Assembly (NCBI GenBank): GCA_964565345.1
Contig: CAZMEQ010000007.1
Span: forward strand, 1 to 46,166
Direction of reading: 5' to 3'
Length of the DNA stretch: 46,166 nucleotides
Source of the DNA: an uncultured Gammaproteobacteria bacterium
Lineage (GTDB): Bacteria > Patescibacteriota > Patescibacteriia > UBA11705 > JABHMO01
In this document: piece after piece, positions 1 to 46,166 of the stretch
How positions within the stretch are numbered: position 1 is the stretch's first letter
How the letters are laid out: every line of letters begins with the position of its first letter
Made by a program: the position numbers and the translations under genes
Notes under the pieces: model-generated
Databases searched by the model: none
Told to the model about the DNA's origin: nothing
The model's input: the letters and a program-made list of their open reading frames with translations, nothing else

Positions 1-620
1 GTCGTCCCATCCGCAGCAATGAACTGCTGCATAGCAAGTAGCTTGCGAAGACGCTTGACGAAGGCCTGACCACCAAAGGCGTCGGTGGCCAAGGCGGCCG
101 CAAATTCCTCCCCTCCCGGACGGCCAACCAGGTCAGAGGGACGCGATACCAAGTTCAGGAGCTCACCCAGCTTCCGCAGGACCGCGTCACCGACGTCATG
201 GCCGTAGGTGTCATTGACGTGCTTGAAATGGTCGATGTCGATTGACACTAAGGTCAAACAGCGTGCTGGGTCTTCATGCGGGTGTCCATTCTCACCGCGA
301 CGCTTAGTTGCATCGCCCTCATCGGCAAGGCTTCTATCCGCCGCTGTGCCAGGAAAGCGATAGCGGTGAGCCACCGCAAAGGCTCGACGGAACTCCTCAA
401 ACCACATTCGGCGCGACAGGACGTTAGTCAGCACATCACGATGCCAGGACTCGAGCTCCTCCTGGAGACCTTGGACCTTCTTCTTGAGAAGATCATTGAC
501 TCGGCTGAGTTGCCAGATCTTCACCGAAAGACCCACGATGAGACTCAAGATAAGGATCAAAAAGCCCCAGGTCGTTACACTCCCAAAGGTTTCTCGAACA
601 GAAGCCCAAAGTGCGATCAT
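1..620 (-). CDS. Membrane-anchored GGDEF diguanylate cyclase, 3' end truncated by the window edge; not in the ORF track
   Basis: Manual translation from ATG at 620: MIALWASVRETFGSVTTWGFLILILSLIVGLSVKIW...DVLTNVLSRR...SIDIDHFKHVNDTYGHDVGDAVL...RPSDLVGRPGGEEF. It has the canonical DxDxFKxxNDxxGHxxGD motif, an RxxD I-site and a GGEEF A-site. A GGGGGA RBS lies upstream. Confidence 0.9.
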   Translation of the reverse strand, partial: MIALWASVRETFGSVTTWGFLILILSLIVGLSVKIWQLSRVNDLLKKKVQGLQEELESWHRDVLTNVLSRRMWFEEFRRAFAVAHRYRFPGTAADRSLADEGDATKRRGENGHPHEDPARCLTLVSIDIDHFKHVNDTYGHDVGDAVLRKLGELLNLVSRPSDLVGRPGGEEFAAALATDAFGGQAFVKRLRKLLAMQQFIAADGT

Positions 621-663
621 GGTATCCCCCCGTTAAATGATTTTGCCTTGACTAAGGCCTTTA

Positions 664-692
664 ATAATAACAAAAAAGGTGCCCATTGTCAA
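664..692 (-). promoter_or_regulatory. sigma70-type promoter for the GGDEF gene
   Basis: TTGACA (692-687), 17-nt spacer, TGt extension, TATTAT (669-664) on the minus strand. Confidence 0.65.
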
Positions 693-710
693 TCTTGGAC
701 ACCACTTTTT
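672..710 (-). terminator. Intrinsic terminator after infB
   Basis: GGTGTCCA/TGGGCACC stem followed by T6 on the minus strand, just after the infB stop. Confidence 0.65.
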
Positions 711-718
711 ATCTTAAT

Positions 719-2698
719 TTAAACAATTTTTTTGACCTCTTGTTCTTTGTAAATCTCTAATACATCATTCGCTTCAATCAATGGTTGCCCCTCATATTTT
801 ATGCCGCATTCTTGGCCCTTTACAGCGTCTTTAACTTCTTGTTTCCCGATTTGCAAGACAGTCAATTTCCCTGAAGTTAAAAACTGTTGGTTGCGCATCA
901 CGGCCACCTTGGCCCCTGGCTCAACCTTGCCTTCAAGTACCTTACCACCAACTATTTGCCAATCATTACCCTTTTTAAAAACCATAAGAACACTCATCTT
1001 ACCTAAATCTGTGCGAACAATTTCTGGTTTTATAATCTCATTTAGTTTTCTCTTAACCTCATCAATCAACTCGTAAATAATTCGATATGTTTTAATTTCT
1101 ACTTTTTTATCTCGAGCCAAATCTTCGGCACTTTTTGAAGGGACCACATTAAAGCCCAACAACATCGCACCAGTAGCTTCAGCGCTAGCAATATCACTCT
1201 CTGTAATATACCCCAAACCTTTAGCAACAAAATTAATCTTAATTCCAGCGCGTTCAATCTTTTTTAATGATTCAATTATTGCCTCTTGTGAACCCAAAAC
1301 ATCTGCTCTTAAGATAATATTTAACTCTGTTAAATTCTCTATATTTTCACCAGGAGATTCATTCCCATGCAAAAAGGTCTCATCCTGGTTTTGCATTGCA
1401 TAAACCTTTGCTCTTTTTGCTTGCCTTGGATCTGCTACTACCTCTAAAACATCTCCTACTTTTGGTGCAACCTTTAACCCTAAAATTTCTACTGGCATCG
1501 ACGGATCAGCAGAATCAACAATTTGGCCTAAGTAATTTTTCATGATACGGATACGGCCATACAGGACTCCAGCCATGACAACATAATCACCAACACGCAA
1601 CGTTCCATTTTTGACTAGAACTGTTGCCACAGGCCCCTCACCTTTGCTTACGTGCGACTCTACTATACTCCCAATAAACTCGCCCACGGGATTAGCTTGA
1701 ATCTTATCCGCAATTAAATCAGCAGAAAGTAAAACTGTATCTAAAAGTTCATCAATATTTTTATTAAACTTGGCTGATATTGGCGCAAATACTGTTTGAC
1801 CACCCCATTCTTCGGCCAATAAATTATATTGAGCTAATTCTTGTTTTACCTTTTCTATATTGGCATCAGGCAAATCAATTTTATTAACTGCTACAACAAT
1901 CGGTATTTCCGCGGCTTGGGCGATTTTTATAGATTCCACAGTCTGAGGCTTAACCCCTTCATTTGCCGCCACGACTAAAATAGCAATGTCGGCCACTTTG
2001 GCACCGCGCGAACGCATCGCGGTAAAGGCTTCATGGCCTGGCGTATCAATAAATGTTATTTTTCGCCCCTTGCGTTCGACTTGATATGCACCTATGTGTT
2101 GGGTAATTCCACCTGCTTCACCAGCCACAACATTAGTGTTTCTTATAGCATCCAACAATTTAGTTTTCCCATGATCAACGTGACCCATAACAACTATAAC
2201 GGGTGCTCGTGTTGTTTTTTCGGTCTGATTTTCTAAAACTTCTTTTATTTTTTTGGCCTTATCAACCTCCACAATTTCTTCTAAAGAAATTTCTTTAGTT
2301 TCATAACCCATGTCCGAAGCAATAATGGCGGCGGTCTCATAGTCAATACGTTCATTCATCGAAGTCATTACCCCGTTTTTTATTAATTCAGACAAAACAA
2401 ACGTAACTGGGCGTTTAAGTAAGGCTGCAAAATCTTTGACGGTTAAAACACTGGGGATTTCTAAAATTGTAGTACCATGCTGACCTTCTTCAGCTTCATC
2501 TTTCTTAGAATATTTCAAATATTGTTCTTTTTGTCGTTCTCGTTCTGAAAACTCTCTCCAGGCACGGATAATTTTACCCGCCAACTGGTCATCAACCTTG
2601 ATAGCTTTTTGACCAATATCAAAACCTAGAGCAGGGAGCTTCTCTCTTAAGTCTTGGGCATTGAGCTTTAATTTTCTGGCTAATTCTGTTATATTCAT
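719..2698 (-). CDS. infB: Translation initiation factor IF-2, short form
   Basis: [26 protein letters not shown] and NKID GTPase motifs, plus IF2 N- and C-terminal domains. Confidence 0.98.
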
Positions 2699-2769
2699 AT
2701 AAGCTATGTAATGCTTTAATCCTATCAGAAATAGCCCTTAGAGTCAACCCTAATTTAATAAACCAAGAT

Positions 2770-3897
2770 ATGCAATATTTCTTCATTCTAGGCAGACACG
2801 CCGATCTCTCGCTCGCTGAAATTCAAGCGACAATTAAAAGACAGAAAAATGAATCAAAGGCTCTCTTCTTTGGACACGACTGGGCTATTTTAGACATCAA
2901 AAAGGAATTGCAGCCAGAGGCCTTTATTAATCTTTTAGGAGGGACTATTAAGTTGGGTGTAATAATAGAAAAAACCTCGCAAATAAATTCAGAACAAATT
3001 GCTCGTTTAATATCGCCATCAGATAAAAAAATATTTTTAGGTATCAGCTTATATGGATTCCAATATAATTTATCAAAACTAGGTTTAGAAATAAAAAAAA
3101 TCCTTCAAGGACAAGGCAACAAAGTACGCTATGTGACAAGCAAAGAAAATCCTTTAAGTAGTGTAGTCGTACAAAAAAACCATCTTTTAGATCAAGGGGC
3201 AGAAATAATACTGATCAAAAATGGGGCAAACTATTTTATTGGAAAAACTTTGGCGGTTCAGCCATTCGAACAATTTTCAAAATTAGATTATGGGCGACCA
3301 GCGCGAGATTCTTTTTCTGGCATGCTCCCCCCAAAGCTAGCGCAAATTATGGTGAATTTATCCGAGCTACCCAACCAAAGCTTAATTTATGACCCTTTTT
3401 GCGGCTCTGGTACGATTTTACAACAAGGATTATATCTGGGATACAATGTTTTAGGCAGTGATATTAGTCCAAAAGCGATTAAAGACTCAGAGGAAAATTT
3501 ACAATGGCTCACTAAACAGATAACTATTAAAAATAAATATTCTGTCTTTAAATCAGACATAACAAAACAAGGCCCCCTGGGTATGTACCCTGATGCAATT
3601 GTAACTGAACCATATTTAGGCCCCGCGCTCCGCGGACACGAAAAAAAAGATGTCCTCGATAAAAGCTTACAAAATCTTACCCGACTATATCGCACAGCCC
3701 TACAAAAATTTGCCGAATGGTTAAAACCCGGGGGTGTGGTGATAATGGTCATTCCAAAATTCCAAATACAAAATCGTTTTTTGAAGATTGACTTATCGTC
3801 CATTCTACCACCCAGACTAAAAATAGAACAAAAATGGGAATACGCACGAGAAGGGCAACATGTAATAAGAGAAATATATAAACTAAAAAAACAATAG
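2770..3897 (+). CDS. SAM-dependent RNA methyltransferase, Trm11/TrmG10-like
   Basis: LPPKLAQIMVNL, DPFCGSGT, GSDIS and DAIVTEPYLG motifs of amino-methyltransferases, with a THUMP-like N-terminal half. Confidence 0.7.
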   Translation: MQYFFILGRHADLSLAEIQATIKRQKNESKALFFGHDWAILDIKKELQPEAFINLLGGTIKLGVIIEKTSQINSEQIARLISPSDKKIFLGISLYGFQYNLSKLGLEIKKILQGQGNKVRYVTSKENPLSSVVVQKNHLLDQGAEIILIKNGANYFIGKTLAVQPFEQFSKLDYGRPARDSFSGMLPPKLAQIMVNLSELPNQSLIYDPFCGSGTILQQGLYLGYNVLGSDISPKAIKDSEENLQWLTKQITIKNKYSVFKSDITKQGPLGMYPDAIVTEPYLGPALRGHEKKDVLDKSLQNLTRLYRTALQKFAEWLKPGGVVIMVIPKFQIQNRFLKIDLSSILPPRLKIEQKWEYAREGQHVIREIYKLKKQ

Positions 3898-3900
3898 AGC

Positions 3901-3943
3901 AATAAATAATAGCGACAGGATAAACCTGTCGCTATTATTTATT
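3901..3943. terminator. Bidirectional intrinsic terminator
   Basis: Perfect 19-bp inverted repeat AATAAATAATAGCGACAGG-ATAAA-CCTGTCGCTATTATTTATT between convergent genes. Confidence 0.8.
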
Positions 3944-3999
3944 TTTGTTTTGGCCCCTCCAATAAGCCGGAGGTATTCTAACGTTTCTTTTGCAAGAAA

Positions 4000-5013
4000 C
4001 TACTTAGAGCGTTTTTTAGTCTTTCCGCGTAAATGTTCAACTATCCTGCGTAATTTAGACTTCCCTCCCTTTTCTTCCAGCTCTTCGAATAAAACTGCCC
4101 AGGCACCGAGCTGAAATACTGCGTACCAACTACCCACTGAAACTAATAATATGGCAAATAGGATTGCGGCTATTAATACTATTACAACCATGCCAATCTT
4201 GGCCCCTGCGAGAAGGAATAAAAAATATAATAAAACTAATGGTGCCAACATTAGGAAAGATGCGATTGTAAATAGGGCAGCGACGATAAAGTTTATAACG
4301 AAAAGAAGCAGTCCCATTTCCAAGTTCAAAACAACATTTCTTTTAAACAAACCCCAAGCACGAGCTAAAGCTTCTAGCGCTGTTTTCTTTCTTAAGACTG
4401 CATAAGCAACGCCGTAAATGGTTAAGAAATAAATAATTATTCCAAGAACAATAAAAACAACAAATGAAATAATATATATTGCCTGTTGCCACAGAACACT
4501 CTCTACTCTTATTAATGAGACAAAGTAGCTTAACAAGACTAAAAAGCCCAACAAAATCACCTTAGTTATAACGTTAAGTTCTAACACAGGCCAAAACCTA
4601 TCGATCCCGACTTTGAGACATTTTTTAGGTTCCGCCTTTTTATTTTGATCAAATTCTATAAATCCCCTAATTAAAGCACCCTGACAAATAACACCAAAGC
4701 TAATGAGTAATGCTAAAATGATCAAAACAACAAGTAAAGTAAAAATACTCAATCCAAAAGCACTGGCATCAGCTTGCCAAAGCATTTTCATTTTACCCCA
4801 AGTGAGCATACTAAAAACGCCTGATTGGGCGTACTCACGTAAAGTATAAAAAACAGAGCGCCCTTCGGCCATATTATTAAAACTGCGTACCAAGGCTTCA
4901 TAAACACCGCCATTGCCAATGAAAGCTGCGAAAAAACCTAAAAGCCACAACCACTTGTTTTTTAAACTAATTTGCCAGGCTCTTTTTAAAATTGGACGAT
5001 AATAAGGAATCAT
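4000..5013 (-). CDS. Multi-pass membrane protein of unknown function
   Basis: 337-aa ORF with about 6-7 hydrophobic segments and a basic C-tail. Confidence 0.75.
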   Translation of the reverse strand: MIPYYRPILKRAWQISLKNKWLWLLGFFAAFIGNGGVYEALVRSFNNMAEGRSVFYTLREYAQSGVFSMLTWGKMKMLWQADASAFGLSIFTLLVVLIILALLISFGVICQGALIRGFIEFDQNKKAEPKKCLKVGIDRFWPVLELNVITKVILLGFLVLLSYFVSLIRVESVLWQQAIYIISFVVFIVLGIIIYFLTIYGVAYAVLRKKTALEALARAWGLFKRNVVLNLEMGLLLFVINFIVAALFTIASFLMLAPLVLLYFLFLLAGAKIGMVVIVLIAAILFAILLVSVGSWYAVFQLGAWAVLFEELEEKGGKSKLRRIVEHLRGKTKKRSK

Positions 5014-5174
5014 ATTTTTTGATAAGCAAAAACCAAAAAATTTCTTTTGATTTTTGAATTTTATTTTGCTTTGATTCCATTATACCATTATTTTGCTTAT
5101 TAAAGAAAATATTGTGGACAAAAAATTCCACCAGCGCATAATGCTTAGGTGGAATTTTGTACTATTTTTAACGT

Positions 5175-6992
5175 TTACGCTTTCATTAATTTTTCAAAAT
5201 CATCCTTCTCAATTGTTTCTTTTTCTAGCAACACAGCGACCAATTTATCAATCTTTTGCTTATTCTTATTTATTAAGTCAGTCGCAGTATTCACTGCTCG
5301 GTCTATGAACAAATCAATCTCGGCATCAATTTCTTCGGCCACCTTCTCACTATAGTTTCGCTGTTCACGTAAGTCCCGTCCCAGAAAAACTAATTCTTCC
5401 TTTTCTCCAAAAATACGTGGCACTAATTTTTCGCTCATACCGAACTGAGTAATTAAACGACGAGCTAAGTTGGTTGCTTCCTTCAAATCATTGGACGCAC
5501 CAGTGGTAACTTCGCCAAAATATATTTTTTCAGCTACGTGTCCAGCCAATAAAACAGCAAGATCATCAACAAATTCTGACTTTTTATGTAAGTGCTTGTC
5601 TTCTGCAGGCAGCTTTAAAGTATAGCCGGCAGCATGTCCACGCGAGATAATGGAAACTTTATGGACTGGGTCAGAATTTGGCAAAAGCGACGCTACTACT
5701 GCATGTCCAGCTTCATGAACCGCTGTAATTTTCTTTTCTTTATCAGACAACATGTGTGATTTACGTTCTGGTCCCAATAAAACTTTCTCTACACTTTCTA
5801 AAAGTTCATCTTGAGTAATTTTGCGCTTATCACGTCGAGCCGTTAAAATGGCCGCTTCATTAAATAAGTTAGCTAAATCGGCACCCGAAAAACCTGGTGT
5901 ACGCTCCGCAACGCTGCGTATATTAACTTCTGTGGCCAATGGTTTATTCTTAGCGTGCACCTTTAGAATTTCTTCTCTATCATTAATATCTGGCAATTCT
6001 AATACAACCTGTCTATCAAAACGACCAGGCCGGAGCAACGCAGGATCCAAAACATCTGGTCTATTGGTAGCTGCAACAACTATAACATTAGTATTTGGAT
6101 CAAATCCATCCATCTCAACCAAAATCTGATTCAAGGTTTGTTCTCTCTCATCATGTGATCCACCCAAACCAGCGCCACGTTGGCGACCAACAGCGTCAAT
6201 TTCATCAATAAATACTATACATGGAGAATTCTTTTTGGCACGTTTAAACAAATCACGTACACGAGAAGCACCAACACCAACAAACATCTCCACAAATTCT
6301 GAACCAGAAATAGAGAAGAATGGCACATCAGCTTCTCCAGCAACAGCTTTAGCCAATAAAGTCTTACCAGTTCCCGGTGAACCCATTAATAAAACACCTT
6401 TGGGAATTCTTGCCCCTAAGGTAGTGAATTTTTTAGGATTTTTTAGGAACTCAACAACTTCTTGCAGTTCTTCTTTTGCTTCTTTGACTCCGGCAACATC
6501 CTTAAAGGTAACGCGCTGTTTGCCTTTTTGATTCACTTGTCGCGCCTGGCTTTGTCCAAAGCTCAAAGCGCGGGTATTGGCGCCCTGAACCTGTCGCATC
6601 ATATACCAAACGAATCCAACTATTAATATAAGCGGAATTAGGAATGGTAAAAGCGCTGACATCCAAAAGCCAAAACCAGACTCTTCTTTAACTTCGATGT
6701 TAACATTCTTTAATTCTTCTGTTTTTACCCCCAAATTGGTGAGTAGGGTTGATAATGACTCAGAAGTTTCTTTGTAAATTTCTTGTTTGGCATCATCTTG
6801 TAAAGTCACTTCCAAAACATTTCCACGAATATCTATTTGCTTAACTTTTCCCTGTTGCAACTGTTCAACCAGACGATTGATACCAACCACTTCCTTTTTA
6901 TCGCTTGAAACATTGTAAAGACTAAAGACACTCGCAATAAAAAGCAGCACTAGAACAAAAACAATAACGTTTTTTAATAGCTGATTTTTCAT
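5175..6992 (-). CDS. ftsH: ATP-dependent zinc metalloprotease FtsH
   Basis: Two N-terminal TM helices, GSPGTGKT Walker A, FIDEID Walker [29 protein letters not shown] zinc site. Confidence 0.98.
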
Positions 6993-7000
6993 AGTTTATA

Positions 7001-10000
7001 CTAGACTAATGTTTCTTGAGTAGACGCAGGTGACTCTGTTTCACCTATCACTTCCTTTTTTGCAGGTTCATCGTCGTCATAATCCTCGTCGGATAGCTGC
7101 TCGGCTCTAAAACCAGTTCCAGCTGGGATTAAACGGCCAATGATAACGTTTTCCTTTAAGCCACGTAAATGATCGATTCTACCAGTAACAGCAGAATTAA
7201 TTAACACACGAGCAGTTTCTTGGAAGGAAGCGGCTGACAAGAAGCTTTGAGTTGAAAGAGAAACCTTGGAAATACCCAAGAATACTTCTTCTGCTTCTGC
7301 TTTCTTAGCTCCTTCGCCAAGCTGAGCATTAGCCTCTTCAAATGCTGCTCGTTCTACAACTTCCCCTTCCAACAAGAATGTATCACCAGGATTTTGGACA
7401 TAAACACGTGAGAACATTTGACGCGCAATAAGTTCAACGTGTTTATCATTTAACTTCTGACCTTGTGAAGAGTAAATGTATTGAATTTCTTTAAGTATAT
7501 AAGCCTGGACAGCATCACGACCGGCCACCTTGTAATATTGAGCCAAGTCTAAACTGCCTTCAGTTAGCTGAGCGCCCTTCTCTACCATGTCTCCATCACG
7601 CACCCACAAGACTACGCCCGCTGGAATAATATATTCTTTAATACCTTCAGTATCACTAACAATTTTTAACTTGTCTCCAGCAATGACAATACGACCGTTG
7701 CGACGTGCTTTGACTTTATTCTTTTCATCATCCAAAAACAAGGTTTCTTTTTCACCTACAAGTTCGCCTTCTTTAACTTTCAATTTAAAGCTGTCTTTAA
7801 TGGTGTAAACCTCTTCTTCGGCATCATTATAAGTAATCTTTAAAACACGTTCTCCAAAAGATGTTTGTGCTAAAATTTCACCCTTAGGTCCTTTAATTGT
7901 CTTCTTTTGTTCCTGGATTGAAACCAAACCAGCAACTTCAGCAATCAAAGCCTTTTTCTTAGGTGGTCGTGCTTCGAAGATTTCTTCAACACGTGGCAAA
8001 CCCTGTGTAATGTCAGATCCAGCCACACCACCAGTATGGAATGTTCTCATAGTAAGCTGGGTACCAGGTTCACCGATACTTTGGGCAGCAATAATACCAA
8101 CAGCTGTTCCCAATTCGACCGGCTTATTATAGGCCAAGTCATAGCCATAGCATTTTTGACAAATACCTGTGTGCATTTTGCAACTTAGTGGTGAACGCAA
8201 ATGAATAGCTGGCAAATCTAACTTAGCTAAATCACGCGCGATTTCATCTGTTATCAGTTCGCCTGCCTTCAAAACAACCTTCCCAGACTTTGGATCAAGG
8301 ACATCAGAAATAACGTAGCGGCCAACAGCTCTATCCGTCAACTTTTGCCCCATACGTTCACTTTCTTCCTTTGTCAAAAGTCTTCCTTCTGTATCACCAC
8401 AATCCTCTTCAAGAATTACTAAATCTTGAGCCACATCTACCAAACGACGAGTTAAATAACCAGCATTAGCAGTTCTTAAGGCAGTATCAGACAAACCTTT
8501 ACGTGTACCGTGTGTAGAAATGTAGTATTCCAAAACAGAGAACCCTTCCTTAAAGTTCGCCTTAACTGGTAACTCGATAATTTGACCAGCAGGATTAGTC
8601 ACCAAACCCTTCATACCCAACATTTGAGTAAGCTGCCCCCAAGAACCACGCGCACCAGAGTTAATCATAGAGTAAACTGGGCCTTCTGGATGTAAAATGC
8701 CTTGACTTAATTTTGTTACTTCATCCTTAATACGTGTCCAAACTTCAATAACCTTAGTATAACGTTCATCACCAGTTAATAGGCCTTCATCGTACTGGTT
8801 ATTAATTTCTTCGATTTCTTTATTACCTTTTTCAATTAATTCTTTTTTACCAACAACATCTGGTAAGTCACCCAAGCCCCAAGAGAAGCCAGACTTTGTT
8901 AATTGCTTAAAACCAAAAGACTTAATGCGATCAAGCGTCTCTGCTGTTTCTTCAAAGCCATAAAATTCCAAGCAAAGCTTAACGATTTCACCCATTTTCT
9001 TTTTATCGACTAATTCATTATAAAAAGGTAATTTCTCTGGCAATAAATCGTTGAAAAGAATACGGCCCAATGTTGTATTGAATAATTCATCCTTCTTAAT
9101 TTTAGAACCAAATTCTTTTTTAGTTACTTTAACCAAAATCGGTTCGCGCAAAGTAAGTTTGCGCAAGTCATAAGCAATTTTTGCTTCTTCTACAGAAGAA
9201 AATGCTTTAGGCTTTTGTTCTGCCTTATCAACATTAATTGAAGTGACATAATATCCCCCCCACACCATATCCATAGACGGGGTAGTAACTGGACTGCCTG
9301 TTGCGGGTTTCAATAAATTTTTAGTTGATAACATCTTTTCACGCGCTTCAGCCTTGGCTTGTTCAGTCAAAGGAACATGGACGGCCATTTGGTCACCATC
9401 AAAGTCGGCGTTAAAAGCAGAACAGACAAGTGGATGTAATTGGATGGCGCGACCTTCAATTAAGATCGGTTGAAAAGCTTGAATACCCAAACGGTGTAGG
9501 GTTGGAGCACGATTCAATAACACGTGTGCTTCACGAACTGTTTCTTCTAAAATGTCCCACACCTCAGGTCTATCAGCTTCAATAAAACGATTGGCGCTAC
9601 GAATGTTATGCACGTATTCTCGTTTTATAAGTTGACTAATAATAAATGGTTTGAATAATTCCAAGGCCATTTTCTTTGGCAATCCGCATTGACCTAATTT
9701 TAATTCGGGTCCAATAACAATAACGCTACGGCCAGAATAATCGATACGCTTACCAAGTAAATTTTGGCGGAAACGACCACGTTTCCCTTTCAAATAATCA
9801 GCAATTGATTTTAATTTCCTCTTTTGTCCCGTAGAGGCAGTTGTTGTTTTGCTGTGACGTGCTGAATTGTCTATTAAAGCATCAACCGCTTCTTGCAACA
9901 TGCGTTTTTCGTTGCGGCAGATAACTTCAGGCGCATTTAAATCCAACAAGCGTCGCAAACGATTGTTGCGAGAAATAACACGTCGGTATAAATCATTCAA

Positions 10001-10987
10001 ATCAGATGTGGCAAAACGTCCACCATCAAGTGGTACCATAGGACGTAAATCGGGTGGAATAACTGGGACTGCAGCCAAGATCATGTGCTCTGGTTTAATC
10101 TTGTTACGGCTTAAACTTTTTAGCAACTTGCTGCGATTAATTAATTTTTTTTGCTTGGCTGTGTTTTCTTCCTTTAATTCCTCATCTATTTTTTTAATTT
10201 CAGACTCTAAATCCACTTTTTCTAAAAGTTTACGTACTGCCTCAGCGCCAATACCAGCATCAAAAACATGACCATATTTTAATGACATGTCATGATACTC
10301 AACTTCAGAAATAATCTTTAATGGTTTTAATTCCTTTAATTCTTTGTCAGCGATTTCATAGTCCTCATCCAATAACGCCATCTCTTCGTCGCGCCACTGG
10401 TTAGCTTTAACGATATGATCGTTCCGGTCTTCTTTACTTAAATTTGGATTTGATTCGATTTGTTTAATTTTTTGTTCGAATTGAATTTCGATCGTTTTCT
10501 TTTGCCCCTTATATTCTTTCTTTAAATTCTCGATCTCAGTAGCCTTTAATTCCTCATTTACCTCGGTAACAATAAAGTTAGCAAAATATATAACACGTTC
10601 TAGCTTTTGAATTGAAACATCCAAAACTAAACCAATTTTTGAAGGCACGCCACGTAAAAACCAAATGTGTGAAACTGGTACAGCCAAATCAATGTGACCC
10701 ATGCGTTGGCGGCGCACAATTGAACGAGTAACTTCAACCCCGCATTTATCACAAACAATCCCACGATAACGAATTTTCTTATATTTACCGCAATAACATT
10801 CCCAGTCCTTGCTAGGACCAAAGGTTCGTTCACAGAATAGCCCGTCTTTTTCCGGTTTTTGCGTACGATAATTAATTGTCTCTGGTCTGGTTACTTCGCC
10901 ATGGGACCATGAACGAATATCCTCCGGTGAAGCTAAACGTAATTTGATTGAGTCAAAGTCGTTTATTTTTAATGTGTCTAAGCTCAT
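7001..10987 (-). CDS. rpoC: RNA polymerase beta' subunit
   Basis: NADFDGDQMAVH catalytic motif, CxCGKYK zinc ribbon, trigger loop GEPGTQLTMRTFH. Confidence 0.99.
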   Translation of the reverse strand: MSLDTLKINDFDSIKLRLASPEDIRSWSHGEVTRPETINYRTQKPEKDGLFCERTFGPSKDWECYCGKYKKIRYRGIVCDKCGVEVTRSIVRRQRMGHIDLAVPVSHIWFLRGVPSKIGLVLDVSIQKLERVIYFANFIVTEVNEELKATEIENLKKEYKGQKKTIEIQFEQKIKQIESNPNLSKEDRNDHIVKANQWRDEEMALLDEDYEIADKELKELKPLKIISEVEYHDMSLKYGHVFDAGIGAEAVRKLLEKVDLESEIKKIDEELKEENTAKQKKLINRSKLLKSLSRNKIKPEHMILAAVPVIPPDLRPMVPLDGGRFATSDLNDLYRRVISRNNRLRRLLDLNAPEVICRNEKRMLQEAVDALIDNSARHSKTTTASTGQKRKLKSIADYLKGKRGRFRQNLLGKRIDYSGRSVIVIGPELKLGQCGLPKKMALELFKPFIISQLIKREYVHNIRSANRFIEADRPEVWDILEETVREAHVLLNRAPTLHRLGIQAFQPILIEGRAIQLHPLVCSAFNADFDGDQMAVHVPLTEQAKAEAREKMLSTKNLLKPATGSPVTTPSMDMVWGGYYVTSINVDKAEQKPKAFSSVEEAKIAYDLRKLTLREPILVKVTKKEFGSKIKKDELFNTTLGRILFNDLLPEKLPFYNELVDKKKMGEIVKLCLEFYGFEETAETLDRIKSFGFKQLTKSGFSWGLGDLPDVVGKKELIEKGNKEIEEINNQYDEGLLTGDERYTKVIEVWTRIKDEVTKLSQGILHPEGPVYSMINSGARGSWGQLTQMLGMKGLVTNPAGQIIELPVKANFKEGFSVLEYYISTHGTRKGLSDTALRTANAGYLTRRLVDVAQDLVILEEDCGDTEGRLLTKEESERMGQKLTDRAVGRYVISDVLDPKSGKVVLKAGELITDEIARDLAKLDLPAIHLRSPLSCKMHTGICQKCYGYDLAYNKPVELGTAVGIIAAQSIGEPGTQLTMRTFHTGGVAGSDITQGLPRVEEIFEARPPKKKALIAEVAGLVSIQEQKKTIKGPKGEILAQTSFGERVLKITYNDAEEEVYTIKDSFKLKVKEGELVGEKETLFLDDEKNKVKARRNGRIVIAGDKLKIVSDTEGIKEYIIPAGVVLWVRDGDMVEKGAQLTEGSLDLAQYYKVAGRDAVQAYILKEIQYIYSSQGQKLNDKHVELIARQMFSRVYVQNPGDTFLLEGEVVERAAFEEANAQLGEGAKKAEAEEVFLGISKVSLSTQSFLSAASFQETARVLINSAVTGRIDHLRGLKENVIIGRLIPAGTGFRAEQLSDEDYDDDEPAKKEVIGETESPASTQETLV

Positions 10988-11014
10988 ATGATATATTTCG
11001 TTGATTAATATATG

Positions 11015-14000
11015 TTATTTTGTGTCTCGTTTATCTTCTGTATTTTCATCAATAGCAACTCGACTGCCTTCTTTTAAAAGCTCAACGTCAAGACACAAAC
11101 CTTTTAATTCGCGGATCAACACATTAAATGATTCCGGCACATTCAAACGGCGAATTGGTTCTCCTTTGATAATTGATTCATATGCTTTAGCGCGACCCAA
11201 CACATCATCCGACTTAATAGTCAAAATTTCTTGCAATGTATGTGCTGCACCATAAGCTTCAAGCGCCCACACTTCCATTTCTCCAAAGCGCTGGCCACCA
11301 AACTGAGCCTTACCACCAAGTGGCTGCTGCGTAATTAATGAGTATGGGCCAATCGAACGTTGGTGAATTTTATCCTCAACCATGTGATTTAGTTTGAGTA
11401 TATACTTATAACCGACAGTAATTTTGTGATCAAAATTTTCACCAGTTTTTCCATTAATCAAAGTCAATTGTCCATCAACCGGGTAACCAGCTTTGACTAA
11501 TTCTTCTCGAATGATCTTGGTTGACACACCATTTAAAACTGGAGTAGCTACCTTGTAACCTAACTTATGGGCGGCCAAGCCAAGATGTGTTTCTAAAATT
11601 TGCCCCAAGTTCATACGTGAAGCAATACCCAATGGAGTCAAAATAACATCGATAGTAGTTCCATCTTCCAAGAAAGGCATATCTTCCACCGGCACGATCT
11701 TAGAAATGACACCCTTATTCCCATGACGACCAGCTAATTTATCTCCAACCTGAACTTTACGTAAGTTAGCAACTGTAATTTGAATTGACTTAATAACACC
11801 AGGTGAAAGTTTATCGCCGTTTTCTTGTGAAAAAATTCTGATGTCAACCACCTTACCTTGTTCTCCGTGTTCTAGCCGTAATGAAGTATCACGAACATCG
11901 CGAGCCTTTTCTCCAAAAATCGCTTTTAATAATTTTTCTTCAGCTGATAATTCAGTTTCCCCCTTAGGTGTAATTTTACCGACTAATATATCTCCCGATT
12001 TTACAGTGGCTCCAACACGAACAATACCCTCAGCATCAAGATTCTTTAACTTTTCTTCAGAAATATTAGGAATATCAGCGGTAACAACTTCAGCTCCTAA
12101 CTTTGTATCACGAACATCGATTGTATAATTTTCGATATGGACTGAAGAATAACGATCATTATGCACTAGTTTTTCTGAAATAATAATGGCATCTTCGTAG
12201 TTATAACCTTCCCACGCCATGTATGCAACTAACACGTTTTGGCCCAAGGCTAATTCTCCGTTTTGAACTGAAGGTCCATCAGCAATAACCTGACCCTTTT
12301 TAACCTTATCACCTAAATTTACAATCGGACGTTGGTTAATGCTAGTTGAAGCATTAGAACAAACATATTTATTTAAACGATAGCTCTTAATTTCACCTCT
12401 TTTATTTAATAAATCGATTCGATTCCCTTGGACAGCAACAACCTCACTGTCTTCACTCGCCAAAACCACATGACCAGAGTCACGCGCCGCGACTTCTTCC
12501 ATACCAGTACCGACTATTGGAGAATCAGGATGCACACAAGGCACAGCCTGCCGTTGCATGTTTGTACCCATTAAAGCGCGGGTAGCATCATCATGTTCCA
12601 AGAAGGGTATCATTGAAGTAGCCACACTAACAATTTGATTAGATGAAACGTCCAAATAATCAACAGCGTAATTTGGCTGAATTGTTGGTTGTCCATAATA
12701 ACGAACATCCACCTTATCGCTTAAGAACTTCCCGGTTTCTTCATCAATCTTAGCGTTGAAAGTTGCAGTAATGGTTTTTTCTTCCTTTATAGCATTCAAG
12801 TATTCCACTTCCTGAGTAGCTAGAGTTTCTACATTGCCCATGATATCAGTTGGGAATAATGGAGATTTATCAAGTTCCACGCCAGTAACTGTTTGTCCTT
12901 TTTTAAACAAAACAGCACCCGTGTTAGGATCTTTCAAATCCTTGGTGACTTTATGTGTAACCTTAAAATATGGAGTTTCAATAAAACCGTAATCATTTAT
13001 TCGTGCATAACTTGAAAGATGGCCGACCAAACCAATGTTTGGACCTTCTGGGGTGGCAATAGGACAGATACGACCATAGTGAGTAGTGTGCACATCGCGT
13101 ACATCAAAGCCTGCGCGTTCACGAGACAACCCGCCCGGCCCCATAGCTGAAATACGGCGCTTATGTTCTAGTTCTGAAAGCGGATTTGTTTGGTCCATGA
13201 ACTGTGAAAGCTGAGATGACATGAAAAATTCACGTACTACACCAATAACTGGTCGTGCATTGATCAATTTGGAAGGAGAAAGCGTAGTTGGGTCCATGGT
13301 ACTCATGCGATCCTTAACAATACGTTCCATACGAGCCAAACCAACACGGAATTTATTTTGTACCAATTCACCAACGGCTCTAATTCTGCGGTTACCAAGA
13401 TGATCAATATCATCAGCTGGGTCTTGGCTAATATTTAGTCTGATAATTTCTTTTATAACATTTACTAAATCATCAACTTTTAAAACACGATTTGCTTCAT
13501 CCAAAGGATACTCGTTGTTAAAACGTTGATTCATTTTATAACGACCGACCTTAGCAAAGTCATAACGGTCAAAGTTGAAGAACATTGCATAAATCAATGA
13601 TTTGGCATTATCAGAAGTGGCTAAATCACCTGGTCTGATTCTTTTATAAACTTCGATTAAGCCTTCTTCTTGATTTGCTGCTGCATCTTTAGCTAGGGTA
13701 GCCTCGGTAAAATTAATATCTGGATTTTTTTCAACATCTTTTAGGGCTTCACGAATCTCGGCTTGAGTCATACCAAAAGCTTGCAACAAAGAAGTGGCTG
13801 CTACTTTTCTCTTACGATCAATCTTTACCCAAATTACATTGTTGGAATCAGTTTCAAATTCTAACCAAGCACCGCGATTCGGTATGATTTTCGCTCCATA
13901 AAACACACGATTACGTTCACGGACAAAGTTAGAAGTAAAAAACACACCAGCCGAACGAATAATTTGAGAAACAATAACACGTTCAATGCCATTAATAATA

Positions 14001-14359
14001 AAGGTGCCCCTTTCAGTCATGATTGGGAAATCACACAAAAAGATTTCTTGCGTTTCTTTTTTCTTAGTTTTTGTATTTTTTAAAGTTACTTTAACACGTA
14101 AAGGTGCCTCGTATGTAACATTTTTCTCTTTACTTGTAACTTCATCAAATTTAGGCTCATCCAAATAATAATCATCAAAATATAGTTCTAACCCCTTGTC
14201 CGAAATATCAATAATCGGTGATACTTCCGTAAATAATTCACTTAAGCCTTCTCTCAAAAACCAATCATATGAATGCTTTTGGACTTCTATCAAATCTGGC
14301 AAAGGGAAACGATATGAAGAAGTGAAAAATTTGCGCTTGTACGTTTTAGGGGTTGACAT
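11015..14359 (-). CDS. rpoB: RNA polymerase beta subunit, compact form
   Basis: SQLSQFMDQTNPLSELEHKRR, GDKLAGRHGNK and GGQRFGEME motifs. Confidence 0.99.
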   Translation of the reverse strand: MSTPKTYKRKFFTSSYRFPLPDLIEVQKHSYDWFLREGLSELFTEVSPIIDISDKGLELYFDDYYLDEPKFDEVTSKEKNVTYEAPLRVKVTLKNTKTKKKETQEIFLCDFPIMTERGTFIINGIERVIVSQIIRSAGVFFTSNFVRERNRVFYGAKIIPNRGAWLEFETDSNNVIWVKIDRKRKVAATSLLQAFGMTQAEIREALKDVEKNPDINFTEATLAKDAAANQEEGLIEVYKRIRPGDLATSDNAKSLIYAMFFNFDRYDFAKVGRYKMNQRFNNEYPLDEANRVLKVDDLVNVIKEIIRLNISQDPADDIDHLGNRRIRAVGELVQNKFRVGLARMERIVKDRMSTMDPTTLSPSKLINARPVIGVVREFFMSSQLSQFMDQTNPLSELEHKRRISAMGPGGLSRERAGFDVRDVHTTHYGRICPIATPEGPNIGLVGHLSSYARINDYGFIETPYFKVTHKVTKDLKDPNTGAVLFKKGQTVTGVELDKSPLFPTDIMGNVETLATQEVEYLNAIKEEKTITATFNAKIDEETGKFLSDKVDVRYYGQPTIQPNYAVDYLDVSSNQIVSVATSMIPFLEHDDATRALMGTNMQRQAVPCVHPDSPIVGTGMEEVAARDSGHVVLASEDSEVVAVQGNRIDLLNKRGEIKSYRLNKYVCSNASTSINQRPIVNLGDKVKKGQVIADGPSVQNGELALGQNVLVAYMAWEGYNYEDAIIISEKLVHNDRYSSVHIENYTIDVRDTKLGAEVVTADIPNISEEKLKNLDAEGIVRVGATVKSGDILVGKITPKGETELSAEEKLLKAIFGEKARDVRDTSLRLEHGEQGKVVDIRIFSQENGDKLSPGVIKSIQITVANLRKVQVGDKLAGRHGNKGVISKIVPVEDMPFLEDGTTIDVILTPLGIASRMNLGQILETHLGLAAHKLGYKVATPVLNGVSTKIIREELVKAGYPVDGQLTLINGKTGENFDHKITVGYKYILKLNHMVEDKIHQRSIGPYSLITQQPLGGKAQFGGQRFGEMEVWALEAYGAAHTLQEILTIKSDDVLGRAKAYESIIKGEPIRRLNVPESFNVLIRELKGLCLDVELLKEGSRVAIDENTEDKRDTK

Positions 14360-14534
14360 AAAAAATGTACCTCCTCCCGAATAACGGAACGAGGTTATAG
14401 TAATTTATTTATATAACTTTAGTTGGATGATTCCCTCTAAATTTAGCATTTATTTTGATGAAACCTTTATCCTGCGACCGGCGGTCGTGAGGCAAAGTTT
14501 CCCTTGAGGGTTTAAAAGTTGTTTATACGCCGCA

Positions 14535-14563
14535 ATAATAGCAAGGTTTTCCACCTATGTCAA
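14535..14563 (-). promoter_or_regulatory. sigma70-type promoter of rpoBC
   Basis: TTGACA (14563-14558), 17 nt, TGc TATTAT (14540-14535). Confidence 0.7.
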
Positions 14564-14595
14564 GTTTTTTGTGGATATTCAAGAACTTGAAAAAA

Positions 14596-15909
14596 TTAGC
14601 TAATTTTAGTTGCTTTTAGAAGCTTACGAATAATGGCTCTATCATCCCAGGGAATATACTTCCCGCCATTAACAGCCATTGCCTGTTCTGAACCCTTTCC
14701 TGTAACCAATACTAAATCGCCATTTTTTGCTAAATTTAAAGCTTTTAATATAGCCTCTTGACGATCTACAATTTTATACAAATCTTGATTCAAAACCTTT
14801 CCGACTTCTAACGCCCCGGACGCGACTTGATCGATTATTAAACTCGGGTCATCGTCATACGGATCTTCATTAGTAACAATGGCAACATTGGCTTTTTGAC
14901 CTACCAACCGACCAAGAATTGGACGTCTGGCCACATCACGACCGCCGCCACACGAACCAAAGACATGAATAATTTTATTTTTTTGCATTAAATCAATTGT
15001 TTCGTACATTTTTTGCATGGAATATGGTTCAGGGCAATAATCTACCAAAACAGTAAAATTTTGTCCTTCATTAATAAGCTCCATCCTACCCGGGACAACA
15101 GGAACTGACTCCAACCCCTGTTTAATTTTTTGTAATTCAATTCCTTCTTCTAAAGCAACTGTAACAGCGGCTAAGGCATTATAAACATTGAAACCTCCCA
15201 ATAACTTAAGATTAATCTTTGTCTGTCCGACATTAAAGCTTGTGCCTGAATTAGTGACCTGAATATCATTAGCAAAAAGACTCCCTGAATGATCATGATT
15301 GCTATAAGTCAATTTTTTATCAGCTGAGAAACTTAAAAAATAGGCCGAATGTTCATCATCCATATTAGCTACAATAGCCTTTTTGATTTCCTTCCCCTCG
15401 ATATTTTTATGTGGTTGACTCATTAAATGTTTGAATAATTCGCCCTTAGCATTCTTATAATTTTCAAAACCACCATGGGCCTCTATATGTTCCGGTGTTA
15501 AATTTGTAAAAACAACATAGTCATAATTAATTCCCAAATGTCTAAACTGAACGATTCCTTGTGAAGAGGTTTCGATAACTGCATAGCGACAGCCAGACTC
15601 AACCATTTGCTTTAATAATTTTTGCAATTGGAAACGACCTAGCATGGTCATTTTCTTATTATTTAACCATTCTTTCTCCGCCACCTTAAAGTTAACTGTC
15701 GAAGTTAACCCAACTTTATAACCGCCAGCTTCTAAGGCCTTAGCGATTAAATTAACAGTCGTCGATTTTCCATTAGTTCCAGTAACGCCAACCACAATCA
15801 TCTTGTCACTTGGATTACCATATATAAGGGATGCAAAAACAGCTAAATATTTATGATATAAATTAATTAAATTTTCTGGGATAAATTTACGCATTAACGC
15901 TTTAAGCAT
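14596..15909 (-). CDS. murE: Mur ligase, MurE-like UDP-MurNAc-dipeptide amino acid ligase
   Basis: GVTGTNGKST P-loop, ETSSQG, FTNLTPEH and VPGRME motifs, C-terminal GKGSE. Confidence 0.85.
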   Translation of the reverse strand: MLKALMRKFIPENLINLYHKYLAVFASLIYGNPSDKMIVVGVTGTNGKSTTVNLIAKALEAGGYKVGLTSTVNFKVAEKEWLNNKKMTMLGRFQLQKLLKQMVESGCRYAVIETSSQGIVQFRHLGINYDYVVFTNLTPEHIEAHGGFENYKNAKGELFKHLMSQPHKNIEGKEIKKAIVANMDDEHSAYFLSFSADKKLTYSNHDHSGSLFANDIQVTNSGTSFNVGQTKINLKLLGGFNVYNALAAVTVALEEGIELQKIKQGLESVPVVPGRMELINEGQNFTVLVDYCPEPYSMQKMYETIDLMQKNKIIHVFGSCGGGRDVARRPILGRLVGQKANVAIVTNEDPYDDDPSLIIDQVASGALEVGKVLNQDLYKIVDRQEAILKALNLAKNGDLVLVTGKGSEQAMAVNGGKYIPWDDRAIIRKLLKATKIS

Positions 15910-15977
15910 ATTTTTAATAAGGTTTATTCTTAAACAGCATATCTGTTACGAAGTATTTTTTCAAGCAATGACTTCCT

Positions 15978-16006
15978 TTGACAAATTTGATACAATCCAT
16001 TAATCT
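15978..16006 (+). promoter_or_regulatory. Probable sigma70 promoter for rbfA-nrnA
   Basis: TTGACA, 17 nt, TAATCT, 19 nt before the rbfA ATG. Confidence 0.5.
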
Positions 16007-16025
16007 AACAAGCTAAACTAAAAAT

Positions 16026-16355
16026 ATGTCAGAAAGAATGCCCCATGTTAATGAACGTATCCAGTTGGTGCTAGCCGAGGTGCTTTCCAAAGAAGCCGAA
16101 ATACCTTCTGATTTTTTTGTTTCTGTAGTAAAAGTAAAATGTGCGCCCAACCTAAAGAATGCCTGTGTTTTTCTAAGTATTTTCCCATTCGCTAAAGCTC
16201 AGGAAGGCTTGGAATTTATTAACAAAAACAAAAAGCGCATTCAAGGTTTATTTGGTGAGAAAGTTAATTTAAAATTCACTCCAATACTTGAATATCGTCT
16301 CGATGACACCGAAGAAATGACCGATAATATTTATCGTATAATAGATCATTTATGA
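16026..16355 (+). CDS. rbfA: Ribosome-binding factor A
   Basis: Size and pattern (ER..RVNERIQ, V.C.PNLK.A.VF, LKFTP.L.Y..D) of the RbfA KH fold; followed by a DHH gene as in the common rbfA-nrnA order. Confidence 0.85.
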   Translation: MSERMPHVNERIQLVLAEVLSKEAEIPSDFFVSVVKVKCAPNLKNACVFLSIFPFAKAQEGLEFINKNKKRIQGLFGEKVNLKFTPILEYRLDDTEEMTDNIYRIIDHL

Positions 16356-17302
16356 CCTCCTATCCGGCTGTTCTGGAAAAAATAAAATTAAGTTATAACA
16401 TCTTAATTATTTGCCACGAAAATCCTGACCCAGACACAATTGGAGCTGGTGGCGCGCTTCTTTATTACATAGAAGAAACTTATCCTTCTAAAAATGTCTT
16501 AATGGCCAGCGTCGATGCTTTACCACAGGATCTTTTTTTTCTCGGTATTCAAAAATTTTCTTCGGCCCTAGAAAATATTGATTTAAATAAATTTGATTTG
16601 GTAATTGCTGTTGATTGTGGCGAGCCACGAAGGACTGGAATACACCAAAAACTGGAGCTCATCAAAGATAAAATTTGTTTAATCAATATTGACCATCACG
16701 ACTCCAATAAAGGCTTCGGCGACATTAATATTGTAGAGATTGTTTCTTCGACTTGTGAAATTATTTATCGCCTTTTAAAATCACAAGGCATTACCATCAA
16801 TAAAAAGATTAGCACCTGTTTGTTGACTGGACTTACCTTCGATACTGCTTACTTCACTAATTCCGGAACAACTAAGGAATCGTTGGCCATTGCTTCAGAG
16901 CTTATGATGACAGCCGCGGATATTCGCTCCATTGTGCGCCACACTTTGAAAAATAAGACTAGAGACACGCTAAGACTGTGGGGCGAAGTTCTTAATCAAA
17001 TACATTACAACAGTAAATATCAAATTGCAGTAGCCGTTATTCCCAAAAACACTGAAATAAGTTCCGAGGTTTTTGATGACTTAAAAAATTATTATCTCCA
17101 ATATCTGCAAGAAGCAAAATTCATTATTGTTTTGCGTGAAGCTGCTGATGGTAAAATACATTGCAGTCTGCGCACCACCAGAAACGAGGTTAATGTGGCA
17201 AAATTAGCTGAAAAATTTGGTGGCGGTGGACACATTAAGTCGGCTGGCTTTTCCTTCTTTGGATCTCTTGAAAAAACAGCCACTGGTTGGCGCGTAAAAT
17301 AA
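16352..17302 (+). CDS. nrnA: DHH/DHHA1 phosphoesterase (nanoRNase/pAp phosphatase)
   Basis: HENPDPD, VDCG, IDHH and GGGH motifs. Confidence 0.85.
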   Translation: MTSYPAVLEKIKLSYNILIICHENPDPDTIGAGGALLYYIEETYPSKNVLMASVDALPQDLFFLGIQKFSSALENIDLNKFDLVIAVDCGEPRRTGIHQKLELIKDKICLINIDHHDSNKGFGDINIVEIVSSTCEIIYRLLKSQGITINKKISTCLLTGLTFDTAYFTNSGTTKESLAIASELMMTAADIRSIVRHTLKNKTRDTLRLWGEVLNQIHYNSKYQIAVAVIPKNTEISSEVFDDLKNYYLQYLQEAKFIIVLREAADGKIHCSLRTTRNEVNVAKLAEKFGGGGHIKSAGFSFFGSLEKTATGWRVK

Positions 17303-17387
17303 AAATGTACGGCCGCACGTGCGTGCGTAGGGACGGGTCACGACCCGGCCCTACAATGCAAATGCATTGTCCGTACATTTTTTATTT
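17298..17387. repeat. Composite palindromic repeat, copy 1 (four-way junction with central GTAG...CTAC hairpin)
   Basis: AAAAATGTACGG/CCGTACATTTTT outer stem, GCACG/CGTGC arm, GTAGGG.CGGGTC/GACCCG.CCCTAC arm, AATGC/GCATT arm. Homologous to 41709-41800. Confidence 0.85.
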
Positions 17388-17393
17388 GAAGCC

Positions 17394-19913
17394 TTACTTT
17401 TCCTCTGCTTCTTGGACCAGCGAGATACTGGCCACCTTATCGCCTGCGGCACGTAACCGCATCAATCGGACACCCTGGGTGTCACGGCCTAAAACGCTAA
17501 TGCTCTTAAATGGCAAACGAATTACTTGGCCTTTTTCCGAAATCACAATTACATCTTGATCAGAGCGTTCGCCCGCATCAACCATAAAGCCATTAACAAC
17601 CTTGCCTGTTTTGGCAGAAACTTTAGCCGTTCTAACACCGCTACCACCACGATTTTGTACTTTATAATATTTTAATTCACTGCGCTTACCATAACCCAAT
17701 TCAGTAATAACTAAAACTTGAAGATTTTTATTACTTGGATCAATAATACCCATACCCACAACTTCACCCTTACCTTTTATTTTGATACCACGAACGCCAG
17801 AGGCAGAGCGTCCCATTGGGCGAACCGCAGATTCTTTAAAGCGAATTGATTGGCCATTGTCTGTTATTAAACTAATTTCCTGCTTACCATTAGTTGCACC
17901 AACCCAACGCAATTTATCATCGCTCTTCAATTTAATTGCGATTAAGCCAGAACGACGGACATTAGAAAAATCTTCAATCGGCGTTTTCTTTATTACACCC
18001 TTCTCTGTAACCATTACTAGATTTTTTATTTCCGTAAGACTGTCAGAAGCCAACACAGTTGATACTTTTTCTAATTGCCCCAATTGAAGGAAATTTACTA
18101 GCGCTTGTCCTTTAGCCGTTCTAGACGCAACTGGGATATCGTACGCCTTCAAAAGAAATACTCGCCCTAAAGTCGTAAAGAACATTAAATCATTATGAGT
18201 CATGGTGCTAAAAAACTGTTCAACTACATCTTCTTCTTTTGTGGTTAGCCCAATAACCCCCTTGCCACCTCGTTTTTGTGCTTTAAAGGTATCAATTGGC
18301 ATTCTCTTAATATAACCATCCTTAGTGATGATGACTAACGTTGGTTCGTTTGGCACTAAATCCTCCTGGGAAAATTCACCAACAGCACCCTTGATAATTT
18401 TTGTACGCCGTTCGTCGCCAAACTTATCACGGATATCTTCTAGCTCTTCTTTTATTACACCTAGAATCTTCTTTTCTGATGCTAACAAGGCATTAAGATC
18501 CTTAATAATCTGCTGTTTTTCTTTTAATTCATTATCAATTTTGAGTTTCTCTAAGTTTGCTAGGTTTTGTAGTCGCATTTCAAGAATAGCCACGGCCTGA
18601 ACCTCAGTAAATTTAAATTTCTTCATTAAATTTTGCTTTGCTTCTTCTCTGTCCTTAGATTGCTTAATAATTTTAATAACCGCATCGATGTTGTCGATTG
18701 CTTTTTGCAAACCCTCTAAAATATGTGCTCGTTCGGCTGCTTTGCGCAATTCATATTCAGCTCGACGTCGTACTACTTCCTGACGATGTTTAACAAAATA
18801 AACGATAATGTCTTTTATATTTAAAACACGTGGCTGCAAACCATCAACCAAAGCCAACATATTTACATCGAAGTTAGACTGTAATTGAGTCAACTTAAAT
18901 AAACGATTCAAAACTTTTTTCGGGTATGCTTCTCGTTTTAAGTCAATCACAATTCGCACTCCATCTTTATCTGATTCATCACGGACATCACGGATACCTT
19001 CTAACTTTTTCAATTTAACTAACTCGGCGATTTTTTCTAACAAAGCAGCCTTGTTTATTTGATAAGGGACTTCATTAACAATAATTTGAAAATTGCCGGC
19101 TTTATTCTCAACGATATCAGTCTTAGCCCGCATGACAATCTTCCCCTTACCAGTTGTATAGGCCTGCTTAATTTCTTCAGCATTATAAATGATACCTCCA
19201 GTTGGGAAGTCTGGACCAGGAATAATTTTGATCAATTCTTCGATTTCGCAATCCGGATTTTCAATATAATGCACAATACCATTACACAACTCAGTTAAGT
19301 TATGTGGTGGAATCTTTGTTGCCATACCAACAGCAATACCCATGGTACCACTTAGCAACAAGTTAGGGAGTTTTGATGGAAGAACCTTGGGCTCTTTATG
19401 CGAACCATCATAGTTTGGGATAAAATCAACCGTATCTTTTTCTAAATCAAAAAGCATTTCTTCGGCAATTGCAGACAACTTTGCTTCCGTATAACGCATA
19501 GCAGCTGCTCCATCACCATCCATAGACCCAAAGTTACCTTGGCCATTAACGAGTGGGTAACGCATCGAAAAATTTTGTGCCATACGCACCATACTGTCAT
19601 AAACAGCCTGATCTCCATGAGGATGATATTTACCTAACACCTCACCGACAACAGTCGCTGATTTTCGGTATTTAGCATTAGCCTTTAACCCCACGTTCCA
19701 CATTGCATAAAGAATACGGCGATGCACTGGTTTCAAGCCATCTCTAACATCTGGTAAGGCACGAGCCACAATTACAGACATGGCATAATCAATGTAGCTG
19801 CTTTGCATTTCGTCCACAATAGAAACCCCACGTACCTTATCGTGTGATTCATCTTTGGGATCGTTATTCTCATTCTTGCTAATTGGTTTTCGGATCAATT
19901 TTCTTGCTTTCAT
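17394..19913 (-). CDS. gyrA: DNA gyrase subunit A
   Basis: [29 protein letters not shown] catalytic Tyr, GyrA-box QKRGGKG and beta-pinwheel repeats. Confidence 0.98.
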
Positions 19914-19950
19914 AGTAAAAAATTTCTGAGGACTTTATTGACAAGATGAA

Positions 19951-20298
19951 TTATTTTACTGGAGTATCTGCTTTCACATTATTATCTGGCTCATTATCTT
20001 TAGCCTCGACTTTTCCTTCTTCGACTAAGCCTAAATCCGTAGCTAAAGTTGTTGCATCCTCCTTCATATTTATTTCTTCGTCAGTTTGTTTGATGAACTT
20101 TTGCACCTGCTCAAATGAATCCATAACTTCTTGCTGCGCTTCTTCAAAAGTTTTATTAACATTACTGTCCATTTCAGAATTCGTCTTAGCAAAATTTGCC
20201 CTTAAAGTAACAAACCAACCCACAAAAATTATCCCGGCAGTCAAAAACACACATAACCATAACACTAAATATTTTGAATCTGATTCTTTTCCCCCCAT
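19951..20298 (-). CDS. Small single-TM hypothetical protein with acidic coiled-coil tail
   Basis: 115-aa ORF, one hydrophobic helix at the N-terminus, co-oriented with its neighbours. Confidence 0.65.
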   Translation of the reverse strand: MGGKESDSKYLVLWLCVFLTAGIIFVGWFVTLRANFAKTNSEMDSNVNKTFEEAQQEVMDSFEQVQKFIKQTDEEINMKEDATTLATDLGLVEEGKVEAKDNEPDNNVKADTPVK

Positions 20299-20403
20299 AT
20301 TTTTAATTACGAATAAAACTTTTTTTGACGTTACGAATCACCTTTATTGGGATCGAATCTTTACCGTAATTCGTAAATTCAAAGATGTAATTATTCGTAC
20401 TCT

Positions 20404-21063
20404 TTATTCTTTTTCTAATATTATTAATTTTGTTTCTTCTGAAGGTAAATCCTTTTTCTGAAACTTGAATTTGGCCATTTTTTCTCCATTAGATCCCATT
20501 TCCTTACAAAAAGCATCAACGCCCTTGATGTCAATATTCAAGCCCGGCACCTTATAGTGCATAGGAATCACAATGCGCGGTTCTATTTGACGAACTACTT
20601 CCGCTGCTTCCTTAGCATCTAACGTCCAGGTCCCACCAACAGGGATCAACAAAACATCAACCTCACCAATTTTTTCTAATTGAGCTTCAGATAATGTTGT
20701 TGCTAAATCACCACAATGTAATATACATAAATCATCTGTCTCTATTTTGTACATTGTTGATTTACCAAATTTTGCCCCCTCTTCTTTATCATGATAACAA
20801 CCAATTCCAGTAACAAACATCCCACGGAATTCATACTCGCCCGGCCTATCAACAACAAAAGGCGGCTTATTTTCCATGCCAATAATCCCTTCCACATAAT
20901 TATGATCATGATGGTCATGACTAACAGTAACTATATCCGCTTTAGTTTTAGGTAATCGCAACCCAGTTTCTTTATCATACGGGTCTGTCACCAGCACAAC
21001 AGGCACTCCATTAATTTTTTCTTCAATTTCGAAGCACGAATGTCCTAACGAGGTAATGTTCAT
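20404..21063 (-). CDS. Metallo-beta-lactamase-fold hydrolase (short Zn-dependent hydrolase)
   Basis: MNITSLGHSCF start, TDPY, SHDHHDH, HCGDL, IPVGG and IPMHY motifs. ATG at 21063 is preferred over the track start at 21111. Confidence 0.85.
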   Translation of the reverse strand: MNITSLGHSCFEIEEKINGVPVVLVTDPYDKETGLRLPKTKADIVTVSHDHHDHNYVEGIIGMENKPPFVVDRPGEYEFRGMFVTGIGCYHDKEEGAKFGKSTMYKIETDDLCILHCGDLATTLSEAQLEKIGEVDVLLIPVGGTWTLDAKEAAEVVRQIEPRIVIPMHYKVPGLNIDIKGVDAFCKEMGSNGEKMAKFKFQKKDLPSEETKLIILEKE

Positions 21064-21244
21064 ATCTATATTATAAATTATGAGTAAAGAAGAAAGAAGT
21101 ACGAAAGTCACAAAGTCAAACCGCCAATTATTTTCTATTCATTATCCTCTATTCCCTATTATTTTACATTAACTTGAATCGTATCTAAGCAAGACAATTT
21201 TATCATCTTTTATATAATAAGTAAACGCAAATCTGGGCTTAATC

Positions 21245-21273
21245 TTGACAAATTACAACTTTCCTAATAATAT
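21245..21273 (+). promoter_or_regulatory. sigma70-type promoter of rpsA
   Basis: TTGACA, 17 nt, TAATAT. Confidence 0.6.
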
Positions 21274-21328
21274 TTAGTTGCAGATTAACCATAGTTGATC
21301 TGACATTTTTGAAAGGAGTCATTTAACA

Positions 21329-22468
21329 ATGACTAAACAAATAGATTGGAAGACAACCGAGATGGGTAAACTCTTGGAGTCAGACCAAACTTTAAGCACT
21401 TTCCCAAACGTAGGAGATATCGTTACCGGCAATGTTATCACTGCTTCTAAAAAAGAAGTTTTAATCGACATTAAAGGTGTTTTAACTGGTATTATCCGCG
21501 GCAAGGAACTTTACAATGAATCAGAGGAGTTTTCTAACTTAAAGCCAGGAGATGAAGTCGAAGCCACTGTCATGGATACTGAAAATGAACAAGGCTGGCT
21601 CGAACTTTCTTTCCGTTTTGCTGGGCATCAAAAAGCCTGGTCAACATTACAAGCTTATAAAGAAGAAAACAAAACTGTTTTGGCCAGAATTAACGATGCT
21701 AACAAGGGTGGCTTACTGGTTACCGTTGCTAACATCCATGGCTTTTTACCAGTTTCTCAACTCAGTCCAGAGTATTATCCTCGTGTCCAAGGCGGAGATA
21801 AAAACAAAATTTTGGAAAAATTAAAGACCTATGTGGGCCAAGACTTTAAAGTAAAAGTACTTGATGCTGACGAGGAGTCTGAAAAGTTAATTGTTTCCGA
21901 AAAAACCGCTTGGGAAGAAGAGCAAAAAGATGTTCTTAACAAGTATAAGGTAGGCGACGTAATTGAAGGTTCAATTACAGCTGTTACTGACTTTGGTGTT
22001 TTCGTAGAATTTGGCGAAAACCTAGAGGGTCTTATCCATATTTCTGAATTAGCTTGGCAAAGGATCGACGATCCACGCGAATTATTTGATGTAAATCAAA
22101 AAATTCAAGCTGAGATAATCAAAATCGATGGTTCCAAAATATTCTTATCAAGCAAAAAATTGAAAGAAGATCCCTGGAAAGATATCGAAAAGAAGTATAA
22201 GATTAATGACTACGTAGAGGGTACAGTCATTAAAACAACACCATTTGGTCTCTTTGTTGAACTAGACAAGGACATCCACGGTTTAGCACATATCTCTGAA
22301 TTATCGGAAAAAACAATTTCCAATATCGAAGATTTCTGCAAGCCAGGTGAAGTTTTAAAATTCCGTATCGTCTCAATCGAACCACAAGAACATCGTTTAG
22401 GTCTTAGCTTAAAACCTCTTGAAGAAAAGAAAGAAAAAGAAGAAAAGTCCGAAGAAAAAGCTGAATAA
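21329..22468 (+). CDS. rpsA: 30S ribosomal protein S1, short form
   Basis: Repeated S1 domains (GDVIEG.IT.VTDFGVFV..GLIHISEL; TPFGLFV..GLAHISEL). Confidence 0.9.
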   Translation: MTKQIDWKTTEMGKLLESDQTLSTFPNVGDIVTGNVITASKKEVLIDIKGVLTGIIRGKELYNESEEFSNLKPGDEVEATVMDTENEQGWLELSFRFAGHQKAWSTLQAYKEENKTVLARINDANKGGLLVTVANIHGFLPVSQLSPEYYPRVQGGDKNKILEKLKTYVGQDFKVKVLDADEESEKLIVSEKTAWEEEQKDVLNKYKVGDVIEGSITAVTDFGVFVEFGENLEGLIHISELAWQRIDDPRELFDVNQKIQAEIIKIDGSKIFLSSKKLKEDPWKDIEKKYKINDYVEGTVIKTTPFGLFVELDKDIHGLAHISELSEKTISNIEDFCKPGEVLKFRIVSIEPQEHRLGLSLKPLEEKKEKEEKSEEKAE

Positions 22469-22480
22469 GCGTTCTATATC

Positions 22481-22510
22481 AAAGATCCAGTCGCAAGACT
22501 GGATTTTTGT
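22481..22510 (+). terminator. Intrinsic terminator after rpsA
   Basis: ATCCAGTC-GCAA-GACTGGAT stem with GNRA loop, then a T-run. Confidence 0.8.
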
Positions 22511-22512
22511 TT

Positions 22513-22548
22513 AAAAAAATCGCCCCCACACCGGTGTAGTGTAGGGGC
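22513..22548 (-). terminator. Terminator of the high-GC cassette gene
   Basis: GCCCC/GGGGC closing stem followed by a T7 run on the minus strand. Confidence 0.5.
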
Positions 22549-22563
22549 TGGAACGCGTCGTAG

Positions 22564-22797
22564 CTAGAACTTGACCCAGACCTCGAGACGGGTCGCGCCT
22601 CTGATCTCCGCCTGCGACGGAATGCTCGTGGGGAAGGAGATGTCCTGCTCGGAGCCACGGACGTAGCCCTGCTCCTCGAAGTAGGTACGGGCCTTGTCCA
22701 GCGAGATGCAGTGGATCTCCATGGCCACGGCGGTGATGATGAGCCGAACGGTGTCCTCGGTACACACGAGGACTGCGACTTCCTTGGGCTTCGCCAT
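22564..22797 (-). CDS. High-GC hypothetical protein (77 aa)
   Basis: AGGAGG 8 nt before ATG 22797, strongly G/C-ending codons, own promoter and terminator. Confidence 0.75.
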   Translation of the reverse strand: MAKPKEVAVLVCTEDTVRLIITAVAMEIHCISLDKARTYFEEQGYVRGSEQDISFPTSIPSQAEIRGATRLEVWVKF

Positions 22798-22832
22798 GAT
22801 CAATTCCTCCTGGTTGATGGCTAGAACTTAAC

Positions 22833-22861
22833 AATCTAGCAATTTAATCTAAATTTGTCAA
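22833..22861 (-). promoter_or_regulatory. sigma70-type promoter of the high-GC cassette
   Basis: TTGACA (22861-22856), 17 nt, TGc TAGATT. Confidence 0.65.
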
Positions 22862-22872
22862 TATTTTAACCC

Positions 22873-22901
22873 TTGCAAAAAAGTTAATCTCGTGCTATAT
22901 T
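22873..22901 (+). promoter_or_regulatory. sigma70-type promoter upstream of rny
   Basis: TTGCAA, 17 nt, TGc TATATT, back-to-back with the cassette promoter. Confidence 0.6.
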
Positions 22902-22928
22902 TCAATTACGTAAGTTAATAAATAAACT

Positions 22929-23111
22929 GTTTCCTGTTGTGTCTGACTTTTTGCGGAATCTGAAAATTTTGACTAAACTTAGCGTATCTAAGTCATAGCG
23001 AAACGAATATCATCTTAATATTAGACCAATTTTCAACGATTCTTCATCTCGCCTAATCTGGCAGAGCTTTATTTGGTCTACTCCGTAAAAAACTAATCTC
23101 ACAGCAGGGAC
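22929..23111 (+). ncRNA. Candidate ~180-nt structured RNA or leader upstream of rny (6S-like size and position)
   Basis: Closing stems TTCCTGTTGTG/CACAGCAGGGA and TTTTTGCGGA/TCCGTAAAAA with G-U pairs valid on the + strand; inner stem TAGACCAAT/ATTTGGTCTA. Confidence 0.45.
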
Positions 23112-23121
23112 AATGTAGCAT

Positions 23122-24642
23122 ATGTTGTACTCTATTATTGTTGCTGTTATTGCAATTCTAGTAGGTGGTTTTGTAGGTTATTTAGTACGCAAAAAAGTAG
23201 CCCAGTCCGAAGCCAATTCTGTCGAAGCTAAAATGCAAAACACCATAGAAGAGGCAAAAACCAAAGAGCGAGAAATTCTTTTACAAGCCAAAGATAAAGC
23301 GCTTACAATCATTGACCAAGCCAAGAAAGAAGAAGAAGTCCGCCGTCAGGAATTAAAAGAACAGCAAAAAAGACTCGAAAAACGAGAAAGTTTGTTCGAT
23401 CAAAAACTTCTAGACCTGGAATCAAAACAAACTAAAATTTTGGAAAAGGCTAAACAGCTCGAAACTGTTAAACAAGAAATTAATGACATTAAAACCCAAC
23501 AACTAGAAAAACTCGAAAAAATTGCGCAAATGAATAAACAAGATGCGCAAGATGTTTTATTAAAAAATGTCCAAGTTGAGATGGAAGATTCTTTAATGAG
23601 TCGTATCCGAAAAATTGAAGAAGAAAATAGCACTCTAATCGATGAAAAAGCGCGTGTCAAATTGGTTCAAGCCATACAACGCTGCGCTGTATCACATGCG
23701 GTAGAAGCCACCACCACCATGGTTGACCTCCCTTCCGAAGAGATGAAGGGTCGTATTATTGGACGCGAAGGTCGTAACATTAAAACCTTAGAGCAATTAA
23801 TTGGCGTGGAAATTGTGGTTGACGACACTCCCCAAGTTATCACTATCTCTGGATTTAGCCCAATTCGCCGCCATGTTTGTAAACGAACTCTAGAAAAATT
23901 AATTCTAGATGGACGCATTCACCCAGCAAAAATTGAAGACGCTATTGAAGAATCTAAAAAAGAAATCGCCGTGGAAATCAAGAAAGCGGGAGAAGACGCT
24001 TGTTATGAATTAGGCATTGCTGGCCTTGATCCAAAACTCGTTCAAATTATTGGTCGTTTAAAATACCGCACCAGCTATGGTCAGAATGTTTTACAACACA
24101 GCATGGAAGTAGCACATCTTTCTGCCATGTTGGCTGAAGAGTTGGGGGCTAACGTGACCATCGCCAAAAAGGGCGGCTTTCTACATGACATTGGTAAAGC
24201 TGTGGACCACGAAATACAAGGCACTCACCCAGAAATCGGCCGCGATATTGCTAAAAAATTCAATTTGCCAGACGAAATTATTCAACCAATTTTAACGCAC
24301 CACGAAGATAATCCAACCACTTTAGAAGCTGTCATCGTTAAAATCGCAGATGCCATTTCTGGTGCACGTCCAGGGGCACGAAAAGACACTTATGAACGCT
24401 ACATCCAACGTTTAGAAGAATTAGAATCAATCGCCACTCGCGAAGAAGGTGTAGAAAAAGCTTATGCTATTCAAGCCGGCCGCGAAGTTCGTGTCTTTGT
24501 GACTCCAGATAAATTATCTGATTTACAGGCACACGAAAAAGCAAAATTAATTGCTAAAAATATTGAAAGCGAACTCAGATATCCTGGTGAAATTAAAGTT
24601 ACTGTGATTCGCGAAAATAGAATTGTTGAATACGCGAGATAA
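23122..24642 (+). CDS. rny: Ribonuclease Y
   Basis: N-terminal TM, coiled coil, KH motif GRIIGREG, HD motif LHDIGK, C-terminal [12 protein letters not shown]. Confidence 0.97.
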   Translation: MLYSIIVAVIAILVGGFVGYLVRKKVAQSEANSVEAKMQNTIEEAKTKEREILLQAKDKALTIIDQAKKEEEVRRQELKEQQKRLEKRESLFDQKLLDLESKQTKILEKAKQLETVKQEINDIKTQQLEKLEKIAQMNKQDAQDVLLKNVQVEMEDSLMSRIRKIEEENSTLIDEKARVKLVQAIQRCAVSHAVEATTTMVDLPSEEMKGRIIGREGRNIKTLEQLIGVEIVVDDTPQVITISGFSPIRRHVCKRTLEKLILDGRIHPAKIEDAIEESKKEIAVEIKKAGEDACYELGIAGLDPKLVQIIGRLKYRTSYGQNVLQHSMEVAHLSAMLAEELGANVTIAKKGGFLHDIGKAVDHEIQGTHPEIGRDIAKKFNLPDEIIQPILTHHEDNPTTLEAVIVKIADAISGARPGARKDTYERYIQRLEELESIATREEGVEKAYAIQAGREVRVFVTPDKLSDLQAHEKAKLIAKNIESELRYPGEIKVTVIRENRIVEYAR

Positions 24643-24647
24643 ACTTC
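24531..24647 (+). repeat. 117-bp perfect direct repeat, copy 1 (rny 3' end)
   Basis: Identical base-for-base to 25936-26052. Confidence 0.97.
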
Positions 24648-24651
24648 TGTT

Positions 24652-24685
24652 AAAAAAACTCAGAACGATCGTTCTGAGTTTTTTT
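24652..24685. terminator. Terminator after rny copy 1
   Basis: AAAAAAACTCAGAAC-GATC-GTTCTGAGTTTTTTT palindrome, usable in both directions. Confidence 0.8.
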
Positions 24686-24747
24686 GTATTTTTACAAGAT
24701 AATTATCAATGAAAAATGTTCCTACTTAATAAAAAAAATTGCGGAAT

Positions 24748-25809
24748 CTATGCTGCTAATTCTCTTTCATAATATGCCCTTGATTGCTTAGCACTTTCTA
24801 CACTACTATTTATGCATTCTCTCAGCGTCTTTTCTAGAGCATCAACATCTGCGCTAGCATCAACGAAATAAGGATGTTTTTTCTCGGCTGGCACAGTTGC
24901 ATTTAAATATCCAAAAGGTGTTTCAGTAATATTATCATCAACACGTTTTGCTTCTTGCCTCAATGTTGGGATTAATGCTAGTAAAGCTTCGACTGTTTTT
25001 CTGCCATCTACATCGGCGATACCAATAGCAGATAATTTTTTATAATCAACGTTACCCGTTTTATCAATTATTCCCGCGGCTCTAGGTTCAGCTCTTAGCG
25101 CTTCTGCCATTATGTTCGTAAACTCACCCTTAGCCTTTACTGCAGCCTGATACCCCTCGTTATTAGAAGCAGCTAAAGGATCTCGCACATCTTTTAACTT
25201 TTGCAGTAACTCCGTTCTTCGTTTTTGTAATTCCTCAGCTCTTGATTGATACTTTGCTTTCATTTCTGCAGACCCCATTTCTGCGACTATGTTTCCAGGT
25301 AACAAAGAAGCTCTCAATTTATCTAATACTTTACCCAAACCAGAAGCTGCTGGCTTTCCCTCCATTTCTCTCTTTAGCGCAATGGCTTCCGCCGGTGACT
25401 TTGGACCTGCCAAAGCAAGACCCTCCCAACGTGGGATACTAACTCCAGCCGCCTCGGAATTGTCTGCTGTAAATCTCGCGTTCAATTGATTTAATGCTAC
25501 ATTTAATTCATTCTCTGCGGCAGTGAGCATTCTTTCATTTTCCTGCTTTTTGGCTTCATGTTGCTCCGCACCTTTTGAGTGATCAATTACATCTCGTGCC
25601 GCATCAAACTTACTGTCTACTTCGTGGTTACGCAGTAATCGCTCCCCCTCATTAATGATTTCATCACAACGGAATTGTTCTGCCTTCATTTTCATCTCTC
25701 TTTCACTAGGTGGCTTAGACGTCTCCTTGCCAATCGGTTTTGTTTCGACAGTTACCACCTCCTCTTTTTTATCACTACCCGGTGGAGTCCCCTCAAGTTT
25801 CATTGTCAT
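24748..25809 (-). CDS. Hypothetical helical/coiled-coil protein (353 aa), cargo of the rny insert
   Basis: Long ORF, charged and Ala-rich, no signal peptide or recognisable motif. Confidence 0.8.
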   Translation of the reverse strand: MTMKLEGTPPGSDKKEEVVTVETKPIGKETSKPPSEREMKMKAEQFRCDEIINEGERLLRNHEVDSKFDAARDVIDHSKGAEQHEAKKQENERMLTAAENELNVALNQLNARFTADNSEAAGVSIPRWEGLALAGPKSPAEAIALKREMEGKPAASGLGKVLDKLRASLLPGNIVAEMGSAEMKAKYQSRAEELQKRRTELLQKLKDVRDPLAASNNEGYQAAVKAKGEFTNIMAEALRAEPRAAGIIDKTGNVDYKKLSAIGIADVDGRKTVEALLALIPTLRQEAKRVDDNITETPFGYLNATVPAEKKHPYFVDASADVDALEKTLRECINSSVESAKQSRAYYERELAA

Positions 25810-25935
25810 AAAACAAAATTAAGCAACTAATTATAATGTTTCACTCTTATATTCTATCCTATTTTTTCCGTATACACAATAAACTGGTCAAGTTAGACAC
25901 AATGATAAGCTTTTTAAATAGTCCCCCTCATAAGG

Positions 25936-26052
25936 ACACGAAAAAGCAAAATTAATTGCTAAAAATATTGAAAGCGAACTCAGATATCCTGGTGAAATTA
26001 AAGTTACTGTGATTCGCGAAAATAGAATTGTTGAATACGCGAGATAAACTTC
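25936..26052 (+). repeat. 117-bp perfect direct repeat, copy 2 (orphan rny 3' end)
   Basis: Re-encodes [36 protein letters not shown] with no upstream frame. Confidence 0.97.
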
Positions 26053-26057
26053 AATCG

Positions 26058-26096
26058 ACTGTCACCCTTCGGTAAACTCAGGGTGACAGTTTTTTT
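26058..26096 (+). terminator. Terminator after rny copy 2
   Basis: ACTGTCACCCT/AGGGTGACAGT 11-bp stem followed by a T-run. Confidence 0.8.
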
Positions 26097-26097
26097 A

Positions 26098-26136
26098 TAA
26101 AAAACAACGCCTCCGTCCCGATGTGGGGAGGAGGCG
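26098..26136 (-). terminator. Terminator of the high-GC cassette gene
   Basis: CGCCTCC.TCCC/GGGA.GGAGGCG stem then TTGTTTTTT on the minus strand. Confidence 0.6.
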
Positions 26137-26144
26137 GAAAGAGG

Positions 26145-26624
26145 CTAGGCCGGCGCGAGCATGAAGTTGCCTCTGTGGTAGGCCCCGTTTTTATAATCGC
26201 CTACGGCGATCACTATGGATTTCGGCAATGGGAGGATGGACACGAGGCGAAGTATGCCGGAAGGATCGCGCACGAAGCCGAGATTGTACTTGTCCAGAAA
26301 GACGGACTCGAACTCTGGACTGGAGTGTGCGGACTGTGCGAGAGCCAACATCTGACGCAGAGTCAGTGGCTTGTAGCTGGTGCTAAGGGATTTGAAATTC
26401 GTGTCAATACGCAGCGACACGGCCCTGACTTCGAAACCCGTTTCCGGACCGAAGTTCATGGCCCCGAAGACGTCCTCCATTTCGAGAGTACGCCCAGGCC
26501 CATCCTGGTGCCCGATGTGGAGCCCAAGCGGGACAGGCCGCGTGGGGGAAAAACTCGTCAAACTTACGGCTGGAGTGGGTGGGACCTGCAGTACTTTTTC
26601 GATGTACGGTGACCGCCGAGCCAT
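26145..26624 (-). CDS. High-GC hypothetical protein (159 aa)
   Basis: ATG with GGGG upstream; own promoter and terminator favour this frame over the two + strand ORFs. Confidence 0.7.
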   Translation of the reverse strand: MARRSPYIEKVLQVPPTPAVSLTSFSPTRPVPLGLHIGHQDGPGRTLEMEDVFGAMNFGPETGFEVRAVSLRIDTNFKSLSTSYKPLTLRQMLALAQSAHSSPEFESVFLDKYNLGFVRDPSGILRLVSILPLPKSIVIAVGDYKNGAYHRGNFMLAPA

Positions 26625-26666
26625 ACTAAACCCCGAGATGGTTTAACGTCCTGTGTCGGACTGACT

Positions 26667-26695
26667 ACGATACCAAATTTATCGTTAAATGTCAA
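26667..26695 (-). promoter_or_regulatory. sigma70-type promoter of the high-GC cassette
   Basis: TTGACA (26695-26690), 17 nt, TGg TATCGT. Confidence 0.6.
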
Positions 26696-26791
26696 TCCTA
26701 GCCAAATCTAACTATCTTATGTAATCAAGATAATATACATAAACTTTTGCCTTATTTTAGTCTTTTTGCTATACTTAGCTAATAAATCAAT

Positions 26792-27598
26792 ATGTCACAA
26801 ATCAAGGTATTATTTTTTGGTGATATCATGGGCAAAATTGGTAGGAATGCCCTAAAAAAAGCTTTACCAGAACTAAAAGAAAAGTATAAGCCCGATTTAG
26901 TAATTGCCAACGCCGAAAATCTAGCACATGGCAAGGGCGTGACTGAAAAGACTTTAGAAGAAATGATGGAAGCTGGCGTTGATTTTTTTACTTCCGGTAA
27001 TCATGTTTGGAGCAATGCCGAAGCCGAACAAATATTCCAGAAAAATAAATTACCAATTATCCGTCCAGCCAACTATCCACCAGGCCTACCAGGCGATGGC
27101 TATAAAATTATTGAAGTCGGTACCAAAAAAATTCTTATTGCCAACCTTATGGGAAGACACTTAATGCTTAAAGAAGATTTTGACTGCCCTTTTAGAGCCA
27201 TGGAAAATATTTTAGATCAACATAAAAACCAAAAAATAGTTGCTATATTAGTTGATTTTCATGCCGAAGCGAGTTCGGAAAAGACCTGCTTCCCCAGATA
27301 CTTTGACGGACGAATAAGTGCTGTTTGGGGAACGCATACACATGTTCAAACAGCAGATGAACAAATTCTGCCACTTGGCACAGCTATGATTTCTGATGTT
27401 GGAATGTGCGGTTTAAAACACTCTAGCCTAGGCATCGAACTCTCTGATGCCTACCGAAAATTTTTATACCAAGTGCCAGTAGAACATAACATCCCTGACC
27501 ATGGTATTTGCCAAATAAATGGAATTTTTGTTATAATTAAGCCAGAAAATGGAAGTGCCAAAAAAATTGAACGAATTAATTTTGCAGTCGAAGTTTAA
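26792..27598 (+). CDS. ymdB: YmdB/TIGR00282-type metallophosphoesterase
   Basis: GDIMG, NAEN, SGNH, DFHAE and GTHTH motifs; the usual partner downstream of rny. Confidence 0.9.
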   Translation: MSQIKVLFFGDIMGKIGRNALKKALPELKEKYKPDLVIANAENLAHGKGVTEKTLEEMMEAGVDFFTSGNHVWSNAEAEQIFQKNKLPIIRPANYPPGLPGDGYKIIEVGTKKILIANLMGRHLMLKEDFDCPFRAMENILDQHKNQKIVAILVDFHAEASSEKTCFPRYFDGRISAVWGTHTHVQTADEQILPLGTAMISDVGMCGLKHSSLGIELSDAYRKFLYQVPVEHNIPDHGICQINGIFVIIKPENGSAKKIERINFAVEV

Positions 27599-27629
27599 CT
27601 TTAAAATAATAATAACTAAATCGACACTT

Positions 27630-27926
27630 ATGAATAAAGCAGAATTAGCCAGCGTTATCGCGGACAAGTGTAATGTAACTAAAAAACAAGCCGAGGATAT
27701 GCTAGACTGCTTAACTGGTATTATTATCGATACCATAAAAGCTGGGGGCGAGGTTACTTTAACTGGATTCGGAACATTTTCTGCGCGTGTACGCAAAGGC
27801 AGAGAGGGCGTAAACCCACAAAAACCAGCCGAAAAAATTACAATTCCACCTACAAAGGTAGTAAAATTCAAGGCCGGCAAAACATTAAAAGACTCTTTAA
27901 AAGCTAGCCAAAACGCCAACATTTAA
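27630..27926 (+). CDS. hup: DNA-binding protein HU
   Basis: MNKAEL...LTGFGTF..R.R..R.G.NPQ...I.IP...V.KFKAGK.LK. True start is ATG 27630, not the track start. Confidence 0.95.
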   Translation: MNKAELASVIADKCNVTKKQAEDMLDCLTGIIIDTIKAGGEVTLTGFGTFSARVRKGREGVNPQKPAEKITIPPTKVVKFKAGKTLKDSLKASQNANI

Positions 27927-27936
27927 AATTATTTTA

Positions 27937-27972
27937 AAACGCGCCCACTTTTACGAGGGCGCGTTTGTTTTT
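27937..27972 (+). terminator. Terminator after hup
   Basis: AAACGCGCCC/GGGCGCGTTT stem followed by a T-rich tail. Confidence 0.75.
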
Positions 27973-28002
27973 CACTAGCTTTTAAGTTATAATAAAGAAA
28001 AT

Positions 28003-28506
28003 ATGGAAAATAAATTTGAACCAAACTGGCAAGAACATCTCGATGATTTAGAAAGCTTGTATCATCCTGATAATTTTTTCTTTAACCAAAAAATTCGCCC
28101 GAATCAACTGACGAACATACGAGAAAGCTTTGCCCCCCTCACCCTTATGGATGAGACTGAAATCCCAGAAGAAGGGCAACTCGCAGTTGACATATTTATG
28201 GATCAAGAAAATATTTATGTTCTGTCTCCCATTGCTGGGACCCAAATTGATAAGCTGGAAATCAGCTTAGACAAAGACATCTTAACCATAAGAGGTACAC
28301 GACAAGAAGATTTGAATCATCCCAACAAAGAATATATATATCGTGAATGTTATTGGGGACATTTTTCCAGAAGTATTGTTTTGCCCCTGCCCGTGCAAGC
28401 GGATAAAGTAACCGCTGAATTCAAAAGTGGTGTTTTAAAAGTAACTCTTCCCAAAGCACCAGAAGGAAGTAAAGTAAATATAAATGTAACAAGTATAGAC
28501 GAATAA
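28003..28506 (+). CDS. Hsp20/alpha-crystallin small heat-shock protein
   Basis: EGQLAVD, LTIRG.R, ECYWG.F.RSI.LP and A.FKSGVL.VTLPK motifs. Confidence 0.9.
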   Translation: MENKFEPNWQEHLDDLESLYHPDNFFFNQKIRPNQLTNIRESFAPLTLMDETEIPEEGQLAVDIFMDQENIYVLSPIAGTQIDKLEISLDKDILTIRGTRQEDLNHPNKEYIYRECYWGHFSRSIVLPLPVQADKVTAEFKSGVLKVTLPKAPEGSKVNINVTSIDE

Positions 28507-28508
28507 TT

Positions 28509-28727
28509 ATGTATACGTTAGAAGGTACAGTCGACCGTTTTGAGGAGGGCATAGCCATAATCAAACTTGAGACAGGCGCTAGTTTACTATGGCCAAAAGA
28601 AAAATTACCCCCGCAAACAAACGAAGGCATGCTTGTTAAAATATCAATTAATACCGACTTAGATAAAACACAGGGACATGAAGATTTAGCTAAAAATTTA
28701 TTAAATGAAATATTAAGAAATGAATAA
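28509..28727 (+). CDS. DUF3006-like small protein
   Basis: VDRFE..IA.I...P...LP....EG pattern, 72 aa. Confidence 0.65.
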   Translation: MYTLEGTVDRFEEGIAIIKLETGASLLWPKEKLPPQTNEGMLVKISINTDLDKTQGHEDLAKNLLNEILRNE

Positions 28728-30675
28728 TATGTCCGAAATGCCCACGGAAGTCGTTAAGGCTTCAAAATTCTGGCGCATCTTGTTTACAAGTATCATTGCC
28801 GTTGTTACACTCACCTTCCTAGTTGCAGGGGTGATTTTTGTTTTGATGTATAATCACAAAAACACAATTCACGCTGGCGTAAAAATCGAAAGCGTAAGCC
28901 TCGGTGGCCTTACCAAAACACAGGCCAAAGATATTCTTTCTGGACAGGTAAAATTAGCCTTTGGTAATGGATACCAATTCAAAAGCAATGCAACAGAAAG
29001 AACAATTAACGATACCGAAAGAAAAATTTTTGATTTAAATTATGACAATAATATTGAACAGGCTTTCAACTTGGGACGCAATGGATCTCTTTTACAAAAC
29101 AGCTGGAACATCCTAAGTGCTGCAGTGTTAGGTAAGACTATAAAAGCTGATTATTATTTAGACAAGGATCTCCTAAAAAATAAGCTCCAAGAAGAATTTA
29201 AAGCTTTTGAAAAACCAAGCCAAGATGCCGATTTAGAAATTAATATTTTAAACAGTGAAGCGAAAAAATTCGAAATTATTTTGAAGCCTTCTACCACCGG
29301 AGGACTAACTTACGATTACAACTCCGCTATAAATGAATTAGAAAAAAATTTGCTCTCCTTTAATAATACGCCCGTAGTCCTAAATGAAAAAAATGACACT
29401 CCACATATTGATACAGTAGCAGCCGAAAAGCTAAAGCCAGAACTGGAAAAATTGATATCGCAAACACAGGAAATAAAACTTATTCACAAAGACATCGTAG
29501 AAACAATTAATTGGGTGGATCTTACTTCCTGGTTTCATATCGGTTTAAACGACCAAGAAGAACCGTCAATTATTCTAGATGAAACAATTGTGAAAGGACA
29601 GCTTATAGCCCTAGCCCAACGAATAAACAAAAATCCGGTCAATGCAAAACTACAAATGAAAGACAGCAAGGTAACTGAATTCCAAGCCAGCCAAACAGGA
29701 TTAGAACTTGATATTGATGCCAGTTACGCTGCGATAAAAACAGCCCTTTTTCAAGACGCTACAAATACGATTAACGTTGTTGTAAAAGAAGCGCAACCAG
29801 AAGTCGCCTTAAAAGATATTAATGGCCTTGGTATTAAAGAAATAATCGGCAGTGGTTCGTCCGACTTTTCGGGCAGCCCCAATAATAGACGGGTGAATAT
29901 TGGAGTTGGAGCAGCTTCGGTGCACGGAGTACTGATTGCGCCTAATGAGGAGTTTTCTTTGGTAAAAGTTTTAGGAGACGTTGATGCAAAAAATGGTTAT
30001 TTACCCGAACTAGTAATTAAAGAAAATAAAACCATACCAGAATATGGAGGTGGATTATGCCAAATCGCGACTACAGTATTTCGGGCTGCGCTTGATGCCG
30101 GCCTTAAAATTACTGAACGTGCGAATCACTCCTACCGAGTTGTTTATTATGAGCCCGCTGGGACTGACGCAACTATTTATATTCCAAAACCAGATGTTCG
30201 CTTTATTAATGACACACAAAATTACATTTTGTTTCAATCAACCTTAAAAGGGAATACTTTAACTTTTGATGTTTGGGGTGCATCAGATGGACGCCAAATA
30301 ACTTTCGAGGGGCAAAATAAAACAGATAACATAAAAGATTTACAACCAAAAATATTTAATATCACAGTACCAGGCCCAGCCAAAGAAATTGAGACCACTG
30401 AATTAAAACCAGGTGAACGTAAACGCACAGAAACAGCGCATAACGGAGCCGATACTTCATTTTCCAGAACCGTTACCTTTGCTGATGGCAAAACAGAAAC
30501 TGTTACTTGGAAAAGTCATTACGTCCCTTGGCAAGCGGTATACTTAATCGGAGTGGATCCAGCAAAAAAAGAAGCTGAAGCTAAGGCAGCCGAAGAAGCA
30601 GCTAATCCACCAATAGCACCAGATCCTAATGCTCCACCAGTAATGCCAGAATTGCCACCAGCTTTACCAGAATAA
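28720..30675 (+). CDS. VanW-family protein with N-terminal TM, putative peptidoglycan-binding repeats and Pro-rich tail
   Basis: FSLVKVLG, YGGGLCQIATTVFRAAL, ER.NHSY and G.DATIY motifs of the VanW domain. Confidence 0.85.
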   Translation: MNNMSEMPTEVVKASKFWRILFTSIIAVVTLTFLVAGVIFVLMYNHKNTIHAGVKIESVSLGGLTKTQAKDILSGQVKLAFGNGYQFKSNATERTINDTERKIFDLNYDNNIEQAFNLGRNGSLLQNSWNILSAAVLGKTIKADYYLDKDLLKNKLQEEFKAFEKPSQDADLEINILNSEAKKFEIILKPSTTGGLTYDYNSAINELEKNLLSFNNTPVVLNEKNDTPHIDTVAAEKLKPELEKLISQTQEIKLIHKDIVETINWVDLTSWFHIGLNDQEEPSIILDETIVKGQLIALAQRINKNPVNAKLQMKDSKVTEFQASQTGLELDIDASYAAIKTALFQDATNTINVVVKEAQPEVALKDINGLGIKEIIGSGSSDFSGSPNNRRVNIGVGAASVHGVLIAPNEEFSLVKVLGDVDAKNGYLPELVIKENKTIPEYGGGLCQIATTVFRAALDAGLKITERANHSYRVVYYEPAGTDATIYIPKPDVRFINDTQNYILFQSTLKGNTLTFDVWGASDGRQITFEGQNKTDNIKDLQPKIFNITVPGPAKEIETTELKPGERKRTETAHNGADTSFSRTVTFADGKTETVTWKSHYVPWQAVYLIGVDPAKKEAEAKAAEEAANPPIAPDPNAPPVMPELPPALPE

Positions 30676-30680
30676 AACAA

Positions 30681-30716
30681 AACCGTAGGTGCCAATAATT
30701 ATTGGCACCTACGGTT
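30681..30716. repeat. GTAG-type REP-like palindrome acting as terminator
   Basis: Perfect palindrome AACCGTAGGTGCCAATA-AT-TATTGGCACCTACGGTT. Confidence 0.75.
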
Positions 30717-30721
30717 GCAAA

Positions 30722-30855
30722 TAAAAAAACCTCCTTTAATGGACAGACAAGAAATTTTTATTTAGGCGAAATCGAGCCGAGGCCTGATTTTACCTAAAAT
30801 AAAAATCCCATGCTTGTCGTGTCTGCCCGAAAAAGGAGGCTTTTAATTTATAGAA
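30722..30855 (-). ncRNA. Candidate ~135-nt rod-like small RNA
   Basis: Downstream of a consensus promoter with no ORF. Stems CCTCCTTT/AAAGGAGG, GGGCAGACA/TGTCTGTCC and TTTAGGTAAAATC/GATTTCGCCTAAA; ends in T7. Confidence 0.55.
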
Positions 30856-30861
30856 CTTTGT

Positions 30862-30890
30862 AGTATATCAGTCTTTTAATTATTTGTCAA
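30862..30890 (-). promoter_or_regulatory. Near-consensus sigma70 promoter driving the candidate sRNA
   Basis: TTGACA (30890-30885), 17 nt, TGa TATACT (30867-30862). Confidence 0.7.
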
Positions 30891-30960
30891 CACCTGACAA
30901 CATTTTACAAAAACGTTTAATTTTAGTGCAAAATAACACTTTCCATTCTGTCAGCAAAAA

Positions 30961-30989
30961 TTGACATTCTGATATCATTTAATTATAAC
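30961..30989 (+). promoter_or_regulatory. Near-consensus sigma70 promoter pointing at the clpP terminator
   Basis: TTGACA, 17 nt, TATAAC. Confidence 0.55.
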
Positions 30990-31038
30990 ATGTTTTGTAC
31001 TTCACGCCTAGGGTTCACTTTATACGCAGATTATACAC

Positions 31039-31069
31039 AAAAGTATCCCCAACAGTTGAGGATACTTTT
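31039..31069. terminator. Bidirectional terminator at the clpP 3' end
   Basis: AAAAGTATCC/GGATACTTTT stem. Confidence 0.75.
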
Positions 31070-31077
31070 ATAAATAT

Positions 31078-31650
31078 CTAGGAGATAATTTTATCGACAA
31101 TCTTGTACGCTTTAGCTTCGCTTGCTGTCATATAATAATCACGGTCTGTGTCCTTTTCAACTTTCTTTAAGGGCTGACCAGTGTGCTTAGCTAAAATCTG
31201 ATTTAAGTTTTGCTTTACTTTAACAATTTCTTCGGCTTGAATCTGTATATCACTCGCCTGCCCCTGAGCCCCACCCATAACCTGATGAATCATGACTTTA
31301 GAGTTTGGCAAAGCAAAACGTTTGCCAGCAGCACCAGCGCCTAAAAGTAAAGCGCCCATACTAGCAGCCATACCTACACAAACAGTCTGAACATCAGGCT
31401 TAATGTATTGCATAGTATCGTAAATGGCTAAACCTGCGGTCACCGATCCGCCTGGTGAATTTATATAGAGAATAATATCTTTCTTTGGATCCTGACTTTC
31501 TAGAAACAACAATTGCGCTATAACGATATTAGCAACTTGATCATCAATAGCCGTGCCCAAAAAAATTATTCTTTCTTTTAACAAACGAGAATAAATATCA
31601 TAAGCACGTTCGCCCCCATGAGTTTTTTCAATAACTGTTGGAATAAGCAT
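31078..31650 (-). CDS. clpP: ATP-dependent Clp protease proteolytic subunit
   Basis: [28 protein letters not shown] catalytic Ser, MIHQ, ERD-like DTDRDYYM. Confidence 0.98.
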
Positions 31651-31812
31651 ATACTAATTTTTATTTATTAATTATGAATCTTGTTTCATGAACTATGAAC
31701 AAAGATATTATAGCACTTTGATTCTATTGTTTAAATCAAGAAGACTGTCGAGAGTTCACAACGAGATTTTTGTCTAAATTTAGCCAAAACAGAATAAATC
31801 CGTTTATCGGCA

Positions 31813-31841
31813 TTGACATTTTTAAAAAAATATGCTATTAT
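31813..31841 (+). promoter_or_regulatory. Consensus sigma70 promoter driving the large candidate ncRNA
   Basis: TTGACA, 17 nt, TGc TATTAT, about 580 nt upstream of the next ATG (ftsK). Confidence 0.75.
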
Positions 31842-31847
31842 ATAGGG

Positions 31848-32275
31848 TTATTTAAAATCAATTATCTCTAAAGTGATGTAGAGGAGAGAGACAGCTGATT
31901 CCTTGCTCCATGCTTGCTTGGCATCGGCACTATCTATTATCAACAACACTAAGTACACGGGAATAAACAAAATTATATTTTGCCCATCACCCTTAGTGAC
32001 ACTTCTCCATCACCTTAAAGATAATTGCTAGAAAACTGATGAGGCGCGGCTAGGTATTTATATATATTTAATAAAGCGCCTTCAGCTAAGCCTCGTCAAT
32101 TTTCTGCCAATTATCCTGTACCTTCCAAATGAGTAGACAAGAGAGATCTCTCTCCTCACTCCCGGGTTTCTTTGTTCTTTCAAATTAATAAGCCCGAGAG
32201 TAACTTGTCTGCTCGTTTGGGGGGTTCACCCCCAAAGGAGAGCGGTAGCGTCCCGTGTGGATTCTACTGCTTTTT
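31848..32275 (+). ncRNA. Candidate ~430-nt multi-domain structured RNA
   Basis: Three long-stem domains (31860-32026, 32031-32104, 32125-32220), two small hairpins, a terminal U-run and two long-range perfect complements. G-U pairs favour the + strand. Confidence 0.6.
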
Positions 32276-32422
32276 CATATTACGAATATCCTCTGGTTAC
32301 CAATAATCATGTCCAAGTCAACAATTAATAACACCCAGCCATTCTTAAATCGTAATAAAACCAGTTTTCTTTTCCTCAAAAGTATGCTAAAATAAGCTTA
32401 CTTAAGTCTAAATAAAAACCAA

Positions 32423-34843
32423 ATGGCTAGAAAAAAAGCACGTCGCTATGAGGAAGTTACCTATTACCGCTTAAGCCCGGAAACCAAGCGCGGGATACTC
32501 ATTGTTTCGTTGTTTGCAATTGCCTTAATCTGCGTTTTAGGCTTTCTAAATTTAGCTGGCATTGCTGGCCTCTATGTTGATTTTGGACTTGGCGTTGCCT
32601 TTGGGTGGGGCCGTTTTTTATTTCCAATTGTTTTACTCGGCTTAGGCTATGTTTTAGCTCGTCCCAACTCATATGAAGTAAATTGGCCCAACTACCTTGG
32701 TATTGGATTATTTATTTTAAGTAGCCATGCATTACTACAACTCACAGCGCCAGAAATAACTTCAGTTAAAATGACTATCAGTGGTTTGGGTGGTGGCTTT
32801 ATAGGTTTTATCTTGACTCATCCACTAGTTGTATATTTAGGCTTTTGGGCATCGCTAATAATTTTAATTGCAATCCTTGTTACTTCGGTTCTACTTATGT
32901 TTAATACCAGCATCGAATCATTAGTTGAAAGATTAAATTTCATGAAATTTATTAGCCCTGTATTCAAACGTCGCGAAGTCAATGATTCTAATGACGAGGA
33001 TGACTCTGAAGACGTTGAAGAACCAAAGGAAGAAGAAAACGAGGAAAAAGAAGAAAAAGTGGAAGAAAACCCAGAAGAAGATGTTCAGGTTGAAGTTGTA
33101 AAAAATCCAGCCAAAGAGATCTTAACAATCAATTCTAAAGGTGCACCAGTACGCAGTGCTCCCAAAAAGAAAATCGATCTACCATTGGATTTATTGGATG
33201 GCAAAAAAAGTAAACCTACAAGCGGAGATATAAAAGTTGGTAGAGAAAAAATCCAAAAAACATTAGAAAATTTCCATATCAACGTAGAGATGGGAGAGGT
33301 TCAAGTCGGACCAACTGTGACTCAATACACTTTTGCTCCAGCTGATGGGGTTAAACTTTCTAGAATTACAGCCTTAAACAATGACCTAGCTCTTGCCTTA
33401 GCAGCCCACCCCGTAAGAATCGAAGCCCCTATTCCAGGGAAATCCTTAGTAGGGATTGAAGTACCAAACACCAAACCAGCCATAGTCCGTATGCGCGAAA
33501 CACTTGAATCTGATGCCTTTATGCACCGCAAATCAAATCTAGAAATTCCACTCGGCAAAGACGTCAGTGGTAAAGTTTGGACCGCTAATATCGCTAGCAT
33601 GCCACACTTATTGGTTGCTGGTGCCACGGGCTCTGGTAAATCTGTTTGTTTAAATTCAATAATTGTTAGTCTGTTATATCAAAACAACACTGATACTCTA
33701 CGCATGATTCTAGTTGACCCTAAACGTGTAGAATTCCCAGTGTATAATGGTATCCCTCACCTTTTAGTTCCCGTTATCACCGATGTTACTAAAACAGTAA
33801 ACGCCTTACGTTGGGCCATTGGTGAAATGGATAGACGTTTTGATGAACTGGCTAAATATAAGAAGCGTAATATTGAAAGTTACAACTACTCAGCGCGCGA
33901 AAAAATGCCTTATATCGTCATCGTTGTCGATGAATTAGCCGATCTTATGATTGCTGCTGCAGCAGAGGTGGAGGCCTGTATAGTTCGTTTGGTTCAAATG
34001 GCGCGCGCTGTGGGCATACACTTAATTGTGGCCACACAACGCCCATCTGTAGATGTTATTACTGGTTTAATCAAAGCTAATATTCCTTGCCGCATTGCTT
34101 TTAGCGTTACCTCTCTTATGGACTCTAGAACCATTTTAGATTCTTCGGGTGCGGAAAAATTAGTGGGCAAAGGCGACATGCTTTATATGTCTAACAGCAC
34201 ACCCAAACCAAGACGTATGCAGGGCGCTTATTTATCGGATGAGGAAATAAAGAATGTAGTTGATTATCTTAAAAAAGAAGCAGACGAACCAGAATACTTA
34301 GAAGAAATAACTGATAAGCCAAAAAACAGCAACGGTTCTAGTTTTGATTATAATTCTGGGAGTGGTGATGATGATCTTTTTGATGAGGCCAAACAAACTG
34401 TAATTATGGCTGGAAAAGCATCAACTTCATACCTCCAAAGACGCCTACGCATTGGCTATGCACGAGCCGCACGTCTTATTGATCTACTTGAAGAAGCTGG
34501 AGTTATTGGGCCGGGCGATGGAGCTAAACCACGAGAGATTTTAGTTGATAAAAGATCAGCTCTGATGGGGCCGCCGCTACAAACGACGAAATTAGACAAC
34601 AAAGAGATTGAAGATTATTCAGAAAATCCTTTTTCTCTTGAAGAAGAAAAAGAGCCAGACGTGATTGATGATAACAATATAGATAATCAGCCTATATTAG
34701 ATAATGATCCCGAGGAATCAGAAGAATTATTGCCTGAGGAAATCGATGAAAACGAGGAAGAAATTGCTGAAACAGAAATAGAAGATGAAATACCCTCCAC
34801 TAAAGCCAAACAGAAAAATGATGAACCTGATGAAATATACTAA
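32423..34843 (+). CDS. ftsK: DNA translocase FtsK/SpoIIIE
   Basis: N-terminal 4-TM region, AGATGSGKS Walker A, VVDELAD, ATQRPS, gamma domain STSYLQRRLRIGYARAAR. Confidence 0.97.
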   Translation: MARKKARRYEEVTYYRLSPETKRGILIVSLFAIALICVLGFLNLAGIAGLYVDFGLGVAFGWGRFLFPIVLLGLGYVLARPNSYEVNWPNYLGIGLFILSSHALLQLTAPEITSVKMTISGLGGGFIGFILTHPLVVYLGFWASLIILIAILVTSVLLMFNTSIESLVERLNFMKFISPVFKRREVNDSNDEDDSEDVEEPKEEENEEKEEKVEENPEEDVQVEVVKNPAKEILTINSKGAPVRSAPKKKIDLPLDLLDGKKSKPTSGDIKVGREKIQKTLENFHINVEMGEVQVGPTVTQYTFAPADGVKLSRITALNNDLALALAAHPVRIEAPIPGKSLVGIEVPNTKPAIVRMRETLESDAFMHRKSNLEIPLGKDVSGKVWTANIASMPHLLVAGATGSGKSVCLNSIIVSLLYQNNTDTLRMILVDPKRVEFPVYNGIPHLLVPVITDVTKTVNALRWAIGEMDRRFDELAKYKKRNIESYNYSAREKMPYIVIVVDELADLMIAAAAEVEACIVRLVQMARAVGIHLIVATQRPSVDVITGLIKANIPCRIAFSVTSLMDSRTILDSSGAEKLVGKGDMLYMSNSTPKPRRMQGAYLSDEEIKNVVDYLKKEADEPEYLEEITDKPKNSNGSSFDYNSGSGDDDLFDEAKQTVIMAGKASTSYLQRRLRIGYARAARLIDLLEEAGVIGPGDGAKPREILVDKRSALMGPPLQTTKLDNKEIEDYSENPFSLEEEKEPDVIDDNNIDNQPILDNDPEESEELLPEEIDENEEEIAETEIEDEIPSTKAKQKNDEPDEIY

Positions 34844-34845
34844 GT

Positions 34846-35532
34846 ATGACTGGTTTTTTATCAAAAAAAATAAGCAGCATACAAACGCTTGGTGAAAAAC
34901 TTGCTTCTCATCGGCAAGCCATGGGATTATCACAAGAAAAAGTTGCACGCTCAATGAACATAAATGTCCGCTATATCAAATTGTTTGAGAGAAATAACTA
35001 TAAAGCCCTACCCGCAGACGTTTATGCTTTAAACATACTCAAGCATTATGCCCAAACATTAAAATTAAACCCTTACACGGTCGCTGAAATATTTAAAAAG
35101 GAAAAAGCCCTGTACCTTAAAACCCAACAATCAAAGAACAAAATGGAACAACGCTGGTGGCAAAAAGTTTCAAACTTTATACTCAACCCCAAGTTTATTA
35201 AATACGGAGCTATCTTCCTCCTAATCCTGGCCATGCTCTATTATCTGGGTTGGAGTGTAAATAAAATTATTTCGCCGCCCATGTTAGTTATTTATACCCC
35301 AGAAGATAATTTTGTCACAACGGAAAGGCAAATCATTGTCAGTGGACAAACCGAAAAAGAAGTTACCTTAAAAATCAACAACCAACCGATCTTGCTTGAT
35401 CAAAACGGCAACTTCAGCGTCCCCCTTGATTTGCAAAAGAATTTAAATCTTATTAAAATATCAGCACAAAAGAAAAACAGTAAAACTCAAGTGCTTTATC
35501 GACAAGTGATAGTTAATGATAACGAAAAATAA
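34846..35532 (+). CDS. RodZ-like HTH-TM protein with C-terminal Ig-like domain
   Basis: LGEKL...R, I..FE...Y..LP..VY....LK.YA..L.L HTH motif, one TM, beta-rich C-terminus; ftsK-rodZ-recA context. Confidence 0.7.
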   Translation: MTGFLSKKISSIQTLGEKLASHRQAMGLSQEKVARSMNINVRYIKLFERNNYKALPADVYALNILKHYAQTLKLNPYTVAEIFKKEKALYLKTQQSKNKMEQRWWQKVSNFILNPKFIKYGAIFLLILAMLYYLGWSVNKIISPPMLVIYTPEDNFVTTERQIIVSGQTEKEVTLKINNQPILLDQNGNFSVPLDLQKNLNLIKISAQKKNSKTQVLYRQVIVNDNEK

Positions 35533-35575
35533 TCGCCCCAAAAAATTTCCATGCTTATTTTTTTGAGGCCCGTAT

Positions 35576-36607
35576 ATGCCAAAAACAAGTGAAAAAAATG
35601 AAACTACTGAAGTTCGCGTTTCAGCCGCCAATGATGCGATCCAACAAATTAGAGAAAAATTTGGTGATGGCTCAATTATGCGATTAGGTGAAGCTTCTGC
35701 CATGAATGTTGAAGCCATCTCCACTGGCTGTATTTCTTTGGATCTAGCCTTAGGTGTGGGCGGAGTTCCCCGTGGACGCATTATTGAAATCTTCGGCCCG
35801 GAATCTTCGGGTAAAACAACCTTAGCCCAACATGTTGTAGCCGAAGTCCAAAAAAATCATGGTATTGCTGCTTTTATTGATGCCGAACATGCCTTAGATC
35901 CAGACTATGCCAAAAAAATCGGCATTGATATCAATCAAATGCTTATCTCTCAGCCCGATACTGGAGAACAGGCATTGGAAATCGTAGAAACACTAGTACG
36001 ATCCAATGGAATTGATTTAATTGTGGTTGACTCTGTTGCTGCTTTGACTCCAAGGGCAGAAATTGAAGGCGAAATGGGCGATCAACACATGGGTTTGCAA
36101 GCCCGCCTCATGAGTCAAGCTTTAAGAAAATTAGCAGCTATAATTGGAAAGACCAAAACCACTTTAATATTCATTAATCAAACACGACAAAAAATAGGTG
36201 TTTTCTTTGGCAATCCAGAAACAACGACTGGTGGCACAGCTTTAAAATTTTACAGCTCCGTTCGTATCGAAGTCCGCCGTGCAGCCCAAATTAAAAAGGG
36301 CGAAAATACTATCGGGAATCGAGTAAAAGTAAAGATCGTTAAAAACAAAGTTGCCCCTCCATTCCAGGCCTGCGAATTTGATATTATGTACAACGAAGGC
36401 ATTTCCTTGGCCGGAGACTTGATTGATGTGGGTGTTGATTTTGGCGTAATAAAGAAATCAGGCAATTCATATTTGTATGGGGAAGAAAAACTAGGTGTCG
36501 GGCGAGAAACCGCCAAACAATACCTACGTGAAAATAAAAAGACGGCTGAAAAGATACGCAAGGAAATTATCACTATTAACGAAGAACGAAAAAAGAACGC
36601 GGAATAA
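35576..36607 (+). CDS. recA: Recombinase A
   Basis: [30 protein letters not shown] and [11 protein letters not shown] motifs. Confidence 0.99.
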
Positions 36608-36617
36608 ACGATATCAC

Positions 36618-36646
36618 AAAAGAGAGCCCAATTGGCTCTCTTTTTT
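36618..36646. terminator. Bidirectional terminator after recA
   Basis: AAAAGAGAGCC/GGCTCTCTTTT stem between convergent genes. Confidence 0.8.
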
Positions 36647-36657
36647 ATTCTATTCAC

Positions 36658-39600
36658 CTACTTAACAAGTGCATAGGCAATTGCTCGTAAAACACCCCAT
36701 GCATATGATGAACCAGGAACAGTTTTATAAACCTTCGTAAATATTGCCAAAGCCTGTTTTTCTTTTTCTAAGTCACGTACAACTGGTCGTAAACGATACG
36801 CTAGTATGTCGACAAAATTGCTTTCATTGGGTGTAACTAAGGTTGTTACTTTATTGGCGATGTTTTTAAACTCATTTAATGCTTCATCCTTTTGTGGGCT
36901 TAAAGTGTCTGGTTTTTGCCCTAAGTAAATTTTAGATAAATTGCTCCAATCATTTTCTGTTGAGGGAAGCCTCTTAAAGAGCTCATTATAATCATTTAAA
37001 AGACCCGCTCTGTCACGCAAGGTTAGCCTCGAGGTTACAGCATTGCCATAAGCCAAAAAATGAATGCTCTCCCAATCCTTCCCTGCAGGTAATCGTTTTA
37101 CTATTTTTACAAATTCATTTAAGGCTGTTTTTTCTAAATTGAGGTTTTGTACTGGTCTAAAAGGCATGTAAATTACCTCTTCCACTGTTTTATCTTTAAC
37201 TTCTTCCTTTATGAATTCTTTTGTTTCTTTGTCTGGCTGTTCTGTTTTTTGAGAAGGCAGGTCTACTGGCTCCTCTGATACTTGTTGCTCTTCCTGGTCA
37301 CCAAATAACCAATTCCACCAAGATGAACCTCTTGTGACAACCCTAGCTGGTTCAACGCCCGCCATGAAGCCAGTTAAATGGCGTGTCAAAATATAAACCA
37401 AATCATCTCCTCCTAATTGCTCTGCCACTACGTAACAATGTCCACCTTCATCTAGTTCAACGTCGGCATAATTATCTGGATTGAAAACTTCCCCAACTTG
37501 ATCTTCCGTGCACTCTGGTATCTCCTCCGTGGTATTGTCATAATAGCGAGTAGCAATAACTCTATTTGTCAAAGAAACAACCCCTGGATACTCAAATGAA
37601 ATCAAAACAGGCTTGCTTAACATTATGTTTGAGTTTAAACCACTGTTGAATTCAACTAAAATAGCTGAATTTATTAATCCAGAAATTTCAGCGCTTAAAT
37701 CTAAATCAACACTTTCAAAAAGGCCGCTCCAATCTTCACTCGTTGTAAAGGTAGTCCCACTAGCCGCTTTAAATGTTACTGGTTGTTCACCAACTAAAAT
37801 TTCCACATTAATAGGATCTACCACAGTACCTGCATAAATACCTCCACCCAAAGATTCCATTGAAATAGCCGGAATAATTGGATCTTCACCACCTTCTCCA
37901 AAATCAAGACTTATGGTACCAGAACCGACCTCACTAATATCAATCACACTTTCGTAAACCGAATAGACATCAGGATCGCCGTCTGGTGTTCCACCAGCAA
38001 ACCAAAAGGCTCCAACGGTTAAATTGTCTTGCCCCTCGACTAAAGGAACATACATTGTTGTACTCCCAGGCTCCGGCAAAATAACGATTCCACCTGGTTC
38101 ACCATCCATACTTTCACCATACCAGCCCGCAACATATATAGGCTGTTCTTCCCAATTAGTCCAAAGAACTTCGATATCCAACTCATAGTAATCTCCTTCT
38201 GGGATTTCGTTCCAAAGGGTATAGCCGCCTTCTTCTTCATCTTCCCCTAAATTAATTGTAATTGCGGAACTACCTACCGCACTGATATCAATTAAACTCT
38301 CATAGGTTTCTGAAACATCCGGATCGCCGTCGGAGTCGCCATCAGCAAACCAAGCCGCCTGAACCGTTAAACTGTCTTGGCCCTCAACTAACGGAATATA
38401 CAAGATCGTACTACCAGGCTGTGACAAGACAGCATAACCATCCGGAGAGCCTTCAGCTGTCGCGCCATACCAGCCCGCAACATAGATTGGCTGTTCTACC
38501 CAATCAGCCCAGAGGACTTCAACATCCAACTCATAATAATCCCCCGCTGGAACCTCGTCCCACAAAACAGCATCTTCTTCCTCCTGTTCATTAAAATCAA
38601 ATGTAACTGGTTTTAAATTCTCATCCAAAAGAAATTCCATTTCCTTGGCATCATAAAACTCATTTTGCAAAGAAGAAATTACAATTAGCCTTTGATCAAC
38701 AATACCTTCCGTTGTTTTCATAGCAACTGGTAAATAGGGAGAGTCTTCATCAAGATAACCATCTTCTAAACTCGTACGTGTGTTGTTGCCAAATTCGTTG
38801 CTGATTGTAATTTCGATACCGACGATTGGAATTTCGCCATTCATTACTCTAATAGTGGGAGAGTAGGCTAACAATAACGGTGCTGTGCCCTCCACTTGCG
38901 CCGCCTCAAACGTACTCCATGGAACCACAATCATATTACCATCGGAATCAGCCGTACTATAGACATCATAAATAGAAGAATTTGAAACATTCCCAATAAA
39001 GGCATTATTTGACGAGCTCCCAGACACCCAAAAACCATAGCTAGAAGAATCTATTTCGACATTTTCAAATGCATTACTAATTGAATCAGCAACTTTAATT
39101 CCGGCATAATAGGCCTGTTCTCCTGAGATATAAAATGGATCAGAAGATCCTTCAGCTATACTAACTCCAGCCGCCAAAAATAAACCTTCATTATAAGTAT
39201 AAGAACTTCCGGAACTTGAAATAGCGTCCTCAATAAAAACAGCAACTGCCACCTCACTCATCTCAAACGCCGCTTCTATGTCACCAGCTGAAGAAAACTT
39301 AGAATCTTTTACAAATAGAGCGAATAACATTTCTCCGTCATCTATAAGTGCAAAGTCCAAATTTTCTTCTGGATAATTGCTCAGAACGTCAGTAACATCC
39401 GTGTTGTTTTCACTAATTTCGCAGATATACTTAGGACAATTATCTGGATCAAGAATCCCCAGAGTAGTGTATTGAACTGCCTCATAAGTAAAAACAGAAT
39501 ACCCAGCTGAATATACAAAATTCGTATCTGTGGCTCCCTGAATTAACATGTTTTCGAAATAATTATTATCTGAATTATTTAGATAAATACTGTTACTATT

Positions 39601-41580
39601 TAAAGGGGCGTCGATAATTGTTGTTTCTCCAGCCCCTGTAATAGTCATGTTATTTTTATCTTCCAAGACAATGCCACCATTATAAGTCCCGTCAGCGATG
39701 TAAACCGTATCTCCACTTCTTAAGGATTCTATAATATCTGTATTATTAGCATGTACAGTTTCATAATCAACTTCAGCATCATCGTCGATATAAATAGTCG
39801 TAATACGTTCAGCAGAATATGCCCCAATATCATCAGTCCCATTAACATCTAATAATAAGCTCATTGGCGCTAACTCTAAAGTATCACCCATAAATATTGG
39901 ATCAACATTATACAAATTATTTGCACCATTAGTTACTGAAACCTCATAAGTATAATCGCCCCAATCTTCAACTGATGACGAATCCGAGATTATGTCATTA
40001 TAATCATAACTAAAAGTCACAGAAGTATTATCACAATTTTTTTGGTATACAACAGGGGTTGTTTTCCCACTAACAATAATAATGTTGTTATTAACCAAAC
40101 CAGTTACTGTTTCCGTATTACTACTGTGTGATTCTGGTGTGGGGCATTGAACGTCCGCAAAATGTATTGCAACCGAACTACCAGAATCAACACCACCAAA
40201 ATCAATTGTATTATTTTCAACTGTAAACGAAGCTGAATCTTCCACAATATCAGAACGCCCCACTAAATCGATTACCCTTATATACACTTCAGTTTCGGCC
40301 TCCGGATATGAAATATAATTACCACTAATTACTGCGTGGCCAGCCGCTGCTATGGCTCCACCAAACGCATCATCAGTTATTTCTGTATGATATGTGAAGT
40401 AATTATTTTGGATGTAATTAACACTGGTTGAAGTGCCTATTAAATCGGTGATGAGCGATGAGTTAAACACATCTGTCCCATAATAGACATCAACGCTGTT
40501 TCCAATAAATTCAAAATCTTCAATAAAGATAGGTCCACCAGCTATTAATTTACCACCACAATCACCCCCACCCCACGCACAAAACTCAATTCCTTCATTT
40601 AATATGAATTCATTATCGGAGACAACTGCCCCCGGAGCACTTATTTTTAAGCCAATATCTTCAAAAGCACAATTTTGTATTGTTGTACCAGGTCCATTAA
40701 TCTGGAAATAATTATCCGCATTAACGAATTCTACCAATGACGGGGTACTGATAGAGACATCATCCAAATAAGCAAACATGTTTGGGCCAGGAATCATAAA
40801 TATTAAGGTAATAGTTCCACTTTCTGGAACAGGGATATCTGCTATAGCCCATTGTTCATACCCACCCTCCATTGGAGGCACTCCAACGGACCACATACGT
40901 CCCGGCCCAGGAGTAAAAATTGTGTCTTCCCCAAGTGCGGTCCAACCGCCTTCAAGTCCAAAATTATAATATTCAGTTTCGTTGCCCCAACTGTCATTTG
41001 ACAAATAGGTAAAAATATCACTGCCCATGCCCCCTGTGCCCTTAACATAAAAAGAGATATCCATTAATTCTCTAGGGATTAAACCTGTTATTGTTTGTCT
41101 GACATGATAACCTAGACTATCGCCATCATTTAGAAGATAAAACGCATTACTGCCACTGTTAGCATTTTCAAACACTTGAGCAAAAGTTCCAGTTCCTGGT
41201 GACCCAGGCATACCCGAGGCTCCAGTAGCCCAAGTATCTCCGAGTTCAAGTTCAAAGCCACCGTTGTTTACAACTTCCTCCGGGTCTCCGGCTGACCATC
41301 GGCCAAAGCTAAAGTTATTACTTTGGCAATCGACAGTTAAGTCCGCGGTCTCAGGAAAGACAACTGGATATGATTCTGCCTGTGGATTATATGTGTCTGA
41401 CAAAACTATGGTGTCTCCTAATTGTGCTATAGCTAAGGCATCAGCCAAAGTACTTTCACCGCCCTCTCCAACAGTAATCGTGCCAGGAACATCAGCCAAA
41501 GCCTGATAAACCACCAACGCGGTACAAATAAAACAGACCAATAAGCTCAAAACCAGGATATTAATTTTGTTTTTTTGCAT
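36658..41580 (-). CDS. Very large acidic secreted/surface protein (about 1640 aa)
   Basis: Signal peptide ending ALA-D, CBM-like segment (NNGGFE...W), beta-helix-like segments (VYIADGTY...ITGAG), tandem 116-aa repeats, helical C-terminal repeats. ATG 41580 is preferred over TTG 41586. Confidence 0.85.
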   Translation of the reverse strand: MQKNKINILVLSLLVCFICTALVVYQALADVPGTITVGEGGESTLADALAIAQLGDTIVLSDTYNPQAESYPVVFPETADLTVDCQSNNFSFGRWSAGDPEEVVNNGGFELELGDTWATGASGMPGSPGTGTFAQVFENANSGSNAFYLLNDGDSLGYHVRQTITGLIPRELMDISFYVKGTGGMGSDIFTYLSNDSWGNETEYYNFGLEGGWTALGEDTIFTPGPGRMWSVGVPPMEGGYEQWAIADIPVPESGTITLIFMIPGPNMFAYLDDVSISTPSLVEFVNADNYFQINGPGTTIQNCAFEDIGLKISAPGAVVSDNEFILNEGIEFCAWGGGDCGGKLIAGGPIFIEDFEFIGNSVDVYYGTDVFNSSLITDLIGTSTSVNYIQNNYFTYHTEITDDAFGGAIAAAGHAVISGNYISYPEAETEVYIRVIDLVGRSDIVEDSASFTVENNTIDFGGVDSGSSVAIHFADVQCPTPESHSSNTETVTGLVNNNIIIVSGKTTPVVYQKNCDNTSVTFSYDYNDIISDSSSVEDWGDYTYEVSVTNGANNLYNVDPIFMGDTLELAPMSLLLDVNGTDDIGAYSAERITTIYIDDDAEVDYETVHANNTDIIESLRSGDTVYIADGTYNGGIVLEDKNNMTITGAGETTIIDAPLNSNSIYLNNSDNNYFENMLIQGATDTNFVYSAGYSVFTYEAVQYTTLGILDPDNCPKYICEISENNTDVTDVLSNYPEENLDFALIDDGEMLFALFVKDSKFSSAGDIEAAFEMSEVAVAVFIEDAISSSGSSYTYNEGLFLAAGVSIAEGSSDPFYISGEQAYYAGIKVADSISNAFENVEIDSSSYGFWVSGSSSNNAFIGNVSNSSIYDVYSTADSDGNMIVVPWSTFEAAQVEGTAPLLLAYSPTIRVMNGEIPIVGIEITISNEFGNNTRTSLEDGYLDEDSPYLPVAMKTTEGIVDQRLIVISSLQNEFYDAKEMEFLLDENLKPVTFDFNEQEEEDAVLWDEVPAGDYYELDVEVLWADWVEQPIYVAGWYGATAEGSPDGYAVLSQPGSTILYIPLVEGQDSLTVQAAWFADGDSDGDPDVSETYESLIDISAVGSSAITINLGEDEEEGGYTLWNEIPEGDYYELDIEVLWTNWEEQPIYVAGWYGESMDGEPGGIVILPEPGSTTMYVPLVEGQDNLTVGAFWFAGGTPDGDPDVYSVYESVIDISEVGSGTISLDFGEGGEDPIIPAISMESLGGGIYAGTVVDPINVEILVGEQPVTFKAASGTTFTTSEDWSGLFESVDLDLSAEISGLINSAILVEFNSGLNSNIMLSKPVLISFEYPGVVSLTNRVIATRYYDNTTEEIPECTEDQVGEVFNPDNYADVELDEGGHCYVVAEQLGGDDLVYILTRHLTGFMAGVEPARVVTRGSSWWNWLFGDQEEQQVSEEPVDLPSQKTEQPDKETKEFIKEEVKDKTVEEVIYMPFRPVQNLNLEKTALNEFVKIVKRLPAGKDWESIHFLAYGNAVTSRLTLRDRAGLLNDYNELFKRLPSTENDWSNLSKIYLGQKPDTLSPQKDEALNEFKNIANKVTTLVTPNESNFVDILAYRLRPVVRDLEKEKQALAIFTKVYKTVPGSSYAWGVLRAIAYALVK
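37884..38565 (-). repeat. Two tandem 116-aa (348-bp) domain repeats inside the surface protein
   Basis: LWDEVPAGDYYELDVEVLWADWVEQPIYVAGWYG... versus LWNEIPEGDYYELDIEVLWTNWEEQPIYVAGWYG...; about 70 of 108 positions identical by hand alignment. Confidence 0.9.
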
Positions 41581-41708
41581 ATACAAAAAAATTTTATGGA
41601 TAATGCTGCATTACATTTATATTATACCACATTTTTAACGCCCCCCCCAGTTTGACTTGACTAGTTCTGTGGATATTGTTATTTATAAATACCTAAAAAC
41701 AGAAGCGG

Positions 41709-41800
41709 AAATAAAAAATGTACGGCCGCACGTTCGTGCGGTAGGGAACAAAGATTTTTGTTCCCTACAATGCGTATGCATTGTCCGTACATTTTTTATT
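41709..41800. repeat. Composite palindromic repeat, copy 2
   Basis: Same outer stem and side arms as 17298-17387, with central hairpin GTAGGGAACAAA/TTTGTTCCCTAC. Lies right after the rpsR stop. Confidence 0.85.
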
Positions 41801-41802
41801 CT

Positions 41803-42021
41803 TTATCTATTTACAAACGGTAAAATTGCCATTATTCTAGCTCTTTTTATGGCTAAAACCAACTTACGCTGATGAGTGCTACATGTGCCAGTCCTTTTTT
41901 TAGGTAGAATCTTGGCATATGAAGATAAGAATTTACGTAATAATTGGGCATCTTTGAAGTCAACGTCCTTGACTCCATTAACGCAGAAGTAGCAACGTCT
42001 GTCTTTTTTGGTATTGTTCAT
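41803..42021 (-). CDS. rpsR: 30S ribosomal protein S18, with CxxC...C..H zinc-type residues
   Basis: CYFC, DFKD..LL.KF.S...KILP...TG.C..HQR.L..AIKRAR. Confidence 0.97.
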   Translation of the reverse strand: MNNTKKDRRCYFCVNGVKDVDFKDAQLLRKFLSSYAKILPKKRTGTCSTHQRKLVLAIKRARIMAILPFVNR

Positions 42022-42039
42022 AATATTAATTGGAATTTA

Positions 42040-42486
42040 TTAGAAAGGGATGTTCTCCACCTTAATTTCCTCTTCATCTTCCTGTTCTATTGTAGGTAGC
42101 TCTGTATTTTGAGCCTCTGCAACAAACGAATTGTTTGAGCGTGGAGAACCCTCTCCTCCAACACGATCTAACATGATCATGTTATCAGCGATAACTTCGG
42201 TCCTGTAACGTTTAACACCGTCTTGTCCATCCCAACTACGTGTTTGTAATCTACCTTCAATATAGACCTTACTGCCCTTTTTCAAATATTGAGCACAAAT
42301 CTCAGCTAATTTACGCCAAACAACAACATTATGATATTCAACCTTCTCTTGTTTTTGTCCATTATTATCTGTCCAGACATAATTGGTGGCGACACTGAAG
42401 GCTGAAACTGAAGTTCCTTGGGGGGTTGTTCGTGTTTCTGGGTCAGAAGTTAAACGGCCAATAATCATCGCTTTATTTAAATCCAT
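42040..42486 (-). CDS. ssb: Single-stranded DNA-binding protein
   Basis: NK....[18 protein letters not shown], acidic C-terminal IPF tail. Confidence 0.97.
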
Positions 42487-42511
42487 AGATTTATACTTAA
42501 TTATAAGATGA

Positions 42512-43093
42512 TTACAAAATTTCTTCAGTTAAAATCTCGTCGATCTTCTTGTCGATATCTTCCATCGACACTTTAACGGCCTTTTTCTTTGGGGCCTCTT
42601 TAGTCGCAACGTCAACTTCAACAGCAGGTGTTTCATTTTTTGCTTCTACAGATTTTGCCACTGTTGTGCGTTTTGCTGTTTTGCGCACTCCGTCTCGTTT
42701 TACACGATCCTTGTTATTTTGTTCCATTTCCTTAAGTTCATCCTCTTTTTCCTGACGCAGCTTTTCTTGTAATTCTTTTTCGCGCTTCATTTCTTCTTCA
42801 GTACGGACACGCTTAGTAATTAAAAGATGGCGCAACAACTCATTCTTCAACTTTAATAAGTCATCTAACTTTTTAATATTTTCAGCTTCCATATCAAACT
42901 CAACCACAACATAAGTCCCCTGGTGTGTGAATTTTATAGGAAAAGCCAAACGTTGTTTACCCAAAACTTGTTCTGAGGTAACAACGCCTCCGAACTCTTT
43001 TAGCAAACCTGACACTTGATCCATTACCTGCTGAAGTTCAGACTCCAAATACTTAATGGATACTATGTAGGTTAACTCATAGTGTTTCTGCAT
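42512..43093 (-). CDS. rpsF: 30S ribosomal protein S6 with long charged C-terminal extension
   Basis: YEL.YI, G..RLAFPI, G.Y....F and LRHL..K motifs; rpsF-ssb-rpsR order. ATG 43093 is preferred over GTG 43099. Confidence 0.93.
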
Positions 43094-43373
43094 AGTCACA
43101 TTGTTGGTCTATTCTATAATTCTCGAGACGAGAATTAGTGGCCTAATGCGTAGAATATACCTTATTAATTAAATCGAAGTTATATTAACACAAGGTGGCA
43201 CTTTTTTCAAGGGTCGAATAAGAATAATCTCAAATCAGCCTTAAATAGGCTAAATTTAGTGAAAAATAAAATAAATACTAGTATATTTTTCAAAATCATG
43301 CTATTTTATAATTGATGCTAGTTTAAATAATTAAACTGGCAATTTTTTATAAATAATTTACTTTGATAAAAGT

Positions 43374-44660
43374 ATGGATGCCCAAATTAAAACTATCATT
43401 AAACAAATCTGTGCAGAAAAGGGAATTTCCGAAGAGTCTGTTATCGAAACCATTAATTCTGCCTTGGCTGCTGCTTATCGTAAAGACTTTGGCGACAAAA
43501 TGCAAAACGTTATGGCTGAATTTGAGTTAGGGACTGGAGAAACAAAAATTTATGACGTCAAAGAAGTTGTCGAAGACCTAACAGAAGAAGAATTAGCCGA
43601 AATAGAACGTGTCAAAGCAGAAAGAGAGGCTATACGTGCAGCTCTAGAAAGTGGAGAAATTACAGCCGAAGAACTAAAAAAGAAACGAGAAGAAGAAGCT
43701 GAAAGACAAAGCGAAGAAGAAACCGATGAAAATGATGAAGATGGAAAGCGCCGTTTTAACCCTCGCACCATGATTCAATTAAAAGATGCCAAAGAAGTCA
43801 ATAAGAAATATAAATTAGGAGATTTTGTTAAAACTGAATTAGAAATCCCAGGCACTTTTGGCCGCATGGCTGCACAAACTGCCAAGCAAGTTATCATACA
43901 ACGCTTAAAAGAAGCTGAACGCAATGTAATTTACCAAGACTATAAAGATCAAGAAGGAGAAATCGTAACTGGTTTAGTACAAAAAATAGAAGGACCAAAT
44001 ATTATTGTTGAAATAGATAAAACAACTGGAGTTTTACCTCCAAATGAACAAATCCGACGTGAACGCTATCATATTGGGGATCGCATTAAGGTTTATATTA
44101 TGAGCGTTTCTCTTACCACAAGAGGCTCCGAAATAATTTTATCTCGTAAACACCCAGACATTGTTAGACGTTTATTTGTTTTGGAAATTCCCGAAATTGC
44201 CAATGGAACTATTATTATTAAAAACATTGCGCGTGAAGCTGGTGCTCGAAGCAAAGTTGCGGTCTTTACTGATGATGAAAACATTGACCCTATCGGATCA
44301 TGCATTGGCCAACGCGGAGCTCGCATTCAAACTATTATAAATGAACTCAATGGCGAAAAAATTGATATCATTGAATATAGCGATAATGCTACAAAATATA
44401 TCAGCAATTCTCTTCTTCCTGCAAAAATAGTAAAAGTGGAGCTTGACGAAGAAAATAAAGAAGCCACAGTAACCGTACCACAAGATCAACTATCATTAAC
44501 GATTGGAAGATCTGGACAAAATGTTCGCTTGGCTAGCAAGTTAACTGGCTGGAAGCTTAATATTATTGAAAAAGAAACTGGGAAAGAAATAACTGAAGAA
44601 GAGATTGAATCCGGAGAATTAGAGCAAGCAACTGAGAAAACGACCGAAAGTGCCGAATAA
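43374..44660 (+). CDS. nusA: Transcription factor NusA
   Basis: FGRMAAQTAKQVI.Q, S1 domain, AREAG.RSKVAV, G.CIG.RG.R and IG..GQNVRLA KH motifs. Confidence 0.96.
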   Translation: MDAQIKTIIKQICAEKGISEESVIETINSALAAAYRKDFGDKMQNVMAEFELGTGETKIYDVKEVVEDLTEEELAEIERVKAEREAIRAALESGEITAEELKKKREEEAERQSEEETDENDEDGKRRFNPRTMIQLKDAKEVNKKYKLGDFVKTELEIPGTFGRMAAQTAKQVIIQRLKEAERNVIYQDYKDQEGEIVTGLVQKIEGPNIIVEIDKTTGVLPPNEQIRRERYHIGDRIKVYIMSVSLTTRGSEIILSRKHPDIVRRLFVLEIPEIANGTIIIKNIAREAGARSKVAVFTDDENIDPIGSCIGQRGARIQTIINELNGEKIDIIEYSDNATKYISNSLLPAKIVKVELDEENKEATVTVPQDQLSLTIGRSGQNVRLASKLTGWKLNIIEKETGKEITEEEIESGELEQATEKTTESAE

Positions 44661-44696
44661 ATTTTACTCTAACAATAAAAACTAAACGCACTTTCT

Positions 44697-45443
44697 ATGA
44701 TAGAACTATTCAACACAGTCCTTTACCAACCAATTTTAAATTTGCTTGTTTGGCTCTACAACATAATCCCAGGCAATGACATTGGCTTAGCCATTATTAT
44801 TTTGACAGTAATAATTAAAATCTTACTGGCACCATTTACTTTACAAAGCCTTAGGTCTCAAAAAGCCCTGCAAGAACTTCAGCCCAAAATGGAAGCTATC
44901 AAGAAACAGTATTCTGATAATAAAGAAAAGCTTGCCTCTGAAACAATGAAATTGTATAAAGAGCAAAAGGTCAATCCACTTTCTTCTTGTTTGCCAATTC
45001 TTATCCAATTTCCTTTTCTTATTGCTGTTTATCAGGCCTTCCGTGTTGGTTTAACTGCTGAAAATTTAGAACTAATTTATCCATTCATTCACAACCCAGG
45101 ACACATTAATGCTCTTTCTTTTGGCTTAGTTAATTTAGCGGCACCCAGTTTAATTTTAGCTATCATGGCAGGTATTGCACAATTCTTTCAAACCAAAATG
45201 ATGTCCACCAAAAAGCCAGCCAAAGACATCAAGGCCAGTAAGGATGAAAGCGCTATGGCCAGCATGAACAAAACCATGCTTTACTTTATGCCTGCTTTTA
45301 CAGTCATAATTGGAGCCTCTTTGCCTGGCGGGTTAACCCTATACTGGTTGGTCACAACGCTTTTGACAATTGCACAGCAACAACTCTTTATGAAGCCAAA
45401 CAATAAACCAGCAATAATTGAAGGCGAAGTAATAACCAAATAG
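44697..45443 (+). CDS. yidC: YidC/Oxa1 membrane protein insertase, short form
   Basis: G.AII.LT..IK..L.P, LQP....IK, NP...CLP.LIQ.P and GL.LYW motifs. Confidence 0.93.
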   Translation: MIELFNTVLYQPILNLLVWLYNIIPGNDIGLAIIILTVIIKILLAPFTLQSLRSQKALQELQPKMEAIKKQYSDNKEKLASETMKLYKEQKVNPLSSCLPILIQFPFLIAVYQAFRVGLTAENLELIYPFIHNPGHINALSFGLVNLAAPSLILAIMAGIAQFFQTKMMSTKKPAKDIKASKDESAMASMNKTMLYFMPAFTVIIGASLPGGLTLYWLVTTLLTIAQQQLFMKPNNKPAIIEGEVITK

Positions 45444-45446
45444 TTT

Positions 45447-45752
45447 ATGTTAATGGATTTTAAAACCTTACGCGATTTACCAGTCGAGACAGAAACAGGG
45501 CTAATGCTTGGCCATGTACACGATATAATTGTAGAAACCAATAGTTTAGTTATCAAACAAATTGCCGTTAACCATCACAAATTAATCATGCTAGACGATG
45601 ACATTCTCATCTCAACCGAACAAATTATTTCTGTAACCGAGCAAAAAATTGTGGTGGCTGATAATATAAAAAAATTTTTAGTAAATGACGTCGAATCGCA
45701 AAAAATCACCAATGAATCGGTTGCCACTCTTAGTGCTGAAACGCAGAATTAA
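45447..45752 (+). CDS. PRC-barrel domain protein
   Basis: L.DLPV.TE.G..LG.V.DI...I....I.S.....I.V pattern. Confidence 0.7.
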   Translation: MLMDFKTLRDLPVETETGLMLGHVHDIIVETNSLVIKQIAVNHHKLIMLDDDILISTEQIISVTEQKIVVADNIKKFLVNDVESQKITNESVATLSAETQN

Positions 45753-45757
45753 ATTAT

Positions 45758-46166
45758 ATGAATTATTCTGTTTTAGAACAAAAAATTCTAAAAACAGTGG
45801 CCTACTTTGATCTTTTTGATTTTCCATTAACGGCTTGGGAGGTCTTTCGTAACCTTTATACAGCTCAGAATGAAAGCTATCTCGAAATATCGAAAAGTTT
45901 AATGCAATTACAAAAAATAAAAGCTCTTGAGTTTAACCAGGGCTTTTATTTTTTACCAACCAGAAAAAGCATTTGCTCGCTCCGCCACAATCGTTACCTA
46001 ATTGCTCAGAAAAAAATGCGCTGGGCACTAAGATATGCTCGTATTATTAAAAACCTGCCCTTTGTGGAGGCGATTTTTATCTGCAACTCCCTTGCCTACC
46101 AAAACAGCAAAGAAAGTAGCGACATAGATTTTGCCATTATTACCAAGGCTGAGCATATTTGGACTT
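45758..46166 (+). CDS. Probable nucleotidyltransferase-fold protein, 3' truncated; not in the ORF track
   Basis: Manual translation MNYSVLEQKILKTVAYFDLFDFPLT...LPFVEAIFICNSLAYQNSKESSDIDFAII, with the [GN]S...SDxD pol-beta-type motif. Confidence 0.7.
   Translation, partial: MNYSVLEQKILKTVAYFDLFDFPLTAWEVFRNLYTAQNESYLEISKSLMQLQKIKALEFNQGFYFLPTRKSICSLRHNRYLIAQKKMRWALRYARIIKNLPFVEAIFICNSLAYQNSKESSDIDFAIITKAEHIWT

Follow-up and report, generated by a model that had tools for sequence, protein, structure and literature searches.

Two four-armed hairpin elements with REP-type central arms are probable bidirectional terminators at gene ends of a Parcubacteria genome

The window, by which we mean the whole 46,166-nt stretch of DNA that was analyzed, carries two elements of about 90 nt that share an outer stem and two side hairpins, and both were found where the original prediction had placed them. 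Copy 1 (W1) lies between two convergent genes: a DHH/DHHA1 (NrnA-like) gene (16352..17302, + strand), which ends inside the element, and gyrA (17394..19913, - strand, with its stop codon at 17394-17396), which converges on it. Copy 2 (W2) lies at the end of the rpsF-ssb-rpsR operon. The last gene of this operon, rpsR (ribosomal protein S18, 72 aa; 41803..42021, - strand), follows ssb (42040..42486, - strand), and the element begins 5 nt past the rpsR TAA when read on the - strand. Both copies had been described as sitting immediately after a stop codon. This is so for copy 1 on the + strand, where the DHH TAA (17300-17302) falls within the outer A-tract. Copy 2 follows a stop codon on the - strand only, and no real + strand gene ends there.

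In copy 1, the 5' strand of the outer repeat (17296..17312) is an A-tract followed by AATGTACGG and includes the TAA of the DHH/DHHA1 gene, and the outer stem pairs 17301-17312 with 17371-17382. The stem encloses a left side hairpin, CCGCACG-TG-CGTGCG (17313..17327), a central arm, GTAGGGACGGGTCACGACCCGGCCCTAC (17327..17354), and a right side hairpin, ACAATGC-AAAT-GCATTGT (17353..17370). The 3' strand of the outer repeat (17371..17386) is CCGTACAT with a T-tract, and then comes the gyrA stop codon of the - strand. The central arm of this copy is a 28-nt double-foot GTAG REP with a GC-rich core, which we call core B. An arm orthologous to the left hairpin of copy 1 was found in the related sequences L400 and L394.

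Copy 2 has the same plan. Its first outer strand, AATAAAAAATGTACGG (41710..41725), is the U-tract side when read on the - strand, and its second, CCGTACATTTTTTATT (41785..41800), is on that strand the A-tract after the rpsR stop. Between them lie a left hairpin, CCGCACG-TT-CGTGCGG (41726-41741), a central arm, GTAGGGAACAAAGATTTTTGTTCCCTAC (41741..41768), which is a 28-nt double-foot GTAG hairpin with an AT-rich core (core A), and a right side hairpin, ACAATGC-GTAT-GCATTGT (41767..41784). The left hairpin and core A together make up a 41-nt module (41726..41766). As had been anticipated, the changes between the copies are mostly in loops: if the central arm's distal 14 nt are set aside, the copies differ only by their side loops and one G. 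The central hairpins were expected to be perfect or nearly perfect and different in each copy; they are different, and the one in copy 1 has a single A/G mismatch and is thus slightly decayed.

Searches of the window for the pattern ATGTACGG-N50-75-CCGTACAT gave exactly 2 matches (0 in 100 shuffles), and the pattern GTAGGG-N-CCCTAC was also found exactly 2 times, against an expectation of 0.01. A covariance model revealed no further copies, and in run X1 the scaffold was present only at the two known loci. Folding predicted a four-way junction on both strands of both copies, with z values of -5.8 to -10.9 for RNA and -6.4 to -11.4 for DNA. For the + strand of copy 1, the RNA minimum-energy fold was an alternative structure and the DNA fold was the junction. 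When six family members were compared, 95% of cells paired, double changes were seen at nine pairs, and the covariation score was reached by 0 of 500 shuffles. The two small enclosed hairpins co-vary between lineages.

A very stable and conserved four-way fold with compensatory changes, located in transcribed 3' regions, is what one would expect of a strand-specific structured RNA, that is, a 3'-UTR module or a cloverleaf small RNA acting in trans or recruiting a protein, and a structured 3' RNA module was one of the two identities first proposed. We consider this very unlikely, because both strands fold equally, the orientation of the element with respect to the upstream gene varies (W1 and L135 versus W2 and L148), the loops are unconserved while the stems and feet are conserved, and unrelated plain hairpins take the same sites in relatives. 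At Rfam gathering thresholds nothing in the window matched, the E-value mode returned only a chance snoRNA match (E 3.3), and ARAGORN gave no tRNA or tmRNA match; a tRNA-like or known-RNA identity was therefore rejected. No contig of this organism was present in three metatranscriptomes that came from the source study.

The outer repeat, AATAAAAAATGTACGG / CCGTACATTTTTTATT, gives either strand an A-tract before the closing stem and a T-tract after it, and often includes a stop codon too. The closing stem is 12-13 bp long and is flanked by A6-7 and T6-7, so that a stem followed by a U-tract is found on both strands. The placement at gene ends, together with the presence of terminators at orthologous sites, is the location expected of intrinsic terminators. 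Elsewhere in the window, terminators consist of a plain hairpin between an A-tract and a T-tract. A simple terminator scanner allows loops of 3-8 nt only, and branched stems are therefore left unflagged by it.

Members of the same family were found in related metagenomic Parcubacteria. They occupy the orthologous DHH-gyrA site and five more loci at gene ends, and their arms show compensatory changes. L127, L135 and L160 are at convergent gene ends, and L148 is directly after an ABC-ATPase gene. Stop codons are located in the outer repeat of family members, and the same 16-bp outer repeat occurs at unrelated loci and in different genomes. The DHH-gyrA site of L394/L336, L393, L392, L395 and L401 is occupied by plain or degenerate hairpins with T-tracts, and that of L400 by a full four-way element in which a REP is nested in the central foot. 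At the rpsR site, L397 has a lone GTAG double-foot hairpin between A7 and T7 tracts. Two relatives are without the core and one arm. The original prediction had called for a check of occupancy polymorphism between strains, and such a difference was found: an allele in run X8, about 93% identical, lacks 41726-41766 and has a plain 19-bp hairpin instead.

On the strength of the position, the A and T tracts and the plain terminators that relatives have at orthologous sites, we prefer the reading that each copy, in this compact and AT-rich Parcubacteria genome, is probably a bidirectional intrinsic terminator with a stem that has been elaborated into a four-way junction. During transcription from either side, the inner hairpins would fold first, and the outer stem would then close just before the U-tract, leading to release of the polymerase. 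Such a bulky 3' structure would probably protect the mRNA end as well. A plain hairpin suffices in the relatives, and the terminator reading leaves the retention of three inner hairpins by selection unexplained.

Comparison of the orthologous sites shows a history for these probable terminators. In a clade with at least 78% DHH identity, the branched element is the ancestral form at the DHH-gyrA site. Since L400 shows the four-way state to be ancestral at this first locus, the plain hairpin of L394 is a deletion derivative. We had also considered the L394 hairpin as an empty site and rejected this on the same ground. The element was copied onto a second terminator, that of rpsR, within the window's own lineage, and it decays through deletion of the core and one arm to a plain hairpin that is still terminator-like.

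Scans of the genome collection with an 8+8 outer stem gave chance matches only, and with an 11+11 outer stem one chance match; the window's genome and its four-way relatives are thus absent from that collection. Plain AAATGTACGG...CCGTACATTT hairpins were found in 98 stretches of unrelated genomes, which is about what chance and the abundance of terminator hairpins would give, and from these matches we used only L367, L292 and L340 (core B, GTAC feet) and, from CPR genomes, L296, L336 and L386.

The central arms had been recognized as GTAG-tagged palindromes of REP type, and this was borne out, GTAGGG...CCCTAC being present in both copies. A double-foot REP is defined by GT[AG]G at its 5' end and C[TC]AC at its 3' end, three consecutive G-C pairs at the stem base and a length of about 20-40 nt (PMC6006769). 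Both arms have the form GTAGGGA...TCCCTAC, with GGG/CCC directly after GTA, and both are 28 nt long; the GTAG tag, the G-C stem base and the hairpin length of a double-foot REP are thus found in each copy.

The GC-rich core hairpin, GTAGGGACAGGTCGCGACCTGTCCCTAC, is present in species-representative genomes in more than 120 stretches among the matches listed, and these span about ten phyla. An identical 26-mer is present in 94 of the 126 matches listed, with compensatory changes in the variants, and G...C flanks are present in 118 of these 126. Core B extends by at least 4 bp as a longer palindrome in 15 of 122 cases, compared with 2 of 120 controls. We had considered that the REP might always sit at the tip of a longer palindrome; by these counts such an arrangement is enriched and is not the rule. 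A literature search found no mention of the core B sequence.

Core B also occurs in frame inside, or beside, genes that match the REP-associated tyrosine transposase family NF047646 (E 1.9e-17). The association was seen at L228, L179 and 14 more loci, and one of the RAYT genes bearing core B is from Magasanikbacteria (CPR). The transposase genes with core B bear the published subclass 2.4 signatures NH[IV]H, WQ and Y[IV]xxNP. Where core B is in frame, which is the case in Bacteroidota and CPR, it lies between the HuH and Tyr motifs. Several Patescibacteria have homologues that are named RayT or IS200-like. We identify core B as a REP because the same hairpin lies inside or beside RAYT genes in other phyla and because it fits the published description (PMC6006769), and we conclude that the central arm belongs to the REP type associated with TnpA-REP subclass 2.4 (RAYT group 4). 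The expected RAYT gene flanked by these cores is thus found in other genomes, for core B; neither the window nor the relatives' contig stretches examined contain one, and no RAYT gene was seen in association with core A. Two outcomes had been named in advance as contrary to the prediction. The first, two copies and no RAYT gene, describes the window and does not extend across the relatives; the second, a single core everywhere, is not what we found.

The proposal of a conserved scaffold with exchangeable cores held up, as relatives bear the same scaffold with either core and L400 carries a nested REP. Both core types are present in each of two genomes, B at W1 and A at W2 in the window, and A at L127 and B at L160 in metagenome Ga0076118, and the side arms group by genome and not by core type. 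These sequences document turnover of the central arm, which can be core A, core B, or an old foot with a REP nested in it. The end states are consistent with delivery of the cores by a single-strand DNA enzyme of the RAYT type that acts on hairpins, or alternatively with recombination between hairpins that have the same feet. The outer GTACGGAC foot may itself be a REP-family foot.

These observations bear on the possibility that the element, or its 41-nt two-hairpin module, is an active non-autonomous transposon mobilized by a RAYT/TnpA-REP encoded elsewhere in the genome, with preferred insertion in GTAC/GTAG hairpin feet, so that the terminator position would be only a tolerated landing site. 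The clean 41-nt presence/absence difference between close strains, the REP of L400 nested exactly within the foot of another REP, the new copy at the rpsR terminator that is confined to the lineage of the window and X8, and the presence of RAYT homologues in Patescibacteria are all as such a transposon would have them. We nevertheless regard it as unlikely. The DNA of this clade that was examined, namely the window and the relatives' contig stretches, contains no RAYT, and there are only two copies, run X1 having the scaffold at the two known loci only. The four-way state at the first locus is old, as L400 shows, so that the plain hairpin of L394 is a deletion and not an empty site. The studied TnpA-REP enzymes are reported to cleave at a C|T dinucleotide (PMC8266576), and neither strand has a convincing match to it where the indel ends (+ strand, GG^CC ... 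CT^AC; - strand, GT^AG ... GG^CC). A MITE would have direct repeats beside its inverted repeats; none flank the seven full copies, which do have a 16-bp inverted repeat.

A further reading joins the terminator to cassette exchange, and we put it forward as a speculation with only a small chance of being right. The GTA[G/C]GGAC feet may be landing pads for a RAYT-type single-strand DNA cut-and-join enzyme that exchanges hairpin cassettes, such as the 28-nt core in the foot of L400 and the 41-nt module in the GTAC foot by which copy 2 differs from X8, and a RAYT gene with an in-frame REP may re-seed the near-invariant 28-nt hairpin in some ten phyla. If this were true, terminator stems would be modular, enzyme-edited structures, REP-into-REP cassette exchange would have its first example here, and the sharing of a REP across phyla would be explained.

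Strand symmetry would also be expected if the element were a target for proteins at the DNA level, either as an extruded cruciform or junction for a nucleoid, topoisomerase or junction-specific protein, or as a site for an Ssn-type GIY-YIG single-strand nuclease, and E. coli REPs are reported to bind several DNA proteins (PMC2817692). We consider this quite improbable, since no nuclease gene adjoins either copy and since the A and T tracts and the gene-end position would be left unexplained; in other respects it is indistinguishable from the terminator reading. The degenerate SRM of Ssn, HGTCWY...RNCYNB (PMC11893778), matched nowhere in the window, the two elements included, and an Ssn/GIY-YIG target was rejected. 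A phage origin was rejected as well, viral contigs containing neither the scaffold nor core A and only 4 core-B matches.

What is new here is a four-armed probable terminator with a REP core, which is a variant of REP and terminator biology and not a new class of element. To our knowledge, REPs and RAYT transposases have been studied almost solely in Proteobacteria. The present results place a REP of the RAYT group-4 type in the ultra-small genomes of the CPR, built into the stem of probable terminators, and document its swap, nesting and loss among close relatives; they thereby provide a concrete system in which the movement of REPs and their role in the host can be studied. A near-invariant 28-nt REP across many phyla contradicts the usual statement that REPs are species-specific, and this invariance is most simply explained by a hairpin that travels within its own transposase gene. 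Annotators of CPR genomes who meet GC-rich "islands" with four arms at the ends of genes should probably read them as terminator/REP composites, not as new RNA genes.

The closest known relatives of the central arm are the double-foot long REPs of TnpA-REP subclass 2.4 (Quentin et al. 2018; PMC6006769), which are alike in their GTAG/CTAC ends, three basal G-C pairs and length of about 28 nt. They differ in being free-standing or dimeric and present in tens to hundreds of copies, whereas the REP described here forms the middle arm of a four-way junction within a probable terminator stem and was detected in 2 copies (GTAGGG hairpins per 46-kb window), without the multi-copy dispersion usual for REPs. 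In contrast to those REPs, the cognate transposase gene was not found in the window or in the relatives' stretches examined, and the AT-rich core variant has only the 7-bp foot in common. REPs are described as species-specific, whereas one 26-nt core is near-identical in about ten phyla. [quoted passage not shown] Unlike them, each element here has one GTAG REP and untagged side arms, with no inverted or alternating pair of REPs, and its arms lie within a separate outer stem that bears A and T tracts. With bidirectional intrinsic terminators the elements share an A-tract, a stem and a T-tract between convergent genes. Where an ordinary terminator has a short loop, the stem here closes a multiloop of three hairpins, and its 16-bp outer repeat, unlike that of ordinary terminators, recurs across loci and genomes.

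The two elements claimed by the original prediction are both present in the window as described, copy 1 at positions 17296-17386 and copy 2 at 41710-41800. The outer-stem pattern and the core motif GTAGGG...CCCTAC each occur twice in the 46-kb window and about zero times in shuffled sequence. Both copies form a four-way junction whichever strand is folded, whether as RNA or as single-stranded DNA (z -5.8 to -11.4 against shuffled controls), in which a closing stem of 12-13 bp encloses two side hairpins and a central arm; an A-tract and a U-tract flank the element on both strands. The copies are near-identical: one G, the two side loops and the central arm's distal 14 nt are all that sets them apart, and the central arm of copy 1 contains one A/G mismatch. 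A covariance model of the family picked up no other full copy, either in the window or in the relatives' DNA examined, and in sequencing run X1, the best match to the window, the scaffold was common to the two known loci only.

The closest protein homologues of the window carry Patescibacteria or Parcubacteria names, which assigns the genome to that group. Copy 1 separates a DHH/DHHA1 gene (+) from the convergent gyrA gene (-), and the DHH gene's TAA stop codon falls inside the A-tract of the element. Copy 2 follows 5 nt after the 72-aa rpsR gene, which is absent from the ORF list with its 80-aa minimum, and therefore ends the rpsF-ssb-rpsR operon; it is upstream of a gene for a 1642-aa protein. 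This protein (36658-41586, minus strand), encoded directly downstream of copy 2, had no Pfam match at E 1e-3. The remaining gene-end hairpins of the window are plain units of an A-tract, a 7-13-bp stem and a T-tract.

We propose that the element would end transcription from both sides and may shield mRNA 3' ends, with the three inner hairpins tolerated within the stem as passengers or stabilisers. Nothing from this organism was found in the source study's metatranscriptomes. The structured 3' RNA module also suggested was rejected as a strand-specific RNA, since the strands are symmetric, the orientation varies, the loops are not conserved and no RNA family matched.

One metagenome scan with a 10+10 outer stem gave, amid chance matches, four true relatives at unrelated loci, every one at gene ends: between DUF7544 and PEGA-domain genes (L127), between rpsT and holA (L135), after an ABC ATPase gene in the opposite orientation (L148), and before a PBP transpeptidase gene with decayed side arms (L160). 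In L127 and L135 both convergent genes have their stop codons in the conserved outer repeat (AATAAAAAATGTACGG / CCGTACATTTTTTATT), and the orientation relative to the upstream gene varies among loci. In a six-sequence alignment, pairing cells amounted to 95%, nine pairs showed two-sided changes, and the covariation score was reached by 0 of 500 shuffles; as this is a small, related sample, the covariation shows that pairing is maintained, without identifying what maintains it. The AT-rich core A occupies the central arm in copy 2, L127 and L135, and the GC-rich core B in copy 1, L148 and L160. Side-arm sequences track the genome, not the core type; the window carries each core once, on identical arms, as does metagenome Ga0076118 with L127 and L160.

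REPs are usually called species-specific. Among the matches listed, the near-invariant 26-28-nt REP hairpin GTAGGGACAGGTCGCGACCTGTCCCTAC (L167-L286) spans about ten phyla. A scan of species-representative genomes found core B in at least 120 stretches; the matches listed include Bacteroidota, Patescibacteria, Nitrospinota, Gemmatimonadota, Spirochaetota and Gammaproteobacteria, as well as Fibrobacter, Calditrichia, Ignavibacteria, Nitrospirales and Orenia. The identical 26-mer TAGGGACAGGTCGCGACCTGTCCCTA was present in 94 of the 126 matches listed and G...C flanks, giving GTAG...CTAC, in 118, and variants among them were mostly compensatory. About 45% of the listed matches sit in open frames of at least 150 aa, which suggests that in-frame insertion of the hairpin into genes is frequent. 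At 16 listed loci the hairpin is inside or adjoins a small gene. One such gene (L228), reading PNHIHGIVEINDHM-VGTGRDLSL-QQQQ...WQRSFHDH...YIQKNP, matches NCBIfam NF047646, REP-associated tyrosine transposase (RAYT, TnpA-REP), at E 1.9e-17, below the equivalog cut-off, and its product faintly matches the E. coli TnpA-REP structure 4ER8. A gene from Magasanikbacteria (CPR) contains one core-B copy, in another reading frame, and a second copy lies 30 nt upstream (31-nt gap); several Patescibacteria, as well as Pontibacter and its relatives, have homologues of this gene that are labelled RayT or IS200-like. According to Quentin et al. 2018 (PMC6006769), TnpA-REP subclass 2.4, equal to RAYT group 4, is scattered over phyla, has the motifs NH[IFV]H, WQ and YIxNNP, and is associated with 'double-foot' REPs (5' GT[AG]G, 3' C[TC]AC) whose in-frame insertions separate the HuH motif from the Tyr motif. 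The REP identity predicted for the central arm was thus right, with core B in or beside RAYT-type genes elsewhere. Core A shares with core B only the 28-nt length and the 7-bp foot GTAGGGA/TCCCTAC, and was not found beyond copy 2, L127 and L135 in the other sequence collections searched. One Patescibacteria MAG carries a third double-foot variant of 28 nt with the GTAG tag, GTAGGGGCAATTCATGAATTGCCCCTAC (L168:6582-6609), 54 nt upstream of a copy of core B, so core diversity on this foot exceeds two types.

Orthologous sites of relatives were retrieved via the flanking proteins. At the DHH-gyrA site, L400 (DHH identity 78%) has a full four-way element with the same outer stem, an orthologous left arm, a right arm in which C-G replaces T-A in a compensated change, and a central arm where a complete core-B-like REP is nested in an older foot, GTAGGGAC[GTAGGGACAGGTCTAGACCTGTCCCTAC TG]GTCCCTAC (fold z -12.8). 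L394 (79%), the L336 locus in GW2011_GWA2_40_23, retains the outer stem and left arm only; L393 (80%) has the outer stem enclosing a degenerate right-arm remnant; L392 (85%) has a remnant, TACAATGCAAT, beside an unrelated hairpin; and L395 and L401 have unrelated plain terminators. From these states, the branched form is the ancestral one at the DHH-gyrA site, and it decays by deletion.

At the rpsR site, an allele in run X8 (~93% identical) lacks exactly 41726-41766, the left arm and core A, and has there a perfect 19-bp hairpin, AAAAATGTACGGACAATGC-AAAT-GCATTGTCCGTACATTTTT. More distant relatives have other hairpins; L396 differs only between AAAAATGT and ACGTTTTT, and the L397 terminator is a lone GTAG double-foot hairpin between A7 and T7. 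This distribution indicates that the GTAC-type element, the scaffold type of the window, arrived here only in the window and X8 lineage, where it appears to have taken the place of an older terminator's interior. At the rpsR terminator of L402 (1655-1735), a GC-rich branched structure of another kind stands between A7 and T8, which suggests that elaborate terminators are common in this clade.

Cores may enter when a RAYT-type activity cuts and joins single-strand DNA at the hairpin feet, or alternatively through template switching between hairpins with common feet. That the element is an active RAYT-mobilised transposon we consider unlikely: the 41-nt polymorphism, the nested REP in L400 and the new copy at rpsR favour it, but no transposase was found in the window or the relatives' contigs examined, there are only two copies, and locus 1 is old. 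An Ssn/GIY-YIG target was rejected, the published motif (PMC11893778) having no match in the elements or the window. A generic DNA-binding site is an unlikely alternative that accounts for less of what was observed.

From the similarity between the outer foot GTACGGAC and the REP foot GTAGGGAC, and from the presence of core B with GTAC feet in Saprospiraceae genomes (L367, GTACGGACAGGTCGCGACCTGTCCGTAC), we infer that the scaffold hairpin belongs to the same superfamily as the REP hairpins. Another RAYT-like gene (L150:1590-2249; L132:2983-3300) contains in its coding region two different GC hairpins, GGGCGGGTC..GACCCGCCC and GGGCGACTC..GAGTCGCCC, enclosed by a GTACGGGCG foot that starts with AAATGTACGG, as in the window's scaffold. 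The scaffold's 10-nt foot is also that of a multi-copy hairpin family, AAATGTACGGCGAAATCGTA-N6-TACGATTTCGCCGTACATTT, in one Ruminococcaceae MAG (L291, L293, L304, L341, L342, L357), with similar loci in other rumen MAGs; no RAYT gene was seen adjoining these loci. Palindromes of ~90 nt, built of repeated ATCCGTGAAA / GGATTTCACGGATT units with ends GGATGTACGG...CCGTACATCC, occur at at least six loci (L001, L051, L070, L072 and L076 in one Bacteroidota MAG, contigs JBDLWG01..., and L094). A dispersed, non-coding repeat of ~120-250 nt with ends CGTCATTGCGAG...CTCGCAATGACG (76-84% identity) lies beside terminators in several relatives (L395:10951-11215; L398:3846-3966 and 4467-4550; L135:10669-10724) and looks MITE-like.

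Taken together, the orthologous sites show ancestry, decay and nesting, the shared core is tied to RAYT genes, and core turnover in this element is documented at the level of sequence comparison. If the REP-into-REP cassette exchange is enzyme-driven, the same mechanism could explain the invariance of the core across phyla. We class the element as a putative bidirectional terminator of a CPR lineage, its stem elaborated to a four-way junction that has a double-foot REP of the subclass 2.4 type at its centre. Its parts, terminator and REP, are known, and the variant is best seen in their combination with core turnover. Core B and its genes agree exactly with the published description of TnpA-REP subclass 2.4 (PMC6006769), and the core is therefore an already known kind of element.

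Follow-up and report, generated by a model that had tools for sequence, protein, structure and literature searches.

The window analysed in this study, a stretch of 46,166 nucleotides from an uncultivated Patescibacterium, carries an intact rny gene whose last bases recur in an exact copy farther downstream, with a single cargo gene between the two copies. The features of the locus, together with the recA gene of the same window, are as follows.

23122..24642, plus strand: rny (RNase Y, 506 aa), intact; Pfam RNase_Y_N, KH_1 and HD
24531..24647, plus strand: R1, repeat copy 1, with ancestral context on its left side; exact match, the alignment to relatives L081 and L088 entering from the left
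24651..24686, bidirectional: T1, intrinsic terminator and first feature of the insert; perfect 16-bp stem
24748..25809, minus strand: ORF353, the only cargo gene, 353 aa, convergent; sole ORF between the copies
25810..25935, minus strand: ORF353 upstream region, 126 bp, right end of the unique insert; read from the sequence
25936..26052, plus strand: R2, repeat copy 2, an orphan non-coding rny 3' fragment; exact match to R1
26057..26096, plus strand: T2, terminator downstream of R2; -20.1 kcal/mol, z -5.2
26099..26136, minus strand: p159 terminator, a CGCCTCC...GGAGGCG hairpin conserved in relatives
26145..26624, minus strand: p159, GC-rich gene (GC3 0.69) outside the insert, resident in the clade; same-position homologues
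26792..27598, plus strand: ymdB, right border of the variable interval; Pfam YmdB, 5e-94
35576..36607, plus strand: recA; Pfam RecA, 1.6e-135

Positions 24531-24647 and 25936-26052 are identical at 117 of 117 bases with a spacing of 1405 bp, and self-BLAST of the 46-kb window returned this pair as its sole long exact repeat. Across about 1.14 Mb of related loci it is also the longest exact direct repeat; the next, of 99 bp, is unconnected with any gene end. The repeated segment consists of one nucleotide of codon 470, 36 full codons, the stop codon and 5 nucleotides beyond it. Copy R1 is the 3' end of rny itself. Copy R2 cannot be translated, having an in-frame TAA at 25931-25933 and no start codon. 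An earlier interpretation of this DNA (the sequence-only reading) had described a perfect 117-bp duplication of the rny 3' end, 1405 bp apart, that keeps the target gene whole. Both points are confirmed, with rny at full length in the window and the site uninterrupted in relatives; of the contents it listed, the stop codon and the 5 bases are right and the 37 codons are in fact 36 full ones. It had further placed a different terminator behind each copy and a single convergent ORF between them, and this too agrees with what was found: T1 and T2 differ and are both real, and the lone ORF runs on the minus strand at 24748-25809.

The unique DNA of the insert comes to 1288 bp, made up of the bidirectional terminator, the 353-aa gene and its promoter region. 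T1 has a folding energy of -18.8 kcal/mol on one strand (z -4.7) and of -18.0 kcal/mol on the other (z -4.9), and is bidirectional because A and T runs flank both sides of its stem; it is now the terminator for both rny on the plus strand and ORF353 on the minus strand. It was found neither in relatives nor by exact search of GTDB genomes, and an exact search of the same genomes for T2 gave no match. T2 stands where relatives have their rny terminator, immediately behind the stop codon and ahead of the terminator of the p159 family, and would by inference be the original rny terminator. Upstream of ORF353, a perfect minus-strand TATAAT (25830-25835) precedes the ATG by 20 nt, and the whole of 25810-25935 lacks similarity to any relative or to the remaining window. 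No relevant structured RNA was detected in or near the insert by Rfam searches at gathering and permissive thresholds or by tRNA/tmRNA scans, and the ideas that the insert had targeted an RNA gene, or that the GC-rich islands are known RNAs, were rejected on these scans.

ORF353 has no match in Pfam, PHROG, NCBIfam or PADLOC, nothing above noise in PDB profiles, phage tblastn or a viral-contig scan, and no relative among 5.8 billion clustered proteins. An exhaustive HMMER search yielded one distant homologue (P0123; 35% identity, E 4e-21), which is encoded on a groundwater CPR contig between truB and uvrC, with a 232-aa gene as neighbour. No other copy of ORF353 or its flanks occurred in any collection searched, and nowhere else was it seen beside rny. 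Its GC content by codon position (0.55/0.41/0.31) is like that of host genes; this host-like composition and the CPR-only homologue point to a probable donor within the Patescibacteria. The AlphaFold2 (AF2) model predicts an all-helical protein at a pLDDT of 53, for which reason it was unfit for structure search. An 18-nt identity with the window's 1642-aa ORF (E 0.05) was rejected as chance, and with it any kinship between the two genes.

In close relatives, whose RNase Y proteins are 91-95% identical (95% between the window and P0004, 91% between the window and P0005), the order is rny, terminator, a GC-rich gene of 159-181 aa and ymdB. The loci L081/L082 and L086-L088 are colinear with window positions 21197-24642 plus 25932-30995 and contain a single rny 3' end and no ORF353, that is, an unoccupied site of the kind the sequence-only reading had proposed to look for. 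Since these relatives have the empty site with neither insert nor duplicate, the window has gained 1288 bp of unique DNA. Each repeat copy is native on one side only, R1 on the left and R2 on the right, where L081 and L088 align from 25932 through T2, p159 and ymdB. Within the 117 bp, R1 and R2 differ at no position, compared with 9 differences from the nearest assembled relative (L088) and 16-26 from the others. That contrast of 0/117 between copies with 9/117 to L088 supports a recent insertion, as had been supposed from the perfect repeat. A contig of run X8 that resembled an empty site (joining 24475 to 25982) was rejected as such, its match near T2 being only a 36-nt copy of the T2 hairpin within unrelated sequence, which gives no evidence for an empty site there.

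The gene to the right of the insert has a different standing. Homologues of p159 occur at the same position in L081 (62% identity) and in L088, L089, L092 and L098 (33-36%), and the family is found there in every close relative that has a gene at that point. The protein has no Pfam or PDB match, its fold prediction is poor (pLDDT 35), and a metagenome scan with the p159 alignment returned as its sole match a contig already known. By its conserved placement p159 is a resident, fast-evolving gene of the clade; the proposal of a second foreign gene before ymdB had concerned this same stretch (26145-26624) and was rejected in favour of a conserved clade family. The suspicion that the rny-ymdB interval is an insertion hotspot fared better. 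Across relatives the interval ranges from 177 bp without a gene to about six genes, with unrelated content, which supports its being a hotspot of gene gain and loss in this clade.

Pfam searches of the insert, of the scanned window ORFs of at least 100 aa and of the cargo at the hotspot in about a dozen relatives revealed no domain of an integrase or transposase, and no inverted repeats were found at the insert ends. The sequence-only reading had judged the unit to lack a recombinase of its own, which is correct as its lone ORF has no recombinase domain. Its further suggestions of site-specific integration, and of tyrosine or serine integrases to be sought near rny, were not substantiated in the window ORFs scanned or the relatives' hotspot cargo; a cognate integrase of rny-end specificity was likewise absent from the window and from the hotspot of relatives. 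A recA gene is present in the window, so deletion between the 117-bp repeats is feasible, as the same reading had anticipated. Recombination between strains is pervasive. Several kb-scale stretches of the run X8 strain match the window exactly, up to about 23480 at this locus, which makes the strain the nearest outgroup, and other blocks diverge by 2-9%; one of these blocks begins inside rny at about 23490 and covers the hotspot. By this pattern the co-occurring strain is a recombination mosaic of the window organism, with recombination active. Across CPR the com genes are conserved, and Saccharibacteria have been shown to undergo natural transformation followed by homologous recombination (PMC10633639).

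Taken as a whole, an ordinary homology-driven single crossover (a Campbell-type insertion) at a variable site, operating without a dedicated integrase, is favoured here with a probability of roughly 0.55. A self-contained 1288-bp cassette would have been inserted 5 nt past the rny stop in this lineage only, with the last 117 bp of rny serving as the homology for recombination. The simplest route would be one RecA-mediated crossover between the chromosome and circularised DNA of a related strain in which the 117 bp adjoined the gene; the outcome would be no different with a linear fragment that bridged two sister chromosomes. The shared segment would then stand on both sides of the insert, leaving rny intact and ending at the cassette terminator T1, and an orphan copy of the rny 3' end would be displaced downstream, ahead of the old terminator T2. 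Through the same repeats RecA could delete the cassette precisely. Of what such an insertion calls for, the window has identical flanking copies each native on one side, 117 bp of homology, which is long enough for RecA, and recA itself. As a crossover product at a gain and loss hotspot, the unit would therefore not be a self-moving element.

In this reading we infer the crossover itself, whether the donor molecule was circular or linear, and where that molecule came from; neither a donor molecule nor a donor strain was found. Natural transformation imports linear single strands, so that a circular intermediate would need an extra step, and as 117 bp is short for a RecA substrate the event would be rare. 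For the copies to be perfectly identical, the donor must have had the same rny end, or gene conversion must have acted afterwards.

A different account would make the insert a remnant or satellite of a site-specific integrative element, similar to a CIME, that uses the rny 3' end as its att site with a 117-bp att core and whose integrase has been lost or acts in trans. Direct repeats containing a housekeeping 3' end, a restored gene and empty relatives are indeed the classical footprint of such an element, and the right border of the repeat coincides with a conserved TAAACTTC just past the rny stop. CIMEs moreover keep attL and attR by definition while lacking integration and transfer genes (PMC5704250). 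The structure of the locus is compatible with this, though nothing marks its repeats as att sites or the unit as a descendant of an ICE or IME. Of the marks of integrative elements, gene-preserving direct repeats and an unoccupied site were thus found, and a recombinase of the unit's own and recurrent use of the att site were not. The absence of integrases from the insert, the scanned ORFs and the relatives' cargo counts against this account, as do the 1.29-kb make-up of promoter, one ORF and terminator, in which no decayed mobility genes are visible, and the absence of rny from the text of the IME review (PMC5704250). Most directly, no duplicate of the rny 3' end was present in any other of about 110 loci examined, which included 44 CPR loci from GTDB representatives and about 20 loci of close relatives together with a non-exhaustive metagenome-wide scan; other hotspot cargo is not bounded by the repeat, and the further cargo that the sequence-only reading proposed to look for between copies of it did not come to light. 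What was seen instead is that in L098 PfkB-AdoHcyase lies between two copies of a 31-nt rny terminator, 94% identical to each other, and that two terminator copies bracket p250 and TrmB in L092. Cargo bracketed by rny terminator copies is more in keeping with homology-driven insertion than with a fixed att site, and variation of the duplicated segment between events is as expected if any homology shared with the donor serves; these terminator duplications are short and could be independent terminators and not footprints. An att site at the rny end is accordingly regarded as unlikely.

A bolder version can also be framed. The 1405-bp unit would be a minimal recombinase-free mobile cassette that passes between circle and chromosome through its copy of the rny end, with either the host's RecA or an unlinked integrase doing the work. 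The region of the rny stop would serve Patescibacteria as a dedicated landing pad for exchanging genes of unknown function, and the mini-repeats of that region and the duplicated terminators in relatives would be older scars of the process. This version is speculative and is considered distinctly unlikely.

An accident of replication or repair is improbable. In one form, a template switch like those of FoSTeS/MMBIR, the polymerase would exit after rny, copy 1.29 kb elsewhere and re-enter 117 bp upstream; in another, a foreign fragment would be captured at a filled-in staggered break of 117 nt. Either would leave a target duplication around the insert with neither inverted repeats nor a recombinase, and the left junction does show an imperfect similarity (...ACAGGC/ACACG vs ...ATAAGG/ACACG), with AGG at a 1-nt offset and 10 of 20 upstream bases matching. 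Clean microhomology, however, exists at neither junction, and no source copy of the 1.29 kb was present in the window or any database searched. The functional borders of the insert, from terminator to promoter, are also easier to explain if selection acted on a transferred gene than if the switch points fell at random.

It is highly improbable that the arrangement is an effect of assembly, in which an empty chromosome (rny to T2) and a separate 1405-bp circle with one repeat, or two strain variants, had been threaded together. With k below 117, the tandem form looks the same in a de Bruijn graph as a circle plus empty site, and the per-run contigs used here (Logan, k=31) are interrupted at borders of the repeat such as 24647 and 25936. 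Nevertheless, all four of the junctions are present in independent per-run contigs (wastewater runs X1-X4, X9 and X10), and two other studies (X5 and X6) also contain exact pieces of ORF353. In four samples the insert is covered about as deeply as its flanks (about 2.5-5.7x), which would not be expected of an autonomous small circle, and a replication gene is absent. What speaks for a tandem over an empty chromosome with a 1405-bp circle is the original assembly and the roughly equal depth of insert and flanks in four runs; none of the Nanopore or RNA runs searched contains the stretch. Even with a circle, a molecule would exist that joins the ORF353 upstream region to rny codon 470, so the conclusion of recombination through the rny end would stand.

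Finally, an old ancestral duplication and insert, with copies homogenised by gene conversion and an insert since deleted from the relatives through the repeats, is scarcely credible: one RecA deletion does turn the window state into that of the relatives, so that the direction of change is unreadable from presence and absence alone, but this history needs independent precise losses in L081, L088, L089, L092, L094, L096 and L098 and continuous conversion of a non-coding copy, and ORF353 is absent from all those relatives and from 15 billion proteins, bar the one 35%-identical homologue.

Gene gain is poorly documented in the ultrasmall, host-dependent Patescibacteria, and this locus is a clear, sharply bordered case in which both the empty and the occupied site are known, as are the exact junctions. 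It shows one gene added beside a gene of essential type without damage to it, at a hotspot whose content differs in nearly every relative, while the co-occurring strain is a recombination mosaic. The locus thereby offers a concrete place for asking whether gene gain in CPR follows DNA uptake and homologous recombination, and the data suggest the rny-ymdB interval as a candidate neutral insertion site for genetic work.

Compared with known systems, the locus reveals no new mechanism and no new kind of mobile element; it looks like recombination-driven gene gain at a variable spot. Like IS elements, MITEs and transposons, the insert lies between direct target duplications; unlike them it has no terminal inverted repeats and no transposase, and the target duplications made by transposases are usually 2-15 bp. 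The 117-bp repeat is longer than usual att cores, and we know of no cognate ICE, IME or integrase with specificity for the rny end. CIMEs such as that at fda of Streptococcus thermophilus (for the definition see PMC5704250) resemble the locus in their housekeeping 3'-end repeats, their lack of integration and transfer genes and their empty site. The present unit is, in contrast, far smaller than described CIMEs, and other cargo of the hotspot is without the repeat.

A likeness of outcome is seen in the Rhs, CDI and T6SS effector-immunity arrays, whose orphan 3' fragments have been explained by homology-facilitated illegitimate recombination (PMC5361080). There, too, a conserved gene upstream serves as the anchor for incoming DNA, which supplies new content downstream of it, the old 3' end is displaced as an untranslated orphan, and the sites are hotspots with strain-specific cargo. 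Their 3' ends, however, differ from one another and encode alternative toxin tips together with immunity genes, whereas the copies at the present locus are identical, belong to a housekeeping RNase and enclose no sign of toxin or immunity cargo.

Campbell insertion is familiar from suicide plasmids and has been observed as a spontaneous event in E. coli conjugation, where a single crossover with a circular molecule through short homology gave insertions flanked by duplications of 109-950 bp (PMC3240628). The present case differs from these in being natural and in an uncultivated Patescibacterium, in having a hypothetical donor circle and in carrying one gene instead of a plasmid. It shares with them heterologous DNA between two perfect direct copies of a segment common to the chromosome, here of 117 bp, an intact target, independence of a dedicated recombinase and reversibility through the repeats.

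The 3' end of rny, the RNase Y gene (23122-24642; domains RNase_Y_N, KH and HD), occurs twice in the window, as R1 (24531-24647) at the gene itself and as R2 (25936-26052), the copies being identical over their full 117 bp and lying 1405 bp apart from start to start. Each copy consists of the final 36 codons of rny and its stop codon, preceded by 1 nt of codon 470 and followed by 5 nt. R2 is untranslatable, because an in-frame TAA lies immediately 5' of it (25931-25933) and a start codon is absent. No other long exact repeat was found by self-BLAST of the whole window, and the next-longest exact direct repeat in 1.14 Mb of related loci (99 bp) bears no relation to a gene end. The features around the two copies are:

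24651-24686, T1, perfect bidirectional terminator 3' of R1
24748-25809, minus strand, ORF353, the single convergent ORF between R1 and R2 (353 aa)
26057-26096, T2, terminator 3' of R2, different from T1
26145-26624, minus strand, p159, GC-rich gene

The exact duplication of the rny 3' end around one convergent ORF, as claimed in the sequence-only reading, was confirmed by sequence and self-BLAST, and its claim of a different terminator after each copy holds for T1 and T2.

The empty site was found in relatives. On JGI contigs (L081) the order of the S1 gene, rny, a p159 homologue (62% identical), ymdB, HU, Hsp20, DUF3006 and VanW is shared with the window, and the nucleotide alignment consists of two parts, window 21197-24642 and, immediately following in L081, 25932-30995, the rny end joining straight to the sequence that lies 3' of R2 in the window. 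In the closest assembled relative (loci L086-L088; RNase Y P0004, 95% identical) rny is followed by a terminator, the conserved terminator hairpin of the p159-family gene, that gene (170 aa) and the ymdB promoter region. Neither ORF353 nor a second rny end is present in L081 and L086-L088, which marks R1 as native on the left and R2 as native on the right. By this comparison of sequences, the 1288 bp at 24648-25935 are an insertion, and one that keeps rny whole, as had been proposed. R1 and R2 differ at 0/117 positions, compared with 9/117 between the window and L088 and 16-26/117 between the window and other relatives. Judged by these counts, and barring homogenisation of R1 and R2 by gene conversion, the insertion took place long after the window's lineage had parted from every assembled relative; the recency claimed for it is thus upheld. 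For the closest relative, the independent assemblies L086 and L087 both end in the p170 gene, ~570 bp past rny, and the end of L086 is a long palindrome that looks like an assembly artefact, not biology.

The contig was assigned to Patescibacteria (CPR) by its RNase Y, and the rest of the window is housekeeping (IF-2, FtsH, Mur ligase, RbfA, S1-domain protein, HU, Hsp20, ClpP, FtsK, RecA, SSB, S6, NusA and YidC). The stretch is present at ~3-6x in public wastewater metagenome runs X1-X4, X9 and X10 of one study. All four junctions are covered by independent contigs of wastewater runs at k=31, at which the tandem form and an empty chromosome plus a 1405-bp circle are not formally separable:

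24447-24681, rny to R1 to T1, X2 contig
24656-24817, T1 to ORF353, X2 contig
25509-26280 (X4) and 25847-25965 (X3), ORF353 upstream region to R2 to T2 to p159

Contigs end exactly at the repeat borders 24647 and 25936, as expected since the repeat is longer than k. Insert depth approximates flank depth in four runs, and exact pieces of ORF353 were also found in X5 and X6, runs of two other studies (dated 2024). Its occurrence in samples across several studies and years suggests that ORF353 is at least tolerated.

The rny-ymdB distance is 0-300 bp in most bacteria sampled. Within the window's clade the content of this interval varies in nearly every lineage, which supports the earlier description of it as an insertion hotspot:

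L094, 177 bp, no gene
L096, 145-aa gene
L081 and L088, p159-family gene and nothing else
L089, 208-aa gene and p159-family gene
L092, 250-aa gene, TrmB and p159-family gene
L098, PfkB, AdoHcyase and several small genes
L006, five genes without known function

No recombinase domain was found in the rny-ymdB cargo tested. The p159 gene, previously regarded as a second foreign gene, is instead a resident, its family adjoining ymdB in five lineages. In GWC2_38_7 (L098; repeat sites 7509-7675, 10236-10266 and 11567-11610), three repeats of the final 10 nt of rny (GCGAGATAAG) follow directly on the stop codon. Two copies of the rny terminator (31 nt, 94% identical) enclose the PfkB-AdoHcyase cargo there, and the second copy lies in its ancestral context, adjoining the p171 terminator. 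A 25-nt exact repeat and a 12-nt repeat flank a 3.9-kb segment. Two rny-type terminators also surround the cargo of L092 (7531-7559 and 9333-9361). Earlier insertions at the hotspot may have left these repeats in L098 and L092 as scars.

No family match to ORF353 was found in Pfam, PHROGs, NCBIfam or PADLOC, and no relative turned up in 5.8 billion clustered proteins, in phage genomes or in viral contigs. One homologue, P0123 (384 aa; E 4e-21, 35% identical over residues 68-330), emerged from an exhaustive HMMER search covering 1.84 billion representatives; it lies on a 2.2-kb groundwater CPR contig with truB on one side and a uvrC-like gene on the other (L100 165-2018). Both proteins carry the motifs GPxxPAEAIALKRExxGKP and FGYLN, which speaks for a genuine, if rare, protein family of CPR. 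A 232-aa gene without assigned function begins immediately after the P0123 stop codon; the pair may form a two-gene module, with only its first gene present in the window. The codon-position GC of ORF353 (0.55/0.41/0.31) is like that of rny and ymdB, suggesting a donor of similar base composition. Its single-sequence structure model is all-helical and of low confidence.

Three minus-strand genes of the window, p159 and the first two below, are GC-rich (GC3 0.62-0.88) in a genome of 38.6% GC:

3-620, minus strand, truncated GGDEF gene, GC-rich
22564-22797, minus strand, p77, GC-rich, with a strong AGGAGG ribosome-binding site
36658-41586, minus strand, 1642-aa ORF without Pfam domain

The p77 and p159 families flank rny at the same positions in close relatives, across which they show 35-62% protein identity vs 91-95% for RNase Y. 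Both evolve several-fold faster than neighbouring genes, being either very fast-evolving or alleles replaced again and again. Neither family has a match in Pfam or PDB, and the AF2 model of p159 has a pLDDT of 35. The 1642-aa ORF contains an internal repeat of ~290 bp (37924-38214 vs 38272-38562, 72.5% identical). A ~95-nt intergenic element is present in two copies 78% identical (17292-17386 and 41705-41800), folding into three hairpins with the closing stem AAAAAATGTACGG/CCGTACATTTTTT (z-scores -5.1 and -8.9), with compensatory changes between copies in the central hairpin; it has no Rfam family match and may represent a structured repeat or bidirectional terminator family. The T2 hairpin (26060-26095) recurs with 1 mismatch in X8 and X5 contigs between entirely different flanks, indicating a repeated or mobile hairpin elsewhere in the same or another genome; its exact 30-mer is absent from GTDB genomes.

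Through the insertion the rny sequence is unchanged, and the gene now ends at T1 in place of T2. A promoter region of its own precedes ORF353 (126 bp, with a perfect TATAAT 20 nt 5' of the ATG), which shares T1 with rny. The orphan copy R2 is probably silent, and the 117-bp repeats permit precise RecA-mediated deletion.

Recombination is clearly active in the window's population, judging by recA, which lies within the window, and by a co-occurring strain in run X8, from another study (2024). That strain shows 0 differences from the window over 17013-17776 and 21462-23477 and at most one per contig over 30550-33365, and is 2-9% divergent over 18300-18571, 20404-20736, 23492-28385, 29953-30535 and 33617-35772, a mosaic that points to frequent homologous exchange. 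One divergent block starts within rny near 23490 and extends across the hotspot; no X8 match at >=90% identity was found to 24574-26900, except the unrelated T2 hairpin copy.

The favoured origin is a single crossover of the Campbell type, with the final 117 bp of rny as the shared homology, by which 1288 bp would be inserted; a linear fragment bridging sister chromosomes would have an equivalent outcome. It is favoured by this active recombination, by the varied segments duplicated at the hotspot and by precedents. In E. coli, single crossover between the chromosome and a circle sharing a short segment gave insertions with 109-950-bp flanking duplications (PMC3240628). The com genes are conserved throughout CPR, and Saccharibacteria have been shown to undergo natural transformation with homologous recombination (PMC10633639). 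Template switching or end-joining capture is given lower weight, as the junctions are without clean microhomology. A site-specific integrase acting at the rny 3' end, as first proposed, would leave just such a footprint. Against it stand the lack of support for an integrase in the insert, among the scanned ORFs of the window and at the relatives' hotspot, the absence of any reuse of the 117-bp repeat in ~110 loci, and the L098 and L092 cargo, flanked by rny terminator copies instead of the 117-bp rny segment. Separate hotspot events thus appear, from these sequences, to duplicate different left-flank segments, as expected from homology-driven insertion and not from a fixed att core. A transposon is excluded, terminal inverted repeats and a transposase being absent and a 117-bp duplication too long, far above the target duplications made by transposases.

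Of the integration footprint described in the sequence-only reading, a recent, target-preserving insertion at a hotspot stands; homologous recombination of the ordinary kind is better supported as its cause than a new class of integrase-free mobile element. For Rhs, CDI and T6SS arrays, too, anchored recombination has been proposed to displace an orphan 3' fragment (PMC5361080).

Follow-up and report, generated by a model that had tools for sequence, protein, structure and literature searches.

Sequence evidence for a new family of structured non-coding RNAs of about 430 nt encoded upstream of ftsK in a small clade of Patescibacteria

What is encoded between clpP and ftsK, where a near-consensus promoter opens a region with no recognisable gene? 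Genomes of CPR/Patescibacteria are very small, and 430 nt of non-coding DNA behind a consensus promoter is a cost that they can seldom bear; to our knowledge, almost nothing is known of the non-coding RNAs of these bacteria. Large RNAs with extensive structure are rare in bacteria; the best characterised of them are ribozymes, ribonucleoprotein cores or self-assembling particles, and each new class is therefore a lead to new biochemistry. In the window (the whole stretch of 46,166 nt that was analysed) the initial annotation had placed an undescribed structured plus-strand RNA of ~430 nt in this interval, which is referred to here as RNA1. Sequence comparison supports RNA1 as a genuine new family of structured non-coding RNA with its own promoter and terminator.

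The layout of the transcription unit was read from alignments of the whole intergenic regions and of the upstream regions, and the features identified are listed in Table 1. The promoter named in the initial annotation matches 11 of the 12 consensus positions and carries the TG extension; TTGACA-N17-TGCTATAAT is kept directly 5′ of RNA1 in all homologues with 5′ flank available. The 5′ end of RNA1 was inferred at ~7 nt past the -10 element and the 3′ end was taken as the U-run. The hairpin and U-run likewise predicted before ftsK form part of the MFE structure, show compensatory changes and are kept across all homologues: every RNA1 copy closes with a GC-rich hairpin and then a T-run. A simple terminator scan did not flag this hairpin because its stem is interrupted. 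The region had also been described as ORF-poor, and the ORFs within 31848-32275 do not exceed 46 aa. No conserved ORF was found among the homologues, the longest ORFs differing in strand and position, and most indels have lengths not divisible by three (6-18 such indels per pairwise comparison); with no conserved ORF and with frame-breaking indels, a coding function was ruled out. The palindrome upstream of the RNA1 promoter is conserved in a 14-locus alignment of the upstream regions, including the two loci without clpP (L082 and L277), and may be a possible operator or activator site of this promoter.

Table 1. Features of the RNA1 locus and of the adjacent RNA2 candidate. Positions are those of the window, except for the five helices given in columns of alignment A1.
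Feature	Position	Strand	Description
clpP	31078..31650	-	Pfam CLP_protease, E 1.6e-86; divergent upstream neighbour, outside RNA1
Palindrome CTAAATTTAG	31774..31783	+	~30 nt upstream of the RNA1 -35; part of inverted repeat I6
RNA1 promoter	31813..31841	+	-35 TTGACA, 17-nt spacer, extended -10 TG-n-TATTAT
RNA1 (ncRNA, ~428 nt)	31848..32275	+	Fold, 16-sequence alignment A1, covariation, no Rfam match
Domain 1	31859..32027	+	Closing helix P1, 31859-31878 with 32008-32027
Domain 1 interior			Variable hairpin P1a ~31894-31928; single-stranded block AUCUAUUAUCAACAA 31932-31946; hairpin P1b 31947-31998
R tract GAGGAGAGAGA	31881..31891	+	Invariant purine run atop P1; perfect 11-nt complement of Y2
Y1 tract	32002..32008	+	CUUCUCC in the window; family consensus UCCUCU; extends P1
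Domain 2	32029..32106	+	Long interrupted hairpin UAGAAAA.UGAUGAGGC ... GCCUCGUCA.UUUUCUG
Domain 3	32120..32225	+	Closing helix P3, 32120-32141 with 32204-32225
Domain 3 interior			Y2; inner hairpin P3b ~32159-32200; conserved UUGUUCUUU segment 32172-32180
Y2 tract UCUCUCUCCUC	32147..32157	+	Invariant pyrimidine run; candidate long-range or intermolecular partner of R
P4	32219..32233	+	Small variable hairpin between domain 3 and terminator; GGGGGG UUCA CCCCC in the window
RNA1 intrinsic terminator	32241..32275	+	Stem AGCGGUAG.GUCC / GGAU.CUACUGCU, loop CGUGU, U5
ftsK extended -10 (TGCTAAAAT)	32385..32393	+	29 nt upstream of the ftsK start codon
ftsK	32423..34843	+	Pfam FtsK_4TM, FtsK_alpha, FtsK_SpoIIIE, FtsK_gamma; downstream neighbour, outside RNA1
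Inverted repeat I2	31859-31882 with 32004-32027		Domain 1 closing stem
Inverted repeat I1	32020-32045 with 32090-32115		Domain 2
Inverted repeat I3	32117-32141 with 32204-32228		Domain 3
Inverted repeat I7	31881-31891 with 32147-32157		GAGGAGAGAGA with TCTCTCTCCTC; 11/11 complementary
Inverted repeat I12	31955-31962 with 32251-32258		ACACGGGA with TCCCGTGT; 8/8 complementary
Helix P1	Columns 35-52 with 206-223		10/16 pairs with double changes; 90% of cells paired
Helix P1b	Columns 135-141 with 187-193		6/7 pairs with double changes; 92% of cells paired
Domain 2 helix	Columns 240-274 with 289-324		13/28 pairs with double changes; 82% of cells paired
Helix P3	Columns 395-415 with 531-551		8/21 pairs with double changes; 91% of cells paired
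Terminator helix	Columns 573-589 with 595-611		10/16 pairs with double changes; 82% of cells paired
RNA2 promoter	30890-30862	-	TTGACA-17-TATACT
RNA2 hairpin	~30855 to 30722	-	~130 nt, ends in U7

Homologues were searched for with a DNA pattern made from the conserved blocks of three sequences (the window, L081 and L082) and confirmed with nhmmer, chance pattern matches being discarded. Fifteen further distinct homologues were found in genome and metagenome contigs, giving 16 sequences with the window; RNA1 is conserved in these relatives, with covariation and at the same position. A search that started from ClpP was unhelpful because this protein is too conserved: none of 80 loci from all phyla contained RNA1. 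The FtsK-based search returned two carriers only, L081 and L082 (nhmmer E 4e-10 and 2e-16), both with RNA1 upstream of ftsK. In all 15 loci with a downstream flank ftsK follows RNA1 directly and in the same orientation; the contig of the 16th, L288, ends just past RNA1. The divergent upstream neighbour is clpP in most loci, the exceptions being L082, with a gene for a Bro-N domain protein, and L277, with a 75-aa Cys-rich ORF. There is one copy per locus and a single copy in the window. The surroundings of the RNA1 loci showed no sign of a phage, plasmid or tRNA island, and none of four pattern matches in viral contigs was homologous to RNA1.

The more distant relatives examined (Kerfeldbacteria L083, Peribacteria loci and the clpP loci L001 and L005) lack RNA1. 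Some of the records that carry it are labelled Parcubacteria group (e.g. GW2011_GWA2_40_23, LBYP01) or Patescibacteria group, with several TPA MAGs labelled Gammaproteobacteria. The latter label appears doubtful, because the FtsK sequences are closest to those of the window and of Patescibacteria records. The RNA1 family is thus far narrow, with ~16 distinct sequences, and confined to one small clade of Patescibacteria/CPR-type bacteria.

The fold of the plus strand has an energy of -151.1 kcal/mol, compared with -97.7 ± 5.4 in dinucleotide shuffles (z -9.87, none of 100 shuffles being as good); the minus strand of the same region also folds better than its shuffles, with a z of -6.5. All the stems of domains 1-3 named in the initial annotation were recovered as inverted repeats I2, I1 and I3. 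Alignment A1 of the 16 sequences has a mean column identity of 51%, and RNAalifold found 30 of 58 pairs to be compensatory, recovering the domain 2 stem, the domain 3 closing stem, one inner stem of domain 1 and the terminator. Covariation was quantified by projecting the MFE structure of the window onto A1, the controls being the same pairs with partners slid by 1-3 columns, and 500 shuffles. The proportion of paired cells was 80.5%, a percentage inflated by taking the structure from one member, compared with 45-50% (about 47%) in the slid controls. Changes on both sides were seen in 70 of 141 pairs versus 35-46 in the slid controls, and none of the 500 shuffles matched the observed values for pairing and double changes. 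These double changes cluster in five helices, namely P1, P1b, domain 2, P3 and the terminator. In the supported helices G-U combinations outnumber A-C combinations by 136 to 31, and therefore the plus strand is the RNA strand, as had been proposed from the G-U pairs of the window. Overall, the sequence analysis shows the boundaries and strand of the RNA1 gene, its secondary structure and its conservation.

Outside the covarying positions a number of elements are strongly conserved. Helix P3 contains an invariant GAGUAGACAA (32131-32140) paired to UUGUCUGCUC (32205-32214), the UUGUUCUUU block is kept in 15 of 16 sequences and the single-stranded AUCUAUUAUCAACAA block in domain 1 is also conserved. 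Hairpin P1a was formed in 9 of 9 homologues folded individually, and at the position of P4 every homologue has a self-complementary stretch, differing in sequence and length, as read from the alignment without scoring. Of the 14 sequences with domain 1, 13 share an identical purine tract GAGGAGAGAG; L277 has GAAGGAGAGAGA instead. L081 and L286 have another GAGGAGAGAG-like tract within domain 2, of which L298 and L238 have close variants, and L244 has three domain 1 modules, two of which form a 168-nt tandem repeat with 95% identity. Repeatable modules, each presenting a purine tract, are easier to reconcile with a binding or scaffold RNA than with a leader.

Two local resemblances were examined and rejected. 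A dif-like site at the AT-rich tip of domain 2 was ruled out, the tip being unconserved. The core of the hammerhead ribozyme consists of unpaired CUGAUGA ... GAAA at a three-way junction; in RNA1 the CUGAUGA at 32036-32042 forms Watson-Crick pairs with GCCUCGUCA as part of a covarying helix (columns 248-256 with 308-316), and no Rfam hammerhead match was found in RNA1. The CUGAUGAG sequence was accordingly ruled out as a hammerhead core and also as a C-box/K-turn, being a plain covarying helix.

The initial annotation had pointed to two perfect long-range complements linking the domains, and these fared differently. The complementarity of R with Y2 is perfect in the window and conserved in the family: Y2 is present in 16 of 16 sequences, and the two tracts are paired in 95% of cells. 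Both are invariant, hence there is zero covariation for or against the helix, and R also has a local alternative. Its 5′ half, AGAGGA, pairs with Y1 UCCUCU in 90% of cells (52-69% in slid controls), and UCU, at the base of P1a, is a possible partner for its 3′ AGA. As R has these local partners, R-Y2 would be a pseudoknot competing with part of the domain 1 core. The pairing is plausible from the sequences, and could represent docking, a switch or a contact between molecules. When all column pairs were scanned for further long-range helices, only R/Y2 stood out. Y2 was part of the search patterns and R was never required by any of them; a scan that did not require Y2 (pattern GAGTAGRCAA..TGTCTRCTCNT), aimed at removing this ascertainment bias, found no members with a variant Y2 and no new members at all. 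It returned palindromic repeats of Prevotella/Bacteroidales and the Patescibacteria locus L302, which were rejected as members of the family, both being unrelated, the Prevotella repeats by nhmmer. A role of R as a Shine-Dalgarno mimic or ribosome decoy was unsupported: among 30 ORFs, GGAGG occurs at Shine-Dalgarno distance only before the 11015-14359 gene.

The second complement, ACACGGGA with TCCCGTGT, holds in the window but is confined to its closest relatives. The ACACGGGA/UCCCGUGU pairing extends to 9-10 bp in the window, L242, L293, L280 and L300, and a C-to-U change in L300 retains a G-U pair. The other clades have only 4-9 bp of unrelated, G-U-rich pairings, and GGG pairs locally with CCC. 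A general tertiary contact was ruled out, the pairing being restricted to the subgroup of the window.

Comparison with known RNA classes was made with the 4227 models of Rfam 15 (including RNase P, tmRNA, 6S, SRP, OLE, GOLLD, ROOL, raiA, riboswitches, ribozymes and group I/II introns). At the gathering score cmscan gave no matches in the whole window or in the 15 homologous loci (118 kb), and at E<=10 on 31600-32480 there were four weak matches only, of 13-19 bits against thresholds of 43-97. Known families were thus without a match, and the earlier statement that RNA1 lacks tmRNA, RNase P, intron and riboswitch signatures was borne out by Rfam 15, ARAGORN and a scan for the RNase P CR-I motif. 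Searches of the CPR/Patescibacteria literature yielded no account of an RNA of this type. What is new is the family itself, for which no relative whatever was detected; the mode of action could match that of a known class.

We consider it fairly probable that RNA1 is a folded RNA made from its own gene and acting in trans, with the invariant tracts serving for docking or for binding a partner. In outline, a near-consensus sigma-70-type promoter would drive RNA1, and an intrinsic terminator would end it well before ftsK, itself under its own promoter. The folded transcript would comprise three domains supported by covariation, followed by a small variable hairpin and the terminator, and would act in trans as a scaffold, probably bound to protein or nucleic acid. 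Its functional surface would consist of the invariant elements, namely R, Y1, Y2, the GAGUAGACAA/UUGUCUGCUC helix and a UUCUUU loop. R may dock domain 1 onto domain 3 through Y2, or may toggle between Y1 (local) and Y2 (long-range). Action in trans, R-Y2 docking and partner binding are the inferred parts of this outline. The sponges CsrB/RsmZ and the 6S decoy offer a partial parallel: RNA1 is likewise stand-alone, with a strong promoter and terminator and an invariant purine motif in a repeatable module. It differs from them in having neither an array of GGA hairpins nor the 6S rod with a central bubble, in giving no Rfam match and in that most of its members have a single module.

The constancy of the ftsK linkage is a point against action in trans. 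Linkage and co-orientation, seen in every locus with a downstream flank, persist where clpP has been replaced (L082, L277), and would also fit a cis role. Given the narrow distribution of the family, conserved gene order alone could suffice to explain them, and RNA1 might have an accessory role. On the cis reading RNA1 would be a leader of ftsK, in which a conformation set by a ligand, a protein or temperature decides between termination and read-through; this is unlikely in our judgement, although several features fit it. In terminator riboswitches the regulated ORF comes directly after the terminator, in the same transcription unit and with no promoter of its own. RNA1 resembles them in being structured, upstream of and co-oriented with a gene, in ending at an intrinsic terminator and in having mutually exclusive pairings, since R can pair with Y1 or Y2; moreover, 83% of cells allow pairing between the 5′ arm of the terminator and the 3′ strand of P3. 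This candidate antiterminator, however, is barely above controls (slid versions gave 50-75%, and 36 of 500 shuffles reached 83%), and no antiterminator of RNA1 is backed by covariation.

The arrangement downstream of the terminator also differs from that of a riboswitch. In 14 of 15 loci the interval from the RNA1 terminator to ftsK contains an extended -10, TGCTAAAAT or TGATAAAAT, which lies 23-80 nt ahead of the ftsK start. The spacers from terminator to ftsK, 71-398 nt long, are otherwise unconserved. ftsK thus appears to have its own promoter 3′ of the terminator, and that of RNA1 is much nearer to consensus. Because of this second conserved extended -10 after the terminator, RNA1 is most likely an independent gene and not the leader of ftsK. 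The three domain 1 copies of L244 also speak against a leader, and we know of no riboswitch aptamer that reaches the size of RNA1 (~430 nt). The regulator of ftsK suggested in the initial annotation, which the constant linkage and the competing pairings would fit, is therefore the weaker reading, ftsK having an extended -10 of its own.

The preferred trans-acting RNA could also work in a different manner, with R and Y2 pairing between molecules to give a dimer or a higher-order RNA-only particle, as recently found for OLE, ROOL and GOLLD, or with the two tracts forming the core of an unrecognised, clade-specific ribozyme or ribonucleoprotein machine; we would rate this as quite improbable. Like OLE, ROOL, GOLLD and raiA motif RNAs, RNA1 is several hundred nucleotides long and multidomain, with covarying helices and invariant loops or junctions, and its gene context reveals no function. 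In OLE, ROOL and GOLLD conserved loop-loop pairings proved to be intermolecular (PMC12286853), and R/Y2 is a candidate for the same interpretation. RNA1 differs from all four in matching no Rfam model, in lying always beside ftsK and in being limited so far to a single small clade, and it is shorter than a ROOL example of 659 nt (PMC12286853).

That RNA1 might be a highly divergent housekeeping RNA (RNase P, tmRNA, 6S or SRP) missed by the standard models seems to us very improbable. Its size and strong promoter are typical of stable RNAs, and the closest parallel is with RNase P RNA. This is a stand-alone, stable molecule of ~400 nt, in which helix P4 is a long-range pairing of two highly conserved strands, the 5′ one being CR-I, and in which P1 joins both ends and encloses the whole molecule. 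R and Y2 recall the strands of P4, and R opens with GAGGA, as does the CR-I motif GAGGAAAGUCC. R differs from that motif at 4 of 11 positions, however, and no match to it within 3 mismatches is present on the plus strand of 31848-32275. The 5′ and 3′ ends of RNA1 are unpaired, its P1 closing only domain 1 (31859-32027) after ~170 nt, and the purine strand is inside this locally closed domain. No covariance-model match of any credibility was obtained, at the gathering score in the 15 loci or among the weak ones at E<=10. In tmRNA the paired 5′ and 3′ ends form a tRNA-like domain and the molecule carries a tag reading frame; the 3′ end of RNA1 is a terminator hairpin and not an acceptor stem with CCA, and ARAGORN was negative for both tmRNA and tRNA across the window and the 15 homologous loci. 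Finally, a universal RNA would not be expected in one clade, and L001 and L005 are without RNA1 although they have clpP and the second RNA candidate described below.

We give hardly any credence to a DNA-level or selfish element (a palindromic repeat, MITE or recombination site), for although the inverted repeats are long, both strands fold better than shuffles and the E/H motif pattern also matches Prevotella palindromic repeats, these matches are unrelated by nhmmer, RNA1 is in a single copy at a fixed position and orientation, its promoter and terminator are conserved, and the compensatory changes and the excess of G-U over A-C favour one strand. Such probability as is left over from the four readings listed belongs to functions that we have not foreseen.

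RNA1 is small enough to be synthesised and probed, and its invariant purine and pyrimidine tracts translate directly into hypotheses for mutagenesis. Were self-assembly through R/Y2 true, RNA1 would be the first RNA of this kind from the ultra-small CPR bacteria.

A second conserved RNA candidate, RNA2, was observed on the minus strand downstream of clpP (Table 1). Comparison with Rfam gave nothing at the gathering score and weak sub-threshold matches only at E<=10. Its fold has an energy of -53.3 kcal/mol (z -8.7), and in eight homologous loci the core is nearly invariant and the base stem covaries. More weakly, RNA2 is also present in L005 and L001, the two clpP loci without RNA1. RNA2 suggests an unexplored RNA repertoire in this clade.

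The analysis of the minus strand on the far side of clpP revealed a second ncRNA candidate (Table), distinct from the large RNA, the ~430-nt structured transcript predicted between clpP and ftsK. Its promoter is followed by a hairpin of about 130 nt, the base of which also serves as a terminator ending in U7, and the predicted fold has a free energy of -53.3 kcal/mol (z -8.7). Comparison with Rfam gave no matches at the gathering score and only weak sub-threshold matches at E<=10. With E values from 1e-47 to 1e-58, the second RNA is conserved in eight homologous loci (L293, L280, L286, L238, L298, L081, L192 and L212). Weaker conservation is seen in L005 and L001, both of which are without the large RNA. 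Across homologous loci its core is nearly invariant and covariation is seen in the base stem.

Features located on both sides of clpP (window coordinates)
Feature	Position	Strand	Remarks
Perfect 16-bp hairpin, AACCGTAGGTGCCAAT AATT ATTGGCACCTACGGTT	30681-30716		directly after the VanW-like gene (28720-30675)
Second ncRNA candidate	30722-30890	minus	downstream of clpP
Promoter of second RNA, TTGACA-17-TATACT	30890-30862	minus	
Conserved elements 5' of the large RNA -35	31743-31784		palindrome and TGTC block
TGTC...ACA/ACAC block	~31745-31760		conserved across loci, including loci without clpP
Palindrome CTAAATTTAG	31774-31783		conserved across loci, including loci without clpP

The large RNA has in its domain 3 an invariant helix, GAGUAGACAAG / CUUGUCUGCUC (32131-32141 with 32204-32214), and the second RNA has a similar one, likewise invariant, as its lower helix, GGGCAGACA..CAAG / CUUGUCUGUCC (30727-30740 with 30814-30829, minus strand); the two have an 8-mer in common. 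This could be due to chance or could represent a joint protein-binding motif.

The palindrome and the TGTC block may together form a transcription-factor site serving both divergent promoters. Upstream of the large RNA, clpP is replaced by a gene for a Bro-N domain protein (1-630) in L082 and by a 75-aa Cys-rich ORF (101-328) in L277; in this lineage a local rearrangement took place and the large RNA stayed beside ftsK. A different variation was found in L244, where the homologue of the large RNA (4882-5657) reaches 776 nt because domain 1 occurs three times. Two of the copies form a 168-nt tandem repeat with 95% identity (5087-5390), and the third is divergent, with a separate GGGGAGAGAG tract.

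The pattern GAGTAGRCAA-N45-75-TGTCTRCTCNT matched dozens of Prevotella and Bacteroidales loci (L301-L374) on both strands simultaneously, which indicates a palindromic repeat element of those genomes. By nhmmer this repeat is unrelated to the large RNA.

Elsewhere in the window, neither the 1642-aa ORF (36658-41586) nor the 337-aa ORF (4000-5013), both on the minus strand, had Pfam matches at E<=1e-5. Bordered by A-runs and T-runs, the 16-bp hairpin after the VanW-like gene probably acts as a bidirectional terminator. Shine-Dalgarno sequences are nearly absent across the 30 ORF starts, most of which are preceded by A/T-rich sequence; GGAGG was found only upstream of the 11015-14359 gene, which from its size and position is probably rpoB.
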